Assembly: GCA_030265305.1 (NCBI GenBank) | Contig: JASAOG010000245.1 | Span: 169,822 to 233,821 of the forward strand | From: Biomphalaria pfeifferi | Taxonomy: Eukaryota | Reading direction: 5' to 3' | DNA length: 64,000 nucleotides | In this document: piece after piece, positions 1 through 64,000 of the stretch | Position numbering within the stretch: the first letter of the stretch is position 1 | How the letters are laid out: the number at the start of each line of letters is the position of its first letter | Notes under the pieces: model-generated | What the model was told of the DNA's origin: nothing | Database searches by the model: none | What the model saw: only the letters and a program-made list of their open reading frames with translations | Position numbers and translations under genes: made by a program

Positions 1-304
1 TACATTATTGCTAACAAAGGTTAGTGAATATTGTCTGACCTTAGTGACCTGTAGGAAGGACCATTTAGGACATACAGGTCTGCACTACGCGGCAGCGAGT
101 TATTGGTCTCCACTGCCCACAAGTTGCGACGTCACAGGCCAGTGTTGAGGCCTTCTATAACGGTCCCAATCCTACTCTCTTTTCTCGCTCAATCCCAATC
201 TCTCCTACCTACCTCTTTTATTCCCTCACCCAATCCCTCTCCCAATCATCTCACCTATTTCTTTCAATCTCACAATGCCCTCCACCCCTTCCATGTCTCA
301 AGCC

Positions 305-450
305 CTCTCCCACTACATTCCCTCCCGCCTCTCCCACTACATTCCCTCCCGCCTCTCCCACTACATTCCCTCCCGCCTCTCCCACTACTTTCCCTCCCGC
401 CTCTCCCACTACATTCCCTCCCGCCTCTCCCACTACATTCCCTCCTCTCA
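305..450. repeat. 24-bp tandem repeat (CTCTCCCACTACATTCCCTCCCGC), about 6 copies
   Basis: Direct reading shows contiguous near-identical 24-mers. ORFs 103..471 and 275..460 are translations of this repeat. Confidence 0.85.
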
Positions 451-1421
451 CATCACATAATCTATTTTTAAAAAAACAGCTACATCTAGTGCCACACGGA
501 AAATGGCCAGCTCCTCTACCACCAAAGCGAAAGCCACCTTGACATGCAATATATGTGGACGGGAGTGTCTCTCCAAAAATAGGGCTCCACAGCCATATGA
601 AAAAGTGTTCGAGATGAACCATAGTCGTTTCACGACTGAAGGAGGCCAATGAGTAGATCTAGTGCCCAAATCGCCAGGTCTCTACGGGCGGTTTAACTCT
701 TCCAGTCTTGCTACCAATCGGAGTTCATCTCGTGCCCAAAGCAAACCGATCATCCTAGCATATGACGACATTGATACCGAAGCTGATCTGGGCTCACGTA
801 TTGGAAATATAATCAACTGCGCATGCTCCAATTTCAAACAGGGATAGAAAAAAAAAAGAAAGAAAAAAAAATCTCAGTGATAAGCGGGAAATGGAACTAA
901 TCCAAAATGTTTACTTTTGCACCGGAAGGAGTCCGGAAATCGGAAGAAGTGCTGGTCCAATGTCCGAGAGGCTACAACCAATCGCGCCTATTGTGCACCA
1001 GATGGCGAGCAACTTGAGTTGAATTAGTTTATTTACAGACGGTGTGACTAGAATGTCCATTTTCCCGCGCTTTTGTAATCTGTCACGTGTGACGAAGGCT
1101 GCATCCATAAGTGTTCTAATTAAATTAACGAATATGAGTCAAAACCTTTTTATAAAATATTTTGTTTTCGCATATTCAAAATAACATTTTTTTAGCTATT
1201 AGTTTATGCATAAAACAAATCACCAAAATAATTTTAGGTATATTTGCTATTAATTTACGTACTTCAACTTACTAATGCCATGACATTGTGTATAATGAAA
1301 GCAAAAATTCTTATCACGACATTTACCATAGTCCAGATGATAAAAGTTTTTAAATATGTTGTAAACACATCTAGTTTCTCTCTATTTATTTCGGCTATTA
1401 TCGGAACGCCGTCTCCCCGAA

Positions 1422-1612
1422 CAGTGGCGTAGATAGGATGGGGGGAGAAGGGGGGAGAATTTGAAAATCCCCCCGTGCCTCCACTTGAGGGGGCTCCAAA
1501 TGAGTGACTTTTACATTAAATATTTAATATTACGCAAAATGCAGGGGCCCCCAAAGATGTCAAGCCCCCCCCCCGGGCCCCCAAATGAGGGCAAATTACT
1601 AGCTACGCCCCT
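1422..1612. mobile_element. hAT-like MITE, about 190 bp, family with CAGTGGCGTAGNTAGG terminal inverted repeats
   Basis: Left end is CAGTGGCGTAGATAGG and right end is ACTAGCTACGCCCCTG. A perfect 8-bp TSD, TCCCCGAA, flanks both ends (1414-1421 and 1613-1620). Two more copies are at 50933-51111 and 54559-54680. Confidence 0.8.
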
Positions 1613-2984
1613 GTCCCCGAAAAGAGAAGGTAAGTTTCTACAAGAACTAGATGCCATTCTAAATTCATACTATACTATTGTTAAAATTACTAGATTTGAC
1701 AGAAGTAAAAAAAAGCTATTGATCTTGAAAGCGGTTTCAATCGTATCACGTAAAAATGAACGTGCGAGCTGACACACTGATATTTTTTTTTCTATTGGAT
1801 TTCGCCTAATATCTAGATCTAGCCTTTTAAAGCTGTGCTGATAGGAATTGATATGAGTTTGTGTTCCCCCCCCCCCCCCTTTCACTTGATGAGTCTGATA
1901 TCCATTCAACTGTGACGACTTTCCGTGGCCTTCATGTCCCACGCCAAGCCGGAAGTTGCGTGCGTACCACGTGGCACATCTAGACCGGAAATAAAGATCA
2001 GCCATTACATTGCAGGAAGACAAGAAAAAACTAAAAGGTCAACTCCAAGGACTCAGAGAGGGAGAGGAGAGATGGAGGAGGGAGGAATGAGGACAAGGAG
2101 GGAGGCTGGATATCGAAGTGGAAATAGAGGAGTAAAATACCATCCAATGATCCATTGATTTGACAATTTAACTCCAAACCTTCTAATGTCAAAGAGAGAA
2201 GATTGCCTGCAAAGTATTTGCGAAGATTACTTTGAACAAATGTCACCTGCATTTTTAGCAGACGTGATCCTTTTGTGGGAAAACAAAAGCCTGGGGAGTG
2301 TGGGGGGGGGCGTTTTTGTTTGGAACAGCGCGTGCTACAAAGCAAATCTCAGCAAGTAATCTCTAGCCTACACATCTCACCCTATTAGTCAGTGGTTCTC
2401 AAACTTTGTCGGCGTAGGGGACCTGTATTCATATCACACACGAGTGATAGTGAACACGTCACCATCAAAGTCCGTCTTGAAAAATGCTTTTCGTTATTTT
2501 GGATCTTCCTTCAGTTTAAAGATAGTTACATCCGCAGGACGATGTGGGATGGCGGCGGGCAGGGTTCACACCTGAAACCATCGATACCATCAAACGACAG
2601 TTTAATTGACGGTCGTTGACTTGTAGCACCAAACTGCGGGTAGACAACTAAACCGCCGTATTACATTTTATAACGTATAAATCTTGAAATAACTTGAATT
2701 AACTTTTTTTGCGAACCAAACTAAACATAACTGTTATTATAGAATAGACAAATTTAACTTCAACTAAAATAAACTGATATTTAAACACATCTAAGTCACA
2801 ATAAAAGCACGTATATGCACTCTGGCATTCTGGAGTCGTCTGACGTACTCAACACAGCTTATGACATCGCCGCTTATCTTGCATCATTCTAAAGACTATC
2901 ATTAAATTGATGCTCTCTGTAATACTATACAGCTAACAATAAATATTCCCATTGGAAAAACACACACACACACACCATGATACC

Positions 2985-3070
2985 ATTGCGCATATCTTGT
3001 CTTATCTTATATAATACAGACGTAACCTCAAAAAAGAAGATGATTACGCCCTATGCGTCATGCATCTGGT
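2985..3070 (-). mobile_element. LINE-A 3' terminal fragment, inverted relative to the copy at 3335-3860
   Basis: Reverse complement of the conserved LINE-A tail ATGCATGACGCGTAGGACGTAATCATCTTC...GTATTATATAAGATAAG. Confidence 0.6.
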
Positions 3071-3334
3071 CATACATATGACACAATCAGGCAGCCACAG
3101 GTCATTTAATATCGAATCTCTGCAGCTTCAACTTGCATTCTAAGCAGAAATTTCGAGAGGCCGGTTCGCCTGTATCCACAGGCAATAATACGCCATCTCC
3201 ATCAGACGCCCTTTTTTTAAAAAACCATTAATGAAATTCAACCAGGGGACCATCATTTGTGATGCTGTTTTTGTAGGTGATAGCTAGGATCCTTTCATAG
3301 CGTCTCAACTCCATTGCTTGGATCGGCCTCTCTG

Positions 3335-3860
3335 TTATTTAACCTTGGTTAAGCCAATTATAGAATATGCATCCTCTGTTTGGGACCCTTCAACTTAAGA
3401 AAACTCAAGAAAACATTAAGAAACTGGAACAGACACAAAATAGAGCAGTGAGATTCATTACAAACAAACATTTGACTAGAGTAACACCTATAGTAAAATC
3501 ACTAAATTTAGAAAGCCTTCAGGACAGAAGACTCAAAAGTAATGTAGCAATTATACATAAAACACTGAACCATAATCTTCAAATACAATAACAAAATTTA
3601 TTAAAATACTCTGAAAGACACAAAGACAAAGGCACATTCCTTGTCCCCTATGCTAGGACAAATTTGTACAAATACTCCTTCTTCCCTAGTGCTATTAGAG
3701 CATGGAATGGGTTGCCTGAGCTAGCCAGGAAAACCAGTGACTTGGCAGAATTTAAGTCATTGGTTAATATGCATGACTAAATGCATGACGCGTAGGACGT
3801 AATCATCTTCGTTTTTGAAGTAACGTCTGTATTATATAAGATAAGAATAAGATAAAATAA
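3335..3860 (+). mobile_element. Non-LTR retrotransposon (LINE-A) 3' fragment ending in an (ATAAG)n tail
   Basis: Nearly identical to the 3' end of the reverse-transcriptase-bearing copy at 21355-21860. Encodes the ...RTNLYKYSFFPSAIRAWNGLPELA... C-terminus, followed by an ataag microsatellite. Confidence 0.8.
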
Positions 3861-4089
3861 GAGAGAGAGAGAGGAATGGAGAGATCATGTGAGGTGCCTC
3901 AACTGTCCAACAGACTAATGGCCAAGTGAATGGTAAGGAGTTGTATCGATACTTCCTTATTCTGTCTAACGGAGATATCGATACGTTTGCTATTTATGGA
4001 TATGAATTTGCCTACATTTTATAAAAGTCTCCGATTAAAAAAAAATAACATCTTTAAAAATGATTACAGAAAATCACAATTGTTGAAAA

Positions 4090-4460
4090 ATAGTCTCGCT
4101 CTCCCTTTCTCTCTCTCTCTCTCTTACGGTCTCTGTCACTTTATCACGAGCACTCTTTCTCGCCATCTTTTGCTGTCTCTCTCTCTCTCTCTCAGTATTT
4201 GTGTCTCTCACTATCTCTGTCTCTTTCTCTCTCCTTGTCTCTCTCTCACTACCTCTTTATATCTATCTGTATCATTTTTTCTTTCTTTCTTTCTCTGTCT
4301 CTCTCTGTCTGTGTCTTTCACTATCTCTGTCTCTCTATCTCTTTCCTTTTCTTTCTCTCTCACTACCTCTTTCTTTCTTTCTCTCACTATCTCTCTCTCT
4401 CTCTATCTATCTATATCATTCTTGCTGTCTCTCTCTCCCTCTCTTTCGCTAAATAATAAA
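4090..4460. repeat. (CT)n / CTCTCTGT low-complexity tract
   Basis: Pyrimidine microsatellite. ORFs 3930..4589, 4199..4456 and 4201..4452 are artefacts of it. Confidence 0.9.
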
Positions 4461-4795
4461 TTCTATATATCCCTCTCACTCACGAGACGCAGCACCCTTG
4501 ATCTTGTGATTGTCTTCCGCCTGGGAGAGTTAAGTTCAAATCTTTGTTTGAGGCTGGGGTGTAATCACCTCGACTGTCTACTCTTCTGAAATGCATCCCC
4601 AGTGATCACGTGACATGAACATCACAGACATGCTTGTTGATAAGATCAGTCCATGGACTCTTAGACTTGTGAAATATGTTTCTTTGATTTTACAGCCCCT
4701 TCTCTGTATCTTTAAGACATCGAAGTGTGCTCATTCAAGTAGAGATATTGTGTACATTGAAATAGGTGTTGTTGTTTTTAAATAAATGATATTCG

Positions 4796-4935
<140 letters not shown>

Positions 4936-5559
4936 GTGTTTTTTTTTGTTTGGTAATTTATGTAAGAAAATATTACACTTTACTTAGCTTTATTTTAAAT
5001 TTAATTATTCCTCAATTAATATGCACGTTTTAAAAATCTTTGAAAAAAAACAAATTTGAAATTGATGAGTTTTGAAAAAATGCATAATAAGCTAAGCAGG
5101 GGGGTGTACCGAAAACTGGAAAACATGTCAAGGAGTCTACGAGACAAAGTTTGGGAACCACTGGTCTAGAGCTATTAAAAATGAATTACATGATTGATCC
5201 AAAATAATTGATGCAATTTCACTCAAAGTAGTCACTGTTTTTAAATATATTTTAAAATTTTTATTAGTGTTTTCTTGGCTGACAATCATGAAGCTACTAA
5301 GGTAATTCAATAAACGACCTACATTGATACAATGTTTGATTACTTGCACCACGGTACAAGATGCAGTGCTGAGGATCTTATGTCCGCTTTTATGTTCCTT
5401 GATGTTGGTTTGTTTATTGTTAAAAGAAGCATAATCTCCCTTTTGTTGTGACCTCGTCAGAAGTTAGTTCCTTGCGATCCGTTTAATTTGATTGGTTGAA
5501 GCTGGGGGTGTAGAGACATGGGGTAATTAAATGGCGATGCAGTTATTCTTATTATATTA

Positions 5560-5978
5560 TTATAGCATTTATATAGCGCTACTTTCATGCTCAGAGTGCT
5601 TTTGGTCCAATCTCTTTTGTGGACCAGTGGTGGGGAGGGGGTATCTAGGAGTTGGTTTTTCGTGCTGCCTTTAGGCGCTCAGTAAACACAACTCTGCTCG
5701 AGTCGGTTGTCGAACCTCGAGCCTCCTTCTAGGTAGCCAAGCCAAGCCAAGTTCAAGTTCACGCTTCCCAGTTGGAAGCAGACGACATACACGTATACGT
5801 AGAAACGTATATACCAAGGAGAAAGAAAACGCTTAAATCCAATTCCAGGCTGCCGAACATTGGAAAGACTTAGGAGACGAAACCCGAAACTCAAAATCCC
5901 AGTCTTCGTCGAGATTTGAACACAGGACTCCAGGTTTAGATGCCAAGCGCCTAACCATTTACCCACTGCCCCACCTCC
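5560..5978 (-). mobile_element. tRNA-derived SINE, minus orientation (tRNA-like head 5870-5978)
   Basis: Reverse complement reads GGAGGTGGGGCAGTGGGTAAATGGTTAGGCGCTTGGCATCTAAACCTGGAGTCCTGTGTTCAAATCTCGACG. This has tRNA A-box and B-box-like motifs, as in the other SINE heads in the window. Confidence 0.6.
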
Positions 5979-6019
5979 AGGTGACCATGAAGCATCTTTT
6001 TATATTGCTTAGTCTAACA

Positions 6020-6834
6020 CAGTGGTTCTCAAACTATGGTGCGCGGACCCTTGTGGACGACCGTAGGATGAAAATTGAACACAAAATCAACAATGATGAA
6101 TATCAGACCTGTGACTTTATTTTGCGCATGAATATGAATATTTAGCCCATGAATATCAGTTTTACTTATATTACAAACCAATCAACGTCGATCTTTGAAT
6201 TTCTCTGCTGTATCACGCCATTGAAAGAAAAAAAAAAGTCCAAGCCTCGTCTTAAAGTTTCCAACCGACTACTAAAATAATCCCACGACACACCGACATC
6301 AGTCTAGTTATAAAGCGTACACATTTTATGAATAATTTTAAGTTATACAATGGTGCATAATATTATAATTACAATGGTGCCGGGTAATTCGTGTTTGCTA
6401 AATTGTTTTTTCGCACGCTCATCTAACCTTTAGATTATAGATCTCTACCGTACAATTGAAACAGCCACAAAGTGTCATATGTTTCAATGCGTTATCCAAT
6501 AAAAAGTTTGAAACCGCCATAACTTAAGCGTCATTTTGTAACAAATAGTAATTAACTAAAGTACGAACTTGTAGATTTTTGATAATGTGAAAGTAACGGC
6601 TACTAAAATCGTCAATAAATCATTAGCAATAATTTTTAGAGTTTAAAAAAAAAATCTAAATGCTCCATATATTATGTCAGAGTGAAAAGAAAACACGGAG
6701 GCTGAGTGTTTGATTAAATCCACGGCTTTACAAATACACGATTTGGGCAGACAATTCAGGCTGTGTAAGGGAGTCCGCTAACATCGTTTGGCTTGTATAG
6801 GGGTCTCCGAACTGGAAAAGTTTGAGAACCTCTG
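6020..6834. mobile_element. Non-autonomous hAT-like DNA element, about 815 bp, TIR CAGTGGTTCTCAAAC
   Basis: Left end is CAGTGGTTCTCAAACT and right end is GTTTGAGAACCTCTG. Flanking 8-mers are GTCTAACA and GTCTGGCA, matching 6 of 8. There is no ORF inside. The same TIR motif recurs at 2390, 5150-5164, 13890, 16510, 21945, 40378 and 54190-54350. Confidence 0.55.
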
Positions 6835-7736
6835 GTCTGGCAGACATTATGAAGTTTCTGACCCCAAACTATGTCCTTCTTTTAAAAAAACAGATGTATA
6901 GCCGGAGGGGGGGGGGGGGGACGGGGACTGCCGTGTGATCGACAGCGTTCCAACCATTTTGTCTATCTCCTGCCAATTACTTTCGCTATAAAAATGAGGG
7001 CGAAACGGCGCCTGTGTTGTCATTATAGCGCTTAAGGGTGCATCTCTGTTACGCACCTCAAATATACACCCCAAATATACACCAATGATTTATCACTCAC
7101 GTATATTTACGTTATCTCACATTCATCATACTTTAAAACATACATATTCATACCATATGTTCATGCACAAACATTAAGACTTTGCAACATACATTATAAC
7201 CTTGATACAATTATAACCTTGACCCCACTATAATCCTGAACCACTAAATCTCCATCCTTAGTCTTTACTATACCCTACCCTAGTTTTTGTTCAGCAGGCC
7301 CTAATACACACTTACAGAAGCTCATCAACAGCGCTCGGTAGAATTTGATAAAACTGGAACCGAACCATCAGCGAACGCTACCATTCATATCTTGAAACGG
7401 TTCTCTCTGTCTATTAAAGAATCGTGAGTCAACATTGACATGTACTTTTGTTCTTTCTTTGCTTTCTTTCATTGATTCGCATTGTCTTTTTTCAAGTTTT
7501 AGAGTGCATGGTGTGTTGTTACTGTGTTGTTGTTTTTTTGTTGGTGCATGTCTTTCCCATTGTCGCGATCAATGATGTATAAAAGTACACCGGGTTGTAA
7601 TTGTTTTATTTGTGGTAGCAGACTTTAGGACTTTTCTCGCTTGATCTCCCAGATTGTTAAAATGTCAGATGTGAGGGGTAGGTGTAGTGGAGTGTTTGTG
7701 CGTGTTTGGGTTGGCTAAACAGATTAAATTGGAAGT

Positions 7737-9215
7737 AGGAGATTGAAAGACAGAAAGATTGAGACCGAAAGATTAAAAGATAGAAAGATTGAGACTAAAA
7801 GATTGAAAGACAGAAAGATTGAAAGACAGAAAGATTGAAAGACAGATTGAAAGACAGATTGAAAGACAGACAGATTGAGGGAAAGAAAGATTGAGACACA
7901 GAAATATTGAAAGACAAAAAGATTAAGACTGAAAGATTGAAAGGCAGAAAGATTGAAAGACAAATTGAAAGACAGAAAGATTGAAAGACATATTGAAAGA
8001 CAGAAAGATTGATAGACAGATTGAAAGACAGAAAGATTGAGACTGAAAGATTAAAAGACAGAAACATTGAGACTGAAAGATTGAAAGACAGAAAGATGGA
8101 GACTGAAAGATTGAAAACAGAAAGATTGAGGGAAAGAAAGATTGAGAGACAGAAATATTGAAAGACAAAGATTAAGACTGAAAGATTGAAAGAGAAAGAT
8201 TGAGACTGAAATATTGAAAGACAGAAAGATTGAGACTGAAAGATTGAAAGACAGAAAGATAAGGATTGAAATATTGAAAAACAGATTGAAAGACAGAAAG
8301 ATGGAGACTGAAAGATTGAAAGACAGAAAGATGGAGACTGAAAGATTGTAAGAAAGATTGAGAGACAGAAATACTGAAAGAAAAATTGAAAGACAGAAAG
8401 ATTGAAAGACAGAAAGATTGAAAAACAGAAAGATTGAAAGACAGATTGAAAGACAGATTGAAAGACAGAAAGATTAAAAGACAGAAAGATTAAAAAACAG
8501 AAGGTGAAAGACAGATTGAAAGAGAGATTGAAAGACAGATTGAAAGACAGAAAGATTGAAAGACAGAAAGATTGAAAGACAGAAAGATTGAAAGACAGAA
8601 AGATTGAGGGAAAGAAAGATTGAGAGACAGAAATATTGAAAGACAGAAAGATTGAGACTGAAAGATTGAAAGACAGAAAGATGGAAACTGAAAGATTGAA
8701 AGACAGAAAGATTGAGGGAAAGAAAGATTGAGAGACAGAAATATTGAAAGACAGAAAGATTGAGACTGAAAGATTGAAAGACAGAAAGATGGAAACTGAA
8801 AGATTGAAAGACAGAAAGATTGAGGGAAAGAAAGATTGAGAGACAGAAAGATTGGGAGACAAAAATATTGAGAGACAGAAAGATTGAGATACAGAAAGAA
8901 TACAAGACAGAAAGAATAGGAGACAGAAAGATTGAGAGAAAGAAAGATTTAAAAAATCAAGATTGTGAAAAAGAAAGATTGAGGGAAAGAAAGATTATGA
9001 AACAGAAAGATTGAGAGAAAGAAATTTTAGGGAAAGAAATATTGAGAGACAGAAAGATTGAGAAAAATTAAGATTGTGAAAAAAAAGATTGAGAGAAAGA
9101 AAGATTGAGAGAAAGAAAGATTGAGAGAAAGAAAGATTGAGATGCAGAAATTTTGAGAGAAAGAAAGATTGAGTGAAAGATTGTGAAAAAGAAAGATTGA
9201 GAGAGACAAAAACGT
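7737..9215. repeat. About 1.5 kb satellite of 10-12-bp purine-rich units (AGAAAGATTGA / GAAAGACAGAA)
   Basis: Hundreds of degenerate tandem units. The strand is strongly skewed: the plus strand is almost pure A/G plus T. ORFs 7795..8862 (355 aa), 7724..7963, 8474..8905, 8820..9014 and 9027..9209 are artefacts. Confidence 0.95.
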
Positions 9216-10099
9216 GTATTTCTAATAGTTAAGAAGCGGGTTGCACTAAGTTGAACTTGTCTAACGACTCATCTCCTTATATTTCTACAGACAATGCCAA
9301 CTAAAAGTGTAATACTTTGTTCAAAAAGAAGTCCATACGTGTTTTCTAATTAGAATATAAAACATCTATAACGGTTTAGTTGGACTAGCAGTCTGGAGCT
9401 ACAACCCAACGACCGTGATACAAAAAGCGAGGGGGGAGGCGGGCAAAGTCGTGACATTATTTATAATGAAAGCTATTATAAAGTTTGTTAAAACCCCTAT
9501 AACTTTGTTCAGTGATCCATCTTCCTATCTCCTTTAAAGAAATAAAAAGGGGGGGGGGGGAGGGGATATATTGGGCATGGGCATAGCCAGGATTTTTTTT
9601 CCCGGGGGCGGGGGGGGGGGGTGGGTGGGGAGGGATTTTTTCTCCCCCCCCCGCCCCCCCCCCCCCCCCCAAACAAAATATCTATATGTATGTATGTGTG
9701 TGTGTGTACATAATCTTTATTACATTCTGACCCTTCATTCTTTCAGAAGACGTTTATTGTTCCCTAGAAAAGGCTCTTCGTGGAGTTAGCCATTACCAGA
9801 AAGGGTTCTGGGGGAGCGATAGGAGCTCCCTCAGCGCGGGGCGAAGCCCCGCCGCCAAGCACTATTTCTGGTTTTGAAAGCCAACAAAATACATATTCTG
9901 AGGTATCTACTGTGCATTTTCCTGCTATTAGAAGGTTTATTTAAAAAAAAACTATGTGCTATTCTTACTGACTTAGACCCTCCCGCGCCATTCGGCGCAT
10001 TTGCCGTCAAACTGTTTCCACAAAAATCTGTCACTGTTAATGTCTGAAGCCTCTTTCCACCTGCTCTGAGGATCTCCATGAATGTGTGGCGCCAAGTTG

Positions 10100-10235
10100 T
10101 ACTAGAATGTCATCGCAATTCTTATTAAGCGTAATTCATTTTGTCGGAGAACATGTCCCGCAAACCTCATGCGACGCTCTGTCACAATCTTACTATGGGG
10201 TCAACTCCCAGTTCGGCATAGGATTTCCTTGATTT
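10100..10235 (-). mobile_element. LINE 3' tail fragment
   Basis: The minus-strand translation ...RRMRFAGHVLRQNELRLIRIAMTF* resembles the conserved C-terminus of non-LTR retrotransposon ORF2. Confidence 0.4.
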
Positions 10236-10379
10236 AGACCCGATCTCTAAAATCTGTCTTAGCCATCTTTGTTGAGCCACATTTAGTGTTTTTCAATTTC
10301 GGCACATATGACTATTCACTGCACTCTATTAATGGAGCCCCGCCACTGGTAGAAATATGTAACCTCTCTTGAATACGCT

Positions 10380-11345
10380 CTTGGAATTAGGTGACTGTAG
10401 TTTGCATTAGATTTGATATCGAAAAGGGAGATTTTATCGTCAAAATCATCTGTTGGGGGTTTAAAACTAAAAAATCTCTGGAGTTTTTTGGTTTTTTAAA
10501 ATTCAAAACCCCATTTAACTACGGTAATAGAATTTAGTAACTGTAGTTTGCTTTAGAATAATATTGAAGATATAGGTTTTCCATCTCAAAATGCTCTGTA
10601 GGGGGATCTTAAACTCAAAACCATCTGGAGGGGTTTTAAACTTTTAAAAAAGCCATCTGTAGGAGAGGGGTTTAAACTCAAACCCCCAACTGGATTGGCT
10701 ACGCTCAAATAATTTTAGTTTGTAATTTGCTTTTTTTATATTGAAGAGGTATTTTTTAGCATCAAAACCATCTGAAGGGGGGTTTAAACTCATTACCCCT
10801 TTTGGCAACGCTCGTAGTATATTGAGTGCGTAATTTGCTGTGTTTTTTTTTTACATTGAAAATGTGTTTTTTAGCTACAAACCCCGCAAGCGGGGAGTTT
10901 AAACTCAAAACCCCTTTGACTACACTCATAGAATTTTGAGTGTATAATTTGCTTTGTTTTTAGTATTAAAGAGGTATTTTTTTTACCTTAAAACCCCGCT
11001 GAAAAGGGGGGGGGGGGCATTAAACTCAAAACCCATTTACCTACGCTCATAACATTTTGAGTGCGTAATTCGTTTTTTTTTTATATTGAAAAGGGGGTTT
11101 ATCGTGAATTTTGGAGGGGGGTTAAAAATCAAAATCCTTAACTGTGCTCGTAAAATTTGGGGGATTGTCGTTTGCATTTTTTTTTTGTTTTGTGTTATAG
11201 AAGAGGAGAATTTAACTGCGAAAACCCCTGGTAGGGGGGGTTTTAAACTCAAACCCCCCTGGTAGGGGGTCTTAAACTCAAACCCCCCTGATAGGGGGTT
11301 TTAAACTTAACCCCCCCCCCCCCCGGTAGGGATTTTAAACTCAAA
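10380..11345. repeat. About 115-120-bp unit satellite, about 8 units, ending in 30-bp GGGGGTTTTAAACTCAAACCCCCCTGGTA sub-repeats
   Basis: Recurrent ...GTAATTTGCTTTGTTTTT...ATTGAAGAGGTATTTTTTAGC...GGGGGTTTAAACTCAAAACCCCTTTGACTACGCTCATAG blocks. ORF 11037..11252 is an artefact. Confidence 0.85.
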
Positions 11346-11709
11346 ACCTTGTTTGCTGTGCTAGGGCAAGTGACAGTTTAGTCTTAAAATCTCACCTAAA
11401 ATAAACAAAATCAAAGCAAAAAATCAGTCACTAAATTCCGATCCCCTTCCCCGCGGGGGGGGGGGGGGGGGAATTTCATTTCGGGGGAGGGGGGTTGAAC
11501 CCCCCCCCCCCCGGCTACGCCCATGATATCGGGTATCAGCAAAAACATCTCAACTCTAGTCAAATCTCGTCCAACCTAATGTACATCGGGATTTGAACCA
11601 CTTACCCCCAAGCCACGATTAATTAATAAACCCATAACCTCAGGACAGAGAACAAAGAAAATCGTTCATGAATATCAATGTCGTGCCCCAAATCCCTCTA
11701 TTCAATCAT

Positions 11710-11785
11710 AGTAAGTCAGTAAGTCAGACAGTCAGTCAGTCAGACAATCAGTCAGCCAGCCAGTCAGGCAGTCAGTCAGTCAGGG
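11710..11785. repeat. (CAGT)n / CAGTCAGT microsatellite
   Basis: Direct reading. Confidence 0.9.
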
Positions 11786-11869
11786 TTGATTCACCCCTTT
11801 AGTGGAAGCAGTCAACATCTGTATTACGGTGACACATGGTTGATGGCCACCAATAGTACGTATACTTAC

Positions 11870-12092
11870 GTCCAAGAACTCGGGCCTTGCGTTGTACACC
11901 ACGTGTCTCTGGCCAAGGTCGTGTAACAAGGTGACCACTTTGTCCTCGGAGTCCATTCTGGCCACCACTTTTTCCACCGCCCCCATCACTCTCAGCACGT
12001 GAGACCTTAGCGCAGTGCTGGCCCTGAGTTCTTCGGCTGTCTTGTCTCGGAAATCCATAAAGGTTCCTTTAACATCGGGGTCCTCCAGCAGT
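11870..12092 (-). CDS. Globin central exon (exon 2): B12.2 to G7.0, 223 bp, neuroglobin-like
   Basis: The minus-strand translation is (G)LLEDPDVKGTFMDFRDKTAEELRASTALRSHVLRVMGAVEKVVARMDSEDKVVTLLHDLGQRHVVYNARPEFLD. It shows the globin CD1 Phe (KGTFMDF), the distal His E7 (SHVLRVM) and the proximal His F8 (LGQRH). The exon is preceded by the acceptor ...ttttcag with a phase-2 intron and followed by the donor GAC|gtaagtata with a phase-0 intron. Its 223-bp length equals the canonical vertebrate globin exon 2. Confidence 0.85.
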
Positions 12093-12169
12093 CTGAAAAA
12101 CCAGTAAGAAAAAAATGCTTCAAAAGTGGGGGGTATACATTTATATTTAACTCTTACAACTGACAAATA

Positions 12170-12830
12170 AGCTTGGACAGAGGTCATGCTTTAATAACAT
12201 ACTATTGGAGAACCAGAAAAGTACCACACCAGAGCAGTAACACATCAGAAGAGTACCACAGCAGTACCACAACAGAGCAGTACCACACAGAGCAGTACCA
12301 AACCACACTTACATATGAGCTTGGACAGAGGTCATGCCTTAAAAACATACAATTGCAGAACCAGAAAAGTACCACGCAAGAGGAGTACCACATCAGAGAA
12401 GTACCGCAGCAGTATCACATCAGAGCAGTACGTACCACACAAGAACAGTTGCACACCAGAGAAGTACCAAACCACACCTACATATGAGCTAGGACAGAGC
12501 TCATGCCTTAATAACATACCAAGCAATACCAGAAAAGTACCACGATAGAACAGTATCACACCAAAGATGTACCATAGCAGTACAACATCGAAGCGGTACC
12601 ACACCAGAGCAGTACCATATCACAGCAATATCACATTGGAGCAGTACCGTGCCAGAAAATGACAACACCAGAGTATGACCACACCAGAGCAGTACCAGAA
12701 AAGTACCGCATCAAAGCAGAACCAGAGCAGTACCACACCAGAGCAGTACTAGAACAGTACCACACCATAGCATCATTAAAGCCGTACCACACCTAAGCAG
12801 TACCACGCCAATACCGAACCAATCCACATC
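12170..12830. repeat. Degenerate tandem repeat of CAGAGCAGTACCACAC units inside globin intron 1
   Basis: Repeated (gag)cagtaccaca units. ORFs 12173..12487, 12202..12393, 12315..12548 and 12332..12604 are artefacts. Confidence 0.8.
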
Positions 12831-13051
12831 GACACTTTGCTTCTAACACAAATGTTGATGAATCATTTATTTCTATTTTCAGTTCTTTCCAGCTCTTATC
12901 ACTGTAGACAACAACATGCTCTCGTGAAAGAGGCGCTTCATCCACTCAAAATGGTAGACCTTGGAAACTAATCATTATTTGTTCTCAATCCAAACCACAC
13001 TTTACCGCTGCATAGCATTCGATTATTCTTTCTCATCTTGAAAACTTTTAG

Positions 13052-13314
13052 CAGGGCCGGCCATAGGTAATTGGAGGCCCTTGGCGAAGCGCATAAGGAG
13101 GCCCGGCATTATATAATTGGAAACCCTAGGCGGATTGAATTTGGTGGCCCCCCAAATGAAATAGAAAAATTAAAAAATAAACAGCGAAAAAATAAAATTA
13201 CGCAACAATTTATTTAAAACCTCTAAAAAGATTGTTTTGAGTCCTGTGCGAGGCCCCCATCAATCGGAGGCCCTATACTGCTGCCTAGTTCGCCTATGCC
13301 AAAGGCCGGCCCTG
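13052..13314. mobile_element. hAT-like MITE, 263 bp, TIR CAGGGCCGGCC
   Basis: CAGGGCCGGCC at the left end and GGCCGGCCCTG at the right end. Flanks are CTTTTAG and CTCTTAG, matching 6 of 7. Same family as 23365-24029 and 55295-55944. Confidence 0.6.
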
Positions 13315-14408
13315 CTCTTAGCTGTATCGATGCAGTATCATTGTTAGCTTTTTTTTTTTTTAAATAAAGGATTCGCTTTTTTTTTTTCTTTAATTAAATC
13401 TGTTTAGAGTGTTTTACCCTTATTTGTTAAAAACTAAAACCAAGTAATGCTCTACTCCCTCCTTGCTACTCCGCCCATGGCAGGTCATCTGATAGTCCAG
13501 ACGACAATGGAAATCGAGCTAAACCCCTCTCTTTATGATATCAACGAGGAACTTTTTGCGCGGATTTATCTGCGGAAAGGATGACACGAAATAAAAACGC
13601 TTTCCTAAGTCAACAAATGTCACGGCTTGTAATTACCATCGTTACCCGGGTGTGATGTCATCGATACAAAATTGCCAAGTCAACACTAGTAAAAGGGGAG
13701 GGGGGGGGGAAGGGCTTATTGTTGTGTTGTATGGCTGAACAGTAAATTACCAATCAAAAACATTTACCAATGATAGCCAATAGAATTAGACAATTAAAAG
13801 GCATTCCAGGCTTTTACACGTAGAAAAATTGGCTGGTTACTATTTTTCTAATAGACCATTTGATGTCATATAAGGATTAGCTAAATCAGCGGTTCTCAAC
13901 CTTTTTTGTTCCGTAACCCCATAATATAATTTCCAACATGGCAGCGACCCTAGTGAATAGTTGTAAGAAAGGTGTATTTTTATGAAAATCTGCTTGAATA
14001 GTTGATTATAAAAATTAAATTTTTCGATTTCATAAAAGAAAAAAAGTAGACGTTGAAATGTCTAAAATATGATGTCAGATTTTCAATATCTTTTCTAGTT
14101 TACGAGATCTAAACGGGACGGACGGACGGACCGACAGACAGACCACACCCAAAAATATTCCCATTTATAAATATGACAATTTAAAAATATGACAATTTAC
14201 AAGCATGCGTACGTATAAACATGACAGTTTATAAACATGACAATCTATGAAACTTAGACATGTATACGAATGACAACATATAGGTGGCATAGGCCTAACA
14301 ATGGATAAACATGGCAGTGTATAAACATGGCCTATGTATTAACATCTCTATACAACTTATAAACAAGGCCGATTATAAACATGACAATTTATAAACATAA
14401 GTACATAC

Positions 14409-14650
14409 CCCATAAACATGACAACTCCAACTCGCTCGATGTCTTTCTTGATAATCTCCCATGAGGCCAAGATGATTTCTCTTGTCTCAGCGGTCAGCAC
14501 CGGCTTGACTTCCGGCACGCCTCGCATGGCGCCAGAGGACATCTCCTCGCCCTCCTGATTGCACAGGTACACCATCCTTGTGTTCTGATCCTTCATTTTC
14601 TCTGTCAGCCCTAACCTGTCCGTAATCTCTCTGGAACAGCTTAGACCCAT
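14409..14650 (-). CDS. Globin exon 1 (from the first true ATG through B12.2)
   Basis: The ATG at 14650-14648 sits in a perfect Kozak context, gtgACCATGGgt. The translation is MGLSCSREITDRLGLTEKMKDQNTRMVYLCNQEGEEMSSGAMRGVPEVKPVLTAETREIILASWEIIKKDIERVGVVMFMG. It contains an A/B-helix-like LTAETREIILASWEII...DIERVGVVMF. The donor GG|gtatgta at 14409/14408 is phase 2 and joins in frame to exon 2, giving GGA = Gly. The ORF-track start at 14680 is a GTG, not an ATG. An alternative start at the ATG at 14542 (MSSGAMRG...) cannot be excluded. Confidence 0.7.
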
Positions 14651-14686
14651 GGTCACTATAAGAGAGGTCAACAGCCGCACGAGAAA

Positions 14687-14925
14687 CTAGGTCATGGGTC
14701 AAATGCCGCACGATTATCCAGGTCAAGGGTCAAAGTCGACTCGATTAAACTAGGTCATGTGTCAAAGGATGGGCGGCTTGCTAGGTCAATGGATCTAATG
14801 CCACTCGTTTTATCTAGGTCATGTGCCAAAGGAGGCGCGATTTACTAGGTTAACGGTCAAATGCCAAACGATTACCTAGGTCATGGGTCAAATGCCGCCA
14901 CACGATTAAGTAGGTCACTGTAAAC
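14687..14925. promoter_or_regulatory. Eight tandem copies of a 31-32-bp unit, each carrying AGGTCAnGGGTCA (DR1-type nuclear-receptor half-site pairs), 37-275 bp upstream of the globin ATG
   Basis: Units start at 14687, 14718, 14750, 14781, 14814, 14845, 14876 and 14910. Examples are CTAGGTCATGGGTCAAATGCCGCACGATTA and CCAGGTCAAGGGTCAAAG. There is a GGGCGG box at 14771. Confidence 0.5.
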
Positions 14926-16034
14926 TTGTAAAATCGGGCAAGTTGTTTATTGAATGAACGTAATTTGTTATCTTTCTTTAACTTTCTAGATAATTATTGA
15001 TAGAAAAAATACTAGATCCAATATTTTGTTCACAAATCAGATACGAAATCGAAATATCCAGTCACCAGTCAGAAAATGCATTGTACCTCTGGGAGATAAA
15101 CAGACGACAGCTTTAATTTTACGACTTGGAATCACCAGTGAAAAGAATGACGAAAAGAACAATGAACGACATCTAGGCGGGAAAAAAAAACAACTGAAAT
15201 TATGAGATGTCGTAAAGTTTATACCAGCAGTCGTGGACAGGTTGTCACGTGAGAGGATGACGCGATCCCTTCAATTAGATGTCACCGAAGAACAACATTA
15301 CTGTGTCAACGAAGACAATCTTGGTCTTGCTTTTTTATTTGTCTTTTATTTAAAAAAACAGACATTTGTAATGGACATACAGGCGCTGAAGTCTTAGAAA
15401 TAAGATTAGCGGCTTGGGTAAAGTTGCTTATTTAGTTACATGACGTCTCTCTTTTGTGCTTGATAATCTTCTGCTAAAAGATATCCAGTTTAACCCCTTG
15501 AGCATTTTCGTACAGAATAAGTATTGAAATCCATGATCGAAAGCATAAAGGCACACATCTATATCTCTTAACTTGTCTGTAAGGGTTAATTCCCAACACG
15601 TCAGCTAAGACAAATACATCAAAGTGGTGAAGCTAATCTGGTCTTTTAGTTCACAGTCACTGAAGCATGTTTTGTTAACTCTTTGACTCCCACAAGCTGT
15701 ATGTGGACATCACAGCGCGATCTTTTCTCTCTGGATTATTTGAGACTCAAAGAGTTAACTGTTTTTATTTGTAGTATGGAGGACTCTGGCGTTGCTTCAT
15801 CTGAAATGTATGTTAAAATAATATGTTTCTATTAAAATGCAACAAAAATCCTTTCTCGCTCTGGCTCACAGATATACAGTCTATGCACCTGGTAGCTAGC
15901 TATATTTATACCTCTTCGACATATCTGTTTACAAATAGTATTATAAATGGCTGGACATTTAAATTTATTTTTATTTATAGCTCCTTAACTAGATACTAAT
16001 CTCCAATGAAAAGGTCTTGCAGATCTGATGGTTA

Positions 16035-16400
16035 CACTGTGTCTTCGAGTTTAGTGGGGCGTGGTAACTGTAAGTGGGCGTGGTCACTTAATAGTGGGGC
16101 GTGGTAGTTGTACAGTGGGCGTGGTCTCTCAATAGTGAGGCGTAGTAGCTGTACAGTGTGCGTGGTAGCCCTATAGTGGGGTGTTGTAACTGTACAGTGA
16201 GCGTAATAGCTCAATATTGGGACGTCGTAGCTGCACTGAGCGTGGTAGCTCAATAGTCGGGCTAGGTACAGTGGGCGTGAAGCACAAAACTGGGGCGTTG
16301 TAGCTGCAAGTGGGCGTGGAAGCTTTATAATTGGGCGTGGTGGTTGTACATTCTGCGTGGTAGCTCAATAGTAGAAGATGTTAGCTGTGCAGGGGCCTCT
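16035..16400. repeat. About 22-bp minisatellite (GTGGGGCGTGGTAGCTGTACA variants), about 16 units
   Basis: Direct reading. ORFs 16032..16253 and 16171..16368 are artefacts. Confidence 0.85.
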
Positions 16401-16504
16401 TAGCTATAAAGACCTAGGACGTAATTATCTTGACTTTTGAATGAACGTCTGTAATTTATAACACAAGTAGGGCCTTGCGTCAGTATAGTGGGGCGTGGTA
16501 GCAT

Positions 16505-16656
16505 ACATCAGGGCAGGGGTTCTCAACCTGTGGATCGCGACCCCTTTGGGGATCGAACGATGATTTGCGAGGGGTCGCCTAAGACCAACGGAAAATTGAT
16601 TTTTTTTTTTTGGAAGGAAGGGGGGGGGGTATTTTTCATCGGAAGTTTTTTTTTCA

Positions 16657-16725
<69 letters not shown>

Positions 16726-16735
16726 GCGTGTTGCA
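16505..16735. repeat. MITE-like fragment (GGTTCTCAACCTGTGGATCGCGACCCCTTTGGGGATCGAACG...GGGGTCGCCTAAGACCAACGG), followed by poly-T, poly-G, (TG)n and (TC)n
   Basis: Carries the recurrent GGTTCTCAAC TIR-type motif, then simple repeats. ORFs 16425..16739 and 16488..16787 are artefacts. Confidence 0.6.
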
Positions 16736-17291
16736 ACAAGAATGTTTATGCTGTAGTCGATATACATTTATATTTGAAATGCCGTAGGATTAGGAGATTC
16801 TTCAGATTTACATTATTAGTAAACAGATTATGAAACGATCCTCAAGTATCAATTAAATTAAAAAGTGGAAATAACAAAGATATATCTAAGGACACGGACC
16901 TATAGCCAGGGGATACGAATGACACTTTAAGTGACTGTATCATCATTGAACAGACACGTGACTTTTTGTTGGTAGTTAGTTACTTTTTTCTTTTTTTTTT
17001 AATATACTTGTTATTCAAAAATATTTGTTGTAGACCACATCTTCGTTGTTGCAGAAAACTTTTTCCACACCTGAAATTACTGTCCAACAAATGCGTCGTA
17101 ACGCCATTGCGGGATGAAACATTTCTAGGGAGAAGATCTAGTAACGTCGAGAAGAAAATTGAACACTAACTAAATCACATTTACCTAAGCCAATGAAAGA
17201 AAAAAAAAATTGGTTGGGAGTCGTCGCTTAGTGAAAAATCGTATTAAGGGATCGCGGAGTTAAAGAGGCTGAGAACCGCTGCATTAGGGCG

Positions 17292-18380
17292 ATGTACTGT
17301 ACTGTGGGCGTGGTCATTGGCTTTGCAACCATGGCTCGAAGGGGTTCATTTAGCCGGCACCTTCGACATAGAGGTCACGATTTCTCCCGTGCTAGTGGTT
17401 TGAAATGTAATATAAATAAATCCTCAGTAATGGGACTAGGGAAATGGACATTGAAAGAGAATTGTGGTATTGTCTATACCTGTAACCCTTTGTTCTATTG
17501 TAAAGAACGGTGGGAGAATATTTTTGTCAAAGCCTCAAACTTGATTAAACTTTATCAGCACACAGGTTCTACGATATTTGGTAGAGCTGTATTGATAAAT
17601 AAATTGGTCATCCCAAAGATTGTCTATTTAGCTAACATTACAGAGCCACCTCCTAACTTCATAAACAAGCTGAACAAGTTAATTAGATGCTTTATATTTA
17701 AAAACACTATTAGGAGCATTAAGCACACTACACTCATTCAAAACAAAGAGGATGGGGGGGATAAACTGGCAAGATGTTAAAATAAAAATACATTCGCTAA
17801 GGCTAAAATTTGTAGGTCAAGTAGTTAGAAACCCAACAAACTTTCCCTTGAAAATTTACTATTATGGTTTAAGATTAAGTAGTCTTCTTCCAATACATAA
17901 TGACTCTTCACTATTTTGGTACAGTCACTCTTCCATTTTACAGATCTATCTTAAGAATTTTACCTGGTAATGAACATTTAATACACAACAAAACCAAAGA
18001 GTCATACACAACACTCAAAAAGCTGTTACATGAAAGTCTAGTGAATAGGATTAAGAGGGGGAGAGCTCTTGGGGTGTCTGAATTCGAGGACACATTCATA
18101 AACCTACACAGCAGACATATCACATAAAAAAGCTAAAGAGATAACTTATAGACTTATCTTTGGGATGACCCCTATGGTTAAAAAACGGGCAAATGACCGT
18201 GAATGTAAATTATGTCATCTTGAAAATGCTGATAACGAGAAACATATGTATTTGGAATGTCCATTATTCCTTAAAGTTAAAAGTACTGTAAGTGACTTAT
18301 TAGAAGCTAACTGTGGCAACTATGTGAATGTTAACTTGTCTATTGTTTTAAGCAAGCTGCCAAAACTAAAAAAATAAAAT
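17292..18380 (+). mobile_element. Non-LTR retrotransposon 3' ORF2 remnant, frameshifted, with a C-terminal CCHC zinc knuckle
   Basis: Four consecutive plus-strand ORFs in shifting frames. The last, MTPMVKKRANDRECKLCHLENADNEKHMYLECPLF, has a C-x2-C-x12-H-x4-C pattern typical of the C-terminal Zn-finger of LINE ORF2. Confidence 0.5.
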
Positions 18381-20159
18381 GGTACATAGCTCCAACTTGA
18401 TTATTGTTTCCCACTACAGGAATCTTGTTTGGGCTAGCTGGCTCAAAGCTCTACATAATAATAATGTGTTTGATCCTAATCACTTAGAATTGACATCTAA
18501 GAAAATTATTAATTTTAGGGTAGAGAATTATCTAGTTTGATTTTCATATGCTTGTACAATACTCATTCAGTATTCCAGAAATGGGGTGTTGGGGGTCAGG
18601 GATATTTGATATTGTGTTGATTGTTCTGGGTAGAGGATCCTTGTATCATTTTTCTGTCTCTGGTGTTTTCAATAGTTAGGTAGTATGTCTTTGATATTAA
18701 ATAATATTTCTATTACTATTATTATATTTTTAGGTTAATCACTTTTCAATTGTTTATGATTTAATACTTGTGAATTATGAGAACTTACAAATAAAAAAAA
18801 GCCCACAAAAGAGGCAAGAGGGCCCATAAAAGAGGCATATAAAGCCCCAAAAAAGAGGCAAAGAAAAGAGGCCTAAGACCCAAGGATTCCTATGATGATA
18901 AAGCTAAAATTGAATAGCGCAAATTCTAAGGTTTCCTATTAAAAGAAAAAAAAAGATTATATCTAGTCCTCTAAGTTCCTCATAAGCTCACTACAATGCT
19001 GTGTGTCCTCAATCTTGGGATGACGACAAGTTAACATCTGGAAACCGGTACCGGTCTGTCAACTTGTGGAAGGTTTCTATACTAGTGATTTGGGAAAGCA
19101 GTCATAGTAATAGAGTTCAGCCTGTATACAATGGCGTAGGACTTATGACTGAGTGATGTACACGAACAATTTTTTTTTTGTTGATTAGCCCGCTTTGTGG
19201 TACATAACAACAGTTTCAGGAGTTCGATCGCACCAACAAAAACATTTATATTTCTTGGAACCTTTGGGCTTCAATAGGAAACAAGGACAGATCCTTCCGA
19301 AAGAATCCCAATATCTTCGTTCGTCTACAACAAAGGACAATAGACAACCCAGCGATCGTCAAGTTTGGACAGTTTATGAACAATTTTAAAGTGAACTGTT
19401 GTATAAACCGCCAACGTATGTTAGTGTCTTATGTGTTGTTGGCAATGTAATCTCTTCAGTACTGAAAAATAAAATAAGATAAACTATAAAATTATAATTT
19501 TACGAGGGGGGGGGCGAGATGTCACGTGTGAATGTGTATGTTCAAAGTAATAGTAGATACAGCAATAACATGAAATTTAATAGCTCAAGAGATTAAATGA
19601 CAGGTCCTGTGCTAATCAATGGATTTACCTTCACGTCGAATCATGGGCTAGTGTCCTTGTCTGGAAAGTCGGGTTAACCCAACACTTTGACCCACATCTG
19701 GTATTGAATGGGGTCTAAAAATAGAGTCTTAGTACTCGGAAAGTTTGCCTACGCAGCACCAACGTTGGACGTTCACAACACATATTTAGTTAAGGATGAT
19801 GGATATAGTGTTATTTCTTGCAATATACAATCCAATAGTTATTGGACGATAGAATAACATTGCACGATATAATATCTAGTTTCTGATGTTCTGATTAATA
19901 TAGTAGAGCAACTTAACACTTCCTTGTTCTTGAAACTAGGTAAGTTTTTGTTTTTTCATTTATATTGGAGCTTTATCCTAGATTACGTCGACCGAACTTC
20001 TAGTTAATGTAAGCTTCATGCTATTTCCGTTTTACATGTTTAGGGTGTTCCATTAGAACTGAAGATTATTTGTATTGCATCTTAGCCCACACCGCCCGCA
20101 CTCACAAGGGTTCGAACTGGTGACATCTAGACCACTGTCAGTAGCACATACCACACGAC

Positions 20160-21860
20160 ATATTTTATTTTTTTTACATAACATAATACATAATGATAAT
20201 GAAACTAAAGCAAACATCCTAAACAAATACTTTGCATCAGCATTCTCAGCCCCAGGAGACAAAGACATATTACTGAATTTGAACCAAGTAGACAACATAG
20301 AAGATATAGTAGTACAAGAAAATGGAATTCAAAAACTATTAGCCAACACCAAACCAAATAAAGCGTCTGGACCTGATGGTATTCCAGCTAGATTACTCAA
20401 AGAACTCAGCAATGAGCTAGTCCCAGTGTTCAAAATACTCTTTCAGGCTTCACTTAACCAGGGCAGAGTACCAAAGGACTGGAAAGAAGCTAATGTCACC
20501 CCCCCCCCCTATTTAAAAAAGGAGAAAAATCTGACCCAGGAAACTACAGACCAGCATCACTTACCAGCATCACATGAAAAATCCTAGAACACATAATATG
20601 TAGCAACATCATAAACCCCTTAGACAAACAAAATGTCCTCACACCATACCAACATGGCTTTAGGAAATATAGATCATGTGATCATGTGAAACACAACTAA
20701 GAGGACTAATTGATGATTTTTCTAAAGGTTTAGATAATAGTGAACAAATAGATGCTATCTTACTAGATTTTTCTAAGGCTTTTGACAAAGTTCACCACCA
20801 TAGTTTGCTTTAAAATATGTCGGCATTAATGGTCCACTGCATCAGTGGATTAAAGATTTTCTGATAGGGAGAGAACAAACTGTAATAATAAATGGCTTTA
20901 AATCAACACCGATAACAGTAAACTCAGGTGTACATCAAGGAACAGTCTTAGGTCCACTACTATTTTTAATTTACATAAATGATTTACCAAATTGCATTAC
21001 TCCAGGAACAAAAGTCAGATTATTTGCAGACGATTGCATAATATATAGAACAATAAAAACAACACAAGGCACAGATATTTTACAAAGAGAATTAGATGAA
21101 TTACAGAAATGGGAATCAAATTGGAGCATGTCTTTCCACCCAGAAAAATGTCAATTGTTAAGAGTAACTTATCTTATTCATGGCAAACCAGTAACACAGA
21201 CTAAAAACGCAAAATACCTAGATGTTATAATAAATGAAAAACTGTCATGGAATCCACATATTGATGAAACTATAAAAAAATCAAACAAAGCATTAGGATT
21301 TATTCACAGAAATTTCTATAAATCAAATAAGAACATAAAACTAAAATGTTATTTAACCTTGGTTAGGCCAATAATAGAATATGCATCGTCCTTTTGGGAC
21401 CCCTCACCTCAAGAAAACATTAAGAAACTGGAACAGACACAAAATAGAGCAGTGAGATTCATAACAAATGAATATTCACATTTGACTAGAGTAACACCTA
21501 TAGTAAAATCACTAAATTTAGAAAGCCTTCAGGAAAGAAGACTCAAAAGTAAAGTAGCAATTATACATAAAACACTGAACCATAATCTTCAAATACAAAA
21601 ACAAAATTTAATTAAATACTCTGAAAGACACAAAGAAAAAGGCACATTCCTCGTCCCATATGCTAGGACAAATTTGTACAAATACTCCTTCTTCCCTAGT
21701 GCTATTAGAGCATGGAATGGGTTGCCTGAGCTAGCCAGGAAAACCAGTGATTTGGCAGAATTTAAGTTATTGGTTAATATGCAAGACTAAATGCATGACG
21801 CGTAGGACGTAATCATCTTCTTTTTTGAAGTAACGTCAGTATTATATAAGATAAGATAAG
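20160..21860 (+). mobile_element. LINE-A non-LTR retrotransposon, reverse-transcriptase region plus 3' end, decayed by frameshifts and stops
   Basis: ORF 20075..20587 carries the RT domain-0 motif KASGPDGIPARLLKE and is followed by GNYRPISL. LFADDCIIY, the F/YADD RT motif, lies near 21030. ORF 21128..21790 ends with ...RTNLYKYSFFPSAIRAWNGLPELA. The element terminates in an (ATAAG)n tail at about 21860. Confidence 0.8.
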
Positions 21861-21984
21861 ATAAGACCATCCTGGCGTAAAAAAAAGTGTTAAAACCCAC
21901 ATGGTCTGTCTAGACTTTACGATATTTGTGGAGCGTCTACTACAGGGGTTCTCAACCTGTGGGTCGTGTTCAAACTTTAACAAG

Positions 21985-22215
21985 TCTTTAGGGCAGATGA
22001 TGTAAAGGTCATCTTTTTATGTGGCCTACGGTTAATGAGGGTGCTATATGGCCAGCACAACAACAAACCGCCTTTACTTTTTTCCCAACTAATGTCAGGT
22101 ACCCATTAAAGTTGTGTGGACTTGAAAGAACCCAAAAATCCCGAAATTAAAAATCCCAGTCTTTAAAAGGATTCGAACCAGGACCCCCACTTTACCACTC
22201 AGCCACTGCGCCTCC
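21985..22215 (-). mobile_element. SINE family A (tRNA-derived head, conserved core, and ...CGCAAGGTCTGAAAGGG tail), minus orientation
   Basis: Reverse complement starts GGAGGCGCAGTGGCTGAGTGGTAAAGTGGGGGTCCTGGTTCGAATCC. The core ...CCAACTAATGTCAGGTACCCATTA... is shared with the copies at 39198, 45738, 62507, 53700, 48192 and 35755. Confidence 0.8.
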
Positions 22216-22348
22216 TATGTTGAAGATAATCTACTTCCTAGTCCAAACCTCCCGCAGGATGACGGTGGATGGGAAGGGCAGGGTTTTAACCCGGGACCAT
22301 CTAAAAGCCTGAACGACAGTCCAGCGCTCAAAACGCTCGCCAGGCAGC
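22216..22348 (-). mobile_element. SINE family B fragment, abutting the family A copy
   Basis: Reverse complement reads GCTGCCTGGCGAGCGTTTTGAGCGCTGGACTGTCGTTCAGGC...GGTCCCGGGTTAAAACCCTGCCC...GTCATCCTGCGGGAGGTTTGGACTAGGAAG. Matches 36478-36637, 47957-48135 and 48490-48645. Confidence 0.65.
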
Positions 22349-23364
22349 TATATTCTAATGACCTTGCGTGCATCGATGAAGAACTGGTGTTTTCGTGTTA
22401 ATTTTTTGGGAATGTCTACTGACATTGAACTCTTTACAAAGTGTCTGTTGTTGGAACCAATGGAAAATCTCAATGACCAGGAATAATGAAGAATCCCTGA
22501 ATAATGTGATACACTTAGTTGGAATTATTAGTTTGTATAGAGACGCACCATAGTTGACAGACTTTGAACGCGACATTTAGTGACGTCACGACTTTGTTGG
22601 GTTAGAGATTATTTATGTGAATATAGTCAGTTGGTGTTAGGACTTCAGAGAGATAACTTGATAATACGGACAAAGACTCGACTGTGGCCTTTTCAATATT
22701 ATACATCATCTAAGTTTGTATAACGGTTTGGACTTTTGTACTTGTTACATGGGTAGGTCTTGTTACTTGTTAGTTAAGTAGATCGAGTGCACCCGTACAA
22801 GCAACCCAGACATCTCTGTCGAAGTCAGACAGCCATCAACAACTACAACTACCTTGTAGTCTACAAGGGCAAGACCTAGCACAATAACGTTCGCCATGCC
22901 CATTATAGGACCTTATACATTTTCTTTGTCTTGCGTTGTCTAGCAGTAATAATAGAAACAGAACGAAAGATTTAAGAGATAATTCCGTAGTTATTACACC
23001 AAGCTAATTGTTGATATAAGTTTTTAAACCCAGACTTATCCTGATATGATATTACAAACCATTGGTTAAATTACTCTAAAAAAAAAAAAAAAAAACGCGC
23101 GCATAGCATGTATCAAGGGCAATAACTTGTGTGAGTCGAAGGAAGATTTGTGCGGTCGCAAAGTGGACAGGATCTAGTATTTAGTTAGTGAATTATTTAG
23201 CAATGCAGCAACAAGTCACGTGGTTAGATGTAAACACAGAGAGAGACAAAAAATCAATTTATACAATTTTAGGCGAGGGAAAACTTAATCCTCCTTCCTT
23301 AATACAATATACCAAGTATTATCTTCCCTTTAAATTTTTTTTTGGAATTATTTGTTGAAATTGC

Positions 23365-24029
23365 CAGAGCCGCCCTAACAATTGCGGCGCCCTATACGGA
23401 ACAGATTGCGCGGAGCCCAGTCTTGGTAAGGATAAGGATAATAAGTGAAAATTTAGATTTTGTATTAGAAAATAAATTCGTCTTTGCATTTTATTCCTTC
23501 ATTCCTTCAAGTACAAATTAACTTTACTTAACGAGCCTTGCATGCGGCAAAGTATATCATTGAAATTCTGTTGTTTTTTTTAAATACATCACGCTCAATA
23601 GCAAGAATAATCAAATTGTTTTATTTATATTCGTGAATTGTTGACCTCTAGTAATAGTTTGAGGCGCGAGTGGCTTCTTTCACCAGATGTCACACTCTTA
23701 CGAGTAGTGTTAAAAATATGAGTGCAACAAAGTAGTTTGGTAAAGCAGTGTGTCTTTCAGTAGTGGACAGATAAGCTAAAAGGACAATTTTGTCTATTTT
23801 ATGAGATTTCAGGAGATTTTAGTAACTTCAGGAGATTCCCATGACTTTTTCGTATATTTTTCTATTTCAGGAGATTTGCAGAATCTCCTGGAAAATCAGG
23901 AGGCCGCGGGAATCCTGTTAAGTAATAATGGTTTATTTTAATAAATTACACCTATAATTAGCGCGGGGCCCATGAGAGTGCGGAGTCCACTGCGACTGCA
24001 TAGGTTATAGTGGCATAAGGCCGGCCCTG
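23365..24029. mobile_element. Non-autonomous hAT-like element, 665 bp, TIR CAGAGCCGCCC ... GGCCGGCCCTG
   Basis: 8-bp flanks are GAAATTGC and GATATTGC, matching 7 of 8. The subterminal sequence, e.g. GCCACTATAACCTATGCAGTCGCAGTGGACTCCGCACTCTCATGGGCCCCGCGC, is shared with 55295-55944. No ORF. ORFs 24110.. and 24373.. nearby are not supported as genes. Confidence 0.6.
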
Positions 24030-25677
24030 GATATTGCCTCCTACACATCTGCTTATCTCGAAATTTAGATCTCGTGTAAAAAGCTTGCTTTTCCTTATAT
24101 ATATTTTTAGTGAACTATTTTTTACTTATTCCCTTACAAGGGACAAATATGTTGGTAGAGCTTAAAAAAAAGATTCTTTGTAATCCCACAAAACATCCGC
24201 CTCGTGCAATGCCATCTTTTTGTATAGATCAGAAAAGCCGCGTGGTGGTAATGTGCATGGGCTTACGGTGTATCACAAATTTCAATGCCAGTAAAAAAAT
24301 TGGTGTATGGAACTTTTTTAAAAGAATGTCAATCAAACTGTTAGCGGACGAGACGTTTTAACGCGAGCTGTTTTGGCGCAAAACTTTTTCACGATAACTT
24401 ATAAAACCCAAAATTTTTATACTAAATATTTTGACTACTATAGTAAATATAGTATACAGTTAATAAAATTAATGCTACACAAATATAATGACATTAACCC
24501 CCCCATACATTATTATTATGCCAGGGCTGTAACAATAATTACGCAACAAACTTAAATCTCAAATCTAATGAGACAAAAATAACTATTCTTCATTACATAA
24601 AAACTAGTTTGAAAACACATACAAACCATTAATATTTATCTTTTTTTTTAAGACATAATAAAGTGGACATATATGTAATGCGGAGGGTGTATTACATACC
24701 AAAACACCCTGCTTCGCTCTTAGAGGCACTTGTTGGTCGTTGTTCTGGCCACATGGAACTCTCAGTTTATCTTGTGTACTCGCGTACCCCACTTTGAAAA
24801 CCACCAAGGAGCACGCTATGATACTCCGGACAATGAACTAAAAACAGGTCTAATAAAAAATGAATGTGCAATAAAAAAAATGCCAGCTAAACGGTATGTC
24901 TTGACTGTTGTTTTGTCTCGACTATTGTGCAAGACAGGACAGTCCGTCACGGCAGCTGTTATATTTTATGTTTGTAACGCCTTCATATTGTGAGGCCCAG
25001 TTATCAATAATAGTCAACGGACCAATAAGGACTTATATGAACGCTAGTCCCCTAGTAATCCTAAGGTGCTATTTCATTCGTATTCTCAGTGACAAGTTTT
25101 TCTATTTGATTTATGTTTTGTTAGGTACAATATAAAATTGTTTAACTTGATGGGAGAATGCGCGACGGAGAAAAAGTGTTTACAATTATTTAAGGAGACT
25201 AAACCCAACAAAATTTAGCCATATCTGTGAATACTAAATGGTTAGTTTCCTTTCATTGTATCAAACAAAACAATTAATTACCAGTAATTAATTGACTAAT
25301 TGGTTGCTTTTCTGTTATAAATTGATTAATGTCTTGTCCATGCAACTATGTCTATTCCACACTTTTTACCAGACAGACCGAGTTGATATAAGCTTTGTTA
25401 AAACGAAAATACATTATTTTTATAATTAATCACTTTTAATAGTAAAAAAAAAAAAAAACTGGGGAGACTTTAATCATAAGAAAGATTACAATTTTTTAAA
25501 TATATTTTATTTTGGGTGAATGAGTTGACGATTTCTAGGTCTGTTCATTACAATCTCTCTGGTCCATTGGTTGGGGTGAGAATGACGTCCCTTGAGAGAT
25601 TGTTATTGTCAGAGGCCCGTGTTTTGAGACCAATAGCACAAGAACAAGAGAAGGCAGTTTTCCTAGTTTATTGTGTA

Positions 25678-25758
25678 CTAACTCTTTCTCTCCGTAATTA
25701 TTTACCACATTCAGGTGAAATCAACGAGTGTAGCGTCAGTTAGGAGAGAAAGAGTTAA
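25678..25758. mobile_element. About 80-bp MITE with 16-bp perfect TIR TTAACTCTTTCTCTCC / GGAGAGAAAGAGTTAA
   Basis: Direct reading. A second copy in opposite orientation is at 33348-33427, and a partial copy is at about 40990-41022. Confidence 0.75.
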
Positions 25759-25879
25759 ATAGTTGAACATTTCATGGCGTTATTTACATACATAAGTTCA
25801 TTCTGATTACTTCTATTAAATATATATTCTGTTCTTACTATGTAACAGGTGTTTATTTGAACTTTTGAAATGCATATTC

Positions 25880-25972
25880 AGGGGCGCCATAAAAATCCAG
25901 AAGTTCACCGAGATTCGAATCCAGGACCCCAGGTTCGGAAGACAAGCGCTTAACCACTCAGCCACCGCACCC
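25880..25972 (-). mobile_element. SINE tRNA-like head only, minus orientation
   Basis: Reverse complement reads GGGTGCGGTGGCTGAGTGGTTAAGCGCTTGTCTTCCGAACCTGGGGTCCTGGATTCGAATCTCGGTGAACTTC. Confidence 0.6.
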
Positions 25973-28661
25973 TACCCAAAAGAGGACAGGAACTTTGTCT
26001 ACAAAAATTGACACCACCCCAAGCAAATGTAATCGTGGAACTGTGAACATGTCTTCTTGCATGCGCGTGTCACACCCCTGACGCTAGATCCGCCACTGAC
26101 GCCGAGGGGCACACTGTTTGACATAAACACGCGAGGACAGCAGACATATTAGCACGTGACTATGTGGGCGATTATGCTGTCGTCCCGATGCTTTGGCTAT
26201 TGATCTTAGGACCTCCGAGGCCTACATGTAATACTTTGTGGATAGCCGACCTGCGTGTCAGACCTGGTTGTTGTTTCTTTAATATGAGTAGTCACGTGAT
26301 GAGTTGCAATCGAGACTAAAAGAGAAACAAAACATTTTTACGTTTTACCTAACATCGGAGCAGTGAGAAACTCGAACGCCAACAAAATAATGTATGAGAA
26401 TCGCTTATTAAGTTAATTGCCATTTAATTAGTTATCATGTTAGATCTCCACTGCAGTTTACATAATAATAATACGGCTTGTCAAATGTGCATCCCGCGGC
26501 CTTTTTGAGTGACCTCCAGCTGTCCCGTTCTGAAGCTGCATGCAACCAGGTGCTCTCTTACATGTCAGTTAAAGCAAGTTGGTCTTTGAGGCGTTTCCGT
26601 GGTGCACCTGTGTTACGTCGACCACCTTTCAGCTCACCAAAAAAAAAAAGACTGCTATTGGCATACGTTCGTCCGCCATACGGGATACGTGCCCTACCCA
26701 GCCTAACTGTCGGATCATAAGAAGTCCCTCAATAATGTCCATACCGGCGTTCGCAAATATACTATGCAGTGTACTTTAATAACTACAATTTATTTACAAA
26801 TACATTTTTTTTGGACAATCAAGAGTGTGCGAACATAACGTAGTTATCTCCCCTTTGACCCGACGCCTGCTAAGAAATTAGTTTCTTTAAAGTCTCCAGT
26901 TCTTATTTAAGTATCTCTCATGTCCACTGACTAATTATATAATTGAAATGGACACGGGAACTCATAGTCCGGCTTTAGCACACTTCCGATTTTGAAATTG
27001 TCAATAATCTAATTAGTCTAACAAATTGATATTTGTCGGCGCCTTAACCTAGTCAGGTAATTAAGGGGACACAATTTCCACATGACATCTTGATCTTTGC
27101 AATGTACAAACTTTCCCATTAAATGGGTCATGTCCCTGACCAATATAGCTTATATAAATGCATAGAAACACTGGGGTAATACATCCGTATCTTATCTTAT
27201 AAATTACAGACGTTACTTTAAAAGAGAAGATACGCGTATCCTTGTCTTAATTATTTTTTTAGAGATTTAAAATCTGCTAAGTCATTGATTTTCCAGGCTG
27301 ATTCAAGCAACCCGTTCCATGTTCCAAAGGCACTTTGAATAAGTAGCTCTTGTGTGAATGTGGCCTAGAATATGGAATAAAAAAATGCCTCTATTTTTTT
27401 GTGTCTTTCTGAGTGTTTCATTAAATTTTTTTTTCTATTTGAAAATTACAGTTTAGTGTTTTATGTATTATGACTACTTGACTTTTTAGTCTTCTCTCCT
27501 GAAGTGTCTCTAAGTTTAGTGATTTTTTTTAGTGATTTTACTAATGGTGTTACTCTAGCGGCTAGTTCAAAGAAAATATTCGTTTGTTTTAAATCCCACT
27601 ACTGTATCTGTTTTAGTTTTTTTTTTCTCCGTAAGTTGTGGGGTACCAAACATATTCTTATATTTGTCTAACCAAAATTAAATAGCTTTTTAGTTTTATC
27701 TTATTGTTGAATTTGTAAAAAAAACAAAAAAACTTTAATGCTTTGTTTATTATTATGGAGGTTTCATGATAACTTCACATTTATTATAATACCGAGCTAA
27801 AGTTTTTTAGTCTTTATAACTGGGTTAAATGATTTATAAACTCCTTCATCCCACTGTCGGTCAGAGTGTTACAAGATCCGCTGTCGTCATCGAGAAGTTC
27901 ATAGCAGTCTAATTCATAAAACGCTGGTTATGAGTGTGTATGCGTTTCTTGTGTGAATGTTGTTCGTATTTGCATCTATATTGTTATTGTTACAGTAGTT
28001 ACGCTTAAGTTGTCAATAGTAGTCAAACTGAATTTCCGTTTGATTGGATCAATAAAAATTATCTTATCTTATCTTAACCTTAGGGTGTTGATTCCCATTT
28101 CTGTAATTCATCTCATCTCTTTCTTTTCTCTTCTGTGAGTGTGATGTCCAGTTTCTATCTCTTTTAACTTGGACTTTTTCTTGCTTTACTAGAAACCATA
28201 GCAACGCTGGCTATGACGAGTAATTGTAAAACATAAACCCAGAAGTCTGGAATAAAAAAAAAAACATAACATAGAATGTATGTCCCAAAGTGTTTTTACG
28301 AACCTTTTTTTACGTACGTTGAACATTTTTTTAAAAATGGTTGGATGTGTTCTTTCATGCTGTCACAGCAACGTCGTTTGGCTGGGGGGGGGGGGGGGTT
28401 AACGGGTCACGGAAGTATTTAATGGATAGGAAAGAATAAAAATTAGAGGCAGGGAAATGATTGGGAAGAGAGATGAATCAATGAAAAACATGGCTAAAAA
28501 TAAATTGGGGGGGGGGGGGGAACTGAGGTGCAGAGCGTGGAAAATGTATATTTAAAAAAAACAACTAATTTTAAAAAAGCTAAAAACCCAGCCACCTTAC
28601 AATGATAATATTAGAGCAGTAATTTTCTTCCTTTATTTACACATTAGTGTGTGCGTGTGAG

Positions 28662-28785
<124 letters not shown>

Positions 28786-29789
28786 AGATAGAGATATATA
28801 TCTTTATTTGTTTCGATTGTAGCAATCCCCTATAAAGCGTCTGTTATTCGAGGCGGATAGTCTAACAATGTGGCTAGCTGAATGTTGATTGCTTCTGTTC
28901 TAGGAACTACCGCATTCAATACAGCAGTCTCTGAGAATCGGAGTGTAGGATCCTCATAAAGCAATGGCCATGCTCAAGGTAGCACCCTAGGGATTTACTA
29001 GGGGACTAGCGTTCATATAAATTCTTATAGGTCTGTTGACTATTATTGATACCAAGCCCTTAACAAATGAGGCCTTACAAAAACTGTAACAGTTTCTGTG
29101 ACTAACTGTCAAGTCTTGCACAATCATTGAGACAAAACATCCGTGAAAATAAAGACGAAACAAACTATCGTCGAGACACCTGTCTTGTCTCTAGTCACGG
29201 TCAGACTGCGGGCGGGCGAAGAAATATTATTTCTAATCTATGATTTAAAATTTTAAATTATGTACACGGGCTCAATAAAACTGAATAGTGCAAATTTTCG
29301 GCTTTAATAAATAAAAGAATTTCTAAACTTTGACCAAAAAAATTAGCTTGTTTAAATAGAAACAAGTAAATTTGAAATCAACTAAATTAATTAATTTAAT
29401 TTACTTTCCCCTCTAAAGTGTCTTAACAAAGTTATTCAATACAAAATAAACAACACCTTAAACATTGAAATTAAAATTCATCTCAGCCTATTCTCAGTGT
29501 CAAATAATTCTCATTTATTTTGGCAAAGCCGATCATAAAGACAGATGCCGTAACCAACATTCCTCCGCCCCCCGAAAGCGCTTTTAAGATCAAAGCAAGT
29601 GCCATCTTACGTTCATTAACACTAACATATACAAAATTTTCTATTAGACTACTATTGTTCACTAAGACTAAGACTGCTATATTGATCCTTAAGGAAATTT
29701 GTTGTGATTACAAGGACTCTTTTCTCATATAAAGACAACACAACAGAAAAATACACATAAATACAACAGACACAAGAGTTCATTCAGCG

Positions 29790-30070
29790 ACTACACACAG
29801 GTATCTTGGTGCATTTCATGTTCCCTGATCAATGAGTGGCGGTGATAGAGTCTGACCGAGATAGGTACGAACGAGTTTTTGTACCGCTCCGTTCTTGTTT
29901 TGACTGACAGCAGTCGCCCACGTAGTTCTGATGGAGCGGGTGGCCGTTGTCTTCCAAGATTTTTTCGATTTTTCTTAGGCACTTTTGTTCAAAAAGTTCC
30001 TTTAAATGTGGTAATGTTGTGACTGTAATTTTTGATGCTTTTTTAATGATGTTTTCTAGACGTCGCAACA
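29790..30070 (-). mobile_element. LINE 3' tail fragment (ORF2 C-terminus)
   Basis: Minus ORFs end ...RTERYKNSFVPISVRLYH, the same tail motif class as LINE-A ...RTNLYKYSFFPSAIRAWN. Confidence 0.45.
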
Positions 30071-30210
30071 GTTTAGACGAGGAGTTGCCTTGCCAACAAC
30101 CCCAACTCTAACCCTTCACTTCAGCTTTACTACTATAACAATAGCGATATAGATGCTAGACATTCTGTATGGTGATCTAATAGAAGGCAGGAGAGCCGCT
30201 GGTCGACCAC

Positions 30211-30275
30211 TGTGTCACGGTTGACCACACAGTAACCGTGTCACAACAGTTTACTGTGTGGTCAACCGTGACACA
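30211..30275. promoter_or_regulatory. Perfect 25-bp inverted repeat (TGTGTCACGGTTGACCACACAGTAA) with a 15-bp spacer, about 420-480 bp upstream of the MVP ATG
   Basis: Arm 1 is 30211-30235. Arm 2, 30251-30275, is its exact reverse complement. The spacer CCGTGTCACAACAGT repeats the GTGTCAC core. Confidence 0.4.
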
Positions 30276-30693
30276 ACCACCCTTAAGGTATACAGATCAA
30301 GAGCAATGCTTCTCCGCCTCATCGTGGCGCTCGGGTGGAAACGGTCGTTAGAGTAGACTATTAGACCACAAAAACAGATGAGCTTTACATCATCAGCTCT
30401 ATAGATAGCAAGGTCTGAAAGGGAAACGTCACTTTACTTACGATAATCCATAAGATAAACATCATCAATAGTATTTTCTCCGCCCTTGAAACTTTTTTTT
30501 TTCCATTTTTCTTTTCAGAAGGAAAGGAGAGAAAGAAGAAAGAAAAAAGAGAGCAGGAAAATAGTTATTTAACTTCACAATTAACAAAACTCGAATCTCA
30601 AGGAACGTAGTTCTCTAGCCAAGTGGTAGAGTATAGTAATAGTATACAGACAGTAGTTAGTCTATTGACCCCATATTCTCTAGAAAGACGACC

Positions 30694-33309
30694 ATGGCAA
30701 ACTACAGAGTCAGCCGGTTTGACAACGAGGATGGAAGCAGAAATGTCGACCGCAATGATGGCGCCATTTTTAGAATTCCTCCGCACTACTTTATTCACGT
30801 GCTGGATCAGAACACCAACGTGACGCGGACAGAAGTAGGACCAAAGACATTCATCCGCCAGGATCACCAGCGCGTTACCCGTGGCCCGGAGCAGATGGTG
30901 ATTGTCCCACCGAGGCATTACTGCGCCATCGAGAACCCTGTATGCAGAGACAAGGACGGAAACTTGATTATAGATTCAATCGGGCAGATCAAGCTTCAGC
31001 ATGCTGAGCTGGAGATTCGTCTTGCACAGGATCCCTTTCCCTTACATCCTGGAGAGGTTCTCAAGCTGCCTGTTCAAACATTGCACGTGGTGCCAGCGAA
31101 CTCCGCTCTAAAGATTCGCGCCATCCTTGACTTCACTGATGAAGATGGTCGTCGATGGTCAGCGGGGGATACTTGGTTGTTTGAAGGACCTGGCACTTAT
31201 ATCCCAAAGAAAGAAACGCTTGTTGAAGAGACGATCCAGGCGGTGGTCATTGGACCCAACCAAGCCCTGCGTCTTACAGCCAAGCTGCAATGTCTGGACA
31301 GAGACGGACATTCAAGGGTGTCAGGGGAGGAGTGGATGGTCAAGAAGACCGGTGCATACCTGCCAGGTGTATTCGAAGAAGTGGTGAGCATCGTTAACCC
31401 CTACGTTCTGACTGAATCCATTGGTCTCCACATCAGGGCAATTAAAACATTCAAAGACGACTTTGGAATTGAAAGAAAAAACGGCCAAGAATGGCTGATC
31501 ACTTTCAAAGACTCCGAATCTCATATACCAGGAGTCTACGAAGAGGTACTGGGGGTTATAAATATAACTACGCTGACCAACAGACAGTACTGTGTTATAT
31601 TGAACCCAGTAGGCGACGATGGAAAGCCGCAGTTGGGTCAGAAGAAGCTTGTCAGAGGAGAAAAATCTTTTTTTCTGATGCCAGGCGAAGCCTTGGAGAA
31701 AGGCATACAAAGCGTGTACATCCTTAGCGAAGAAGAAGGACTGGTCCTTAACGCAACGGAACATTTTAAAGACGGTGCTGTGATGAGAAGTCCTGGAGTT
31801 AAATGGATGATCAGAGGTCCAACGGAGTATGTGCCCCCTGTTGAGGTCGAAGTAGTCTTTAAAAGACGTGCGATTCCTTTGGATGAGAATGAAGGAATAT
31901 ATGTCAGGGACGTCAAATCTGGGAAGGTCAGGGCCGTGATTGGCTCCACCTACATGATCAAAGAGGATGAAGAGCTTTGGGAGAAGGATCTCCCTGAGAC
32001 TGTAGAAACCTTAATAACACGAGGTACTGATCCTCTGGCCGACAGGGGAGTGAGGGGGTTAAATGAAGCGAAGACCAAACCGAGAGACAAAACGCGAGTA
32101 GTTACATATCGCGTGCCACACAATGCAGCGGTTCAAATCTATGATTACAAAGCCAAAATGTCCAGGGTGGTCTATGGCCCTGAGCAGGTCATGCTTGGAC
32201 CAGACGAGCAGTTTACTGTCCTGAGTCTCTCTGGGGGCAAACCAAAGAAGAATCACGCCATCAAAGCTCTGTGCCTTCTTTTGGGACCTGACTTTGCTAC
32301 GGATGTTATCACCGTGGAAACAGCTGACCACGCCAGACTCTCAATTCAATTATCCTACAACTGGCATTTCGATGTCGTAGACAAATCACCGGAGGAATCG
32401 GCTAAGCTATTTAACGTTCCAGACTTTGTGGGGGACTCGTGCAAGGCTATAGCCTCTAGGGTACGTGGCGCTGTAGCTCAAGTCTCCTTTGATGATTTTC
32501 ATAAGAATTCAGCGAAGATCATCAGGGCATCAGTGTTTGGGATGGTTGATGGCAAGGTGGTGACAACTATACGTTTCCCACAGAACAATCTTGTCATCAC
32601 CAATGTTGATGTTCAATCTGTCGAGCCTGTGGACCAGCGTACCAGAGACTCGCTTCAAAAGTCTGTACAGCTCGCTATTGAAATTACCACCAATTCACAA
32701 GAAGCAGCTGCTCGACACGAAGCCGACCGCCTTGAGCAGGAAGCTAGAGGACGCCTGGAGCGCCAAAAGATTTTGGACGAAGCCGAAGCCGAGAAAGCCA
32801 GAAGAGAGCTCTTGGAGTTGCAGGCCAATAGCGCTGCGGTGGAGAGCGCTGGCCAAGCCAAAGCCGAGGCGCAGAGCCGCGCAGAAGCGTCGAGGATTGA
32901 AGGAGAGGCTGCTGTGCAACAAGCGAAATTAAAATCACAGGCTTCGGCGATTGAATCCGAATCCGAACTGCAACGCCTTACTCTGGCGAGGAACGCGGAG
33001 CTTGCATACGTTAAAGACAAAAATCGAATGGATCTCGACAAGAATGCGGAGCTCTCAAACATTGAAGTCAATAAATTCCGCAATATGGTGGACTCCATCG
33101 GAAGCAACACTCTGCTGGCCATGGCCACCGCAGGGCCTGATTTGCAGGTAAGAATGCTGCAGGCTCTTGGCCTGAAGTCCACACTTATAACAGACGGCTC
33201 GTCTCCCATCAACCTGTTCAACACAGCTAGCGGGCTTATTGGCGATGTTGTGCCTGCTAAACGGAGGAGACTGGACACCCCAGACAACGAGGAAGATGAA
33301 AATGTTTAA
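30694..33309 (+). CDS. MVP: Major vault protein (MVP), 871 aa, single uninterrupted coding exon
   Basis: Collinear with MVP over its full length: ...[33 protein letters not shown]...VPPRHYC...[18 protein letters not shown]...[14 protein letters not shown]...[34 protein letters not shown]...[28 protein letters not shown]...[19 protein letters not shown]...[25 protein letters not shown]...[23 protein letters not shown]...[72 protein letters not shown]...[21 protein letters not shown]. The start is in a Kozak context, gacgACCATGGca. The stop is TAA at 33307-33309. Confidence 0.93.
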
Positions 33310-33347
33310 CATAAGAATGTTGAATTCCAAAGCAATTCTACAGTAGC

Positions 33348-33427
33348 TTAACTCTGTCTCTCCTAACTGACATACCAACGTTGATTCCACCAGAATGTGG
33401 TAAATAATTACGGAGAGAAAGAGTTAA
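33348..33427. mobile_element. About 80-bp MITE (TTAACTCT...AGAGTTAA family) inserted 39 bp downstream of the MVP stop codon
   Basis: TTAACTCTGTCTCTCCTAACTGAC...GAATGTGGTAAATAATTACGGAGAGAAAGAGTTAA is the reverse orientation of the 25678-25758 copy. Confidence 0.7.
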
Positions 33428-34619
33428 GAGCATCTCGACAAAAACTCTAGAAAAATTCTACAGAATTAATATTTCTCTTGTAAATCCTGGAAGTTTCTCT
33501 TGATAGAGGCGCGCTGAATACAAAATGACGCACACACTTATAGTGCAACTAAAGCATTAGGGTTCTATAAGTTAAATTAAAAATTAATTTATCTATAATA
33601 TAAAGCACAAAGTAAGGCGTATGTCTGTATGTGTGTCCGCATAAAAATCAAAACCGTTAGACCAAATTTTTATAAAAATCTGGCATAAACGTTCCTTAGA
33701 TCACAGAAGAGACCGTAGTGTATGTTTAATGTCACCGCACAACCGGATGGCCCTAAAAATATACAAAAAGTACCTAATTGTATCTCTATTAAAGAGGGAA
33801 ACTTTTTAACAAGTTGGGTAAACACGTTTTCTCGGTATTTAATTTTTGACATGAATATATCGGCTGAATGGATAATTCCATTTTCACACTCTACTTTTAT
33901 TTTCATGGCAAATTTTTAAAAAATCTGAAGGGAACATTCTCTATGTTTGACATAGATCTAAATTCAATCCAATAGATCGGTAATACCCAAACTAAGGCCC
34001 GCAGGCCGTGGGTCATATCCGGCTATTATTTAAGAATATTTTAAACTTGCTTTACTATCGTCACGTTTGCCTTGAGAATGAATGGGAGAGGGGGTGTACA
34101 ATAAAATTATCGGAAAGACAAGGGAAAGATTGGGATGGGGGAGGGGGAAAGGGGTTGCGATTGTCAATGGTTTCATTATTGCACACAGTAAACAAATATA
34201 ATGCTTTTTTTTTTTTAATGCGTTTGCAAGAGTACTAATCATAGTATATCAGTATGGTCATTGCTTACATATCATGTATCAGTAAGTGAAAATGTATTGT
34301 AATTCCTTGCTTAAAATGTATCAGCATGACAGAATGTAACAAAAAGTGCTGCTTACAAAATGTGTATGAATCTGTAGAAATTTCTGGACAATCTTTCATC
34401 ATCTTCATTGACAACATTTTGTCTTTGATTTTTGGTGCCGTCGTTATTGTTTTGTGCCTTATCTGATTTATATTTTTAAAGAAATAAAACTATTACGCTT
34501 TGCTATTTCTGTTCTCTAAAAACGTCTCTACACCACGACATAAGTCTTCGTGTTATACTGAACATTTTATGTGTAGAGTTCATCTTTAAGAATCCTAGTT
34601 ACAAAGCTTCTATCAACTC

Positions 34620-34790
34620 ACTCTGTCTTTCTGTCTGTCTGGTAAAAAAAAGTGTGTACCGTTGTTTCTCCGACACCCAATTTCGGATCAAGCTGAAATT
34701 TTGCACATTTCTTTTACATGACAACACGTGAATCAATTTTTAAAAAATAAATAGCCAATTAGTTAATTAGCTATTGGAAATATTTTATTT
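34620..34790 (+). repeat. Interspersed repeat family C with internal (GTCT)n and a ...TCTCCGACACCCAATTTCGGATCAAGCTGAAATTTTGCAC motif
   Basis: Related copies are at 35440-35530 and 36255-36330 on the plus strand, and at 47290-47420, 52910-53050, 53410-53470, 35990-36110 and 14040-14160 on the minus strand. Confidence 0.55.
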
Positions 34791-35754
34791 GTTTGTTTGG
34801 TTTTTCAAACAAGAGAAAGAAATTGTACTTGACTGAAGTAGTGGTATTAGCTGAGTAAGTCCACGTTATAAGGTCATGGCCTGAGTCTTAGTGAACACAA
34901 ACATGAAATACGACGAGACTCTAGAAACAATACATAACTAAACAATCTTCTATATTCATAAGAACTTCACTAGCAGAGTGGTTAGAACGTCGGCTTGAAG
35001 ACGCCTGAGCCTTGGGCTTGCATTAAGGCTGTCTCCCCCTATATATATATATATAAATGCTTTTTCATTGTTAGTCTAGATCTGTTACGAATTTAATTAC
35101 ACACATTTAATTACACGACTGGGCAAGACGTGGGGACAGTTGGACCGCGACCATTCGTTATAGTGGGCATCAACGCTAGCCTGTGACGTCGCAACCTGTG
35201 GGCAGTGGAGACCAATAGCTCGTTGCCACGTCGTGCAGACCTGTGACGCAGGTGAGAGTTGGGGCCTTCAATGGCGATGCGTTGGAGAGACTAGAGACGC
35301 ATGGAGGAAGTGTTGGTAACGTCTGCCCCAGACAGGACTACAGAGAGAGAGAGAGAGAGGAACTAAATACATTAATAAAGGTAATCATCATTCTATTTTC
35401 TTCGAGATGGAAGATGGACAAAATTTATTATAATACATTTTATCAGCACACTCTGTCTGTCTCGTAAAAATTTCGTACATGTTATCTCTCCCACACCCAT
35501 TCTCGAATCTTATTCTTTGGCATAGACATGAATCAATAAAAAACAAGATTACAAAGACAGTTTGTGTGGAAACACAAATTCAAAATCGGCTCCCGATGTG
35601 GTCCACCCAGGCAGGCTTCAATATTTTCAGAAAGAACATCCAAATGAAATTATATCAAAGACAAATGAGAGATAAGAATGGAGAAAGAAGGTTGACGGAT
35701 CTTGTGTAGTGCCCCAACGGTACAGCAGATCAAAGGATAGGTGCAAGTGCAAGT

Positions 35755-35915
35755 AGCCAGCACAACGACCAACCGCCTTTACTTTTCCCCAACTAATATC
35801 AGGTACCCATTGGAGCTGGTTGGCGCCTAAGGATTCCGAAGTTGAAAATCGCAGTCTTCACTAGGATTCGAACCCGGGGCCCCCGGTTCGGAAGCCAAGC
35901 GCTTTACCGCTCAGC
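35755..35915 (-). mobile_element. SINE family A, minus orientation, tail-truncated
   Basis: ...CACAACGACCAACCGCCTTTACTTTTCCCCAACTAATATCAGGTACCCATTGGAGCTGG...GGATTCGAACCCGGGGCCCCCGGTTCGGAAGCCAAGCGCTTTACCGCTCAGC. Confidence 0.7.
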
Positions 35916-36477
35916 TTTTTCTCTTTAAAAAACTGCTTGCATAACTGATTTTAAAAATGAGATTTTTCGCTTTCAGAAAAAAAAGAGTAGCCGTTGCATC
36001 ATAACTTTGAATGGTCTAAAATATTATGATGTCGGATTTTCAATATCTTTTCTAGTTTACGACATCTAAACTGGACCGACGGACAGACATTTCGCACAAA
36101 ACTAATAGCGCCTTTTCCCCTTTCGTGGGCCGCTAAAAAGGAATTAATTAGTCAGTTAAGTACTGGTGATTTATTATTTCTTTTGATGCTGAACAAAGGA
36201 AATTAATCCTTCCGTATCAAGGATATGGCAAGATATGTAGGGTTTGTTCCCCTTTATATAATTATTCGTATTATTTCTCCCACACCAATTCTCGGATCAA
36301 GTTGAAACTTTTAAACAATTATTTATGCACTTAAGAAATTAGAATCAATTTGAAATTAACCAATAAATCAATTAATTATTGGTACAATTATTTTGTTTGA
36401 TATCAAATAAGGAAAATAGCTTCTACATTTTTGACAAATATATTTGTAAGTGCGAAGTGGGCGAACATAATGAATGG

Positions 36478-36905
36478 CTGCCTGATCGCGCGTATGCGCT
36501 CTGGCCTGTAATTTAGTCGTTCAAACCATGCCCGCTCCCATTCCCCGTCGTCCTGCGGGAGGTTTGGACTAGGATGTAGGTTATCTTCAACTCTGAACGA
36601 ATCATCCGAAACGTGTAAAACATTTTCACAAACACAGAAGCATCGCTTTTGGCAAACTTCAATGCGTTCTTTAAGACATAACAGTCATTCAAGCAGGACC
36701 AAAGTCTTAATTATACACATCGGTTTTGTAAAATGTTTTACATTTTTCAGATGTTCCGTTGAGAGTTGAAGATTGTTTACTTCCTAGTCCAAACCTCCCG
36801 AAGGACGACGGGGGATGGGAGCGGGCATGGTTTGAACGTGGGACCCTCGATAAATCAAAACGACAGTCCAGCGCGCAAGCCGCACGACCAGGCAGCCATC
36901 TAACC
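36478..36905. repeat. Head-to-head inverted pair of SINE family B copies: about 160-bp arms and about 100-bp spacer
   Basis: The plus copy, 36478-36637, reads TGCCTGATCGCGCGTATGCGCTCTGGCCTG...CCCGTCGTCCTGCGGGAGGTTTGGACTAGGATG...GAAACGTGTAAAACATTTTCAC. Its reverse complement reappears at 36740-36905. Confidence 0.7.
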
Positions 36906-39197
36906 CTACACAGTCTCAGCTAATCATCCATACACTGCATCTACATTGTATAGGGAATGTCGCGCTTGGCTCCTGAAAAATAGTGATCGACCTACGGTTC
37001 AAATCAAGGTGAAGGTTGCTACTTTTTTATTCCTTTTTCTTTTCAAAGTCACGGTGTCCAAAAATGGGCTAGTGTTGGGGGTAGTTAGTTGAGGTGCTAG
37101 ACACACTACACAGTTCGTTCCTGATTGAATCGTTGTGAGCTTCGGAGACTATTTTCATAAGCAAAGGTAAGCTAGACTGTACTTGGGATAGGTGGATCTT
37201 TGGTCCAATTTACCCAGGGCCGTATTTGGGGCGGTGGAACAAAGCAATCCTCGGCAACTCGGGTGATATTCACAAAATATAAATTACTTAAACTAGACAA
37301 AAATTTTCATAATAAGAAAAGGTGTCTGAGTGTTTGAATAAAAAATTGTCCCATGTCACCCTTAATATGCCAATTTTAACTACGCTTGTGTTGAATTTAT
37401 TAACATTTCTTTCTCAAGTACCCCGCTAAGTTTTTTTTATAAAGCTTATATCAGCTTACTCTGGTAAAACGCTTGTCCACAATCAATTTAAAAATTAACC
37501 AACTAAATAGTTTGTTTAATAATGAACAAGGGAGAAAATTTTTACTTTACTGATGTGAAGTTATAAGTTAAGTTAGTCCCCTTTAAACTTTGTAGAGGGA
37601 AATAGGTCGCCGCTATAAAGATAACTATCGAACCTTCTTTTTTGCTAAGCATATCCCTAGTACAGTGGTTAGTGTGTTCACTTGGGGAGGCTTGAGCCCT
37701 CAAGTTCGAACTCAGGTCGTTTTTTTTTAAACGAATTTATAAAACAATCACGGTAACATTCAACCAGATACACCCTCCCTCCCCGTCCTCCTGCATTATT
37801 CGAAACTGGTCCAGACGACAGGATCATAGCGCAATAGCGTATTGAGAAAGCTAAACGCATGAAACAGCACTTTAAAAAGTAATAGGTAGAAATATTTGTA
37901 ATTGTACAGATTTATTATTGTTAGTCTATATCTATTACAAATTTGATTACATGACTGATCCAGATCATCTTATTCATACAACTACTGTTACGACACAAGA
38001 CTCTTCAAATAATAATACACTCTCAGGTTTTATTCTAGCAATACTTTAATATTATAACAATTTATGTAAACATCAGCATTTCATCTCGCTTTCACATTGG
38101 TGAATTGTCCTTCATAATAATTTTAATGATATAAATCTAGCTTTAAATCTTAAGCCAATTGATTAATTCAGCAATAATGATTTTAGTTTAGTTTCAACTA
38201 AAGGTTTATGTTTACCAGTGAGTTTAGCACGTAGCTTTAGAGGTCTAGATGACGCTCACTCTCTCAATCTTAGTAGATCTAGAGATCTAGAAATTTTGTT
38301 ACACTTTATAGTAATAGTAATACCTCAGTAGACAGGAATTAGATACCGATATAACGCAGGCCTGGCTTTTTACGTTGGGCGCTACTTGTTACGACACAAG
38401 ACTCTTCAAATAATAATACACTCTCAGGTTTTTATTCTAGCAATACTTTAATATTATAACAATGTATGTAAACATCAGCATTTCATCTCTCTTCCTGCCA
38501 CTTTCTCTCGGCTTCCTCTTTCTTTTCATCCCTTCCATTCAGTACACCAATTCGCACATTTATTCATGCACACCATGCTGCGCTACCACCGTAACAACTA
38601 CACTTAATATAAGATTTTTTTTTGTTTTGTTTTTAAAGTATTTTTTTTTGTTTCGTATCATTATTTCCTTTCTTTATCGAATTGTAGAACCCTTGGCTAC
38701 CATACTTGAAATGTATTTTGATGCATCGCTCCAAATTCCATTTTGTCTCTGACAAGTATTTCAAGAGTAATCTGTACCCCAAAATTGAGAAACATTAATC
38801 TAGCGTCATGGCAACAGATGTTTACATACAGGCTGAATTGCTGGCTGTCCACGACACTACAGTTTGGTATTAACTGCTCTAAGACTCGTGAGATTTAAAA
38901 AAAAAACTAAAAGAGAAAGCTTCAAGTGTGTTTGCTAGAGTGCAGCATGTCCATTTAATTTCCTTTCACGTCGTTTGAAACAAATCGTCGGCTAAATAGG
39001 CTAAGACCAGAGCAAACAGTGCCGGCTCTAGACATGAGAACTTTGGTCAGCAGACTAAGGCTTTCACTGACATTATGCCAGTTTGATTTGATTACAGCGT
39101 ATAGCTCACACTTCTGTTTCAGTCAAAACCACAGGCTAAAAAATTTGAAACCAAAACTAAATTAGAATACTTTATTTTGATCTTCAGTTTCGCACAT

Positions 39198-39490
39198 GGG
39201 AGACGCGGTCGCTGAGTGGTTAAGCGCTTGGATTCCAAACCTAGGTTCTGGATACGAACCTGGGTTCTGGATTCGAACCTGGGTGAAGACTCGGATTTCG
39301 AATTTCGGAATGTTTAGTGCACTCCTGAGTCCACCCAACTCTAATAGGTACTTGACTTTAGTTGGAGAAAATAAAGGCGGTTGGTCGTTGTGCTGGATAC
39401 ATGACACCCTGCTCGTTAATAGATGGCCAAAGAAATTTTTGGCCTTTAACCCTTTCTGCCCTATTGATCGCAAGGTCTGACAGGGGAACC
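39198..39490 (+). mobile_element. SINE family A, full length, with a duplicated ACGAACCTGGGTTCTGGATT segment in the head
   Basis: GGGAGACGCGGTCGCTGAGTGGTTAAGCGCTTGGATTCCAAACC... followed by the conserved core and the ...GATCGCAAGGTCTGACAGGGGAACC tail. ORFs 39162..39473 and 39196..39480 lie inside the SINE. Confidence 0.85.
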
Positions 39491-40484
39491 TTTTTTTTTT
39501 TTAAGCTTCGCATTTAGTAATATTGCTGGTTTGATAAGTTTTTAGATTGTCTTGCTAATAACGCAACTGTCGTGGATTCGATCCACATGTTGGCTTTTTT
39601 TTTTTTTTCTATTGTCTTAGAACGAAAAAAATTCGTGATAATTCGGAAATTATTTTTTGGGGGTAGCTGTTAATCGCTGCAACACCCAGTAAAACAACAA
39701 CAAAAATTTAAAAAAAATAGCCAATGATTGATGAAAATTGTTTTTCGGGTTATTTGAATTAAAAGTTTTAGGGCAGAGCTATAAATTCTAACACTCTTGC
39801 TTTGGCTAATCAAAAATGTGTGTCAACATCTTTTTGATTTTTGTTGTAAAAAAAAACGTCTAGTAATGTTGGATTTTCGAATGAATTCAATTTGCTTTAT
39901 ATTTGTAGAAATGTAGATTAAAACAGATCCCCCCCAAAAATGAAGGAAGATTACAATAATAATTAACATTCGTATTCAGTTTGGACTGGCACAGAAATCT
40001 GGCTCACTGTTGTAATCAGTGATGTCAAGAGATGCGCTCATCGATTGGCCAGATTGGACATCGCGTTTCTGGCAACAGAATATTATACTAGTGGCCAGGT
40101 TTTAGAATAATGCTTTAGCAGACGACTCGATAGTTCTTGGAAAACAATGCTAGGGGAGATGGGTTTGTTTTTTTTTTTTTCCTTTCTATTTACAGCATTA
40201 TTATAATAAGAAATGATGAATTAATTAGTTGTTTGGCTAGCCAACAACAACAAAAAAAGAGGTGTTTGATCCAATGCATTGCACATATTGCAAAAAATAA
40301 ACAACTCCAGTATTAACCAGCTATTGCCTGTCTAGGTCTAGTAATGTTTGCTTGGTTTGATACGTGGATAGTTTACTGCAGCGTTTCTCAAACTGTGGGG
40401 CGTGCCCCAATTAGGAAGGCACAAAGTCCTGTTAGGGGAAAGGGGGCGATCAATTTATTTTTTACACTCATTAGAAACTTGTGG

Positions 40485-40596
40485 ATTCAGGGGCGCCATA
40501 CAAATTAAATTTAAAATATCTGTCTTCACTAAGATTGGAACCCGAGACCTTTCAGTTCGAAAGTCAAGCACTTTACCAATCAGCTACCTCACTCCC
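40485..40596 (-). mobile_element. SINE tRNA-like head, minus orientation
   Basis: Reverse complement reads GGGAGTGAGGTAGCTGATTGGTAAAGTGCTTGACTTTCGAACTGAAAGGTCTCGGGTTCCAATCTTAGTGAAGACAG. Confidence 0.55.
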
Positions 40597-42599
40597 AACC
40601 GCTTAAATGGACCTCTGTAAAATGATCACACAATGCTACCTAAAATACACTATAAAACGCTACCTTTAAAAAACTTAACTATACTTTAAAAAATGACCAC
40701 ATGAAGCGATTCTCTAAGAAAGACAATATAGCACATCTTTCAAAGATGATGACAAAAAAACTTGTTTTAACTCTTTCTCTCCTAATCGACGATACCATCG
40801 TTGATTTTGACCTCATTAAAATAAATTAATGTTTAATTTTATAAACTTGACTTTGTGTTATATAAAAAGAGCAAGCATTTCCCTTTAATTCTATACCAAA
40901 TACAACATTTTCTTATAACAAACAACAAAGCTATTGAAGCTTAATCATAACAGGGTAGTGAAATAGTAATGAGATAAATGAAGAATTCCTTTGAAACTTG
41001 GAAAAATAATTACGGAGAGAAAGAGTTAAACCATCATAAATTTACTTTATAATGACCAGGTATAATAAATAAATGTCTACGATTTAAACTTGAGCCAAAC
41101 ACAATAATGTGAGTTGTCTTAATAAGTTGTTTCTGTGGGCTGCTAAATACTTATCTCCGGCCTTGAACAAATGTAGATCCTCTTTTTGTTTGTTTGTTTG
41201 TTGAGGAGGCATCTATCAAAACCTTTGAATAAACATACAAACAAAACGTTTAACGATGAACGTGACGTCACGCCGCTCTATCCGCTATTCATCTGTTTCC
41301 GTACATCGATTCATAACTTGCAGACGATCGCCAAGAAAGATCGATACTGATGTCTGTACTTGAGAGAAGTGAAATAGTTTTTTGACATTAACAAATGGGA
41401 TCCTTAAACACGTCACTTCCGCTCCAATTACGTAGGTCAGGGAGAATTCTTTTTTTTTAAAGCTTTTTTCGTCTCTTACAGACCATTAGCCTTCATAAAA
41501 ATAATAACTGCTTTTGAGGTTTGCAAGAATTGTTTCTTTAGTAGCTGTCATCAGGACTAACTAGGCCTACCCAAAAGGACTGACTGCCCAATAATAATAA
41601 AAAAATAATAATAGTAATAATAACTTTATTTATAAGGCGCTTTAACCGAACATAATATAGGCTCACTGCGCTAATGGAACTAATCAGAAATAACAATTAC
41701 ACACAAAAAAATAATTTAAAATGCAATATCTCTGTTGGAGATTTTCATACATGGCGGAAAGCCTAAAAATAGCAAGGTTTTTGGTGTATCCGGTGTGTAT
41801 AACGACGGTAGTGTTGATAACCTGTGTTTTAAAAAGTTATATAGTTATTAAATTTATTATTATGTCGTGTGTGAGGTGCAACATTCGTTTCTAATACAAA
41901 ATTCTCAATTATTTCAAATTGTTCGAACTACTTCCGGGGTGAACATCATTGCTAATACATTCCAATTATCATAAAACAAAGTAACAAAAGGGAAGATGAT
42001 CCTGTTAAATATGATATAAATAAAAACTAGATTTGACTTAATTTTTATTTTGTCTTTCCTTTTCAATCTTTAAATGAAATGAAAGGCTGCCCTGTTGCCA
42101 CACTTTAAGTTACAAGAAATAGGTAAGATTATGTCCCTTGTTTCTATCTTTAGAACATGTTAAAGTCTTATCTCCTTTCAACCCTCTAATAATTCTTCCA
42201 ATATTGAGAGTGGGCGACCTTTTCGTGAGGACAAGACTTTTATTCTGTAGGTAGTGTTGTGTGAGGGAGTGTAAATGTGTGTATGTGCGTGCGTGCGTGG
42301 GGTACTTAGCCTGGCTGAACGGGGTAACTTTGTTTGTCACACTAGGGGAGACTATTTGTATCTCGTTGGAGAAAACAAAAGACATACTATTCTTGGCTCT
42401 AATAGTCTTACTGATAATTCGTAGTAGAAAGATGGTGCGCGCTAGGGATGTGTAGATGAGATGAGACGGTGTTGGTATACAAATTTGGCACTTATGAGAG
42501 ATTCTAGTTTTAACATTAACACTGTATTGGAGGGTTTATGGGGTTTTTTTTCCCTTCTATTTGCTTGCATTCTCATCTTGGGTGGAAAACCATAGATGG

Positions 42600-43140
42600 T
42601 AGGAAAAAGTTAGTTTGTTAGTTAGTTATTGTATTCGTAAAACGAAACAACACATACTTAAAAGCAAACTTATATTTAAGAAAACAAAGAAAATAACTTA
42701 CAAAACCATCATCAGACTTGTAGTCATATATGTATGTGAAACCTGGACGCTCACAAAAAAAAAACCCAGAAAATCTGCTAAATACTTAGGAATGAAAAAT
42801 ACTCAGAAAAAAATTTATTGTGTCGTACATGAGAAAACCGGAAGAAGGACAACCAAGAAATATACCAGCTATATGAAAACCCTTCTATAGTGGCGGAAAT
42901 AAGAAGAAACAGATTACGTTGGGTTGGCCACCTTGAAAGAATGCCAGAGAACAGAGGAGCAAAGACTGTTCATAGGCAATAACCACGTCACAGGTCTACA
43001 GTTAAGCCTACTATCACGATTGGTGTCGGATAGACTCGTTGTGGAACTTGGCCTCTGCGGCTTCTTTATGCATTGCGAGCTGAATTTTTCGAAGGGCCGG
43101 ATTCGTCCTGCGGGCCGTGGCTTATGCGTCACTGTGTTAT
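42600..43140 (+). mobile_element. Non-LTR retrotransposon 3' fragment
   Basis: The translation has ...CETWTLTKK... and ...IRRNRLRWVGHLERMPENR..., the conserved ORF2 C-terminal tail motifs of LINEs. Confidence 0.6.
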
Positions 43141-43189
43141 ATTATCATAAGAAAAACTCTGGTATACAAACATATATATGTATCATTCC

Positions 43190-43480
43190 GTGATACTTAT
43201 GGCTGCTGTCTGTGTTTGTGGGCGTTTGTATGTGTCTGTGTGTTTGTATTTGAGTGCGTTTGTACGTTTTATGTGTTTCTATATTTCTGTTTTGTGTTTG
43301 TATGTGTTTGTGTGTGTTTGCTTTTGTTTGTGTGTGTTATTATGTGTCTCTGTGTTCTTATGTGTTTGTGTGTGTGTGTGTTACTGTGTATGCGTGCTTT
43401 TCTGTGTGTCAGTATGTGTCTGTGTGTGTTTGTTTTTTGTTTGTATATGTTATAATATATCTTTGTTTGTGTATGTATTT
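43190..43480. repeat. TG-rich low-complexity tract (TGTGTTTG / TGTGTGTG)
   Basis: ORFs 43117..43455, 43178..43504 and 43254..43493 are Cys/Val/Phe-rich artefacts. Confidence 0.9.
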
Positions 43481-44104
43481 AAGTGTGTCGTGAAACCACA
43501 TTAACCAATCGATTTTGCATTGATTTTTATACAATTTTGTAAGTAACTGAGCTAGAAAAAAGAGCTGTATTTAGATCAATCGTGCATCGCTATGTTATTA
43601 AATAATAGTTTACCCAACGGCTATTCATGCTCTATTAATCCCTAAATATGCGACATTATCCAAATCCTATCAAATAGCTTGTGGTCTTAAACTACAGGGG
43701 AGGTAACACATACGAAACGAGACATATCTATCTATTAAAACAAAACCTTAACTGCATGTCACAGTAACCACATGTTAACCAAAATGTAAGTCTGACCACA
43801 TGTTAATATTTAAAACATCTTATCGAAATCATAATTTTAAACACATTGTAATCCTAATTTCACAGTAACCACATTTTAATCTTACCACATATTAATTACA
43901 AGGTTAACCTCATGTTGAACACATGTTCACAAATGTGTTATATAGAGTTAGGTAGGCCCTATATATAGCACAACCACATTGTCTCAACGTCAAAAGTTTA
44001 ACCGCAATGTGACCTCGTGTTAACCATATTGGTATCCTGATCACTGTAAGCTTAGCGACACCTAAACCGCATTTGAAACATGTCATTATAGTAGCCATAT
44101 CATT

Positions 44105-45385
44105 TCCACGTGTTAACCACAATGAAATTTCAACCACATGTTAGCAACAATGAAATTTCAACCACATGTTAGAAACAATGAAATTTCAACCACATGTTAG
44201 CAACAATGAAATTACAACAACGTGTTAACCACAATGAAATTTCAACCACAAGTTAGCAACAATGAAATTTCAACCACATGTTAGAAACAAGGAAATTTCA
44301 ACCACATGTTAGCAACAATGAAATTTCAACAACGTGTTAACCACAATGAAATTTCAACCACATGTTAGCAACAATTAAATTTCAACCACATGATAGCAAA
44401 AATGAAATTTCAACCACATGTTAGCAACAATGAAATTTCAACCACATGTTAGCAACAATGAAATTTCAACCACATGATAGCAACAATTAAATTTCAACCA
44501 CATGATAGCAAAAATGAAATTTCAACCACATGTTAGCAACAATGAAATTTCAACCACATGTTAGCAACAATGAAATTTCAACCACATGATAGCAACAATG
44601 AAATTTCAACCACATGATAGCAACAATGAAATTTCAACCACATGTTAGCAACAATGAAATTTCAACCACATGTTAGCAACAATGAAATTTCAACCACATG
44701 TTAGCACCAATGAAATTTCAACAACGTGTTAACCACAATGAAATTTCAACCACATGTTAGCAACAATGAAATTTCAACCACATGATAGCAACAATGAAAT
44801 TTCAACCACATGTTAGCAACAATGAAATTTCAACCACATGTTAGCACCAATGAAATTTCAACAACGTGTTAACCACAATGAAATTTCAACCACATGTTAG
44901 CAACAATGAAATTTCAACCACATGATAGCACCAATGAAATTTCCACAACGTGTTAACCACAATGAAATTTCAACCACATGTTAGCACCAATGAAATTTCA
45001 ACAACGTGTTAACCACAATGAAATTTCAACCACATGTTAGCAACAATGAAATTTCAACCACATGATAGCAACAATGAAATTTCAACCACTTGTTAGCAAC
45101 AATGAAATTTCAACCACATGATAGCAACAATGAAATTTCAACAACGTGTTAACCACAATGAAATTTCAACCACATGTTAGCAACAATGAAATTTCAACCA
45201 CATGTTAGCAACAATGAAATTTCAACCACATGTTAGCACCAATGAAATTTCAACAACGTGTTAACCACAATGAAATTTCAACCACATGTTAGCAACAATG
45301 AAATTTCAACCACATGATAGCAACAATGAAATTTCAACCACATGTTAGCACCAATGAAATTTCAACCACATTTTAGCCACATTGT
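44105..45385. repeat. 29-bp satellite (TTCAACCACATGTTAGCAACAATGAAATT), about 44 contiguous units; degenerate longer-unit relatives at 43730-44100
   Basis: Contiguous head-to-tail units with no unique sequence between them. Minor variants are CAACGTGTTAACCAC and CACATGATAGCA. Confidence 0.95.
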
Positions 45386-45737
45386 TTTTGGTTTAACTCT
45401 ATTCAAACCTAATGGTCATTTGCTCTCCCATAGACACTCTGTTCTCGTTCACGAAGCAATTGCAGTAACATAATAGGAAGGTAAAACAATACGGAGAAAT
45501 GCGGAGGCGATATAAGGGAACCTAAGAAAGCAGATTATAAAGACGAATATTGTGAGAGATTCGGAAATTACAAGACGGAACTAAACAATGTAAAAGATGC
45601 CATATTGAAAGATCGCTGCAGCCAATTCTAAAATAGACCTAGAAATTAGTTTGTGCTAATAAGATAGGGCAAGGGAAACTGATTTGACAGTGCCAACTAG
45701 TGCACAAAAATGTATCATAAACTTTTCTAAAACAAGC

Positions 45738-46012
45738 GGAGACGCTGTGATTGAGTGGTTAAGCGCTTACGTTCCGAACCGGGGATGCCGGGTTTGAATT
45801 CTGGTGAAGACTGGAATTTTTTTTATGTCGGGATTCTTAGGCCGCCTCTTGAGTTCAGCCAGCTTTAAAAGATATCTGGCATTAGCTGGTGAAAAAGTAA
45901 AGACGGTTGGTCGTTACCCTGGCCACATGACACCCTCTTTAACCGTTGGTCACATAAACAGATGACATTTACATCAACTGCCCTATATACCACAAGGTCT
46001 GAAAGGGGCATT
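45738..46012 (+). mobile_element. SINE family A, plus orientation
   Basis: GGAGACGCTGTGATTGAGTGGTTAAGCGCTTACGTTCCGAACCGGGGATGCCGGGTTTGAATTC... then the core and the ...CCACAAGGTCTGAAAGGGGCATT tail. Confidence 0.8.
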
Positions 46013-46149
46013 ACATTTACTTAACTTTTTAAAACACATAGATCATCAACACCTCCTTTGTCCTTAACACCGGATACACCAAAAATAAGCTATTTATAGT
46101 TATAGGCAATAAATAAATAAAAATATCCACTTAATGTAACGATTTGTTT

Positions 46150-46870
46150 TATATTGTTATAAACCTGACGTAGATGAGGGTAGTGGTGTGTGTGTGTGTG
46201 TAGTCAGCCGACGCAAAACTCCCCAGACCAGCGCTAGACGAGCGTTCAACCGTGACGAGTTACGACGGTCAGCCGAGACGAGTATCAACATGACGGTTCG
46301 GGAAGGATCGCCGTCGTGAACATAGCTCAGGAGCGTCACGAGGGATGTAGTCATGTGACGAAACTATAAACGTCGAGCGATGTTCTGTCCGGTTCTAGAA
46401 GGCCAGCAGGGTTCCTATAAAAGAGCGGAGGTGTCGCAGTCAAGACGATTCAGAGCCCGGTTCACTACAGTCCGGTCGACTACAGCACAGCTCAGTGTGG
46501 TTCAGCGGTGTGGTTCTGTACGGAGCATTACAACGGTTCAGTGCGGAGTACTATCAAGTACAGTTGAGACGAACGGCGTCTTGATCTTGGTCTGTGATCG
46601 AGTCCGACACAACGAGCCCAGTGCGTGAAGTCAGTCCTGAACTGTTGAACCCAGTGCAAGCCCGGAACGAGACGGAGAGGCCAGTGCAAGAGTTGATACG
46701 GCGTTACGGTTGATATGGAGAGATATTTGTACAGCCTGTGTTACGTGTTGCCAATTGTTCAGTATTGGCTGTAATTTATTGGACATTAGAGTGTTACGTT
46801 ACTTTGGAGCCCTGAGTCGTCTAGTTCATTAACTTGGTGGTGAAAGGTGCAGTTTGCAGAGAGCCTGGAT
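46150..46870 (+). promoter_or_regulatory. CpG-rich island-like segment with a consensus TATA box (TATAAAAG, 46416-46423)
   Basis: Local CpG density is far above the AT-rich surroundings. It reads ggttccTATAAAAGagcggaggtgtcgcagtc, and a (GT)n run sits at 46183-46200. ORF 46380..46628 is low complexity and not convincingly coding. Confidence 0.35.
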
Positions 46871-47956
46871 AGTGAGATTCGCAACAATATTATGCTCCGT
46901 TTTGGTTCCACTTTTTTTATTTGTCCTTAACACTATTTATCAAGGAAATATTTATAAAATACTTTTTTTAAAAAAAGCTTACGTTAAGCTTCTTTGTATC
47001 AATTAGTTTGGATCAGTCATGTAATTAAATTTGAAATAGATCTAGACAAACAATTTTTTAAAGGCATTTAATTGTATTTTTTTTTTAAGGGAACGACCTG
47101 AATTCAAACTTGTAGGCTAAAGCCTTCCCAGTATTCTCAAGCCAACTAAAGGGACTAAATCAGCTTACACAAGCACTTCAGTAAACTATTATTTCTTTCC
47201 GTTTTTTTGAGGCACAATTTAAAGTAATTTATTACCAATACTTAATTAACTAATTGGTTAATTTTTTAAATTGATGTTTTGTGTTGTCAAGTAAAAGAAA
47301 TAATTGTGCGAAATTTCAGCTTGATCCGAGATTGGGTGTCGAAGAAATAACGTGAACAATCTTTTTGCCAGACAGACAGACAGACGGACAGAAAGAGTGA
47401 GAAAATAGAAGCTTTGTAAAATCCGTACAGATTTTCTATTGTTTTTGTTTTCTCGTATAAAAATCTTCCAATAATAAATGTTATTTTTTTATGATAAAAA
47501 AATGATAAAATAAACTGACTTTGCTACCACACAAGTATTAAATTATACATTTAAATATGTTTCTATGTAGAGGGGAAATAATTTCGAAAGTAGGTCAGCA
47601 TGCCTTAAAATAAACCCAGCTTAACCTCGAGCTTGCCAGAAAAAGATTCACCCATCAACCAGATCCTTTAAAGCAATGCGGCATGACTAGATAAACGCTC
47701 TCGCCACGCAGCGTAAATGCTAGATCTAGAATGCTGCTAAATTATACCCTTCTCATGCTAATGTTGACATCGATTTAGAGAAGCAGTGCGTTGAAGAGTT
47801 GGCAAATAATGGTCGGATAAAATAGCAAACATAGCGTGGCCATGACTTTTTTTCGACGCGCAATTTTTTTTAAGGTCATGTGCTGTCAACTGCGTGTATT
47901 TCACAATACATGACGTTCCATAAAGGATCCTGTTTGGATGCTATTCGTCTTTTGGA

Positions 47957-48135
47957 TGGCTGCCTGGTCGTGCGGTTTGCGCGCTGGACTGTCGTTCAGA
48001 TTTATCGATGGTCCCGGGTTCAAACCCTGCCCACTCCCATCCCCCGTCGTCCTGCGGGAGGTTTGGACTAGGAAGTAACTATCTTCAACTCTGAAGGAAC
48101 ATCCGAAACATGCAAAACATTTTACAAACATTTTA
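47957..48135 (+). mobile_element. SINE family B
   Basis: GGCTGCCTGGTCGTGCGGTTTGCGCGCTGGACTGTCGTTCAG...GGTCCCGGGTTCAAACCCTGCCCACTCCCATCCCCCGTCGTCCTGCGGGAGGTTTGGACTAGGAAG. Confidence 0.7.
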
Positions 48136-48191
48136 ACTATAATAACCTAGCGGCTGAAATCGATAGAGCCTTGAGATTTATAAATAAAGTT

Positions 48192-48415
48192 CCCCTTTCA
48201 GACCTTGCGATCTATGGAATAGATGATGCAAAGGTCATCTGTTTCTGTGGCCCATTGATAATGAGAGTGCCATCTGGTGGCCAGCACCATGACCAAGCGT
48301 CTTTATTTTCCTGAACGAATGTCAAGTACCCATTAGAGCTGGGTGGACTCCCGAAATAAAAAATCCCCAGAATTTTAGCCCTGAAATAGCTTTACCACTC
48401 AGCCACCGCGCCTCC
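48192..48415 (-). mobile_element. SINE family A, minus orientation, internally deleted head
   Basis: ...CAGACCTTGCGATCTATGG...GTCAAGTACCCATTAGAGCTGGGTGGACTC...CCACTCAGCCACCGCGCCTCC. Confidence 0.7.
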
Positions 48416-48489
48416 TTTAGATATATCTCATTTGACTAGAGCGACATTATTCAAATCACTAAATTCAGAGACACATTAGGACAAAAGAC

Positions 48490-49000
48490 TGGCTGCCTAT
48501 CGTGCGGTATGCGCGCTGGACTGTCATTCGGTTGTCCGGATGGTCCCGGGTTCAAACCCTTCCCGCTGTCATCCCGCGTCTTCCTACGGGAGGTTCGGAC
48601 TAAGAAGGAACATCTGAAGCATACAAAACATTTCTACAAACAAAACAAAGACTCAAAAGTAAAGTAGCAATAATGCATAAAACAGTGAACCATAACTTAC
48701 AAATACAAACATACTACCTGATAAAATACTCAGACACAAAGATAAAAGCACATTTCTTATCCCATTTGCTTCGACGAATTCATACAAGAGCTTCGTCTTC
48801 CCTAGTACCATTAGAACACGAAAGGGATTGCCAGAATCAGCCTTGAAAACTCAGCAGAGTTGAAGTCTTTTATTAACATGCATATCTAATATAATACATG
48901 GATATGCGTAGGGTGTAATTTTTTTTTCTAAGGCAATTCTGAGGTAATTTATAAGATAAGATAAAATAACATAAGATAAGATGACATAGTGAGAAAAAGA
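48490..49000 (+). mobile_element. SINE family B copy (48490-48645) fused to a diverged LINE-A 3' tail (48650-49000)
   Basis: The SINE reads GGCTGCCTATCGTGCGGTATGCGCGCTGGACTGTCATTCGG... It is followed by GACTCAAAAGTAAAGTAGCAATAATGCATAAAACAGTGAACCATAAC...TTAACATGCATAT... and an ataagataag tail. Confidence 0.65.
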
Positions 49001-49029
49001 GCTCGTTAAAAAAGAAAATGTTGACAAAG

Positions 49030-49545
49030 TTCAGTTCCTCTTTAATAAACGCTTTAGTTCCTCTTTAATAAACGCTTTAGTTCCTCTTTAATAAACGCTT
49101 TAGCTCCTCTTTAATAAACGCTTTTGTTCCTCTTTAATAAACGCTTTAGCTCCTCTTTAATAAGCGATTTAGTTCCTCTTTAATAAGCGCTTTAGTTCCT
49201 CTTTAATAAACGCTTTAGTTCCTCTTTAATAAGCGCTTTAGTTCCTCTTTAATAAGCGCTTTAGTTCCTCTTTAATAAGCACTTTAGTTCCTCTTTTAAA
49301 AACGCTTTAGTTCCGCTTAAATAAACGCTTTAGTTCTTCTTTAATAAACGCTTTAGTTCCTTTTTAATAAGCGCTTTAGTTCCTCTTTAATAAGCGTTTT
49401 AGTTCTTCTTTAATAAACGCTTTAGTTCCTTTTTAATAAGCGCTTTAGTTCCTTTTTAATAAGCGTTTTAGTTCTTCTTTAATAAGCGCTTTAGTTCCTC
49501 TTTAATAAACGCTTTAGTTCTTCTTTAATAAACGCTCTGTTTCCT
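49030..49545. repeat. 23-bp minisatellite (TTCCTCTTTAATAAACGCTTTAG), about 22 units
   Basis: Contiguous units with point variants such as AAGCGCTTTAG and AAACGCTTTTG. Confidence 0.95.
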
Positions 49546-50932
49546 CATAGACAAACGCTCTGCATTTTGTGTACTATACATATCCCCCCCCTCCCCCCCA
49601 TTCCTTCTGAAATTAAGGTTATTACACCCTGACCAAGACTGGCCGAAGGACGACGGAGATGACGGCGGTCAGGATTCAAACCCGCAACCCTCGAGACAAC
49701 AGCTTACCCATACGTTCAGGTAGGTATGCAAAAAAAGACTAGACGAAAATGACATGTTTAAACACGTGACTAATGTGCAGTTATCTGCGATCCCATGAGC
49801 CCCCTAGTAGGTCCACGTGTGCTTGTTTAATTGGAACTTTATTTGAATCACATCATTTGCCCCGTTGAACACAAATTCTAGATACTATGTGCCACAGTCT
49901 CAGTGGACAATTGGCCTGATCTAAAGTTCACGTCATGTTAAGAGGTTAAAAGACACGTGGAATTACTGATGTAGAGAACAGGAAGTAGAATGACTAAAGT
50001 TGACTTTGAAGTCAGTCAGTCAAGTCAGTCAGTTCAGTCAGGGCAGTCAGAAAGAGTCCTCTGAACGAGGTAGTTATGTATTATCCTAGTAGTAGAGACT
50101 TGGTTAGTCGAGTAGTAACTTTGAGTCAAGTAGTATCTTCTGGTCCAGTACGGACTTAAGTATTTTTCTCTGGATTTAGAGAGTAATTTAGTAACTGCCA
50201 AGTTTATTGTTTCCCTCTGTGTTGCGGACGTTACTTGTGATTCATTCTGTAACTAATCGTCTTGGATATTCAATACCGCTGTTATGCGGATGTAATTATG
50301 TTTCACATCGGAAGTCTTCATGTAAGGTGCAGTTTTGTTATTATCGTCATTATATAAACATTATATTTGTCTGCCGAAGAGAACTTGAGTAAATCTGTAA
50401 TGTCTGTGTCTGTCACGTGTGACTCCAGGAAGCACGAACCCAGCAGTTTACGACATTCGCGACTCACAAATAGTAACCAGCCTCATGGGTAATAGTATAC
50501 TAATACGTCAACGCACAATTGAACTTTTTGTACTATACTCTCAAATTGAAAATAAATAATAAATGTTGGTCAAATAGAATGTTACGAGAAAAGATTACCA
50601 AATAAAAAATGCTTTCAAAAATTTGCATTTTAGAAAATAAATAAATAATTTTTTTCCTAACGAATGAAAGTCTAGAAATAGTCTAGCTCTGTACTCTAGG
50701 TCCAGGATATATGTGTTCCTTAAATATCCATAGGCTATACTAGTACTCCTAATTGGTTAATGCTTAACTCATCGCTATAGTATCAAACATATTGTTTCAT
50801 ACTAATTAAAGGTAATTAAAGGTTATATAGCGCCTGGTTTGGTCTTCGTGTCACCTCTGTTACGCCGTTCTCCTCTAAGCTCGCCGTAATTGATCGCATT
50901 TGGTATTGGTCATCGCGAAACAGGTGTCTGAC

Positions 50933-51111
50933 CTGGGGCGAAGCTAGGAATTAGCCATCATTTGGGGCCCGGAGGGCTTGACCTCTTATGGGTATCCTGC
51001 ATTTTGCGTAATATTTAATATTTAATGTAAAAAAACAACTCATTTGGGGCCCCCCTCATGTGGGGATCCGGGGGGATTTTGAAATTCTCCCCCACCCTAG
51101 CTTCGCCACTG
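50933..51111. mobile_element. hAT-like MITE, same family as 1422-1612
   Basis: Ends are CTGGGGCGAAGCTAGG and CCTAGCTTCGCCACTG. 8-bp flanks are TGTCTGAC and TGTCTGGC, matching 7 of 8. ORF 51060..51347 starts inside it. Confidence 0.7.
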
Positions 51112-53204
51112 TGTCTGGCCCAGCAAGGCTGTCGAATGGTAAGTCGTACTTTTTTTTACTGCTAAACCGGCATCCTTGGAGTATGTCTATTTATAAGGTA
51201 GTACTTTTTTATTGTTACACCGGCATCCAGAAGAGTACGGCTATTCATAAGGTTATCTCGCCAGCAAATATGCCAATTGTGTGTCGAACCAAGGCCGCCG
51301 CTACCTATTGTGCAATGTGTGCATTGCACGCAGGCGGCCGAATGTAAGGGACGGCCAAATCATTTCCAAGAATAATTTTTCTTTAAATTTTTGTAGACTG
51401 CTTTTTGCGATGCGCTTGTGCAACAATATGGGTCAAAACGTTTTCAAGAAAACATTTTAAAACGTCTCCGCTAGTGCGATTCTTCTGAATTTTTTTTGTC
51501 TCAGAATAGTCGAATTTCTTCCGCCTATTGCACTTTATAATAGTGACGACTTTTGTGTGACAAAAAATCTCCGCGATACAGAATATTGTTAAAAAGCTTA
51601 CGCCCATTACAGACGTACGTACGCAATATGTAGCCTACCTAGAATGTCCCTCGCATAAAACTATTGGCCAGGGCTGCCCCTTTATTATTAGATTTAATAT
51701 GGCCCTCGATTTTTTTTATTAGGATGAACAGTGCGTTCTGAAAGAAAACACATCGATATTAGCCTTTTAAAAATCATCTCTTCTTACTAAGAGAAAAAGG
51801 CCAGAATACGCTTAGCGCCGAGTCCCGCCCGGAATCAAAACCTTTTGCCGACTTGAGCGAAAACCTGCCGCATCTTCGATGCTATCTCCATGAAGAAACT
51901 TTTACAACGCTTACAATTTAAGTAGGCCACACTATTCCGGAAAAAAAAAACCTGACCATAGACCTATTATATATTGGTTTGTGAAACTGACTCATTATAA
52001 TGAAATTTCATTACCTAAATTTGGATTCTATACATAGTGTTAAAAATATAAATGAAAAATAAAACCAAAAAGGTGTGTTATAATTAAAACATAGTTTCCT
52101 TTCTTTTTCATTACATTCTTTACAAAATAAAATGCAAAGATAAAATTGAAAATAAAACATCTTAGAGGGAATGGGGATACGACAACAATGCGAATATGAA
52201 AAGAAAAAAGGAATGGTACAAAAATGGATTTAAATCAAAGAGCGCTTTAAGTACAGTGTCCAGCTCTGTCTTAATGAATTTTTTTTCTAAAATAAAAAGA
52301 GAGGGGGGGGGGCGGCATTTTTTAACTTCGCACGCAGGCGGCCACAACCCTCGCGGCGGCCCCTGTGTCGAACGTACCTTTGATGGAAGCATTCGATAAT
52401 TAATTTTTAATGTTTCTATTGTGCGCGAACGTTACGCAGTGTTGCCAGGATACTAAAGACAGCCATAGCGCTCCTATATTCTGTTTCAAAGAGTCGGTGG
52501 TCCTCATTGCAATTCAAACACAAATAAAAATAGAACAAAAAAAAAAAAAATCCTTTTAAAAAAAAAAAAAAAAAAAAAAAAACCTAGAAGGGAATAACTC
52601 CGCCCTAAAAACTAGATATCTATCAGTAATGTACAAGTTATTTCCCCCTTTTTAATATCCAACAAAATAATAAATTAGCAATAATTAATGGACAAATTAT
52701 GCGCATTTTTAATTGATTCGTGTTGTTGTTGTTGTTTTGTTAGGTACAATAAATAATTGTGTAACAAAAGCGTTAAAAATTATTTAAAGGGACAAAACCC
52801 AACAGTTTTAGCCATGTCTGCGAATACTTAATGAGTACTTTCCTTTGTTGGTATCAAACGGAATAATTAATTACCAGTAATTAATTGAAAAATCGGGGTT
52901 TTTTTTTGTTTTTTTTAGTGATTCTGTCTTGTCTTTGCCAATGAAAAAATGTGCGAAGTTTCAACTTAATTTGAAAATGGGTGTGGGTGAAATGACTTTC
53001 AAATATTATACTTTTTACCAGAAGACAGACAGGCAGACAGAGTGAGTTGATTAACATATATGTTAATATATTATCTAAGAGGAAGAAATCCACATTTACA
53101 GCTATATATCTCAATAATGTAGAATTTATGTCCCTTTTTGGTATCACACAAAATAACTAATTAATAGATTAATTGGTTAATTTTTTTTATTGATTCGTAC
53201 TTTG

Positions 53205-53420
53205 TTAGGTCTTACCTTTACCTTTACCTATCCCTTAGTCTATTGGACCGATGGGGCATCATGCAAGACTCGTCCACCGTCTTTCTCCATTCCTCTCTGC
53301 CTTTTGCCTTAGTTAGAACCTCTTTCAATGGCAGGCCCGTCCATTCTTTTATGTTGTCCTCCCATCGCTTTCTCTGTCTGCCTCTTCTTTTAACCTGGTA
53401 CTTTGTTAGGTGCAATAATA
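53205..53420 (-). mobile_element. LINE-B (RTE/BovB-like) 3' tail fragment
   Basis: Minus ORF ...RRGRQRKRWEDNIKEWTGLPLKEVLTKAKGREEWRKTV... The plus strand is preceded by a (TACCTT)n simple-repeat tail. Same as the 3' end of the 58790-59900 copy. Confidence 0.7.
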
Positions 53421-53699
53421 AGAATTGCGCAAAGTTTCAACTTGATCCGAGAATGGGAAGTGGGAGATATAGCGTGTTTAGAATTTGTACAAAACAGGCG
53501 GAAGTGAGATTTGTAAAATGGTAGTAATAAGATTTATAGTGGTGTGGAGGCTGTTTAGAAAAGAGCATGGCTTCAGAACCGGAAGCTCAAGTCTTTGAAA
53601 AGATAAGAAAAGCAAAAAAATGGGATTATGAATATCGGAATTTTTTTTTTTTTTTTTTTTTTTGGACTCCCAACTCTAACTGGTAAATGAGTGAAGTTC

Positions 53700-53964
53700 C
53701 CCTTGCAGACCTTGTGGCCTATAGAGCACATGATGTAAAGGTCATCTGTTTCTGTGGCCTACGGTTTACGAGGGTGTCAGTTGGCCCACACAACGACCAA
53801 CCGCCTTTACTTTTCCCCAACTAATGTCAGGTACCCATTAGAGCTGGGTGGACTCAGAGGCGCCCAAAGATTTCGAAATTTTAAAATACCAGTCTTCACC
53901 AGGATTCGAGCCTGGAACCCCTGTTTAGACGCCTAGCGCTCTACCGCTCAGCCACCGCGCCTCC
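53700..53964 (-). mobile_element. SINE family A, minus orientation; a partial plus-orientation tail copy abuts it at 53965-54072
   Basis: Reverse complement starts GGAGGCGCGGTGGCTGAGCGGTAGAGCGCTAGGCGTCTAAACAGGGGTTCCAGGCTCGAATCC. ORF 53754..53936 lies inside it. Confidence 0.8.
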
Positions 53965-54129
53965 AAGGTCGTCGTCTCAGGTACATGTCAATTTCGTTAA
54001 CCATCGGCCATAGAAACAGATATGCTGTACATCATCTGACCCAATAGGTCGCAAGGTCTGCAAAGAGAACCTTTGCCTTCTGCTTGCTAAGGGTTATAGG
54101 TATTGCTATCACACAAATACGCGTCTTTG

Positions 54130-54360
54130 CCTTAGGGGGCGAAGAGGGAGGATTTGTAACATACACTACTGTTTCGGCAAAGATCTAAGGCAGTGATTTT
54201 CAAACTGAGGGAGGATTTGTAACATACACTACTGTTTCGGCAAAGATCTAAGGCAGTGATTCTCAAACTGAGGGAGGATTTGTAACATACACTACTGTTT
54301 CGGCAAAGATCCAAGGCAGTGATTCTCAAACTGTGGTACGCGTACTTCCAGGGGGTCCGC
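54130..54360. repeat. Triplicated about 57-bp unit containing the CAGTGATTCTCAAACTG hAT-type TIR motif
   Basis: Three tandem copies of GGGAGGATTTGTAACATACACTACTGTTTCGGCAAAGATCTAAGGCAGTGATTCTCAAACTGA. ORF 54132..54371 is an artefact. Confidence 0.85.
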
Positions 54361-54558
54361 AAGACGAGCATAGGTGGTCTACAGAAAGGTGAAAATTATA
54401 TATAATAAAAAGTTTTTAAAAAATTCTTCGCTTAAAGCAAGTTTATCCAATCGAATAATTTTAGTCGAAATCAACTTCCCTCTAACTACTGTTTAGTGTC
54501 TATTACTTACTATTGTATAACGACCAAATCCAAAGATATTCCCCACTGATATTGAACC

Positions 54559-54680
54559 AAGTGGCGTAGCTAGGAGGGAGAGAATTTGAAAATTAAATAT
54601 TACGCAAAATGCAGGGTCCCCAAAGAGTTCAAACCCCTGGCACCACCCCAATCGATGGAAAATTCCTAGCTATGCCCCTG
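54559..54680. mobile_element. hAT-like MITE, same family as 1422-1612, short copy
   Basis: AAGTGGCGTAGCTAGG...CCTAGCTATGCCCCTG with a perfect 8-bp TSD, ATTGAACC, at 54551-54558 and 54681-54688. Confidence 0.8.
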
Positions 54681-55294
54681 ATTGAACCCTTAGCGCGTGA
54701 ACAAGCTCAGGCCCCCAATGAATACATTCTAATACATGAGCATGTTTTTGAAATATCCTCAAACGAAGAACTTAAACCGATTTCGGAACAAGGATAAAAC
54801 AAAGGCCGGTGACAAAAACATTTAAATTTTATAGTCTGTAATAAAGGCCATTGTACAGAAGTTGTTTGGCTGCTTCCTCGTCGTTTTGGTACAACATGCC
54901 GTAATGAACAGAAATGTGCCGTTTTTTAAATGTGCGGTGGTTGAAATGTGCGGTTTTTACTTACAAACATTGAGCCGCACATAGCCTAAATACACTCATA
55001 AAATATCAACCTCATCACTTTTTTTTTCACATTTTATTTGACACAAAAGTTATAATCCCAATGAACACTCGATTTGTAACTTAAATACCATGTATTTATG
55101 TAGCTTTTTCATTTAAGGTTTCGTGGGGTGCTATCATTAATAATTTAAGGGGGTCCCATTATCAAAAAAGTTTGAGAACCTTTAACCTAAGGAACCTTCA
55201 TGCCTAGTTTCATAATGTCTGGTCAAATGGTGCTGATGAGGAGCATATATGTACCTTATATTTTATATTATATTAAATATTAGATAATTGGAGC

Positions 55295-55944
55295 CAGCGA
55301 CGGTCTTAGGCCACTGCAACCTATGCGGCTGTAGTGGGCCCCGCACTTTCAAAAGCCCCACGCGATGCGAATTCTATGTGTAAATTATTAAATTAAACTA
55401 TGTTAACTTATTATGAAAGGGATCCTGGAATTCTCCTGAAATTATTAAAATCTTCTGAAAACTCTTGCAAATCTTGAAACAGACAAAGATGTCATTTCGG
55501 GTGTCATTCAATATGGAAAACGCCAATCCTACTCGCGATGAAATAAAAACGGCATTGTCAGCTTTTATTCAATAAAAGTCCAATAATAAACCGAATTTTA
55601 TATAAAACAAGAAGTTCAAATGCTTAATTTACTTCAATAGTTACTGGCATACAAATACAGATCTAGATCTATCTCGACTTCTTTTTTGCGAGTCGATAGT
55701 AAATTTAAAAGACAGATCTCAATGTTTATCAGCTTTTTGTTGGAAAACTACTATCTACTGTAGATGGCTCGTAAAGTTATTTTTACTGTGATTTTGTACT
55801 TATTAAAATATTAATAAAATGCAAAGACGAATTTATTTTCTAAAACAAAATCTTAATTTTTACTTATTATCCTTATCACAACCCAAATTAGGCCCCGCGC
55901 AATCAATTTCGCATAGGGCCCCGCAACCTGTAGAACCGGCCCTG
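55295..55944. mobile_element. Non-autonomous hAT-like element, same family as 23365-24029
   Basis: The right end is AACCGGCCCTG. 8-bp flanks are ATTGGAGC and ATTGGGGC, matching 7 of 8. The subterminal GCCACTGCAACCTATGCGGCTGTAGTGGGCCCCGCAC is shared with 23365-24029. No ORF. Confidence 0.6.
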
Positions 55945-56329
55945 ATTGGGGCTCACAATGTCACAGTGAATCGCTTTACAGAAAATCTAAATACTTACCC
56001 TGAGATCTTCTCCTTTCTCCATCGAAAATAAAGAAAACAGAGGTCAAGGTGAAAGGTTCCGCTTGAGTGCAACTTAGAACCAAAATCAATTATTTGATTC
56101 AAAAGACAAAAGTTGTCTTACTTGGCCCATGTGACAACATGAAGCAATTTTTTACTTGGTAAATGCCTCTCGTTTTGGCTATGACTTTGCATGCAACAAA
56201 GAAGTTAACTGAAAATGAATTCCACTCTTGACCTTCGCGTCTGCTTCAGAAATTACCGCGCGCTCGACTCACTGTTTCATCGATTTTTTTTTTCTTTTAA
56301 GGAGACTGTGTGTTTGCGCGCGTGTGGGG

Positions 56330-56376
56330 TGTAAATAGCCTGCGCGCGACTCTCTCCATTTCTCCCCTCTCAATCA

Positions 56377-56418
<42 letters not shown>

Positions 56419-56600
56419 GTGTCTCAGTCTGTCTCTTTCTATATCTCATTGTATCTATCTGTCTCTCTTTGTCTCTCCAACTGTCTCTGTCTCTCCACTG
56501 TCTCTTTCTTTTTCTCTCACTGTCTCTCTGTCGCTATATCGGTCTCATTTTTCTCTCTATCTTTATATATATATATTAATAGTAATAATAATAATAATAA
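56330..56600. repeat. (CT)n / CTCTGT low-complexity tract followed by (AAT)n
   Basis: ORFs 56310..56579 and 56419..56631 are artefacts. An adjacent 80-bp tandem duplication is at 56745-56900. Confidence 0.9.
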
Positions 56601-57329
56601 TAAGGCTTGTCTTCGAGTATATAAGGATTAAAGCCGCATTTATTTATTTTTTTGCGTTTTGTCTGTCAGTCATATGGAAAAAAAGCAACTAAAAGCTATT
56701 GAAAATTTGATTAACCTTTAATTTTCCTTCATCAGTGAGGTTCGGGGCGAAGCCCCGACGCCAAAAGCGTTTTCTTGCATTCTTCATTGCAGTTACGCAT
56801 TCTCCTGACATCTACAGCTTATCGTTCATCAGTGAGCCCCGACGCCAAAAGCGTTTTCTTGCATTCATCACTGAAGAAGCGCAATCTCCTGATCTAAAGC
56901 GCATTATTCGTCGTATTATAAAGGACCTTTTGAATAATGTTGAAAAATATTCTAATATGAATTTATAGGCCCTTAATACATTGCAAATAAAACCGATTTG
57001 TTCCTTTAAAAGATAAGATACCCCACATATTTAGATTAAGGCTTTGAGGATCGCAGCCGAAAAAAAAAATTTCGAAAAAAAAAATTCAATAAAATTCAAG
57101 CATACATTGTGAGTTATAGTCCCAAATTTATTTAGCTAGTAAAATATCAGATTGAGTAAAGGTTGGAAAAAGGCGACTAGGAAAAGATTATCTGGGTTTA
57201 GAACTCATCTCAATCGTGACTCTTTTACTGAAAAATTTCATTTGAATTATAACTTTTCCAAAGCAAAGTCTTTCTTAAAATAATTATGATAAATTCATGT
57301 GAAATTACATAAACTCTGTCTGGAAAGGG

Positions 57330-58370
57330 GAGGGGCGGTATAGTGAAAAAGATTATTCCTCGCTCCTTTTTATAATTTCTGCTAAGGATTGCATTTGCAT
57401 TAAAGAATAGGGGGGGGGGGGGGCGACTCGATATAACAATTTAATTTATAGCATATATGAATTATATTAGTGACAGATTTTTTTTATTTTGTAATTTCTA
57501 AACTAAAATACAAAAAAGTATTGGTTTGTCCGATGGGGGGAAGGTGATAGCATGTATTGTCCCTCCCACCTGGTACAACCTTTTTTCATTTTATATTTAC
57601 TAATCTTAGAGCTTAGAGTGTGGTGCGACATAATCTACAATGGGTTCACATATCAATACGTAGTTTATATTATATAGATATTCTACTAATTTTGTTCACA
57701 TACTATTATTTCTCCATTAAAATAGGACCGCCCCCCCCCCCCCATTCAGAGGGCTAGAGTGGGAAGGGCAGATGAAGCAATCATCCCCCCCACTCACCGA
57801 ATCGTCAAAGATACCAGAAGTATAGCGACATAATATAAAAATTATATTGTAATTCAACTAATTTTGTTCACAAACTATGATTTCTAAATAAAAGTAGGAC
57901 CTCCCCCCACTCAAAGGGTTTAGGTTGGAAGTGCAGTAGTTGTATTGGCCCCCCCCCCCCCCACCCAATCAGCTAACAGGGGAACGACATAATATAAAGA
58001 TAGGTTAAAATATCAATAACAAGTTTTAATCATATAGATATTTAATTGATTCTGTTAGAAAGCTGTGATTTCTACAAATAAATTGGACCGCCCCCCCCCA
58101 CTCGAAAGTTTATTGGGGGAAGCGGGATTGATGCCATCGCCCCCTCCCGACCCCACCATATCGGCCAACATACTAGGGGGGGAGAAATAATCTATAATAG
58201 TTTGAAATATAAATAATTAGTATATATTATTAATATAAGTAATAAATTCGTATACAAATTGTGTGAATTCTATGCTAAAATTGGTCCACCCCCCCTTCGG
58301 GAGGGTCGGCCTAGTGGGGGTGGGGGGTCGATCGCCCTTACCGCCCCCCCCCCCTCCCATGGATCCGCCA
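57330..58370. repeat. About 185-bp tandem repeat, about 5 units, each with poly-C/G tracts
   Basis: Recurrent ...GGACCGCCCCCCCC...CTCAAAGGGTTTAGGTTGGAAG...ATCGCCCCC...CGACATAATATAAA...TTGTTCACAAACTATGATTTCTA... blocks. ORF 58217..58456 is an artefact. Confidence 0.8.
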
Positions 58371-58789
58371 GTGCTCTTGAGACTTAAAATGCCATAAAAT
58401 GTCACAGATGACGATTGGTCTGGCGTATGGATATTTCTTGCCTTCTTCCAGCACACTAGCTCTCTTCAGCAGCTAGAGTGTGTGTATTTGTGTTTATGTG
58501 TGTTTATGTGTTTGTATGTGTGTTGAGTGTTTTTTTTTTTAGTAAAGAATTTTGACAAGCAACAATTGGCACGTATAAATTATTCTCTTCTGCTAATCAA
58601 AAGAGAATAAAATGGCAACCGCGATCAAAGGGCAGCAACCTTGTCGACGTTCTTTATAGCGGTAGTTACTACGCAAGAAATAAAATTCTTTCCCTTACGT
58701 CAATAAATGAATTAAATCAAGTACTTAAACGTGGAATTCTGTTTCAGAGGCGTAGCGAGCTAGGGCGACAAGTTGGCGGCGTAATTTTT

Positions 58790-59900
58790 TTTTTACCTTT
58801 ACCTATCCCTTAGTCTGTTGGACCGTTGGGGCACCAGACAAGACTTGTCGACCGTCTTTCTCCATTCCTCCCTTTTTTTTTTTTTTTTTTTTTGCCTTCT
58901 TTAGAACCTCTCTCAGTGGCAGGCCCGTCCATTCTTTAATGTCCTCCCATCGCTTTTTCTGTCTGCCTCTTCTTCCCTGGCACTGTTCCCTGAAGGAAGG
59001 TCCTTGCGAGCCCCGTAGATCTTGTAATGTGGCCATGGGTTTTAAGCTTTCGTCTTTTTACAATAGTTAGCAGGTCGTCATGTGCTCCGATCGCTGCAGT
59101 AACCCTGACTCTGATTTCTTGGTTTGTGATGCGGTCTTTGAAGGTGATGCCTAGGATCCTTCTGTAGCATCTCAATTCCTCCTCTCTAGCTCTGCATTCA
59201 ACGTCCACGACTCGCAAGCATATAAAAATGTGGCCATGACTAGGGAGCGCATGAGTCTGATTTTGGTGCTGAGGGCTAAGCCCTTGTCTTTTCATATTAT
59301 TTTAAGTTTTGAAAGGGCTGCTGTGGACTGTGCTATTCGGGCCAATAGTTCGGGTTTTGTTCCCTCATCTGAGACAATAGCTCCGAGGTATTTGAAGCTG
59401 TTAACACTAGTTAGCTTTTCACCTCCAATACTGATGCCTCTTTTAAAGCCCTGATGGCTATTTGTCATAATTTGGGTTTTTTCGACATTTATTTGCATGC
59501 CATCTGCTGCGGAAGTCTTGTCAATGCGCATCACCAGGTCAGCTAGTTCTTCTTCTGCCCCTGCTAGGCCGTCAATGTCATCTGCGAAGCGCAAGTTAGT
59601 AATTCTTCTTCCTCCAATGCTAACAGTACCTTCATAGCCCTCGAGAGCATCTTCCATTATCCTTTCAAGGAAGATATTGAAGAGTGTTGGTGAAAGTAGG
59701 CAGCCTTTGTCTTACTCCAACTGTGGTTTTGAACCAGTCCCCAATATTATTGTTGAAGTACACCGCACTGGTGGCATCCTTAAAGAGGTTCTGGATAACT
59801 TTAATTATGTTTTTATTAATGTTGTACTTTTCCATTGTTGTAATACCACAGAGAAAAAAAAATAAGATCCATCCACTTTTCCTGGTAGATTCTAAGTTCA
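58790..59900 (-). mobile_element. LINE-B (RTE/BovB-like) non-LTR retrotransposon, RT C-terminal region plus 3' end, decayed
   Basis: The minus ORFs carry ...RFADDIDGLAGAEEEL... (the FADD RT motif), ...CYRRILGITFKDRITNQEIR...AAIGAHDDLLTIVKRRKLK..HGHITRSTGLA..ILQGTVPGKKR and ...GRRGRQKKRWEDIKEWTGLPL. On the plus strand the element is preceded by a poly-T plus (ACCTTT)n tail. Confidence 0.8.
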
Positions 59901-60744
59901 GAGTCCATTTGTAGTTTCTTGATGGAATGCCAAAGTGGTAATCTCTGAGCTATTCGGGTAATTTATTGACTTACTTATTTACCTGTATATGTTTTCACTG
60001 TTAATATTGAAAGGGAGGTAAGTGTTAAAAAATCATACTTTCTAAGGGAAGCTATTTCAGGATTTAAATTATTTTTACTAACTTTTAATAAATTGTTTTA
60101 CGCCTTAAAAATATTAATACATATATATATATATATATAATACCTTTATTAACATTTTCAAATATTTTAAAGATTTTAACGTTTGAAAGAAAGTTTTACA
60201 CATTATGTATTATTTAGTATTACCCATTACATCACACCTCATTTGAAATATTAATTTAGTTTATATAAGCTTTAAATGTTTGAATTTTCAGTGCAGATGA
60301 TAATAATTGACCGTACATAAAAAATATTTTTGACTGGGTTAATTACCCTACACAAAGAAAAAAACACATTAAACCGTGTCACACATAATTCTCCTTATGT
60401 ATTAGATCTAAATCCAGCAGGATCATAACACAATATTACTAATATGAAAGTTTATGTACGCACAAATCCACTGGATATGTACACGATTGTGTAAGAGCAA
60501 GTTGGGTTTGTGCTCTTCTTACTTTGGTTATTACAATTTCTTTGGATTTACTGTGTTTTGTTAAATTTTCCTTGGATTACATGTGTTTCCGTGAGGAGTG
60601 TGTTGTTTTGGTTTACATTTTATTCCCTTTTCTACCATGTCTCTAAAAAACCCAAACGAAAACGTAAAAAACTGAAAGATATTAATTTGATTTTGTTAGC
60701 AGAGTATAGGATACTTAGGTTATATGGAACATGTATTTAAAAGT

Positions 60745-61640
60745 TACATGTGACAAAAGTCAGATTATGTGCAGACGATTGCATAATATATAGAACAATA
60801 AAAACAATACAAGACACAGAAATTTTACAAAGAGAATTAGATGAATTACAGAAATGGGAATCAAATTGGAGCATGTCTTTCCACCCAGAAAAATGTCAGT
60901 TTTTAAGAGTAACAAAAAACTAAAACAAATTAATTCCCCTTATCTTATTCATGGTAAACCAGTAACACAGGCTAAAAACGCAAAATACCTAGGTGTTATA
61001 ATAAATGAAAAACTGTCATGGAATCCACATATTGATGAAACTATAAAAAAAAATCAAACAAAGCATTAGGATTTATTAAAAGAAATTTCTATAAATCAAA
61101 TAAGAACATAAAACTAAAATGTTATTTATCCTTGGTTAGGCCAATATAAAACATGTATTCTCCGTTTGGGACCCCCAAACTCAAGAAAACATTAGAGACT
61201 GGATCAGACACAAAATAGAGCAGTGAGATTCATAACAGACGAATATTCACATTTGACTAGAGTAACACCTTTAGTAAAATCATTAAATTTAGAAAGCCTT
61301 CTGGATAGAAGACTTAAAAGTAAAGTAGCAAATTATAAATTTATAAATAAAACACTGAACCATAATCTTCAAATACAAAATCAAATAAAAATACTCAGAA
61401 AGTTACAAAGATAAAGGCACATTCCTCGTCCCATATACTAGGACAAATTTGTACAAATGCTCCTTCTTCCCTAGCGCTATTGGAGCATGGAATGGGTTGC
61501 CTGAACTAGCCTTAAAAACCAGTGACTTTGCGGAGTTTAGGTCATTTGTTAATATGCATGACTAAATGCATGACGCGTAGGACGTAATCATCTTCTTTTT
61601 TGAAGGTCCGTATTATATAAGATAAGATACGATTAGGTAT
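60745..61640 (+). mobile_element. LINE-A 3' copy, about 0.9 kb, frameshifted
   Basis: Collinear with 21010-21860 (...FADDCIIYRTIKT...MGIKLEHVFPPRKM...) and ends in ATAAGATA simple repeats. ORFs 60854..61069 and 61223..61414 are remnants. Confidence 0.85.
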
Positions 61641-61711
61641 ATAATTGAAAATTACAATTAAGAAAAAAGCGATATATTACTTCTACATTTACATTTCCGT
61701 TTTGACAAATT

Positions 61712-61719
61712 GCGGGAAA
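61712..61719 (-). promoter_or_regulatory. Consensus E2F site (TTTCCCGC on the minus strand), about 320 bp upstream of the MCM5 ATG
   Basis: The plus strand reads attGCGGGAAAaaatccgcgc and matches TTTSSCGC. MCM genes are classical E2F targets. Confidence 0.4.
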
Positions 61720-62037
61720 AAATCCGCGCTCTTTATTGTCATCTAGATATAGACTTATATTATATATAGATCTATATACTATAGATCTATCATTAAATAG
61801 AAATCGAGATCTTGATCTATAGAATAGATCTAGATCAATAAAAAAAAAAACCTAACAGATTTCATCTTTTATTCGGATCTAGATCTACTTCTGGACATAG
61901 ATCTAATTACTAATACTTTCATTGCAGATTCATATTGAAATTGTCTAGGACTAGCTAGCCTAAGCTAGACTAGAAGTTCAAGTTAGAAGGAAAGAAGCGT
62001 AGACCACCGAGACAGTTCTCGAAACACATCGTCTAAA

Positions 62038-62195
62038 ATGGAACCAGGTTTTGATGATGTTGGAATATTTTACAGCGATACTTTTGGTCCTGATGAACCA
62101 AATGACGAGTCTCAAATTGATCGACAACACATTAAAAAGAGATTGAAGCAATTCATTCGGGAGTTTCACGAAAGAAATTTTTCGTATCGCTATCG
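62038..62195 (+). CDS. MCM5: MCM5 (DNA replication licensing factor) coding exon 1
   Basis: MEPGFDDVGIFYSDTFGPDEPNDESQIDRQHIKKRLKQFIREFHERNFSYRY(R) matches the MCM5 N-terminus MSGFDDPGIFYSD...FKEFLRQY...[13 protein letters not shown]. The donor is CG|gtatgtag at 62196. Confidence 0.85.
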
Positions 62196-62506
62196 GTATG
62201 TAGACTCTAGATCTACTATTATATGTTTGTTGATCATCACACGGACACACGCATACTTCTTAGTCCTTAGTCGTAGACTTTGAGTACTGTAGACACTCTA
62301 CTACCTAGATCTAGAACTATCGTATACAACATAACATAGTCTGACTAGTCTGAGATTGAACTACAATATAGAATCTACTATAATTATAGACAACTATACT
62401 GGAATACTGTAGATCTAGAATCTATCAGGTTATTATTAGATATCATCTAGATCTATTAGTAGTATTAGCCTTATTAGGTCAATTAGTGGTTAGTCAATTA
62501 GTCACC

Positions 62507-62775
62507 GGGGGCGCGGTGGCTGAGTGGTTAAGCGCTCGGTTTCTGAACCTGAGGTCATGGGTTAAAATCTCGGTGAAGGCTGGTATTTGGAATTTCAGGA
62601 TTTTTAGGGCGTCCCTGAGTCCACCCAACTCTAATGGGTACCTGAACTTAGTTGGGGAAAGTAAAGGCGGTTGGTCGTTGTGCTGGCCACATGACACCCG
62701 CTCGTTAACCGTTGGCCACAGAAACATGACCTTAACATCATCTGCCCTATAGATCGCAAGGTCTGAAAGGGTAAC
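62507..62775 (+). mobile_element. SINE family A inside MCM5 intron 1
   Basis: GGGGCGCGGTGGCTGAGTGGTTAAGCGCTCGGTTTCTGAACCTGAGGTCATGGGTTAAAATCTCGG... then the core and the ...GATCGCAAGGTCTGAAAGGGTAAC tail. ORFs 62486..62752 and 62494..62727 lie inside it. Confidence 0.85.
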
Positions 62776-63257
62776 TTTACTTTACTTTTTACAATTAGTC
62801 ACTAGATAAGATTCCAAATACTCAGAATGTTTGATGTGTTCCATTTAATTAGAAAAAAAATTTGGGAATTACTGGACTAGACTACTAGAGATACTAGATC
62901 TGCTTGAGATTTAGTATCATCTAGCTAGATTGCTAGGCTAGATCTATACTCTATACTATCCTATTGTTAATTAGTAGTATTTTTCCTATGTCCTCTATGA
63001 TTATGAATACCCAGAATAGCCTCCATGTCTATCAGTATAGTCTATACTATTCTATATATACTATAGTGAAGTGATTATATCTTGGGCATAGGCAGGGCCT
63101 AGGCCTAGGATTTTTTGTGTTGGGGATTTTTTTTCTTCCTGTATTATTACAATTTTTTAAATATAACAAAAATTTGAATGAGAAAAGTCTGTAGAAATCA
63201 AATGTGACACAGTGAATAGTAACTTCAACCATTTTTGCATTTTTTTTGTAATTTAAG

Positions 63258-63384
63258 AGATCAGCTGAAGAGAAACTACAATCTCAAGCAGTTTATGTTG
63301 GAGGTAGATCTGGATGATGTTGGCAGTTATGATGAAACGCTGGCAGAAAAGTTGCTTAAGCAGCCTTCCGAACATTTACCTTTG
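63258..63384 (+). CDS. MCM5: MCM5 coding exon 2
   Basis: The acceptor is ttttttttgtaatttaag|A. The translation is (R)DQLKRNYNLKQFMLEVDLDDVGSYDETLAEKLLKQPSEHLPL, which matches human [43 protein letters not shown]. The donor is TTG|gtaatt. Confidence 0.85.
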
Positions 63385-63562
63385 GTAATTTATTTTCCAT
63401 TTATTTAATTTATTATAAATATGTCAAAATGCTTTGCCAAGCTTACTTACACCTTGCTGCCAATCTTACCTTTTTTTTTTTCTCTTTCAATTTATTGGAA
63501 TTTTAAGTAATTTGCAGCAGTACGTAATCATGCTAATGCATTATTTTTTTTTATTTTTCAAG

Positions 63563-63691
63563 TTTGAAGAAGCAGCTAAAGAAGTTGCTGACGAAATCAC
63601 ACGTCCCCGCCCTGAGGGTGAAGAGGAAGTTGAAGATATACAAGTCATGTTGACATCTGCTTCTAATGCTTGTGGCATTAGAGATTTGAAG
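63563..63691 (+). CDS. MCM5: MCM5 coding exon 3; the gene continues beyond the window
   Basis: The acceptor is tttatttttcaag|. The translation is [43 protein letters not shown], which matches human [43 protein letters not shown]. The donor is AAG|gtatttt at 63692. Confidence 0.85.
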
Positions 63692-64000
63692 GTATTTTAG
63701 CATATAGCTTTAATTAATATATATATTAGGGTGGCCCTTACTTACAGGCAAAAAATAAAATTAAAAAAAAACTAAGCTCTGACCCTCTTATTATCTTACA
63801 TATGGTACAAAAACATTACACATAAAATTTCAGAAAGAAATTCTAACAATTAGTGGTAGCTCAAGCGATCTAAAGTTTACCTCACTGCCCACGTTTCTAA
63901 TACAGTCCATACAAAATGTTAGCAGATGCTTGAAATTAACAGATTTTTTTATTTCACTTCTAGTATGTAATACAAAGTAAATTGCAACGATAAAGTAGCT

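Follow-up and report, generated by a model that had tools for sequence, protein, structure and literature searches.

A globin X-lineage gene of Biomphalaria, named neuroglobin by automated annotation, with its third exon most likely beyond the window

Freshwater snails of the genus Biomphalaria are intermediate hosts of Schistosoma mansoni. The minus strand of a 64,000-nucleotide stretch of Biomphalaria DNA (the window) carries a globin gene in which two exons can be read and a third appears to be missing. This raises the question of whether the gene is whole or a relic, and of the globin lineage to which it belongs. The gene is real, intact and already known, with an entry in RefSeq. Very probably the window contains the first two of the three exons of an intact Biomphalaria gene for a 198-residue globin of clade III (the globin X lineage), with exon 3 most likely lying ~1.07 kb past position 1.

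Descriptions of lipid-anchored globins of the globin X (GbX) type, from across the animals, date from 2011-2012 onwards, and a survey which names B. glabrata reported such globins in all ten molluscs assayed. N-terminal acylation is already well documented for this lineage, and the significance of the locus is small beyond housekeeping. A “neuroglobin-like” transcript, not necessarily that of the present gene, is listed for B. pfeifferi among those reduced by infection (PMC5685644).

Exons, introns and repeats within the window

Coding exon 1 spans 14409-14650 on the minus strand (242 bp), beginning at Met1 and ending after the second base of codon 81 (Gly81), as identified by translation, protein identity and tblastn. 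The start ATG at 14650 lies in the context ACCATGG, and the 3′ end of the exon reads GG|GTATGT. The exon encodes an N-terminal extension of ~50 residues, helix A and helix B as far as B12. Intron 1 (12093-14408, minus strand) is a phase 2 GT..AG intron of 2316 bp at position B12.2, with a polypyrimidine tract and CAG at its 3′ end; it splits the Gly81 codon just before LL. Coding exon 2 (11870-12092, minus strand) is exactly 223 bp; it opens with the third base of the Gly81 codon and ends with Asp155. It is uninterrupted from helix B12 to G6, with no central E10.2 intron. Intron 2 is phase 0 and follows EFLD at position G7.0. Its 5′ 11.9 kb, with the donor GTAAGT at 11869-11864, fills positions 1-11869 of the minus strand and the intron continues past the window edge. 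The splice junctions 14409/12092 and the donor at 11869 are predicted from the sequence, and the two exons joined give an open frame of 155 codons.

An earlier note on this DNA had described a globin gene with a B12.2 phase 2 and a G7.0 phase 0 intron and an exon 1 joined in frame to a 223-bp exon 2, all of which is read directly from the sequence. It had called these introns “textbook”, a description which suits globins generally, B12.2 and G7.0 being ancestral positions, but not the globin X lineage, for which an E10.2 intron would be expected and is not present. The likeness in length to exon 2 of vertebrate beta-globin is exact at 223 bp. It is, however, a coincidence of this heterobranch subgroup, whose CD region is one residue shorter in the alignment than that of the other homologues. 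The Mytilus exon 2 is estimated at 226 bp from residue boundaries in tblastn.

Intron 1, described in the same note as about 2.3 kb and full of repeats, agrees with that account, as tandem repeats of 16 to 168 bp were abundant in its 2316 bp (Tandem Repeats Finder, TRF). Intron 2 also holds repeats, dispersed ones among them. At 11710-11783 TRF located a microsatellite, (AGTC/CAGT)n, and elsewhere in the intron a G5/C5 repeat of 29 bp at 11221-11317, two copies of a 114-bp unit at 10731-10961 and a 1.4-kb array with a period of 8/12/16 bp at 7740-9204. There are also G/C homopolymer tracts at 9604-9670 and 11455-11471. Of the repeats listed earlier for this region, the (CAGT)n microsatellite and the G/C tracts stand; the satellite unit is 114 bp instead of 120, and no 11-bp satellite was found by TRF, the nearby array at 7740-9204 having the period given above. 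The satellites of intron 2 are ordinary intron content.

A further tandem repeat with a 31/64-bp period (14666-14917, minus strand; TRF) lies directly 5′ of the ATG, in the 5′UTR or proximal promoter. The region aligns at ~89-92% with both B. glabrata haplotypes. It contains four TGACCYnTGACCT direct-repeat motifs; in a motif scan, four of the five matches in the window fell here, against 0.26 expected. It is pure speculation that nuclear receptors could control the gene through this DR1-like array next to the ATG.

The third exon and the length of intron 2

Exons 1 and 2 encode 155 residues. KAI8787758.1 (“neuroglobin, partial [Biomphalaria glabrata]”) agrees with them throughout (100% identity), and so does the 1-155 portion of RefSeq XP_055878640.1, a protein of 198 residues. 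XP_055878640.1 and XP_055878641.1 (“neuroglobin-like”; B. glabrata; UniProt A0A2C9JQU3) are the same gene, with the same exon boundaries in a collinear locus. The window differs from the B. glabrata RefSeq gene as a different haplotype, strain or congener, with 6-8 synonymous changes and a shorter intron 1. This intron measures 3561 bp at the B. glabrata locus in the chromosome assembly GCA_947242115.1 (L001) and 3293 bp at the locus of KAI8787758.1 (L002), compared with 2316 bp in the window. L002 was covered with a 10 kb flank and ends short of exon 3.

Exon 3 is absent from the whole 64-kb window by tblastn. Three exon 3 peptides and the full Lymnaea protein were searched against all six frames with a word size of 2 and E values up to 100, and returned chance matches only. 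The failure to find the exon downstream, as noted earlier from the letters alone, is thus borne out by this search.

In the chromosome assembly, the coding exons of L001 lie at 10001-10242, 13804-14026 and 27632-27763, with an intron 2 of 13,605 bp that ends in the acceptor AG|CTG. Exon 3 of B. glabrata is 132 bp. Its 43 codons (LVGPQFNTAIQ...KETMVM) cover the helices from G7 to H and are unbroken to the stop codon. In blastn blocks the window is collinear with L001 from 11736 down to position 1, which aligns with position 26566 of L001; nothing of L001 26567-29100 occurs within the window. Exon 3 of L001 starts 1066 bp past the point aligned with position 1. Exon 3 of the window's own haplotype would therefore most likely lie ~1.07 kb beyond position 1, at the end of a repeat-filled intron 2 of ~13 kb. 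The exon would seem missing because the end of this intron most likely falls outside the window.

Long introns are also a feature of the orthologues. The gene has three exons in Lymnaea, with introns of 13 and 14.4 kb, and in Aplysia, with introns of 13.5 and 25.5 kb, and both genes are split at the residues where the Biomphalaria gene is split. The B12.2 and G7.0 splits of Mytilus are at these residues too, by tblastn.

The contrary reading is that the haplotype of the window carries a truncated gene or a pseudogene, a two-exon relic from which repeat or satellite expansion, or rearrangement, has removed exon 3. It draws on the absence of exon 3 from the 64 kb and on the wealth of repeats in intron 2. 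It also draws on three GenBank models from three Biomphalaria assemblies, all of which end at exon 2 and are marked partial (KAI8787758.1, KAK6997653.1 and, from B. pfeifferi, KAK0042285.1). These models are readily explained by gene callers overlooking a 132-bp exon after a 13-kb intron, and a full 198-residue RefSeq/UniProt model exists whose N-terminal 155 residues are identical. The start context and splice sites are intact, and collinearity with the intact reference reaches the window edge, just 1066 bp short of the reference exon. In addition, exons 1 and 2 differ from the two B. glabrata haplotypes at six and eight of 465 nucleotides, all synonymous and none non-synonymous, whereas the introns differ by ~7-17% (non-coding sequence ~10%). 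Such a contrast between exons and introns indicates continuing purifying selection. Loss of exon 3 in the window haplotype is highly unlikely on this evidence. Of the two possibilities raised earlier, an intron 2 of more than 4 kb is favoured, and truncation by satellite insertions is unsupported, given the collinear intron. The locus shows how a last exon of 132 bp, placed after 13 kb of repeat-rich intron, can escape both a reading limited to one window and three GenBank “partial” models.

The predicted N-terminal acylation and the globin fold

The gene, read as intact, has an N-terminus beginning MGLSCS (codons at 14633-14650, minus strand), with a predicted N-myristoylation site at Gly2 and a candidate S-palmitoylation site at Cys5. 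In a regular expression test MGLSCSR fitted both PROSITE PS00008 and the MGxxxS/T pattern. Cys5 does not vary across ten gastropod homologues, in which conservation of Gly2, Ser4 and Ser6 is 90% or more. The sequence MG-x-S/T-C-S and the following ~35 residues are conserved in nine heterobranch orthologues, and ~90% of 32 family members begin with MG. The suggestion of an acylation motif like that of globin X thus holds, the protein itself falling in the globin X clade.

Translation would start at the first ATG, the start preferred from the outset. This choice is supported by the conserved extension and by the synonymous-only changes before Met37, which occur at the third positions of codons 16, 31 and 32. 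The alternative start at Met37 (MSSGAMRG, ATG at 14542) was ruled out: Met37 is replaced by Gln, Leu or Thr in some orthologues, whereas Met1-Gly2 and the extension are conserved.

Following removal of the initiator Met, Gly2 would be myristoylated co-translationally and Cys5 palmitoylated. Dual acylation and membrane attachment of the snail protein are accordingly predictions, for which there are parallels. Platynereis gb-IVB has the same Cys5 arrangement (MGGVCSS) and is predicted to be dually acylated (PMC7771090 Additional file 6). Membrane targeting of zebrafish GbX requires both Gly2 and Cys3 (PMC3176823), and arthropod GbX and globin X-like (GbXL) proteins are acylated and expressed in the brain (PMC7457136). 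The globin domain, a canonical 3-on-3 one, would be held at the cytoplasmic side of membranes by a disordered linker of ~50 residues. By analogy with globin X, the role would be membrane-associated redox chemistry (protection from ROS, nitrite/NO handling or redox signalling) instead of bulk oxygen transport, and the site of action would probably be neural tissue.

The domain itself is recognized by Pfam Globin (PF00042) in the 155-residue partial product; its score of 40.1 bits (E = 6e-10) exceeds the gathering cut-off of 22, well past what chance would give. The CD1 Phe, E7 His and F8 His assigned earlier to exon 2 agree with the alignment to cytoglobin and plant haemoglobins. These are Phe92 (12061-12059), His112 (12001-11999) and His144 (11905-11903), all on the minus strand, and all three are invariant in 32 homologues. 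The AlphaFold model has a pLDDT above 90 over residues ~50-198 and is disordered over residues 1-41. Its helix A starts at residue 54, so that ~50 residues precede the helix and not the about 40 first proposed. The nearest solved folds in Foldseek are hexacoordinate globins, with cytoglobin first (TM 0.88, rmsd 1.3-1.5 Å; for 1ut0, TM 0.88 and rmsd 1.5 Å). The protein is predicted to form the 3-on-3 alpha-helical sandwich, and the haem is probably hexacoordinate in this model, with His-F8 proximal and His-E7 distal.

Placement in the globin X lineage

BLAST scores, a neighbour-joining tree and the published assignments of homologues together place the protein in bilaterian clade III, the globin X lineage. 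In BLASTP the clade III references scored 107-159 bits, with up to 46% identity; clade II reached 47-83 bits, clade V 60 and clade I 43-52. The protein formed a monophyletic group with the clade III references in 191 of 200 neighbour-joining bootstrap replicates. The tree was built without vertebrate GbX, and the link between clade III and vertebrate GbX is that of published phylogenies: globin X (zebrafish prototype: Roesner 2005; Blank 2011, PMC3176823) is equivalent to clade III of Song et al. 2020 (PMC7771090). The Lottia homologues 72750, 73010 and 118731 and the Octopus homologue XP_014786974 are listed under clade “three” (PMC7771090 Additional file 6).

The snail protein shares with globin X an N-terminal extension starting with MG and a nearby Cys, His-E7 and His-F8, the B12.2 and G7.0 introns and high sequence conservation. 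It differs in the place of the candidate palmitoyl Cys (position 5, against position 3 in GbX), in the lack of the E10.2 intron, and in being known from sequence and predictions alone. Vertebrate GbX reportedly has an H10.0 intron as well; exon 3 of the snail gene (B. glabrata) is uninterrupted to the stop codon.

Two other lineages have a claim on the gene. The NCBI names “neuroglobin” and “neuroglobin-like”, as well as the earlier description as neuroglobin-like, would make it a true neuroglobin (Ngb) of clade V, a soluble cytoplasmic neuronal globin whose start is possibly Met37. Likeness to neuroglobin is found in the 3-on-3 fold, the distal and proximal His (E7 and F8) and a similar, hexacoordinate-like predicted structure (TM ~0.82-0.87). 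Vertebrate Ngb has an E11.0 intron, which is absent from the snail gene. Against a molluscan clade V Ngb (Pinctada) the score is 60 bits with 26% identity, whereas clade III references reach 159 bits and 46%. In the neighbour-joining tree the protein stands apart from Ngb, which is not its sister clade; among solved structures, cytoglobin and plant haemoglobins come ahead of the neuroglobins (E = 1.4e-7). A Met37 start is at odds with the conservation of Met1-Gly2 and the extension, and most gastropods are reported to have lost Ngb (PMC8136487). Orthology with neuroglobin is extremely unlikely, and judged by these comparisons the automated name is a misnomer, wrong for a member of the clade III lineage.

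GbXL of clade II is the other claimant, on the grounds of gene structure. GbXL genes have three exons with B12.2 and G7.0 introns and mostly carry the two acylation motifs; GbX genes have one more intron, at E10.2, treated as the mark which separates the two in arthropods and vertebrates (PMC7457136). The snail gene has this same three-exon structure without E10.2 and a dual N-terminal acylation motif, both features typical of GbXL. The sequences point elsewhere, as the clade II references give 47-83 bits at 23-31% identity and form a separate clade in the tree. The arthropod relatives of the snail protein are of GbX type and start with MGN (myristoylation only), none of them from Holometabola, and the related phylloxera gene has an intron at E10. 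The Lottia and Octopus homologues have been published as clade III, and the absence of E10.2 is common to every spiralian clade III gene checked, which fits intron loss within the lineage. Membership of GbXL is therefore very unlikely. The three-exon B12.2/G7.0 structure is found in many other globins and is insufficient alone for GbXL membership.

Assignment to the globin X lineage is thus made by sequence, because the gene-structure criterion of E10.2 fails for every spiralian member examined. The intron was absent from the snail gene and from those of Lymnaea, Aplysia, Haliotis, Mytilus and the annelid Dimorphilus, these being all the spiralian clade III genes examined. In the phylloxera gene an E10.2-type intron splits HALR|VMAF. 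Exons at part of the homologue loci (L004, L006 and L008) were placed by degenerate-pattern searches and by reading the sequence. This consistent absence in spiralian members of clade III adds one modest observation to the question of whether globin introns were lost or gained.

Membrane tethering of globins is also found outside this lineage. C. elegans GLB-26 and GLB-12 (PMC3520999, PMC4686822) and a myristoylated haemoglobin-like globin from the crab Carcinus maenas, as cited in PMC7457136, are acylated invertebrate globins of tested function. They follow the same principle: N-terminal lipid tethers the globin domain to membranes, where it serves redox signalling and not oxygen transport. 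These proteins belong to different globin lineages, and no orthology is claimed.

A paralogue lacking the N-terminal Cys, with the start MG[AN]QTSK, occurs in Lymnaea and Physella, which are also freshwater heterobranch snails; a Bulinus protein is related but different N-terminally. It is possible, though doubtful, that the heterobranch MGLSCS-type gene represents a derived spiralian branch of globin X, with the supposedly ancestral E10.2 intron absent from all the molluscs and annelids sampled, the Cys moved from position 3 to 5 and a Cys-less paralogue elsewhere. If so, the Cys-less paralogue would hint at subfunctionalisation into stably and reversibly membrane-bound forms.

Anatomy of the globin gene and its third exon

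The globin gene lies on the minus strand and begins with an ATG at 14650, in an ACCATGG context. Exon 1 (242 bp, 14650-14409) ends in a GG|GTATGT boundary at 14409, and exon 2 (223 bp, 12092-11870) has a consensus GTAAGT donor directly after it. The intervening intron 1 of 2316 bp, between 14409 and 12092, carries a long polypyrimidine tract and CAG at its 3′ end. In translation of the minus strand at 11700-14800, the joined exons form an open frame of 155 codons. Intron 1 is in phase 2 within Gly81, ahead of Leu-Leu, and is homologous to B12.2, while intron 2, at G7.0, is in phase 0 and comes after ...EFLD. Sequence reading and translation thereby bear out, base for base, the layout proposed in an earlier note from the sequence alone. 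The 155-aa partial product matches Pfam Globin at 40.1 bits (threshold 22). Its Phe92, His112 and His144, invariant among 32 homologues, occupy the CD1, E7 and F8 positions when aligned with cytoglobin and plant haemoglobins. The length of exon 2, which had been likened to that of beta-globin exon 2, is a coincidence. In the alignment, the CD region of the heterobranch subgroup is one residue shorter than that of the other homologues. Exon 2 of Mytilus is 226 bp, as inferred from tblastn residue boundaries and not from splice sites.

Exon 3 was not found by tblastn of exon-3 peptides in all frames of the whole 64-kb window. At the B. glabrata locus L001 (chromosome assembly GCA_947242115.1) the coding exons are at 10001-10242, 13804-14026 and 27632-27763, with an intron 2 of 13,605 bp and ...ttcgttcacag directly before exon 3. 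The window is collinear with L001 in blastn across all of the intron 2 that it covers. The final block pairs L001 26111-26566 with window 446-1, and the alignment thus runs off the window edge; no part of L001 26567-29100 was found in the window by blastn. Exon 3 of L001 begins 1066 bp past the point aligned with window position 1. Truncation of the gene, one of the options in the earlier note, is not favoured given this collinearity with an intact locus up to the window edge, and a window-edge artefact is the best explanation for why the gene looks truncated. By collinearity, intron 2 in the window haplotype would be about 12.9 kb. Introns of the Lymnaea (~13 kb and 14.4 kb) and Aplysia (13.5 kb and 25.5 kb) orthologues split the same residues, and introns of such length are normal in this gene.

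The gene is real, probably intact, and already annotated. At 100% identity, the 155-aa product matches GenBank KAI8787758.1, “neuroglobin, partial [Biomphalaria glabrata]”, as well as residues 1-155 of the 198-aa RefSeq proteins XP_055878640.1 and XP_055878641.1, “neuroglobin-like”, with which it falls in a common 90% cluster. These matches mark the window as DNA of a snail. Orthologues of 197-202 aa occur in Lymnaea, Aplysia, Arion, Candidula, Bradybaena and Elysia. The GenBank models from three Biomphalaria assemblies (KAI8787758.1, KAK6997653.1, KAK0042285.1) are all labelled “partial”; two stop after exon 2, and the third covers that exon alone. Evidently the terminal 132-bp exon behind a 13-kb intron was missed in all three, gene callers also losing exon 3 because intron 2 is long. 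The name “neuroglobin” has been propagated in deposited models although the protein is of the globin X (GbX) lineage.

Assignment to the globin X lineage

The full snail protein was compared by BLASTP with the reference set of bilaterian globin clades of Song et al. 2020 (PMC7771090). Clade III (globin X) scored 107-159 bits at 36-46% identity, against 47-83 bits (23-31%) for clade II (GbX-like), 55-74 bits (23-30%) for Sp-gb, 60 bits (26%) for clade V (neuroglobin), 58.5 bits (25%) for clade IV and 43-52 bits (20-31%) for clade I. In a neighbour-joining tree, 191 of 200 bootstraps grouped the snail family and the clade III references in a single clade. Lottia 72750, 73010 and 118731 and Octopus XP_014786974, assigned to clade “three” and equated with globin X (Song et al. 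2020, PMC7771090 Additional file 6), were among the profile-search matches to the snail globin. By these comparisons the snail globin belongs to the globin X lineage. “Neuroglobin-like” is thus a naming artefact, and a passing likeness to globin X in the earlier note had pointed to the correct family.

The profile search recovered a protostome-wide family from molluscs, an annelid, crustaceans, hemimetabolous insects, chelicerates and a tardigrade. Nearly all members start with MG. Automated naming has treated the family inconsistently, using neuroglobin-like, non-symbiotic haemoglobin-like, cytoglobin-2 and glob1.

A third intron at E10.2 is found in arthropod and vertebrate GbX genes and sets them apart from GbX-like genes (Prothmann et al. 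2020, PMC7457136). This intron has been described as the ancestral GbX state, and the homologue of the phylloxera Daktulosphaira carries it, with four coding exons and a split at HALR|VMAF. In contrast to the arthropod and vertebrate genes, the snail gene lacks this central intron on reading of exon 2, and it is also absent from the clade III genes of Lymnaea, Aplysia, Haliotis, Mytilus and the annelid Dimorphilus, which suggests that it was probably lost in Spiralia. The two-intron structure had been called textbook; the B12.2 and G7.0 introns are present, but with the expected E10.2 intron missing this state is non-textbook for the globin X lineage.

A second clade III paralogue occurs in other freshwater heterobranch snails (Physella P0031, Lymnaea P0032, Bulinus P0066). 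In Lymnaea and Physella it begins MG[AN]QTSK, a myristoylation motif without the N-terminal Cys. The related protein of Bulinus differs at the N-terminus. The Lymnaea paralogue groups in the neighbour-joining tree with the Haliotis and Mytilus type, not with the MGLSCS type.

Translation start and putative membrane anchor

Of the 465 coding bases in the window, 6 differ from L001 and 8 from the second B. glabrata locus, L002 (GCA_025434165.1), and all of these changes are synonymous. Introns, like the non-coding DNA of the window, are only ~83-93% identical to these loci (88-96% between L001 and L002), whereas every globin residue encoded is the same. The window thus represents a divergent haplotype or strain, or a Biomphalaria congener of B. 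glabrata. The differences 5′ of the alternative start Met37, in codons 16, 31 and 32, are all third-position. Nine heterobranch orthologues keep an N-terminus of MG-[LIQT]-[ST]-C-S, then ...K-x-K-x-x-x-K...YLCN-x-EGEE. A start at Met37 was rejected, since some of the nine have Gln, Leu or Thr at this position and the extension is conserved. Together with the synonymous-only changes, this conservation places the predicted translation start at 14650 and indicates purifying selection on the extension.

MGLSCSR fits PROSITE PS00008 and the MGxxxS/T consensus. The acylation motif that had been proposed is genuine, but it is a known hallmark of the globin X lineage. Dual acylation is predicted for Platynereis gb-IVB (MGGVCSS), in which Cys5 lies close to a myristoylated Gly2 (PMC7771090 Additional file 6), and the snail globin likewise has Cys at position 5. 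In zebrafish GbX, a neuronal protein, plasma-membrane targeting needs Gly2 and Cys3 (PMC3176823). The AlphaFold model has residues 1-41 disordered and a confident globin at ~50-198 (pLDDT >90), and among solved structures the nearest to it in fold are the hexacoordinate globins cytoglobin, a tardigrade globin, Spisula nerve globin and barley haemoglobin. Motif, model, folds and zebrafish GbX together make a membrane-tethered redox globin the best-supported mechanism. A myristoyl/palmitoyl anchor and flexible linker would tether the globin domain at the cytoplasmic membrane face, where it may act in redox or ROS/NO chemistry and not in oxygen transport.

Repeats, upstream region and neighbouring gene

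TRF recorded an (AGTC)n microsatellite at 11710-11783, two copies of a 114-bp unit at 10731-10961 and a 29-bp G5/C5 repeat at 11221-11317, and confirmed homopolymer tracts; intron 1 itself holds tandem arrays. The (CAGT)n microsatellite and G tracts of the earlier note stand; its 120-bp satellite is the two-copy 114-bp unit. Its 11-bp satellite was not found by TRF, the array at 7740-9204 having 8/12/16-bp periods. This purine-rich 1.4-kb array, of 16-bp unit AGATTGAAAGACAGAA with sub-periods 8 and 12, gives the strongest strand asymmetry of the window, with a GC skew of 0.37 and an AT skew of 0.35 across 8001-10000, and is spanned by a spurious 355-aa minus-strand ORF. Blocks flanking the repeats still align with the reference haplotypes, and the repeats are ordinary contents of an intron. 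Inside intron 2 near the window start, 304-445 holds a 24-bp tandem repeat, CCTCTCCCACTACATTCCCTCCCG (5.9 copies, 98% matches).

A dispersed repeat of ~300 bp has three window copies (3544-3853, 21554-21862, 61341-61634). It sits in globin intron 1 of both B. glabrata haplotypes (L001 11573-11865, L002 11590-11872) and is absent from that of the window (2316 bp vs 3561 and 3293 bp), and is thus an insertion polymorphism. ORFs of 219-220 aa in or near two copies (3930-4589 and 21128-21790) have no Pfam match.

The 5′ side of the globin ATG adjoins a 31/64-bp tandem repeat (14666-14917, minus strand, TRF) that contains four of the five window matches to TGACCYnTGACCT, in which two nuclear-receptor half-sites are directly repeated 1 nt apart; 0.26 are expected by chance, the count being inflated by tandem duplication. 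Further 5′ on the minus strand are TATAAA (15223-15218) and CACGTG (15251-15246). This region has ~89-92% alignment identity to the two B. glabrata haplotypes.

On the plus strand, 30694-33309 is an unbroken 871-aa ORF for a complete Major Vault Protein (MVP), which matches Pfam Vault, Vault_2/3/4 and MVP_shoulder with E-values as low as 1e-60. GC content in the window is highest here (0.45). The presence of an MVP gene with one exon beside intron-rich genes suggests either a retrogene or a gene of unusual compactness.

Follow-up and report, generated by a model that had tools for sequence, protein, structure and literature searches.

Directly before the start codon of a globin gene in Biomphalaria pfeifferi lies a tandem array whose units carry hexads resembling nuclear-receptor half-sites. 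This raises the question of whether the array acts as a selected, multimerised response element, as a sequence-only reading had proposed, or is a minisatellite in which such sites were multiplied along with everything else. We analysed the array within the whole 64-kb stretch of DNA around it (the window). With about even confidence, we regard it as a copy-variable minisatellite of the Biomphalaria lineage, the proximal units of which probably act as promoter or leader of the gene and may bind receptors.

The globin gene is encoded on the minus strand, and two of its coding exons are contained in the window; exon 3 is located approximately 1.1 kb outside, past the window start.

14409..14650, minus strand: globin coding exon 1, with the ATG at 14650, an N-terminal acylation motif (MGLSCS...), and the donor GG/GTATGT
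11870..12092, minus strand: globin coding exon 2, encoding residues 81-155

The protein sequence derived from exons 1 and 2 is 100% identical to a Biomphalaria protein named 'neuroglobin' and matches the Pfam family Globin; the predicted product is an N-terminally acylated, membrane-anchored, neuroglobin-like (globin-X-like) globin. Eight gastropod orthologues begin with MG(L/Q/T)(S/T)CS, and the ATG at 14650 is therefore taken as the true start. Its context, GTGACCATGG, is a strong Kozak-type context (A at -3, G at +4), although calling it perfect, as had been done, goes too far. The window also carries an MVP open reading frame that is 100% identical to a B. pfeifferi protein.

The minisatellite spans 14651-14925 (minus strand) and comprises eight diverged head-to-tail units of 31-34 bp, the last of which ends at the globin ATG. 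TRF detected a period of 31 at 14666-14767 and 14838-14917 and a period of 64 at 14685-14892 (matches of 75-77%), and a manual split yielded a 15-nt leading partial unit, seven full units (34, 31, 31, 33, 31, 32, and 31 nt), and a degenerate terminal unit running into the ATG. Both approaches agree on a tandem array where the sequence-only reading had placed it, and the distances given there (37 to 275 bp from the ATG, which is at 14650 on the minus strand) were correct, as was the GGGCGG box in one unit, which occurs a single time at 14771-14776 (plus strand). Hand-aligned units share a mean column identity of 62%, and their 31-bp consensus is GTTAATCGTGCGGCATTTGACCCATGACCTA. From distal to proximal, the array is composed as follows.

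14911..14925, minus strand: leading partial unit, GTTTACAGTGACCTA; its only AGGTCA-type hexad is AGGTCA at 14912-14917 (plus strand)
14877..14910, minus strand: unit a, 34 nt, -260 to -227; consensus DR1 AGGTCATGGGTCA at 14878-14890 (plus strand)
14846..14876, minus strand: unit b, 31 nt; two degenerate hexads (TGACCG-T-TAACCT), five substitutions relative to B. glabrata
14815..14845, minus strand: unit c, 31 nt; AGGTCA retained, second hexad gone (TGGCAC); opens the 159-bp five-unit block
14782..14814, minus strand: unit d, 33 nt; AGGTCA retained (GGCC in B. glabrata), second hexad gone (AGATCC)
14751..14781, minus strand: unit e, 31 nt, -131 to -101; contains the GGGCGG box and the near-DR1 AGGTCATGTGTCA
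14719..14750, minus strand: unit f, 32 nt, -100 to -69; consensus DR1 AGGTCAAGGGTCA at 14720-14732 (plus strand), the same in all four haplotypes
14688..14718, minus strand: unit g, 31 nt, -68 to -38; consensus DR1 at 14689-14701 (plus strand), the same in all four haplotypes
14651..14687, minus strand: unit h, degenerate terminal unit, GTTTCTCGTGCGGCTGTTGACC followed by TCTCTTATAG and TGACC; AGGTCA at 14665-14670 (plus strand)

Unit h additionally holds a possible 3' splice site (ctctcttatag/TGACC) and the Kozak-type context of the ATG. An origin of the array from a duplicated start-codon region was considered, with each unit containing TGACCCATG and the start reading TGACCATGG, and was set aside, as the in-register likeness reaches only about 5 nt past unit h. 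Head-to-tail repetition of units of about 10-100 bp, the hallmark of minisatellites and VNTRs, applies to the array. It is one of 25 tandem arrays in the 64-kb window, which together make up 10.5% of its length, so that the closeness of one to a start codon is nothing out of the ordinary in this stretch; a minisatellite of at least 100 bp is touched by 16% of random 300-bp intervals.

Two RGKTCA hexads separated by a 1-nt spacer, which define a DR1, are found in units a, f, and g and in none of the other five. The claim that every unit contains AGGTCA-n-GGGTCA is thus false; a true DR1 arrangement exists in three of the eight units, and eight DR1 pairs were not found. The pattern RGKTCAnRGKTCA has no matches in the 64-kb window other than these three (0.14 expected), comprising TGACCCATGACCT at 14689 and 14878 and TGACCCTTGACCT at 14720; the remaining units differ by one to four changes. 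If up to two mismatches are allowed in the 13-mer, seven matches compare with 0.94 expected, with the reservation that the copies are not statistically independent because all of them descend from one duplicated unit. The AGGTCA hexad is retained in seven of the eight units, four times with a WAWNT 5' extension, and GGGTCA in three of the seven full units.

We further applied the 18-bp PPARalpha/RXRalpha consensus WAWVT-RGGBBA-H-RGKTYA, which was derived with mammalian proteins (PMC4524655). One perfect and three one-mismatch (17/18) matches were obtained in the window (0.61 expected), all of them inside the array. The perfect match (18/18) is AAACT AGGTCA T GGGTCA at 14684-14701, i.e., unit g plus its 5' extension, and the chance probability of such a match, computed from the degeneracy of the consensus, is roughly 2e-5 per 131-bp region. 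Unit a is one mismatch off the consensus in B. pfeifferi and perfect in B. glabrata, which thus has two perfect matches; the gene-proximal matches are conserved in all haplotypes. For the HNF4-specific motif CAAAGTCCA (PMC3384313), no exact match was found in the array and a single site with one mismatch is located in unit f (CAAAGTCGA), and the count across the window was at expectation (19 vs. 19.6). Regarding the architecture of the sites, the DR1s face the strand opposite to the globin gene, and at -34 to -51, one element stands very near the ATG for an upstream activating site. The spacer is T in two of the three consensus DR1s, unlike the A-spacer element at which strong RXRalpha binding without PPARalpha occurred (PMC4524655). 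Candidate binding proteins are encoded by Biomphalaria, namely HNF4, RXR, COUP-TF, and two PPARs; BgRXR binds a DR1 probe, and both B. glabrata PPARs have the human P-box (PMC4388693).

Comparison with three B. glabrata genomes revealed that the array occupies the same site in both species and that its units correspond one-to-one, whereas its copy number varies. Eight units are present in B. pfeifferi and in the B. glabrata reference (7.9), 13 in strain iBS90 (12.9; GCA_025434165.1), and 18 in strain iM (17.9; GCA_025434175.2), which is a VNTR in the strict sense of copy number differing between strains at one locus. The strains differ by carrying one, two, or three copies of the five-unit 159-bp block, which is duplicated in iBS90 (159-bp period, 2.3-fold) and triplicated in iM (3.3-fold at 94%). 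Such gain and loss of blocks is what unequal exchange or replication slippage characteristically produces. The number of consensus DR1s hardly follows the number of units, with three in 8 units, three in 13 (iBS90), and four in 18 (iM); the five extra units of iBS90 add none and the ten extra units of iM add one. All four haplotypes, one of B. pfeifferi and three of B. glabrata, share the DR1s of units a, f, and g.

Sequence identity between B. pfeifferi and the B. glabrata reference is graded along the locus, amounting to 99.2% for the four proximal units, 94% for the distal units (92% counting gaps), and 88% for the flank just upstream of the array (77% counting gaps). Over four haplotypes of two species, the region from -131 to -1 (units e-h) has one variable column of 131, an A/G difference at -121 in unit e. 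This is less than at adjacent third-codon positions (5/80 variable; p = 0.03) and much less than in the flank directly beyond the distal end of the array (p = 6e-5), but not significantly different from the first 358 bp of intron 1 (12/342 columns variable; p = 0.12) or from pooled neighbouring neutral-like sites (p = 0.09). The conservation signal of the proximal units is therefore only moderate. An intronic tandem array at 14151-14253 is likewise 97-98% conserved. Within the upstream array, three of eight interspecies substitutions fall into half-site positions (3.1 expected), i.e., half-sites are not spared relative to spacers; as the constraint extends over spacers and half-sites alike, it gives no specific indication of nuclear receptors. 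The distal units drift at about the neutral rate. A selected module should have most units intact and its sites spared, and only three of the eight units are intact. Two further properties were examined and discarded as explanations: the region from -131 to -1 folds no better than shuffled sequences (z = +1.23), with no Rfam match in 12000-18000, and the CpG observed/expected ratio of the array (0.91) is not distinctive against its flanks (0.56-1.28), so that neither a structured RNA nor a CpG island is indicated.

Beyond Biomphalaria, four gastropods (Lymnaea, Aplysia, Candidula, and one more) lack such an array before the start codon of the orthologue. In the first three, not a single AGGTCA occurs within the 1.5 kb preceding this ATG, and in the fourth, 633 bp of upstream sequence contained neither an array nor a PPRE-consensus match. 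Copies of the unit outside the orthologous arrays were absent from 126 kb of Biomphalaria sequence, and no inverted repeats flank the array. In metagenome contigs, a periodic TGACCTA pattern occurred at at least 120 loci; among the matches listed, these were unrelated, with a likeness to the unit of at most 12-17 nt and E-values of at least 0.47.

Relative to the transcription start, the array may lie in a promoter, a leader, or a 5' intron. Every retrieved globin gene model starts at the ATG, and none of the searched collections contained a spliced mRNA contig of the Biomphalaria globin (Logan contigs P0011 and P0012 comprise exon 2 only). It is conceivable, though we consider it rather unlikely, that transcription of the gene begins beyond the array, which would place the array within a 5'-UTR intron or within the leader. 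Branch point, polypyrimidine tract, acceptor, and leader sequence would in this case make up the conserved proximal part; such a position fits a neutral as well as an enhancer role of the array. An acceptor-like sequence, ctctcttatag/TGACCATGG, ends 5 nt before the ATG and is the same in all four haplotypes, and in Lymnaea, Aplysia, and Candidula, too, the ATG is preceded by TAG-ended, acceptor-like sequences. Four upstream ATGs on the sense strand, each ATGACCTAG, speak against a long unspliced leader that runs through the array. Moreover, the RefSeq entries XP_055878640.1 and XP_055878641.1 are identical in globin sequence, which under the conventions of RefSeq denotes transcript variants differing outside the CDS, and a conserved block approximately 570 bp upstream contains a TATAAA (15218-15223) and a CACGTG (15246-15251). 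However, a strong consensus donor (GTAAGT or GTGAGT) is missing between this TATA and the array, the searched collections contain no transcript contig of the globin gene, and the 130 conserved bp exceed what splice signals require.

A similarly doubtful alternative is that the array is a purely neutral minisatellite, in which the likeness to receptor sites is an incidental legacy of a single duplicated unit and the proximal units are nearly invariant because divergence beside an exon is locally low. The abundance of arrays in the window (10.5%; 16% of 300-bp intervals touched) agrees with this explanation, and so do the lack of a DR1 in most units, the variation of copy number (8/13/18) without conservation of site number, the absence of the array outside Biomphalaria, the unspared half-site positions, and a conservation of the proximal units that does not significantly exceed that of the first 358 bp of intron 1 (p = 0.12), an intron which has a 97-98% conserved array of its own. 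It accounts less well for a single variable site in 131 bp, below both third-codon positions (p = 0.03) and the distal flank (p = 6e-5), for a perfect 18-bp PPRE match shared by all haplotypes although chance would yield one with a probability of only about 2e-5 in a region of 131 bp, and for units that have remained individually recognisable, with none lost, since before the species split. At the other extreme, the sequence-only reading took the whole array as a selected multimerised DR1 element exerting strong nuclear-receptor control over the globin, which we consider improbable. All consensus DR1s and all PPRE-consensus matches of the 64-kb window do lie inside the array, AGGTCA persists in 7/8 units, the receptors are encoded and BgRXR binds DR1 (PMC4388693), and the CRBPII promoter offers a natural tandem half-site precedent (PMC2248703). 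Yet only 3/8 units have the consensus, 5 and 10 extra units contribute zero and one DR1, the distal units evolve near the neutral rate, and the array is neither conserved outside the genus nor constant in copy number. Least probable is an origin of the array as a piece of a dispersed repeat or transposable element inserted before the globin gene. Repeats make up about 40% of Biomphalaria genomes (PMC10875847) and the window contains other dispersed repeats, but 126 kb of Biomphalaria sequence show the unit nowhere except in the orthologous arrays, inverted repeats are lacking, and two species share the array at one position, each unit with its counterpart.

We return to a lineage-specific minisatellite with potentially functional proximal units. 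The founding unit would have contained, or itself been, a DR1/PPRE-type half-site pair that was multiplied by duplication. Distal units would since have decayed at a roughly neutral rate, leaving DR1s in units a, f, and g, and the proximal units (-131 to -1) would now most probably constitute the proximal promoter or leader of the globin gene, with the distal, copy-variable part as a tolerated spacer. Judging from the motifs, DR1-type receptors (RXR homodimer, PPAR-RXR, HNF4, or COUP-TF) might bind unit g (-51) and unit f (-82), and perhaps unit e (-114) together with its GC box; we hold this tentatively, at somewhat less than even confidence. The notion of the whole array as an eight-fold selected response element is not supported, and the suggested link of globin expression to hypoxia or metabolic state is pure speculation.

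A bolder proposal would treat the array as a copy-number-tunable receptor rheostat. PPAR/RXR- or HNF4-type receptors would bind intact and near-intact units, and the 8/13/18 alleles of the B. glabrata strains would set the level or the ligand sensitivity (retinoids, fatty acids, organotins) of expression of the membrane-bound globin. We think this has a small chance of being correct; if true, it would mean a heritable cis-regulatory polymorphism in the oxygen or ROS handling of a disease vector. iBS90 and iM are B. glabrata lines used in schistosome-compatibility genetics. The 8/13/18-unit polymorphism provides a natural allelic series and a PCR marker for asking whether the length of a promoter-proximal minisatellite influences expression. 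If functional, the two or three conserved proximal DR1/PPRE-like sites would be among only a handful of concrete cis-elements put forward for nuclear-receptor signalling in molluscs, in a medically important genus whose BgRXR is already known to bind DR1 and retinoids. If the sites are non-functional, the locus would illustrate that motif-rich arrays beside start codons are to be expected in a repeat-rich genome, and that comparative evidence is needed before a response element is called.

Promoter-proximal VNTRs are known from other genes, such as the human INS VNTR and the VNTR upstream of MAOA. The array resembles them in its head-to-tail units of tens of bp at the 5' end of a gene, its polymorphic copy number, its exchange of multi-unit blocks, and its transcription factor-like motifs. 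It differs from them in that its units are old, diverged (62%), and in one-to-one correspondence between species, so that it represents a largely fossilised array, built with a 159-bp higher-order block, as opposed to one that mutates fast.

With respect to the half-sites, the closest natural counterpart is the rat CRBPII promoter, which contains four tandem AG(G/T)TCA hexads with 1-nt spacing (PMC2248703), so that the earlier remark on a multimerised response element being unusual in a natural promoter was overstated. Both share more than two directly repeated receptor hexads and DR1 spacing in a natural promoter setting; however, the CRBPII hexads are contiguous, with a 7-bp period over about 30 bp, whereas the DR1 pairs of the array are embedded in 31-bp units with an unrelated spacer of about 18 bp, and most of them are degenerate. 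To the PPRE consensus (PMC4524655), the element at 14684-14701 corresponds at 18 of 18 positions, in an orientation opposite to the gene. The synthetic multimerised retinoic-acid-responsive cassettes of PMC13277393 are similar in placing tandem, regular receptor sites before a start site; these engineered multimers consist of identical intact sites, whereas five of the eight units of the array are broken and its intact sites do not increase in step with its units. The decayed array is for the most part an ordinary minisatellite, in which perhaps two or three receptor sites beside the gene are still usable.

On the minus strand, a head-to-tail array runs from 14925 to 14651 and ends at the ATG of a globin gene (14650). 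Tandem Repeats Finder (TRF) described it with a period of 31 at 14666-14767 and 14838-14917 and a period of 64 at 14685-14892 (75-77% matches). Units were delimited by cutting after each TGACCTA-type hexad and are labelled a (the most distal full unit) to h (at the ATG); their consensus is GTTAATCGTGCGGCATTTGACCCATGACCTA, with a mean column identity of 62%. An earlier sequence-only reading had the coordinates, unit size and unit count right.

Units of the array and adjacent globin exons
Leading partial unit, minus strand: 15 nt, distal end of the array
Full units a to g, minus strand: 34, 31, 31, 33, 31, 32 and 31 nt, respectively
Unit h, minus strand: 37 nt, degenerate, terminal, running into the start codon
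14409-14650, minus strand: globin coding exon 1, 242 nt, opened by the ATG
11870-12092, minus strand: globin exon 2

The product of exons 1 and 2 is 100% identical to Biomphalaria proteins named neuroglobin or neuroglobin-like and matches Pfam Globin. Orthologues of 197-198 aa were found in Lymnaea, Aplysia, Candidula, Arion, Elysia and Bradybaena; because the gastropod orthologues all start with MG(L/Q/T)(S/T)CS, the ATG at 14650 is the real start. In the window, the N-terminus reads MGLSCS (14636-14650, minus strand), with the Gly2 and Cys5 common to the other gastropod orthologues examined. The Gly2/Cys pattern has been described as N-terminal myristoylation plus palmitoylation in globin X and X-like globins (PMC7771090), and the MGLSCS start would fit such a modification, as in these membrane-bound proteins. 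GenBank labels the Biomphalaria gene "partial" since exon 3 lies 13.6 kb beyond exon 2 in B. glabrata, by synteny about 1.1 kb past window position 1. Infection or exposure to niclosamide is reported to lower the level of "neuroglobin-like" transcripts, not tied to the window globin, in B. pfeifferi (PMC5685644, PMC6936870). Regarding other genes, an uninterrupted 871-aa ORF at 30694-33309 (plus strand) encodes a complete major vault protein (MVP) with Vault repeats and shoulder domain. Its sequence agrees 100% with "major vault 1 [B. pfeifferi]", but identity to other gastropod MVPs, one of them from B. glabrata, reaches only about 76-77%; the ORF looks like an intronless paralogue. The MVP-like genes of Lymnaea and Aplysia lie on contigs of 1,323,273 and 911,853 bp, sizes equal to those of the globin-orthologue contigs, which suggests conserved globin-MVP synteny.

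The sequence-only reading had assigned AGGTCA-n-GGGTCA, a DR1 (two nuclear-receptor hexads in direct repeat with a 1-nt spacer), to every unit, whereas a consensus DR1 is kept in only three of the eight. The exact 13-mer TGACCCATGACCT is found twice, in units a and g, and TGACCCTTGACCT once, in unit f; the other units differ from the 13-mer by 1-4 changes. The AGGTCA hexad is retained in 7/8 units, the GGGTCA hexad in 3/7 full units. We scanned the 64-kb window with the standard degenerate DR1 (RGKTCAnRGKTCA; three matches vs. 0.14 expected) and with WAWVT-RGGBBA-H-RGKTYA, the experimentally optimised mammalian PPARalpha/RXRalpha element (PMC4524655; one perfect match at 14684-14701, 34-51 nt 5' of the ATG, and three with one mismatch, vs. 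0.61 expected for the four); all matches lie inside the array, whose copies, being derived from a single duplicated unit, are not statistically independent. No HNF4-specific motif as given in PMC3384313 is present, and the GGGCGG box noted earlier is present in unit e (14771-14776). The resemblance to receptor motifs is thus real, and for three or four units it is good. B. glabrata nuclear receptors include HNF4, RXR, COUP-TF, two PPARs with the human P-box, E75 and Rev-erb, and binding to a DR1 probe is known both for BgRXR homodimers and for its heterodimers with mammalian partners (PMC4388693). As classical DR1s are bound by HNF4, RXR and COUP-TF alike (PMC3384313), receptor binding to the candidate array sites is plausible.

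The window was compared with its orthologous locus in three assemblies of B. glabrata: the reference GCA_947242115.1 (locus L008), GCA_025434165.1 (strain iBS90, L001) and GCA_025434175.2 (strain iM, L136; strains from PMC10875847). Non-coding divergence from the window was roughly 7-11%; L008 and L001, the pair compared directly, are roughly 4-12% apart, depending on the segment. All three assemblies carry the array at the same place, with each of units a-h recognisable.

Array size in B. glabrata
Reference: 8 units (7.9 copies by TRF)
iBS90: 13 units (12.9 copies; 159-bp period x 2.3 at 91%)
iM: 18 units (17.9 copies; 159-bp period x 3.3 at 94%)

The arrays differ in carrying the five-unit block c-d-e-f-g once, twice or three times. 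Such gain or loss of blocks is minisatellite behaviour, presumably via unequal exchange or slippage of the higher-order block. The 8-, 13- and 18-unit arrays contain three, three and four consensus DR1s, so the extra units contribute almost no intact sites. Orthologous units are about 95-100% identical and paralogous units about 62%, which makes the array much older than the species split and shows that it is not undergoing homogenisation.

Within 1.5 kb 5' of the orthologous ATG in Lymnaea stagnalis, Aplysia californica and Candidula unifasciata, we found no AGGTCA hexad, DR1, match to the PPAR response element (PPRE) consensus or alignable similarity. Lymnaea, the one of the three scanned for tandem repeats, has no comparable array beside the ATG, and 633 bp from a fourth gastropod (Logan contigs carrying the globin orthologue P0013) contain neither a tandem array nor a PPRE-consensus match. 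Absence from these four gastropods indicates that the array is a planorbid or Biomphalaria-lineage acquisition, not ancestral to the globin's regulation. The array is an old minisatellite, specific to the lineage and variable in copy number, that sits at the 5' boundary of globin coding exon 1.

Tandem repeats are common in this DNA. The window holds 25 distinct arrays (10.5% of its length), 16% of 300-bp intervals placed at random overlap a minisatellite of 100 bp or more, and Biomphalaria genomes are about 40% repetitive (PMC10875847); given these frequencies, an array abutting a start codon is unremarkable here, and its uncommon aspect is the quality of the receptor-site match. Other large minisatellites lie at 44106-45381 (28 bp x 45.6 at 90%), 7740-9172 (16 bp x 94), 49033-49536 (23 bp x 22) and 16052-16372 (41 bp x 8, about 1.4 kb 5' of the globin). 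Globin intron 1 contains nested 16/27/148/168-bp repeats (12159-12805). Intron 2 carries many short palindromic motifs of the form GGGGGTTTTGAGTTTAAAACCCCC between poly-G/poly-C runs (10400-11360; TRF periods 29 and 114), which may represent a hairpin-forming or MITE-like family. Furthermore, a dispersed element of about 300 bp has three copies in the window (3544-3853, 21554-21862 and 61341-61634); it is also found in globin intron 1 of B. glabrata (L001 11590-11872, L008 11573-11865), is missing at the orthologous window site, and is thus a species-polymorphic insertion.

The gene-proximal and distal halves of the array differ in conservation.

Sequence identity, B. pfeifferi vs. the B. glabrata reference (with gaps counted)
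Proximal units e-h (-131 to -1 from the ATG): 99.2% (99.2%)
Exon 1: 98.8% (98.8%)
Distal units a-d: 94% (92%)
160 bp immediately 5' of the array: 88% (77%)

Among four haplotypes, the proximal units vary in 1/131 columns, exon 1 in 5/242, every one at a third codon position, and the initial 358 bp of intron 1 in 12/342 ungapped columns. Variability of the proximal array is below that of adjacent third-codon positions (p = 0.03) and far below that of the flank beyond the distal end of the array (p = 6e-5); it is not significantly lower than at the beginning of intron 1 (p = 0.12) or at pooled neighbouring neutral-like sites (p = 0.09), and an intronic tandem array (14151-14253) is likewise 97-98% conserved. 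These comparisons offer moderate evidence for constraint on the four proximal units and none for the distal ones. The constraint is not half-site-specific, since half-site positions take three of the eight interspecies substitutions (3.1 expected) and proximal spacers are as invariant as hexads in the four haplotypes. Purifying selection probably acts on the four proximal units in a role as proximal promoter or leader. More tentatively, DR1-type receptors may bind the candidate sites in units g and f, perhaps e, and could thereby contribute to globin expression. That the array is wholly neutral is a serious, if less probable, alternative. An origin as a dispersed repeat is unlikely, as no further unit copy occurs in 126 kb of Biomphalaria DNA and flanking inverted repeats are absent around the array. 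That the whole array was selected as an eight-fold response module, or acts as a copy-number rheostat, is also unlikely.

All retrieved gene models start at the ATG, and no transcript contig for the globin gene was found in the collections searched. Promoter, leader and 5' intron are all possible positions for the array. Transcription may start farther upstream, with splicing onto the ATG exon: unit h ends in ctctcttatag followed by TGACCATGG, a plausible 3' splice site identical in the four haplotypes, and four upstream ATGs (-234, -172, -108 and -45) lie on its sense strand, each in ATGACCTAG (Met-Thr-stop), mini-ORFs that would be unexpected in a leader without splicing. Transcription of the array as leader would turn them into four upstream start-stop elements. 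RefSeq also holds two protein accessions with identical globin sequence, which by its convention implies transcript variants differing in untranslated regions. However, no strong donor site was seen between the array and the TATAAA (15218-15223) and CACGTG E-box (15246-15251), which lie inside a conserved block about 570 bp 5' of the ATG. Blocks at 15200-15700 (minus strand; 550-1050 bp 5' of the ATG), with a CRE-like GACGTCA near 15440, are 97-100% identical between B. pfeifferi and B. glabrata and mark candidate positions of the real core promoter or of a non-coding exon upstream.

The array belongs with promoter-proximal VNTRs, and in practice it is useful chiefly because the alleles of 8, 13 and 18 units form a series that can serve as natural experiment and marker. 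Although a multimerised element had been called unusual in a natural promoter, the CRBPII promoter, where tandem DR1 hexads occur naturally, is a precedent (PMC2248703). Unlike CRBPII, the array has 18-bp unrelated spacers and putative sites that are mostly broken.

What the first reader, a model, noticed from the sequence alone, without database searches (positions are those of the whole stretch)
30694..33309. The major vault protein (MVP) gene has a single 2.6-kb coding exon inside a transposon graveyard
The 871-aa ORF is collinear with MVP from the N-terminal repeat domains through the shoulder to the C-terminal coiled-coil cap helix. There is no interruption, although vertebrate MVP genes have about 14 coding introns. 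The ORF has markedly higher GC and GC3 than its AT-rich flanks. It sits between LINE tail fragments, with a MITE inserted in its 3'UTR 39 bp after the stop codon. Either this lineage carries an intron-poor MVP, or this is a retroposed and possibly additional MVP copy. If it is a retrocopy it is old, because no poly-A tract or target-site duplication remains. The conserved N-terminus is preceded by a 22-aa extension, [22 protein letters not shown], whose validity as real N-terminus is untested.
Basis: partly seen in the sequence, partly recalled or inferred. Interest (0 to 1): 0.6.

Follow-up and report, generated by a model that had tools for sequence, protein, structure and literature searches.

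The report
Ancient intronless second vault-protein gene
This is a complete, selectively maintained extra copy of the major vault protein gene in the snail Biomphalaria pfeifferi; it arose from a reverse-transcribed mRNA at least about 200 million years ago and is still kept, with no introns in its coding region, in sea hares, pond snails and probably slugs alongside the ordinary 15-exon gene.

Summary
Window 30694-33309 (+) is an uninterrupted 871-aa ORF that matches major vault protein (MVP) end to end. The window is Biomphalaria pfeifferi. It is not the lineage's only MVP. B. pfeifferi and B. glabrata also have an 851-aa MVP, whose B. glabrata gene has about 15 coding exons over 12.3 kb on another chromosome. 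Orthologues of the window gene are also single uninterrupted ORFs in B. glabrata (syntenic), Physella, Lymnaea, Aplysia and a marine-metagenome contig. Together with an Arion protein they form a 100%-bootstrap clade, sister to the multi-exon heterobranch MVPs. Outgroup-polarised quartets show 19-31 derived residues shared among single-exon genes, against 0-3 shared with the same species' multi-exon gene. That indicates one retroposition before the sea-hare/pulmonate split (about 230 ± 50 Myr). dN/dS is 0.04-0.11, so the gene is constrained. It evolves 2-4 times faster than the parent and has higher GC3. Its N-terminal extension is real and clade-wide. The MITE call is confirmed. The upstream "LINE tail" is a tRNA-derived SINE tail. 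This is an ordinary kind of event (an old functional retrogene) in an interesting family, and I found no description of it in the searchable literature.

The parts
30694..33309 (+). Complete single-exon CDS (871 aa plus stop) of the retrogene-derived MVP paralogue ('MVP-R'; NCBI KAK0042287.1, 'major vault 1', B. pfeifferi)
   Evidence: ORF. Pfam Vault/Vault_2/3/4 plus MVP_shoulder. 1198 bits to human MVP over the full length. 100% identity to P0001. dN/dS 0.107 against B. glabrata.
30694..30759 (+). Codons for the 22-aa N-terminal extension [22 protein letters not shown], a charged low-complexity segment specific to the clade
   Evidence: Alignment of N-termini. Pre-core length is 22-63 aa in all 7 clade members and 9-13 aa in parental-type and outgroup MVPs. 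One substitution (D19E) against B. glabrata. 'VSRFD' is shared with the Logan protein P0009.
30658..30660 (+). In-frame TAG 36 nt upstream of the ATG; it closes the reading frame upstream within this exon
   Evidence: The ATG context is gACCATGG in B. pfeifferi and CCCATGG in B. glabrata.
30492..30518 (+). Polypyrimidine tract plus CAG: a putative 3' splice acceptor of a 5'-UTR intron, so the exon would begin at 30519. Inferred, not shown.
   Evidence: A strict acceptor-like motif is found at -175 (B. pfeifferi), -171 (B. glabrata), -114 (Lymnaea) and -83 (Aplysia) from the ATG. The background is 0.21 such sites per 400 nt. A weaker one lies directly before the ATG in P0090.
30519..30693 (+). 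Putative 5'-UTR segment of the coding exon
   Evidence: Inferred from the acceptor-like site. Identity to B. glabrata is 78-88% here and falls away upstream of about 30440.
30362..30439 (+).
   Evidence: Five other copies of this segment in the window. The family alignment shows a tRNA-like head with A and B boxes.
33145..33153 (+). CAG|GTAAGA: a near-consensus 5' splice-donor sequence lying exactly on the fossil of the last parental exon junction (residues Q818|V819)
   Evidence: An older B. glabrata gene model (P0124, 834 aa) departs from the 871-aa protein at exactly this residue.
33348..33427 (.). MITE-like element: a 72-bp body (33352-33423) with 12-bp terminal inverted repeats CTCTGTCTCTCC/GGAGAGAAAGAG, flanked by TTAA on both sides, 39 bp after the stop codon
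   Evidence: It is present at the same site in B. glabrata.
33310..34380 (+). Conserved 3' flank, probably the 3' UTR; candidate poly(A) signals ATTAAA at 33576 and 33788 and AATAAA at 34100
   Evidence: 95.4% identity to B. glabrata over 1071 bp, against 83-91% for most other collinear flank blocks outside the tandem arrays (one downstream block reaches 94%) and synonymous dS of 0.075. Signals.
34307..34380 (+). Single unit of a 79-bp minisatellite that is expanded to 13.5 copies in B. glabrata M-line. It encodes the alternative C-terminal tail of the older B. glabrata model P0124.
   Evidence: In B. pfeifferi the frame would give only HDRM*.

Best explanation
The ORF is a functional, very old retrogene: a second MVP paralogue, here called MVP-R.

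**Origin.** A fully spliced mRNA of the ancestral multi-exon MVP gene was reverse-transcribed and inserted at a new chromosomal site. This happened in an ancestor of Tectipleura (sea hares and pteropods plus pulmonate snails and slugs), after the split from caenogastropods. Both genes have been kept ever since.

**The protein (shown).**
- It retains every MVP module: repeat domains, shoulder, cap-helix and cap-ring.
- It is under strong purifying selection.
- It evolves 2-4 times faster than the parent.
- Its synonymous sites have become more GC-rich.
- It carries a clade-specific charged N-terminal extension.

**Function (inferred).**
- It assembles into vault shells, either alone or mixed with the parental MVP.
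- By analogy with solved vaults, where the MVP N-termini meet at the waist on the luminal side (established knowledge of rat vault structures), the extension would sit inside the particle at the waist.
- Having lost the parental promoter, the gene is driven by a recruited upstream promoter and probably a non-coding first exon. That would give it an expression pattern different from the parent, which is the most likely reason both copies are retained.
For: **Shown**
1. All 14 parental coding introns are absent. The junctions fall in gap-free alignment, while the same-genus parent has about 15 coding exons.
2. Parent and copy lie on different chromosome-scale scaffolds in B. glabrata (CM074213.1 and CM074204.1) and on different contigs in B. 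pfeifferi.
3. Single-exon orthologues exist in B. glabrata, Physella, Lymnaea, Aplysia and a marine-metagenome contig.
4. The B. glabrata locus is collinear with window 23.5-45.9 kb.
5. NJ trees give the single-exon clade 100% bootstrap. It is sister to the parental heterobranch clade (93-98%), inside Heterobranchia (97-100%).
6. Outgroup-polarised quartets give 19-31 shared derived residues among single-exon genes, against 0-3 between the single-exon and multi-exon genes of one species. Aplysia gives 19-21 against 1-5.
7. Signature residues occur at sites nearly invariant elsewhere (I54V, D105E, I351V, N423K, L441I). A profile search shows a score gap for the clade.
8. dN/dS is 0.107 (Biomphalaria pair) and about 0.04 (Physella/Lymnaea).
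9. Tajima relative-rate tests show the copy 2.0-4.4 times faster than the parent, p <= 1e-4.
10. GC3 is 0.52-0.55 against 0.38 (Biomphalaria) and 0.72 against 0.46 (Lymnaea).
11. Tectipleura radiated about 230 ± 50 Mya (PMC7931591).

**Inferred**
- An acceptor-like motif lies upstream of the ATG in 4 of 6 loci.
- The most conserved parts between copy and parent are the cap-ring (92%), R9 (81%) and the shoulder and cap-helix (79%), the modules that build the shell.
- MVP paralogues co-assemble in trypanosomes and probably in Dictyostelium (PMC12547018).
Against: - No poly-A remnant or target-site duplication was seen in the sequence I read, as expected at this age. I made no systematic search. 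The RNA intermediate is inferred only from the clean loss of all introns.
- No transcript or peptide evidence for the Biomphalaria gene could be obtained here. The Logan contigs end in repeats and cannot be called transcripts. Three B. glabrata papers do not mention MVP.
- Deeper synteny (Biomphalaria against Physella, Lymnaea and Aplysia) gave no signal in 3-5-kb flanks.
- The trees are distance-based only, because no ML program was available.
- The iM-line B. glabrata assembly carries a frameshifted copy. If that is real, the gene is dispensable in culture.
- The Arion and P0009 members have no genomic sequence, so their intronless state is unverified.
- The exon structure of MVP in caenogastropod or bivalve outgroups was not checked here.
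Confidence: 0.87

Rival explanations
1. This is simply the lineage's normal MVP gene. Snails (or this clade) have an intron-poor MVP and there is no second, intron-containing gene.
For: The ORF is full-length and intact. Orthologous loci in related species are also intronless.
Against: B. pfeifferi has an 851-aa MVP on another contig. The B. glabrata and Lymnaea versions have about 15 coding exons. Physella, Lymnaea, Biomphalaria and Arion each have both forms.
Confidence: 0.01
2. It is a young or lineage-specific retrocopy, or a processed pseudogene that happens still to be open. Each snail lineage made its own retrocopy independently.
For: It is intronless and sits in a TE-rich region. The copies have long branches that could attract each other in distance trees.
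Against: - Polarised quartets: 19-31 shared derived states among the copies against 0-3 with the same-species parent.
- Shared signature residues at otherwise invariant sites, and a shared N-terminal extension.
- The topology inside the clade follows the species tree: Aplysia outside, then slugs against freshwater snails.
- dN/dS is 0.04-0.11.
- Identity to the same-species parent is only 76%.
Confidence: 0.02
3. A DNA-level (segmental) duplication of MVP in the tectipleuran ancestor was followed by complete loss of all 14 coding introns in one copy, for example by recombination with its own cDNA.
For: No poly-A tail or target-site duplication was seen that would prove an RNA-mediated insertion. 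A probable 5'-UTR intron exists, which could be an inherited intron rather than an acquired one.
Against: All 14 introns are gone in every lineage examined and none are gone in the parent. That requires either 14 losses before the first split or one cDNA-mediated conversion, and the latter is itself a reverse-transcription event. The copy is on a different chromosome.
Confidence: 0.08
4. Assembly contamination or horizontal acquisition: the intronless MVP comes from another organism.
For: Its GC content is higher than that of the surrounding DNA.
Against: - The locus is collinear between two Biomphalaria species, with host repeats on both sides.
- The gene nests inside Heterobranchia and follows the host phylogeny.
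- A host MITE sits in its 3' flank in both species.
Confidence: 0.005

Closest known systems
Canonical metazoan major vault protein (human/rat MVP; solved vault shells such as PDB 4V60, 4HL8, 7PKZ)
   Same: Same domain order and length: repeat domains, shoulder, cap-helix and cap-ring. One uninterrupted 1198-bit alignment covers residues 24-851.
   Different: The coding region is intronless, against about 14 coding introns. There is a 22-aa charged N-terminal extension. It lacks the ~20-aa loop that human MVP has after the shoulder. It is a second paralogue rather than the sole MVP gene.
Parental-type heterobranch MVP (B. pfeifferi KAK0054160.1 / B. glabrata P0004, 851 aa, about 15 coding exons)
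   Same: Same genome and same architecture. 76% identical overall, and 92% in the cap-ring.
   Different: The parent is multi-exon over 12.3 kb, on a different chromosome, evolves 2-4 times more slowly, has GC3 of 0.38 against 0.52-0.55, and has a short 10-aa pre-core N-terminus.
MVP paralogue systems in other eukaryotes: Dictyostelium MvpA/B, three kinetoplastid MVPs, three salmon-louse MVPs
   Same: More than one full-length MVP is retained long-term. In Trypanosoma brucei all three are reported in one shell, and in Dictyostelium loss of either alters vault shape (PMC12547018). The salmon louse has three expressed paralogues (PMC11219742).
   Different: Those are independent duplications in other phyla, and in what I read none was described as a retrogene (the louse genes have three exons each). 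The snail pair is much less diverged (76% identity) than the kinetoplastid paralogues (52-58% similarity). Whether the snail pair co-assembles is unknown.
Long-lived functional retrogenes of animals (general class: intronless CDS, new chromosomal site, recruited promoter or 5'-UTR exon, raised GC)
   Same: All parental introns are lost and the parent is retained elsewhere. The ORF is intact with low dN/dS and an accelerated rate. GC3 is raised and a 5'-UTR intron is likely.
   Different: Unusually old (at least about 230 Myr) and unusually large (2.6-kb CDS) for a retained retrogene. It encodes the subunit of a 78-mer cage, so dosage and co-assembly constraints apply. Expression bias, for example to the germline, is untested.

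Membership tests
Major vault protein (MVP) family | Multiple N-terminal vault repeat domains (Pfam Vault, Vault_2, Vault_3, Vault_4) | tested here: met
   All four repeat families are well above their gathering scores. Vault scores 201.6 bits in 4 stretches.
Major vault protein (MVP) family | Shoulder domain (PF11978) following the repeats | tested here: met
   Residues 531-647 match profile positions 1-118 of 118, E = 6.8e-51.
Major vault protein (MVP) family | Long C-terminal cap-helix and cap-ring, collinear with solved MVP chains | tested here: met
   The single alignment to human MVP runs through residue 851. A 140-aa cap fragment (9z5n_B) matches residues 752-850.
Major vault protein (MVP) family | Predicted 3-D fold equals the MVP monomer | tested here: inconclusive
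   AlphaFold2 on a 7-sequence alignment gave mean pLDDT 39 and pTM 0.22, which is unusable. The model was not used.
Major vault protein (MVP) family | Assembles into the 78-subunit vault shell and associates with TEP1, PARP4 and vault RNA | not testable with these tools
   This needs particle purification, cryo-EM or proteomics. No vault RNA or other Rfam family is present in the window.
Functional retrogene (retroposed gene copy) | Lacks all introns that interrupt the parental coding sequence, with seamless junctions | tested here: met
   All 14 parental junctions map to gap-free stretches of one ORF.
Functional retrogene (retroposed gene copy) | An intron-containing parental gene is retained at another genomic location | tested here: met
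   B. glabrata: the parent is on CM074213.1 with about 15 exons and the copy is on CM074204.1. B. pfeifferi: the two proteins are on different contigs. The exon structure of the B. pfeifferi parent itself could not be fetched.
Functional retrogene (retroposed gene copy) | 3' poly-A remnant and flanking target-site duplications | not tested
   No systematic search was made for an A-tract or flanking direct repeats. None is apparent in the 3' sequence read. After at least about 230 Myr they are expected to be erased, so their absence would be uninformative.
Functional retrogene (retroposed gene copy) | Intact ORF under purifying selection in several species | tested here: met
   dN/dS is 0.107 and about 0.04. 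Intact ORFs are found in six genomic sources.
Functional retrogene (retroposed gene copy) | Transcribed and translated | not testable with these tools
   No RNA-seq mapping was possible. To my knowledge the Arion member comes from a transcriptome-derived UniProt entry (not verified here). The Logan contigs are ambiguous.
MITE (for the 3'-flank element) | Short non-coding element with terminal inverted repeats, a target-site duplication and multiple dispersed copies | tested here: met
   The body is 72 bp with 12-bp TIRs and TTAA on both sides. There are two full copies plus one partial copy in 64 kb, with 0 expected by chance. The genome-wide copy number was not tested.
   The upstream fragment belongs to a tRNA-derived SINE family. 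The large flank ORFs have no Pfam domains. No repeat library was available, so a LINE-derived SINE tail is not excluded.

The most novel reading that the evidence does not exclude
Tectipleuran gastropods have had a two-gene vault system for more than 200 Myr. MVP-R would build a distinct vault population, or alter mixed vaults, whose lumen at the waist is lined by up to 78 copies of a charged, disordered N-terminal arm (an RS-repeat arm in Aplysia). That could change cargo or RNA binding, or the association of the two half-vaults. The apparent frameshift allele in the inbred, schistosome-susceptible iM-line of B. glabrata would then be a ready-made natural knockout for testing what a vault paralogue does in an animal.
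Probability: 0.2. Interest if true: 0.55.

Novelty: new member of a known kind. Interest (0 to 1): 0.35.

Why it matters
**For vault biology.** Vaults are abundant, conserved particles whose function is still unclear. A recent paper still states that most eukaryotes have a single MVP (PMC11219742). A second MVP kept under selection for at least about 230 Myr in a large animal clade adds an animal case of long-term MVP paralogy. That clade includes the schistosomiasis vector Biomphalaria and the neurobiology models Aplysia and Lymnaea. The copy has its own N-terminal arm and probably its own regulation. The case can be approached experimentally through paralogue-specific knock-down, proteomics of purified vaults, and possibly a natural frameshift allele.

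**For genome annotation.** Single-exon MVP models in heterobranch genomes are genuine genes. They are neither processed pseudogenes nor contamination.

**As an evolutionary event.** It is a textbook functional retrogene and not a new mechanism.

Tried and rejected
- **Structure prediction:** AlphaFold2 on the 7-sequence clade alignment gave mean pLDDT 39. I discarded the model and ran no fold search.
- **Deep synteny:** tblastx of the 3-5-kb flanks of the Physella, Lymnaea and Aplysia loci against the window and against each other found no hits. This is uninformative, because the flanks are short and TE-rich.
- **Six-frame Pfam scan of the flanks:** I replaced it with ORF listing and Pfam on the four largest ORFs, which gave no hits.
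- **Contig look-ups:** the B. pfeifferi proteins P0126 and P0001 and the Physella protein P0013 are not on record. The exon structure of the B. pfeifferi parent and the local B. pfeifferi gene calls could therefore not be retrieved.
- **RNA searches:** ARAGORN found no tRNA genes and Rfam found no families.
- **Expression evidence:** the two Logan contigs for P0009 are identical but end in repeats, so they cannot be classed as transcripts. Three B. glabrata genome and transcriptome papers do not mention vault or MVP.
- **Literature:** I found no paper describing a molluscan MVP retrogene.
- **Strict clade-defining residues:** only 2 positions passed the strict test. A relaxed test and polarised quartets were more informative.
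- **Alternative C-terminal isoform:** I considered that the cryptic donor at 33148 marks a real conserved isoform. I rejected it as a conserved feature. In B. pfeifferi the downstream 'exon' gives only HDRM*. It also lies in a minisatellite unit, and the donor's synonymous positions are not conserved across species.
Full report

Yes. Window 30694-33309 (+) is one ATG-initiated ORF of 871 codons.
- Pfam finds all MVP-specific families: Vault (1.2e-60, four stretches), Vault_2, Vault_3, Vault_4 and the MVP shoulder (6.8e-51).
- A phmmer search of PDB sequences aligns residues 24-851 in a single stretch to human MVP residues 6-851 at 1198 bits. Rat MVP chains score about the same.
- GC is 0.45-0.53 across the ORF and 0.30-0.42 around it. 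CDS GC is 0.497 and GC3 is 0.521.

**2. Whose genome, and is this the only MVP?**

The protein is 100% identical to KAK0042287.1, 'major vault 1', of Biomphalaria pfeifferi.

The same search showed that Biomphalaria, Physella, Lymnaea and Arion each have two MVPs, a longer one (870-887 aa) and one of about 850 aa.
- B. pfeifferi's 851-aa protein (KAK0054160.1) lies on a different contig.
- The near-identical B. glabrata gene spans 12.3 kb. tblastn resolves it into about 15 coding exons.
- The Lymnaea 850-aa gene looks the same, spanning 10.4 kb.

In contrast, the 870-aa genes of Physella and Lymnaea, the 871-aa gene of B. glabrata and the 899-aa gene of Aplysia californica are each a single uninterrupted ORF. 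So is an 876-aa gene on a marine-metagenome contig that groups with Aplysia. In B. glabrata the two genes sit on different chromosome-scale scaffolds, CM074213.1 and CM074204.1.

**3. One old event or several young ones?**

- **Trees.** Neighbour-joining trees with bootstrap put all single-exon genes into one clade with 100% support. The clade also includes Arion-887, a Logan 912-aa protein and the metagenome protein. It is sister to a clade of all multi-exon-type heterobranch MVPs (93-98%). Both clades lie inside Heterobranchia (97-100%), to the exclusion of caenogastropods.
- **Guarding against long-branch attraction.** The single-exon genes evolve faster, so I counted outgroup-polarised derived states. 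Single-exon genes of two species share 19-31 derived residues. A single-exon gene shares only 0-3 with the multi-exon gene of its own species. Aplysia shares 19-21 with the other single-exon genes and 1-5 with multi-exon genes.
- **Signature residues.** Several of these lie at sites that are invariant or nearly invariant in the 39 other MVPs compared: I54V, D105E, I351V, N423K and L441I.
- **Profile search.** A profile of the clade separates its members from all other database MVPs by a score gap, 1729-1838 against <=1691 bits.
- **Species tree.** The topology within the clade follows the species tree.

The duplication therefore predates the split of Euopisthobranchia and Panpulmonata. One paper dates the radiation of that group (Tectipleura) to about 230 ± 50 Mya from published molecular clocks (PMC7931591).

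**4. Why retroposition?**

All 14 parental exon junctions map to gap-free stretches of the alignment between the window protein and its same-species parent. All introns are absent in every lineage sampled, while the parent keeps them. The copy is also on another chromosome.

One reverse-transcription event explains this. A DNA duplication would need 14 precise losses before the first split, or a cDNA-mediated conversion. I leave that rival at about 8%.

I made no systematic search for a poly-A remnant or a target-site duplication, and none is apparent in the flanking sequence I read. Neither is expected to survive at this age.

**5. Is it functional?**

- dN/dS is 0.107 between B. pfeifferi and B. 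glabrata (dS 0.075; 59 differences in 2613 nt). It is about 0.04 between Physella and Lymnaea, where dS is saturated.
- Tajima relative-rate tests show the copy accumulating 2.0-4.4 times more unique substitutions than the parent, p <= 1e-4.
- Divergence from the parent is spread along the protein. It is lowest in the cap-ring (92% identity), R9 (81%) and the shoulder and cap-helix (79%), and highest in R8 (67%).
- GC3 is much higher than in the parent of the same genome: 0.52-0.55 against 0.38 in Biomphalaria, and 0.72 against 0.46 in Lymnaea. Raised GC is a known trait of intron-poor genes. That is established knowledge and was not tested here.

**6. The start codon and the 22-aa extension**

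- There is an in-frame TAG 36 nt upstream of the ATG.
- The ATG context is ACCATGG.
- The next Met is residue 68, inside the conserved core.
- Twenty-one of the 22 residues are identical in B. glabrata.
- Every clade member has a 22-63-aa pre-core segment rich in R, K, D, E and S. Other MVPs have 9-13 aa.
- A weak common motif is present, and 'VSRFD' is shared by Biomphalaria and P0009.
- Aplysia's version is an RS repeat with net charge +9. The freshwater-snail versions are about neutral.

The extension is therefore real and ancestral to the paralogue. In solved vaults the MVP N-termini lie at the particle waist facing the lumen (established knowledge). The extension would be placed there, which is an inference.

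**7. Gene anatomy beyond the CDS (inferred)**

A strong polypyrimidine tract plus CAG lies 175, 171, 114 and 83 nt upstream of the ATG in B. pfeifferi, B. glabrata, Lymnaea and Aplysia respectively. The background is about 0.2 such sites per 400 nt. This suggests a 5'-UTR intron and a non-coding first exon, as is common in retrogenes that recruited a promoter. The support is only suggestive.

Downstream, 1071 bp are 95.4% identical between the two Biomphalaria species. That is at least as conserved as synonymous sites, and candidate poly(A) signals lie at 33576, 33788 and 34100.

**8. The surroundings**

- The B. glabrata locus is collinear with window 23.5-45.9 kb.
A second copy lies at 25679-25758, and the element is present at the same site in B. 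glabrata.
- The repeat fragment 255 bp upstream of the ATG is the 3' tail of a ~300-bp tRNA-derived SINE, with at least 7 copies in the window.
- No LINE protein remnants were found nearby.

**9. Comparison with what is known**

The literature I could search describes MVP paralogues in three groups:
- Dictyostelium;
- kinetoplastids, where three paralogues are reported in one shell (PMC12547018);
- the salmon louse (PMC11219742), whose authors state that most eukaryotes have a single MVP.

An in-silico Aplysia immunome paper lists four MVP loci without comment (PMC9334734). I found nothing on an intronless molluscan MVP. The genes themselves are already in public annotation.

**10. Verdict**

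This is a well-supported but conventional kind of finding: an ancient functional retrogene. It gives a new, undescribed member of the MVP family with some experimental appeal.

Noticed in passing
L009 3001-5648 (B. glabrata iM-line, CM074204.1); corresponds to window about 32385-32400: The iM-line orthologue has a 32-bp insertion after CDS nt 1697: two extra tandem copies of the 16-mer GGAGGAATCGGCTAAG, which encodes PEESAK in the shoulder domain. It shifts the frame, and the gene is annotated as two proteins (575 and 255 aa). The other B. glabrata assembly (L008; probably iBS90, not verified), the older model P0124 and B. pfeifferi are intact. This is either a natural null allele in an inbred lab line or an assembly artefact.
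   Followed up: partly
window 33145-33153 and 34307-34380: CAG|GTAAGA lies exactly at the fossil of the last parental exon junction and forms a near-consensus splice donor. An older 834-aa B. glabrata model (P0124) splices from there into a unit of a 79-bp minisatellite about 1 kb downstream. In B. pfeifferi the same splice would add only HDRM*, so it is probably annotation noise or a non-conserved minor isoform.
   Followed up: partly
L009 6641-7728 against window 34307-34380: A 79-bp minisatellite directly after the conserved 3' block has 13.5 copies in B. glabrata iM-line and a single unit in B. pfeifferi.
   Followed up: partly
window 44106-45381: A large tandem array: 28-bp unit CCACATGTTAGCAACAATGAAATTTCAA, 45.6 copies, 90% matches. 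It is also present at the collinear position in B. glabrata.
   Followed up: no
window 62519-62787, 45752-46007, 53690-53952, 21985-22188, 48182-48350, 35750-35915, 39255-39403, 30362-30439: A ~300-bp tRNA-derived SINE family (head GGAGGCGC.GTGGCTGAGTGGTAAAGCGC...GGGTTCGAATCC with A and B boxes) has at least 7 copies in 64 kb. ARAGORN does not call any of them as a tRNA.
   Followed up: partly
window 26481-27679, 61132-61631, 21359-21858, 48648-48963, 3377-3846: A second dispersed repeat family of about 500 bp with 70-72% identity between copies. It was not classified.
   Followed up: no
window 40726-41675: A 950-bp block that is 94.4% identical to B. glabrata, clearly above the 83-91% of most neighbouring flank blocks. 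It holds no ORF of 95 aa or more. It could be a conserved non-coding element or an exon of an unannotated gene.
   Followed up: no
L005 3001-3140 (Aplysia californica MVP-R N-terminus): The Aplysia orthologue's N-terminal extension contains an RSRSRSRSRSRS run (net charge +9), reminiscent of the RS domains of splicing factors. The other species have roughly neutral mixed-charge extensions.
   Followed up: no
L002 and L003 5001-7613: The Physella and Lymnaea single-exon MVP genes have GC3 of about 0.70-0.72 in genomes whose local flanks are 36-40% GC. This is a much stronger synonymous GC enrichment than in Biomphalaria (0.52-0.55).
   Followed up: partly
L010 1031-3661 (marine-metagenome contig, project PRJEB4352): An intact intronless MVP-R orthologue, sister to Aplysia, sits on a 3.9-kb ocean-metagenome contig. 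It presumably comes from a planktonic heterobranch such as a pteropod. This shows that animal nuclear genes of this clade can be recovered from plankton metagenomes.
   Followed up: partly
window 28662-28786 and 43207-43478: Simple repeats: an (AGAT)n microsatellite of about 32 copies, and a TG-rich degenerate array.
   Followed up: no
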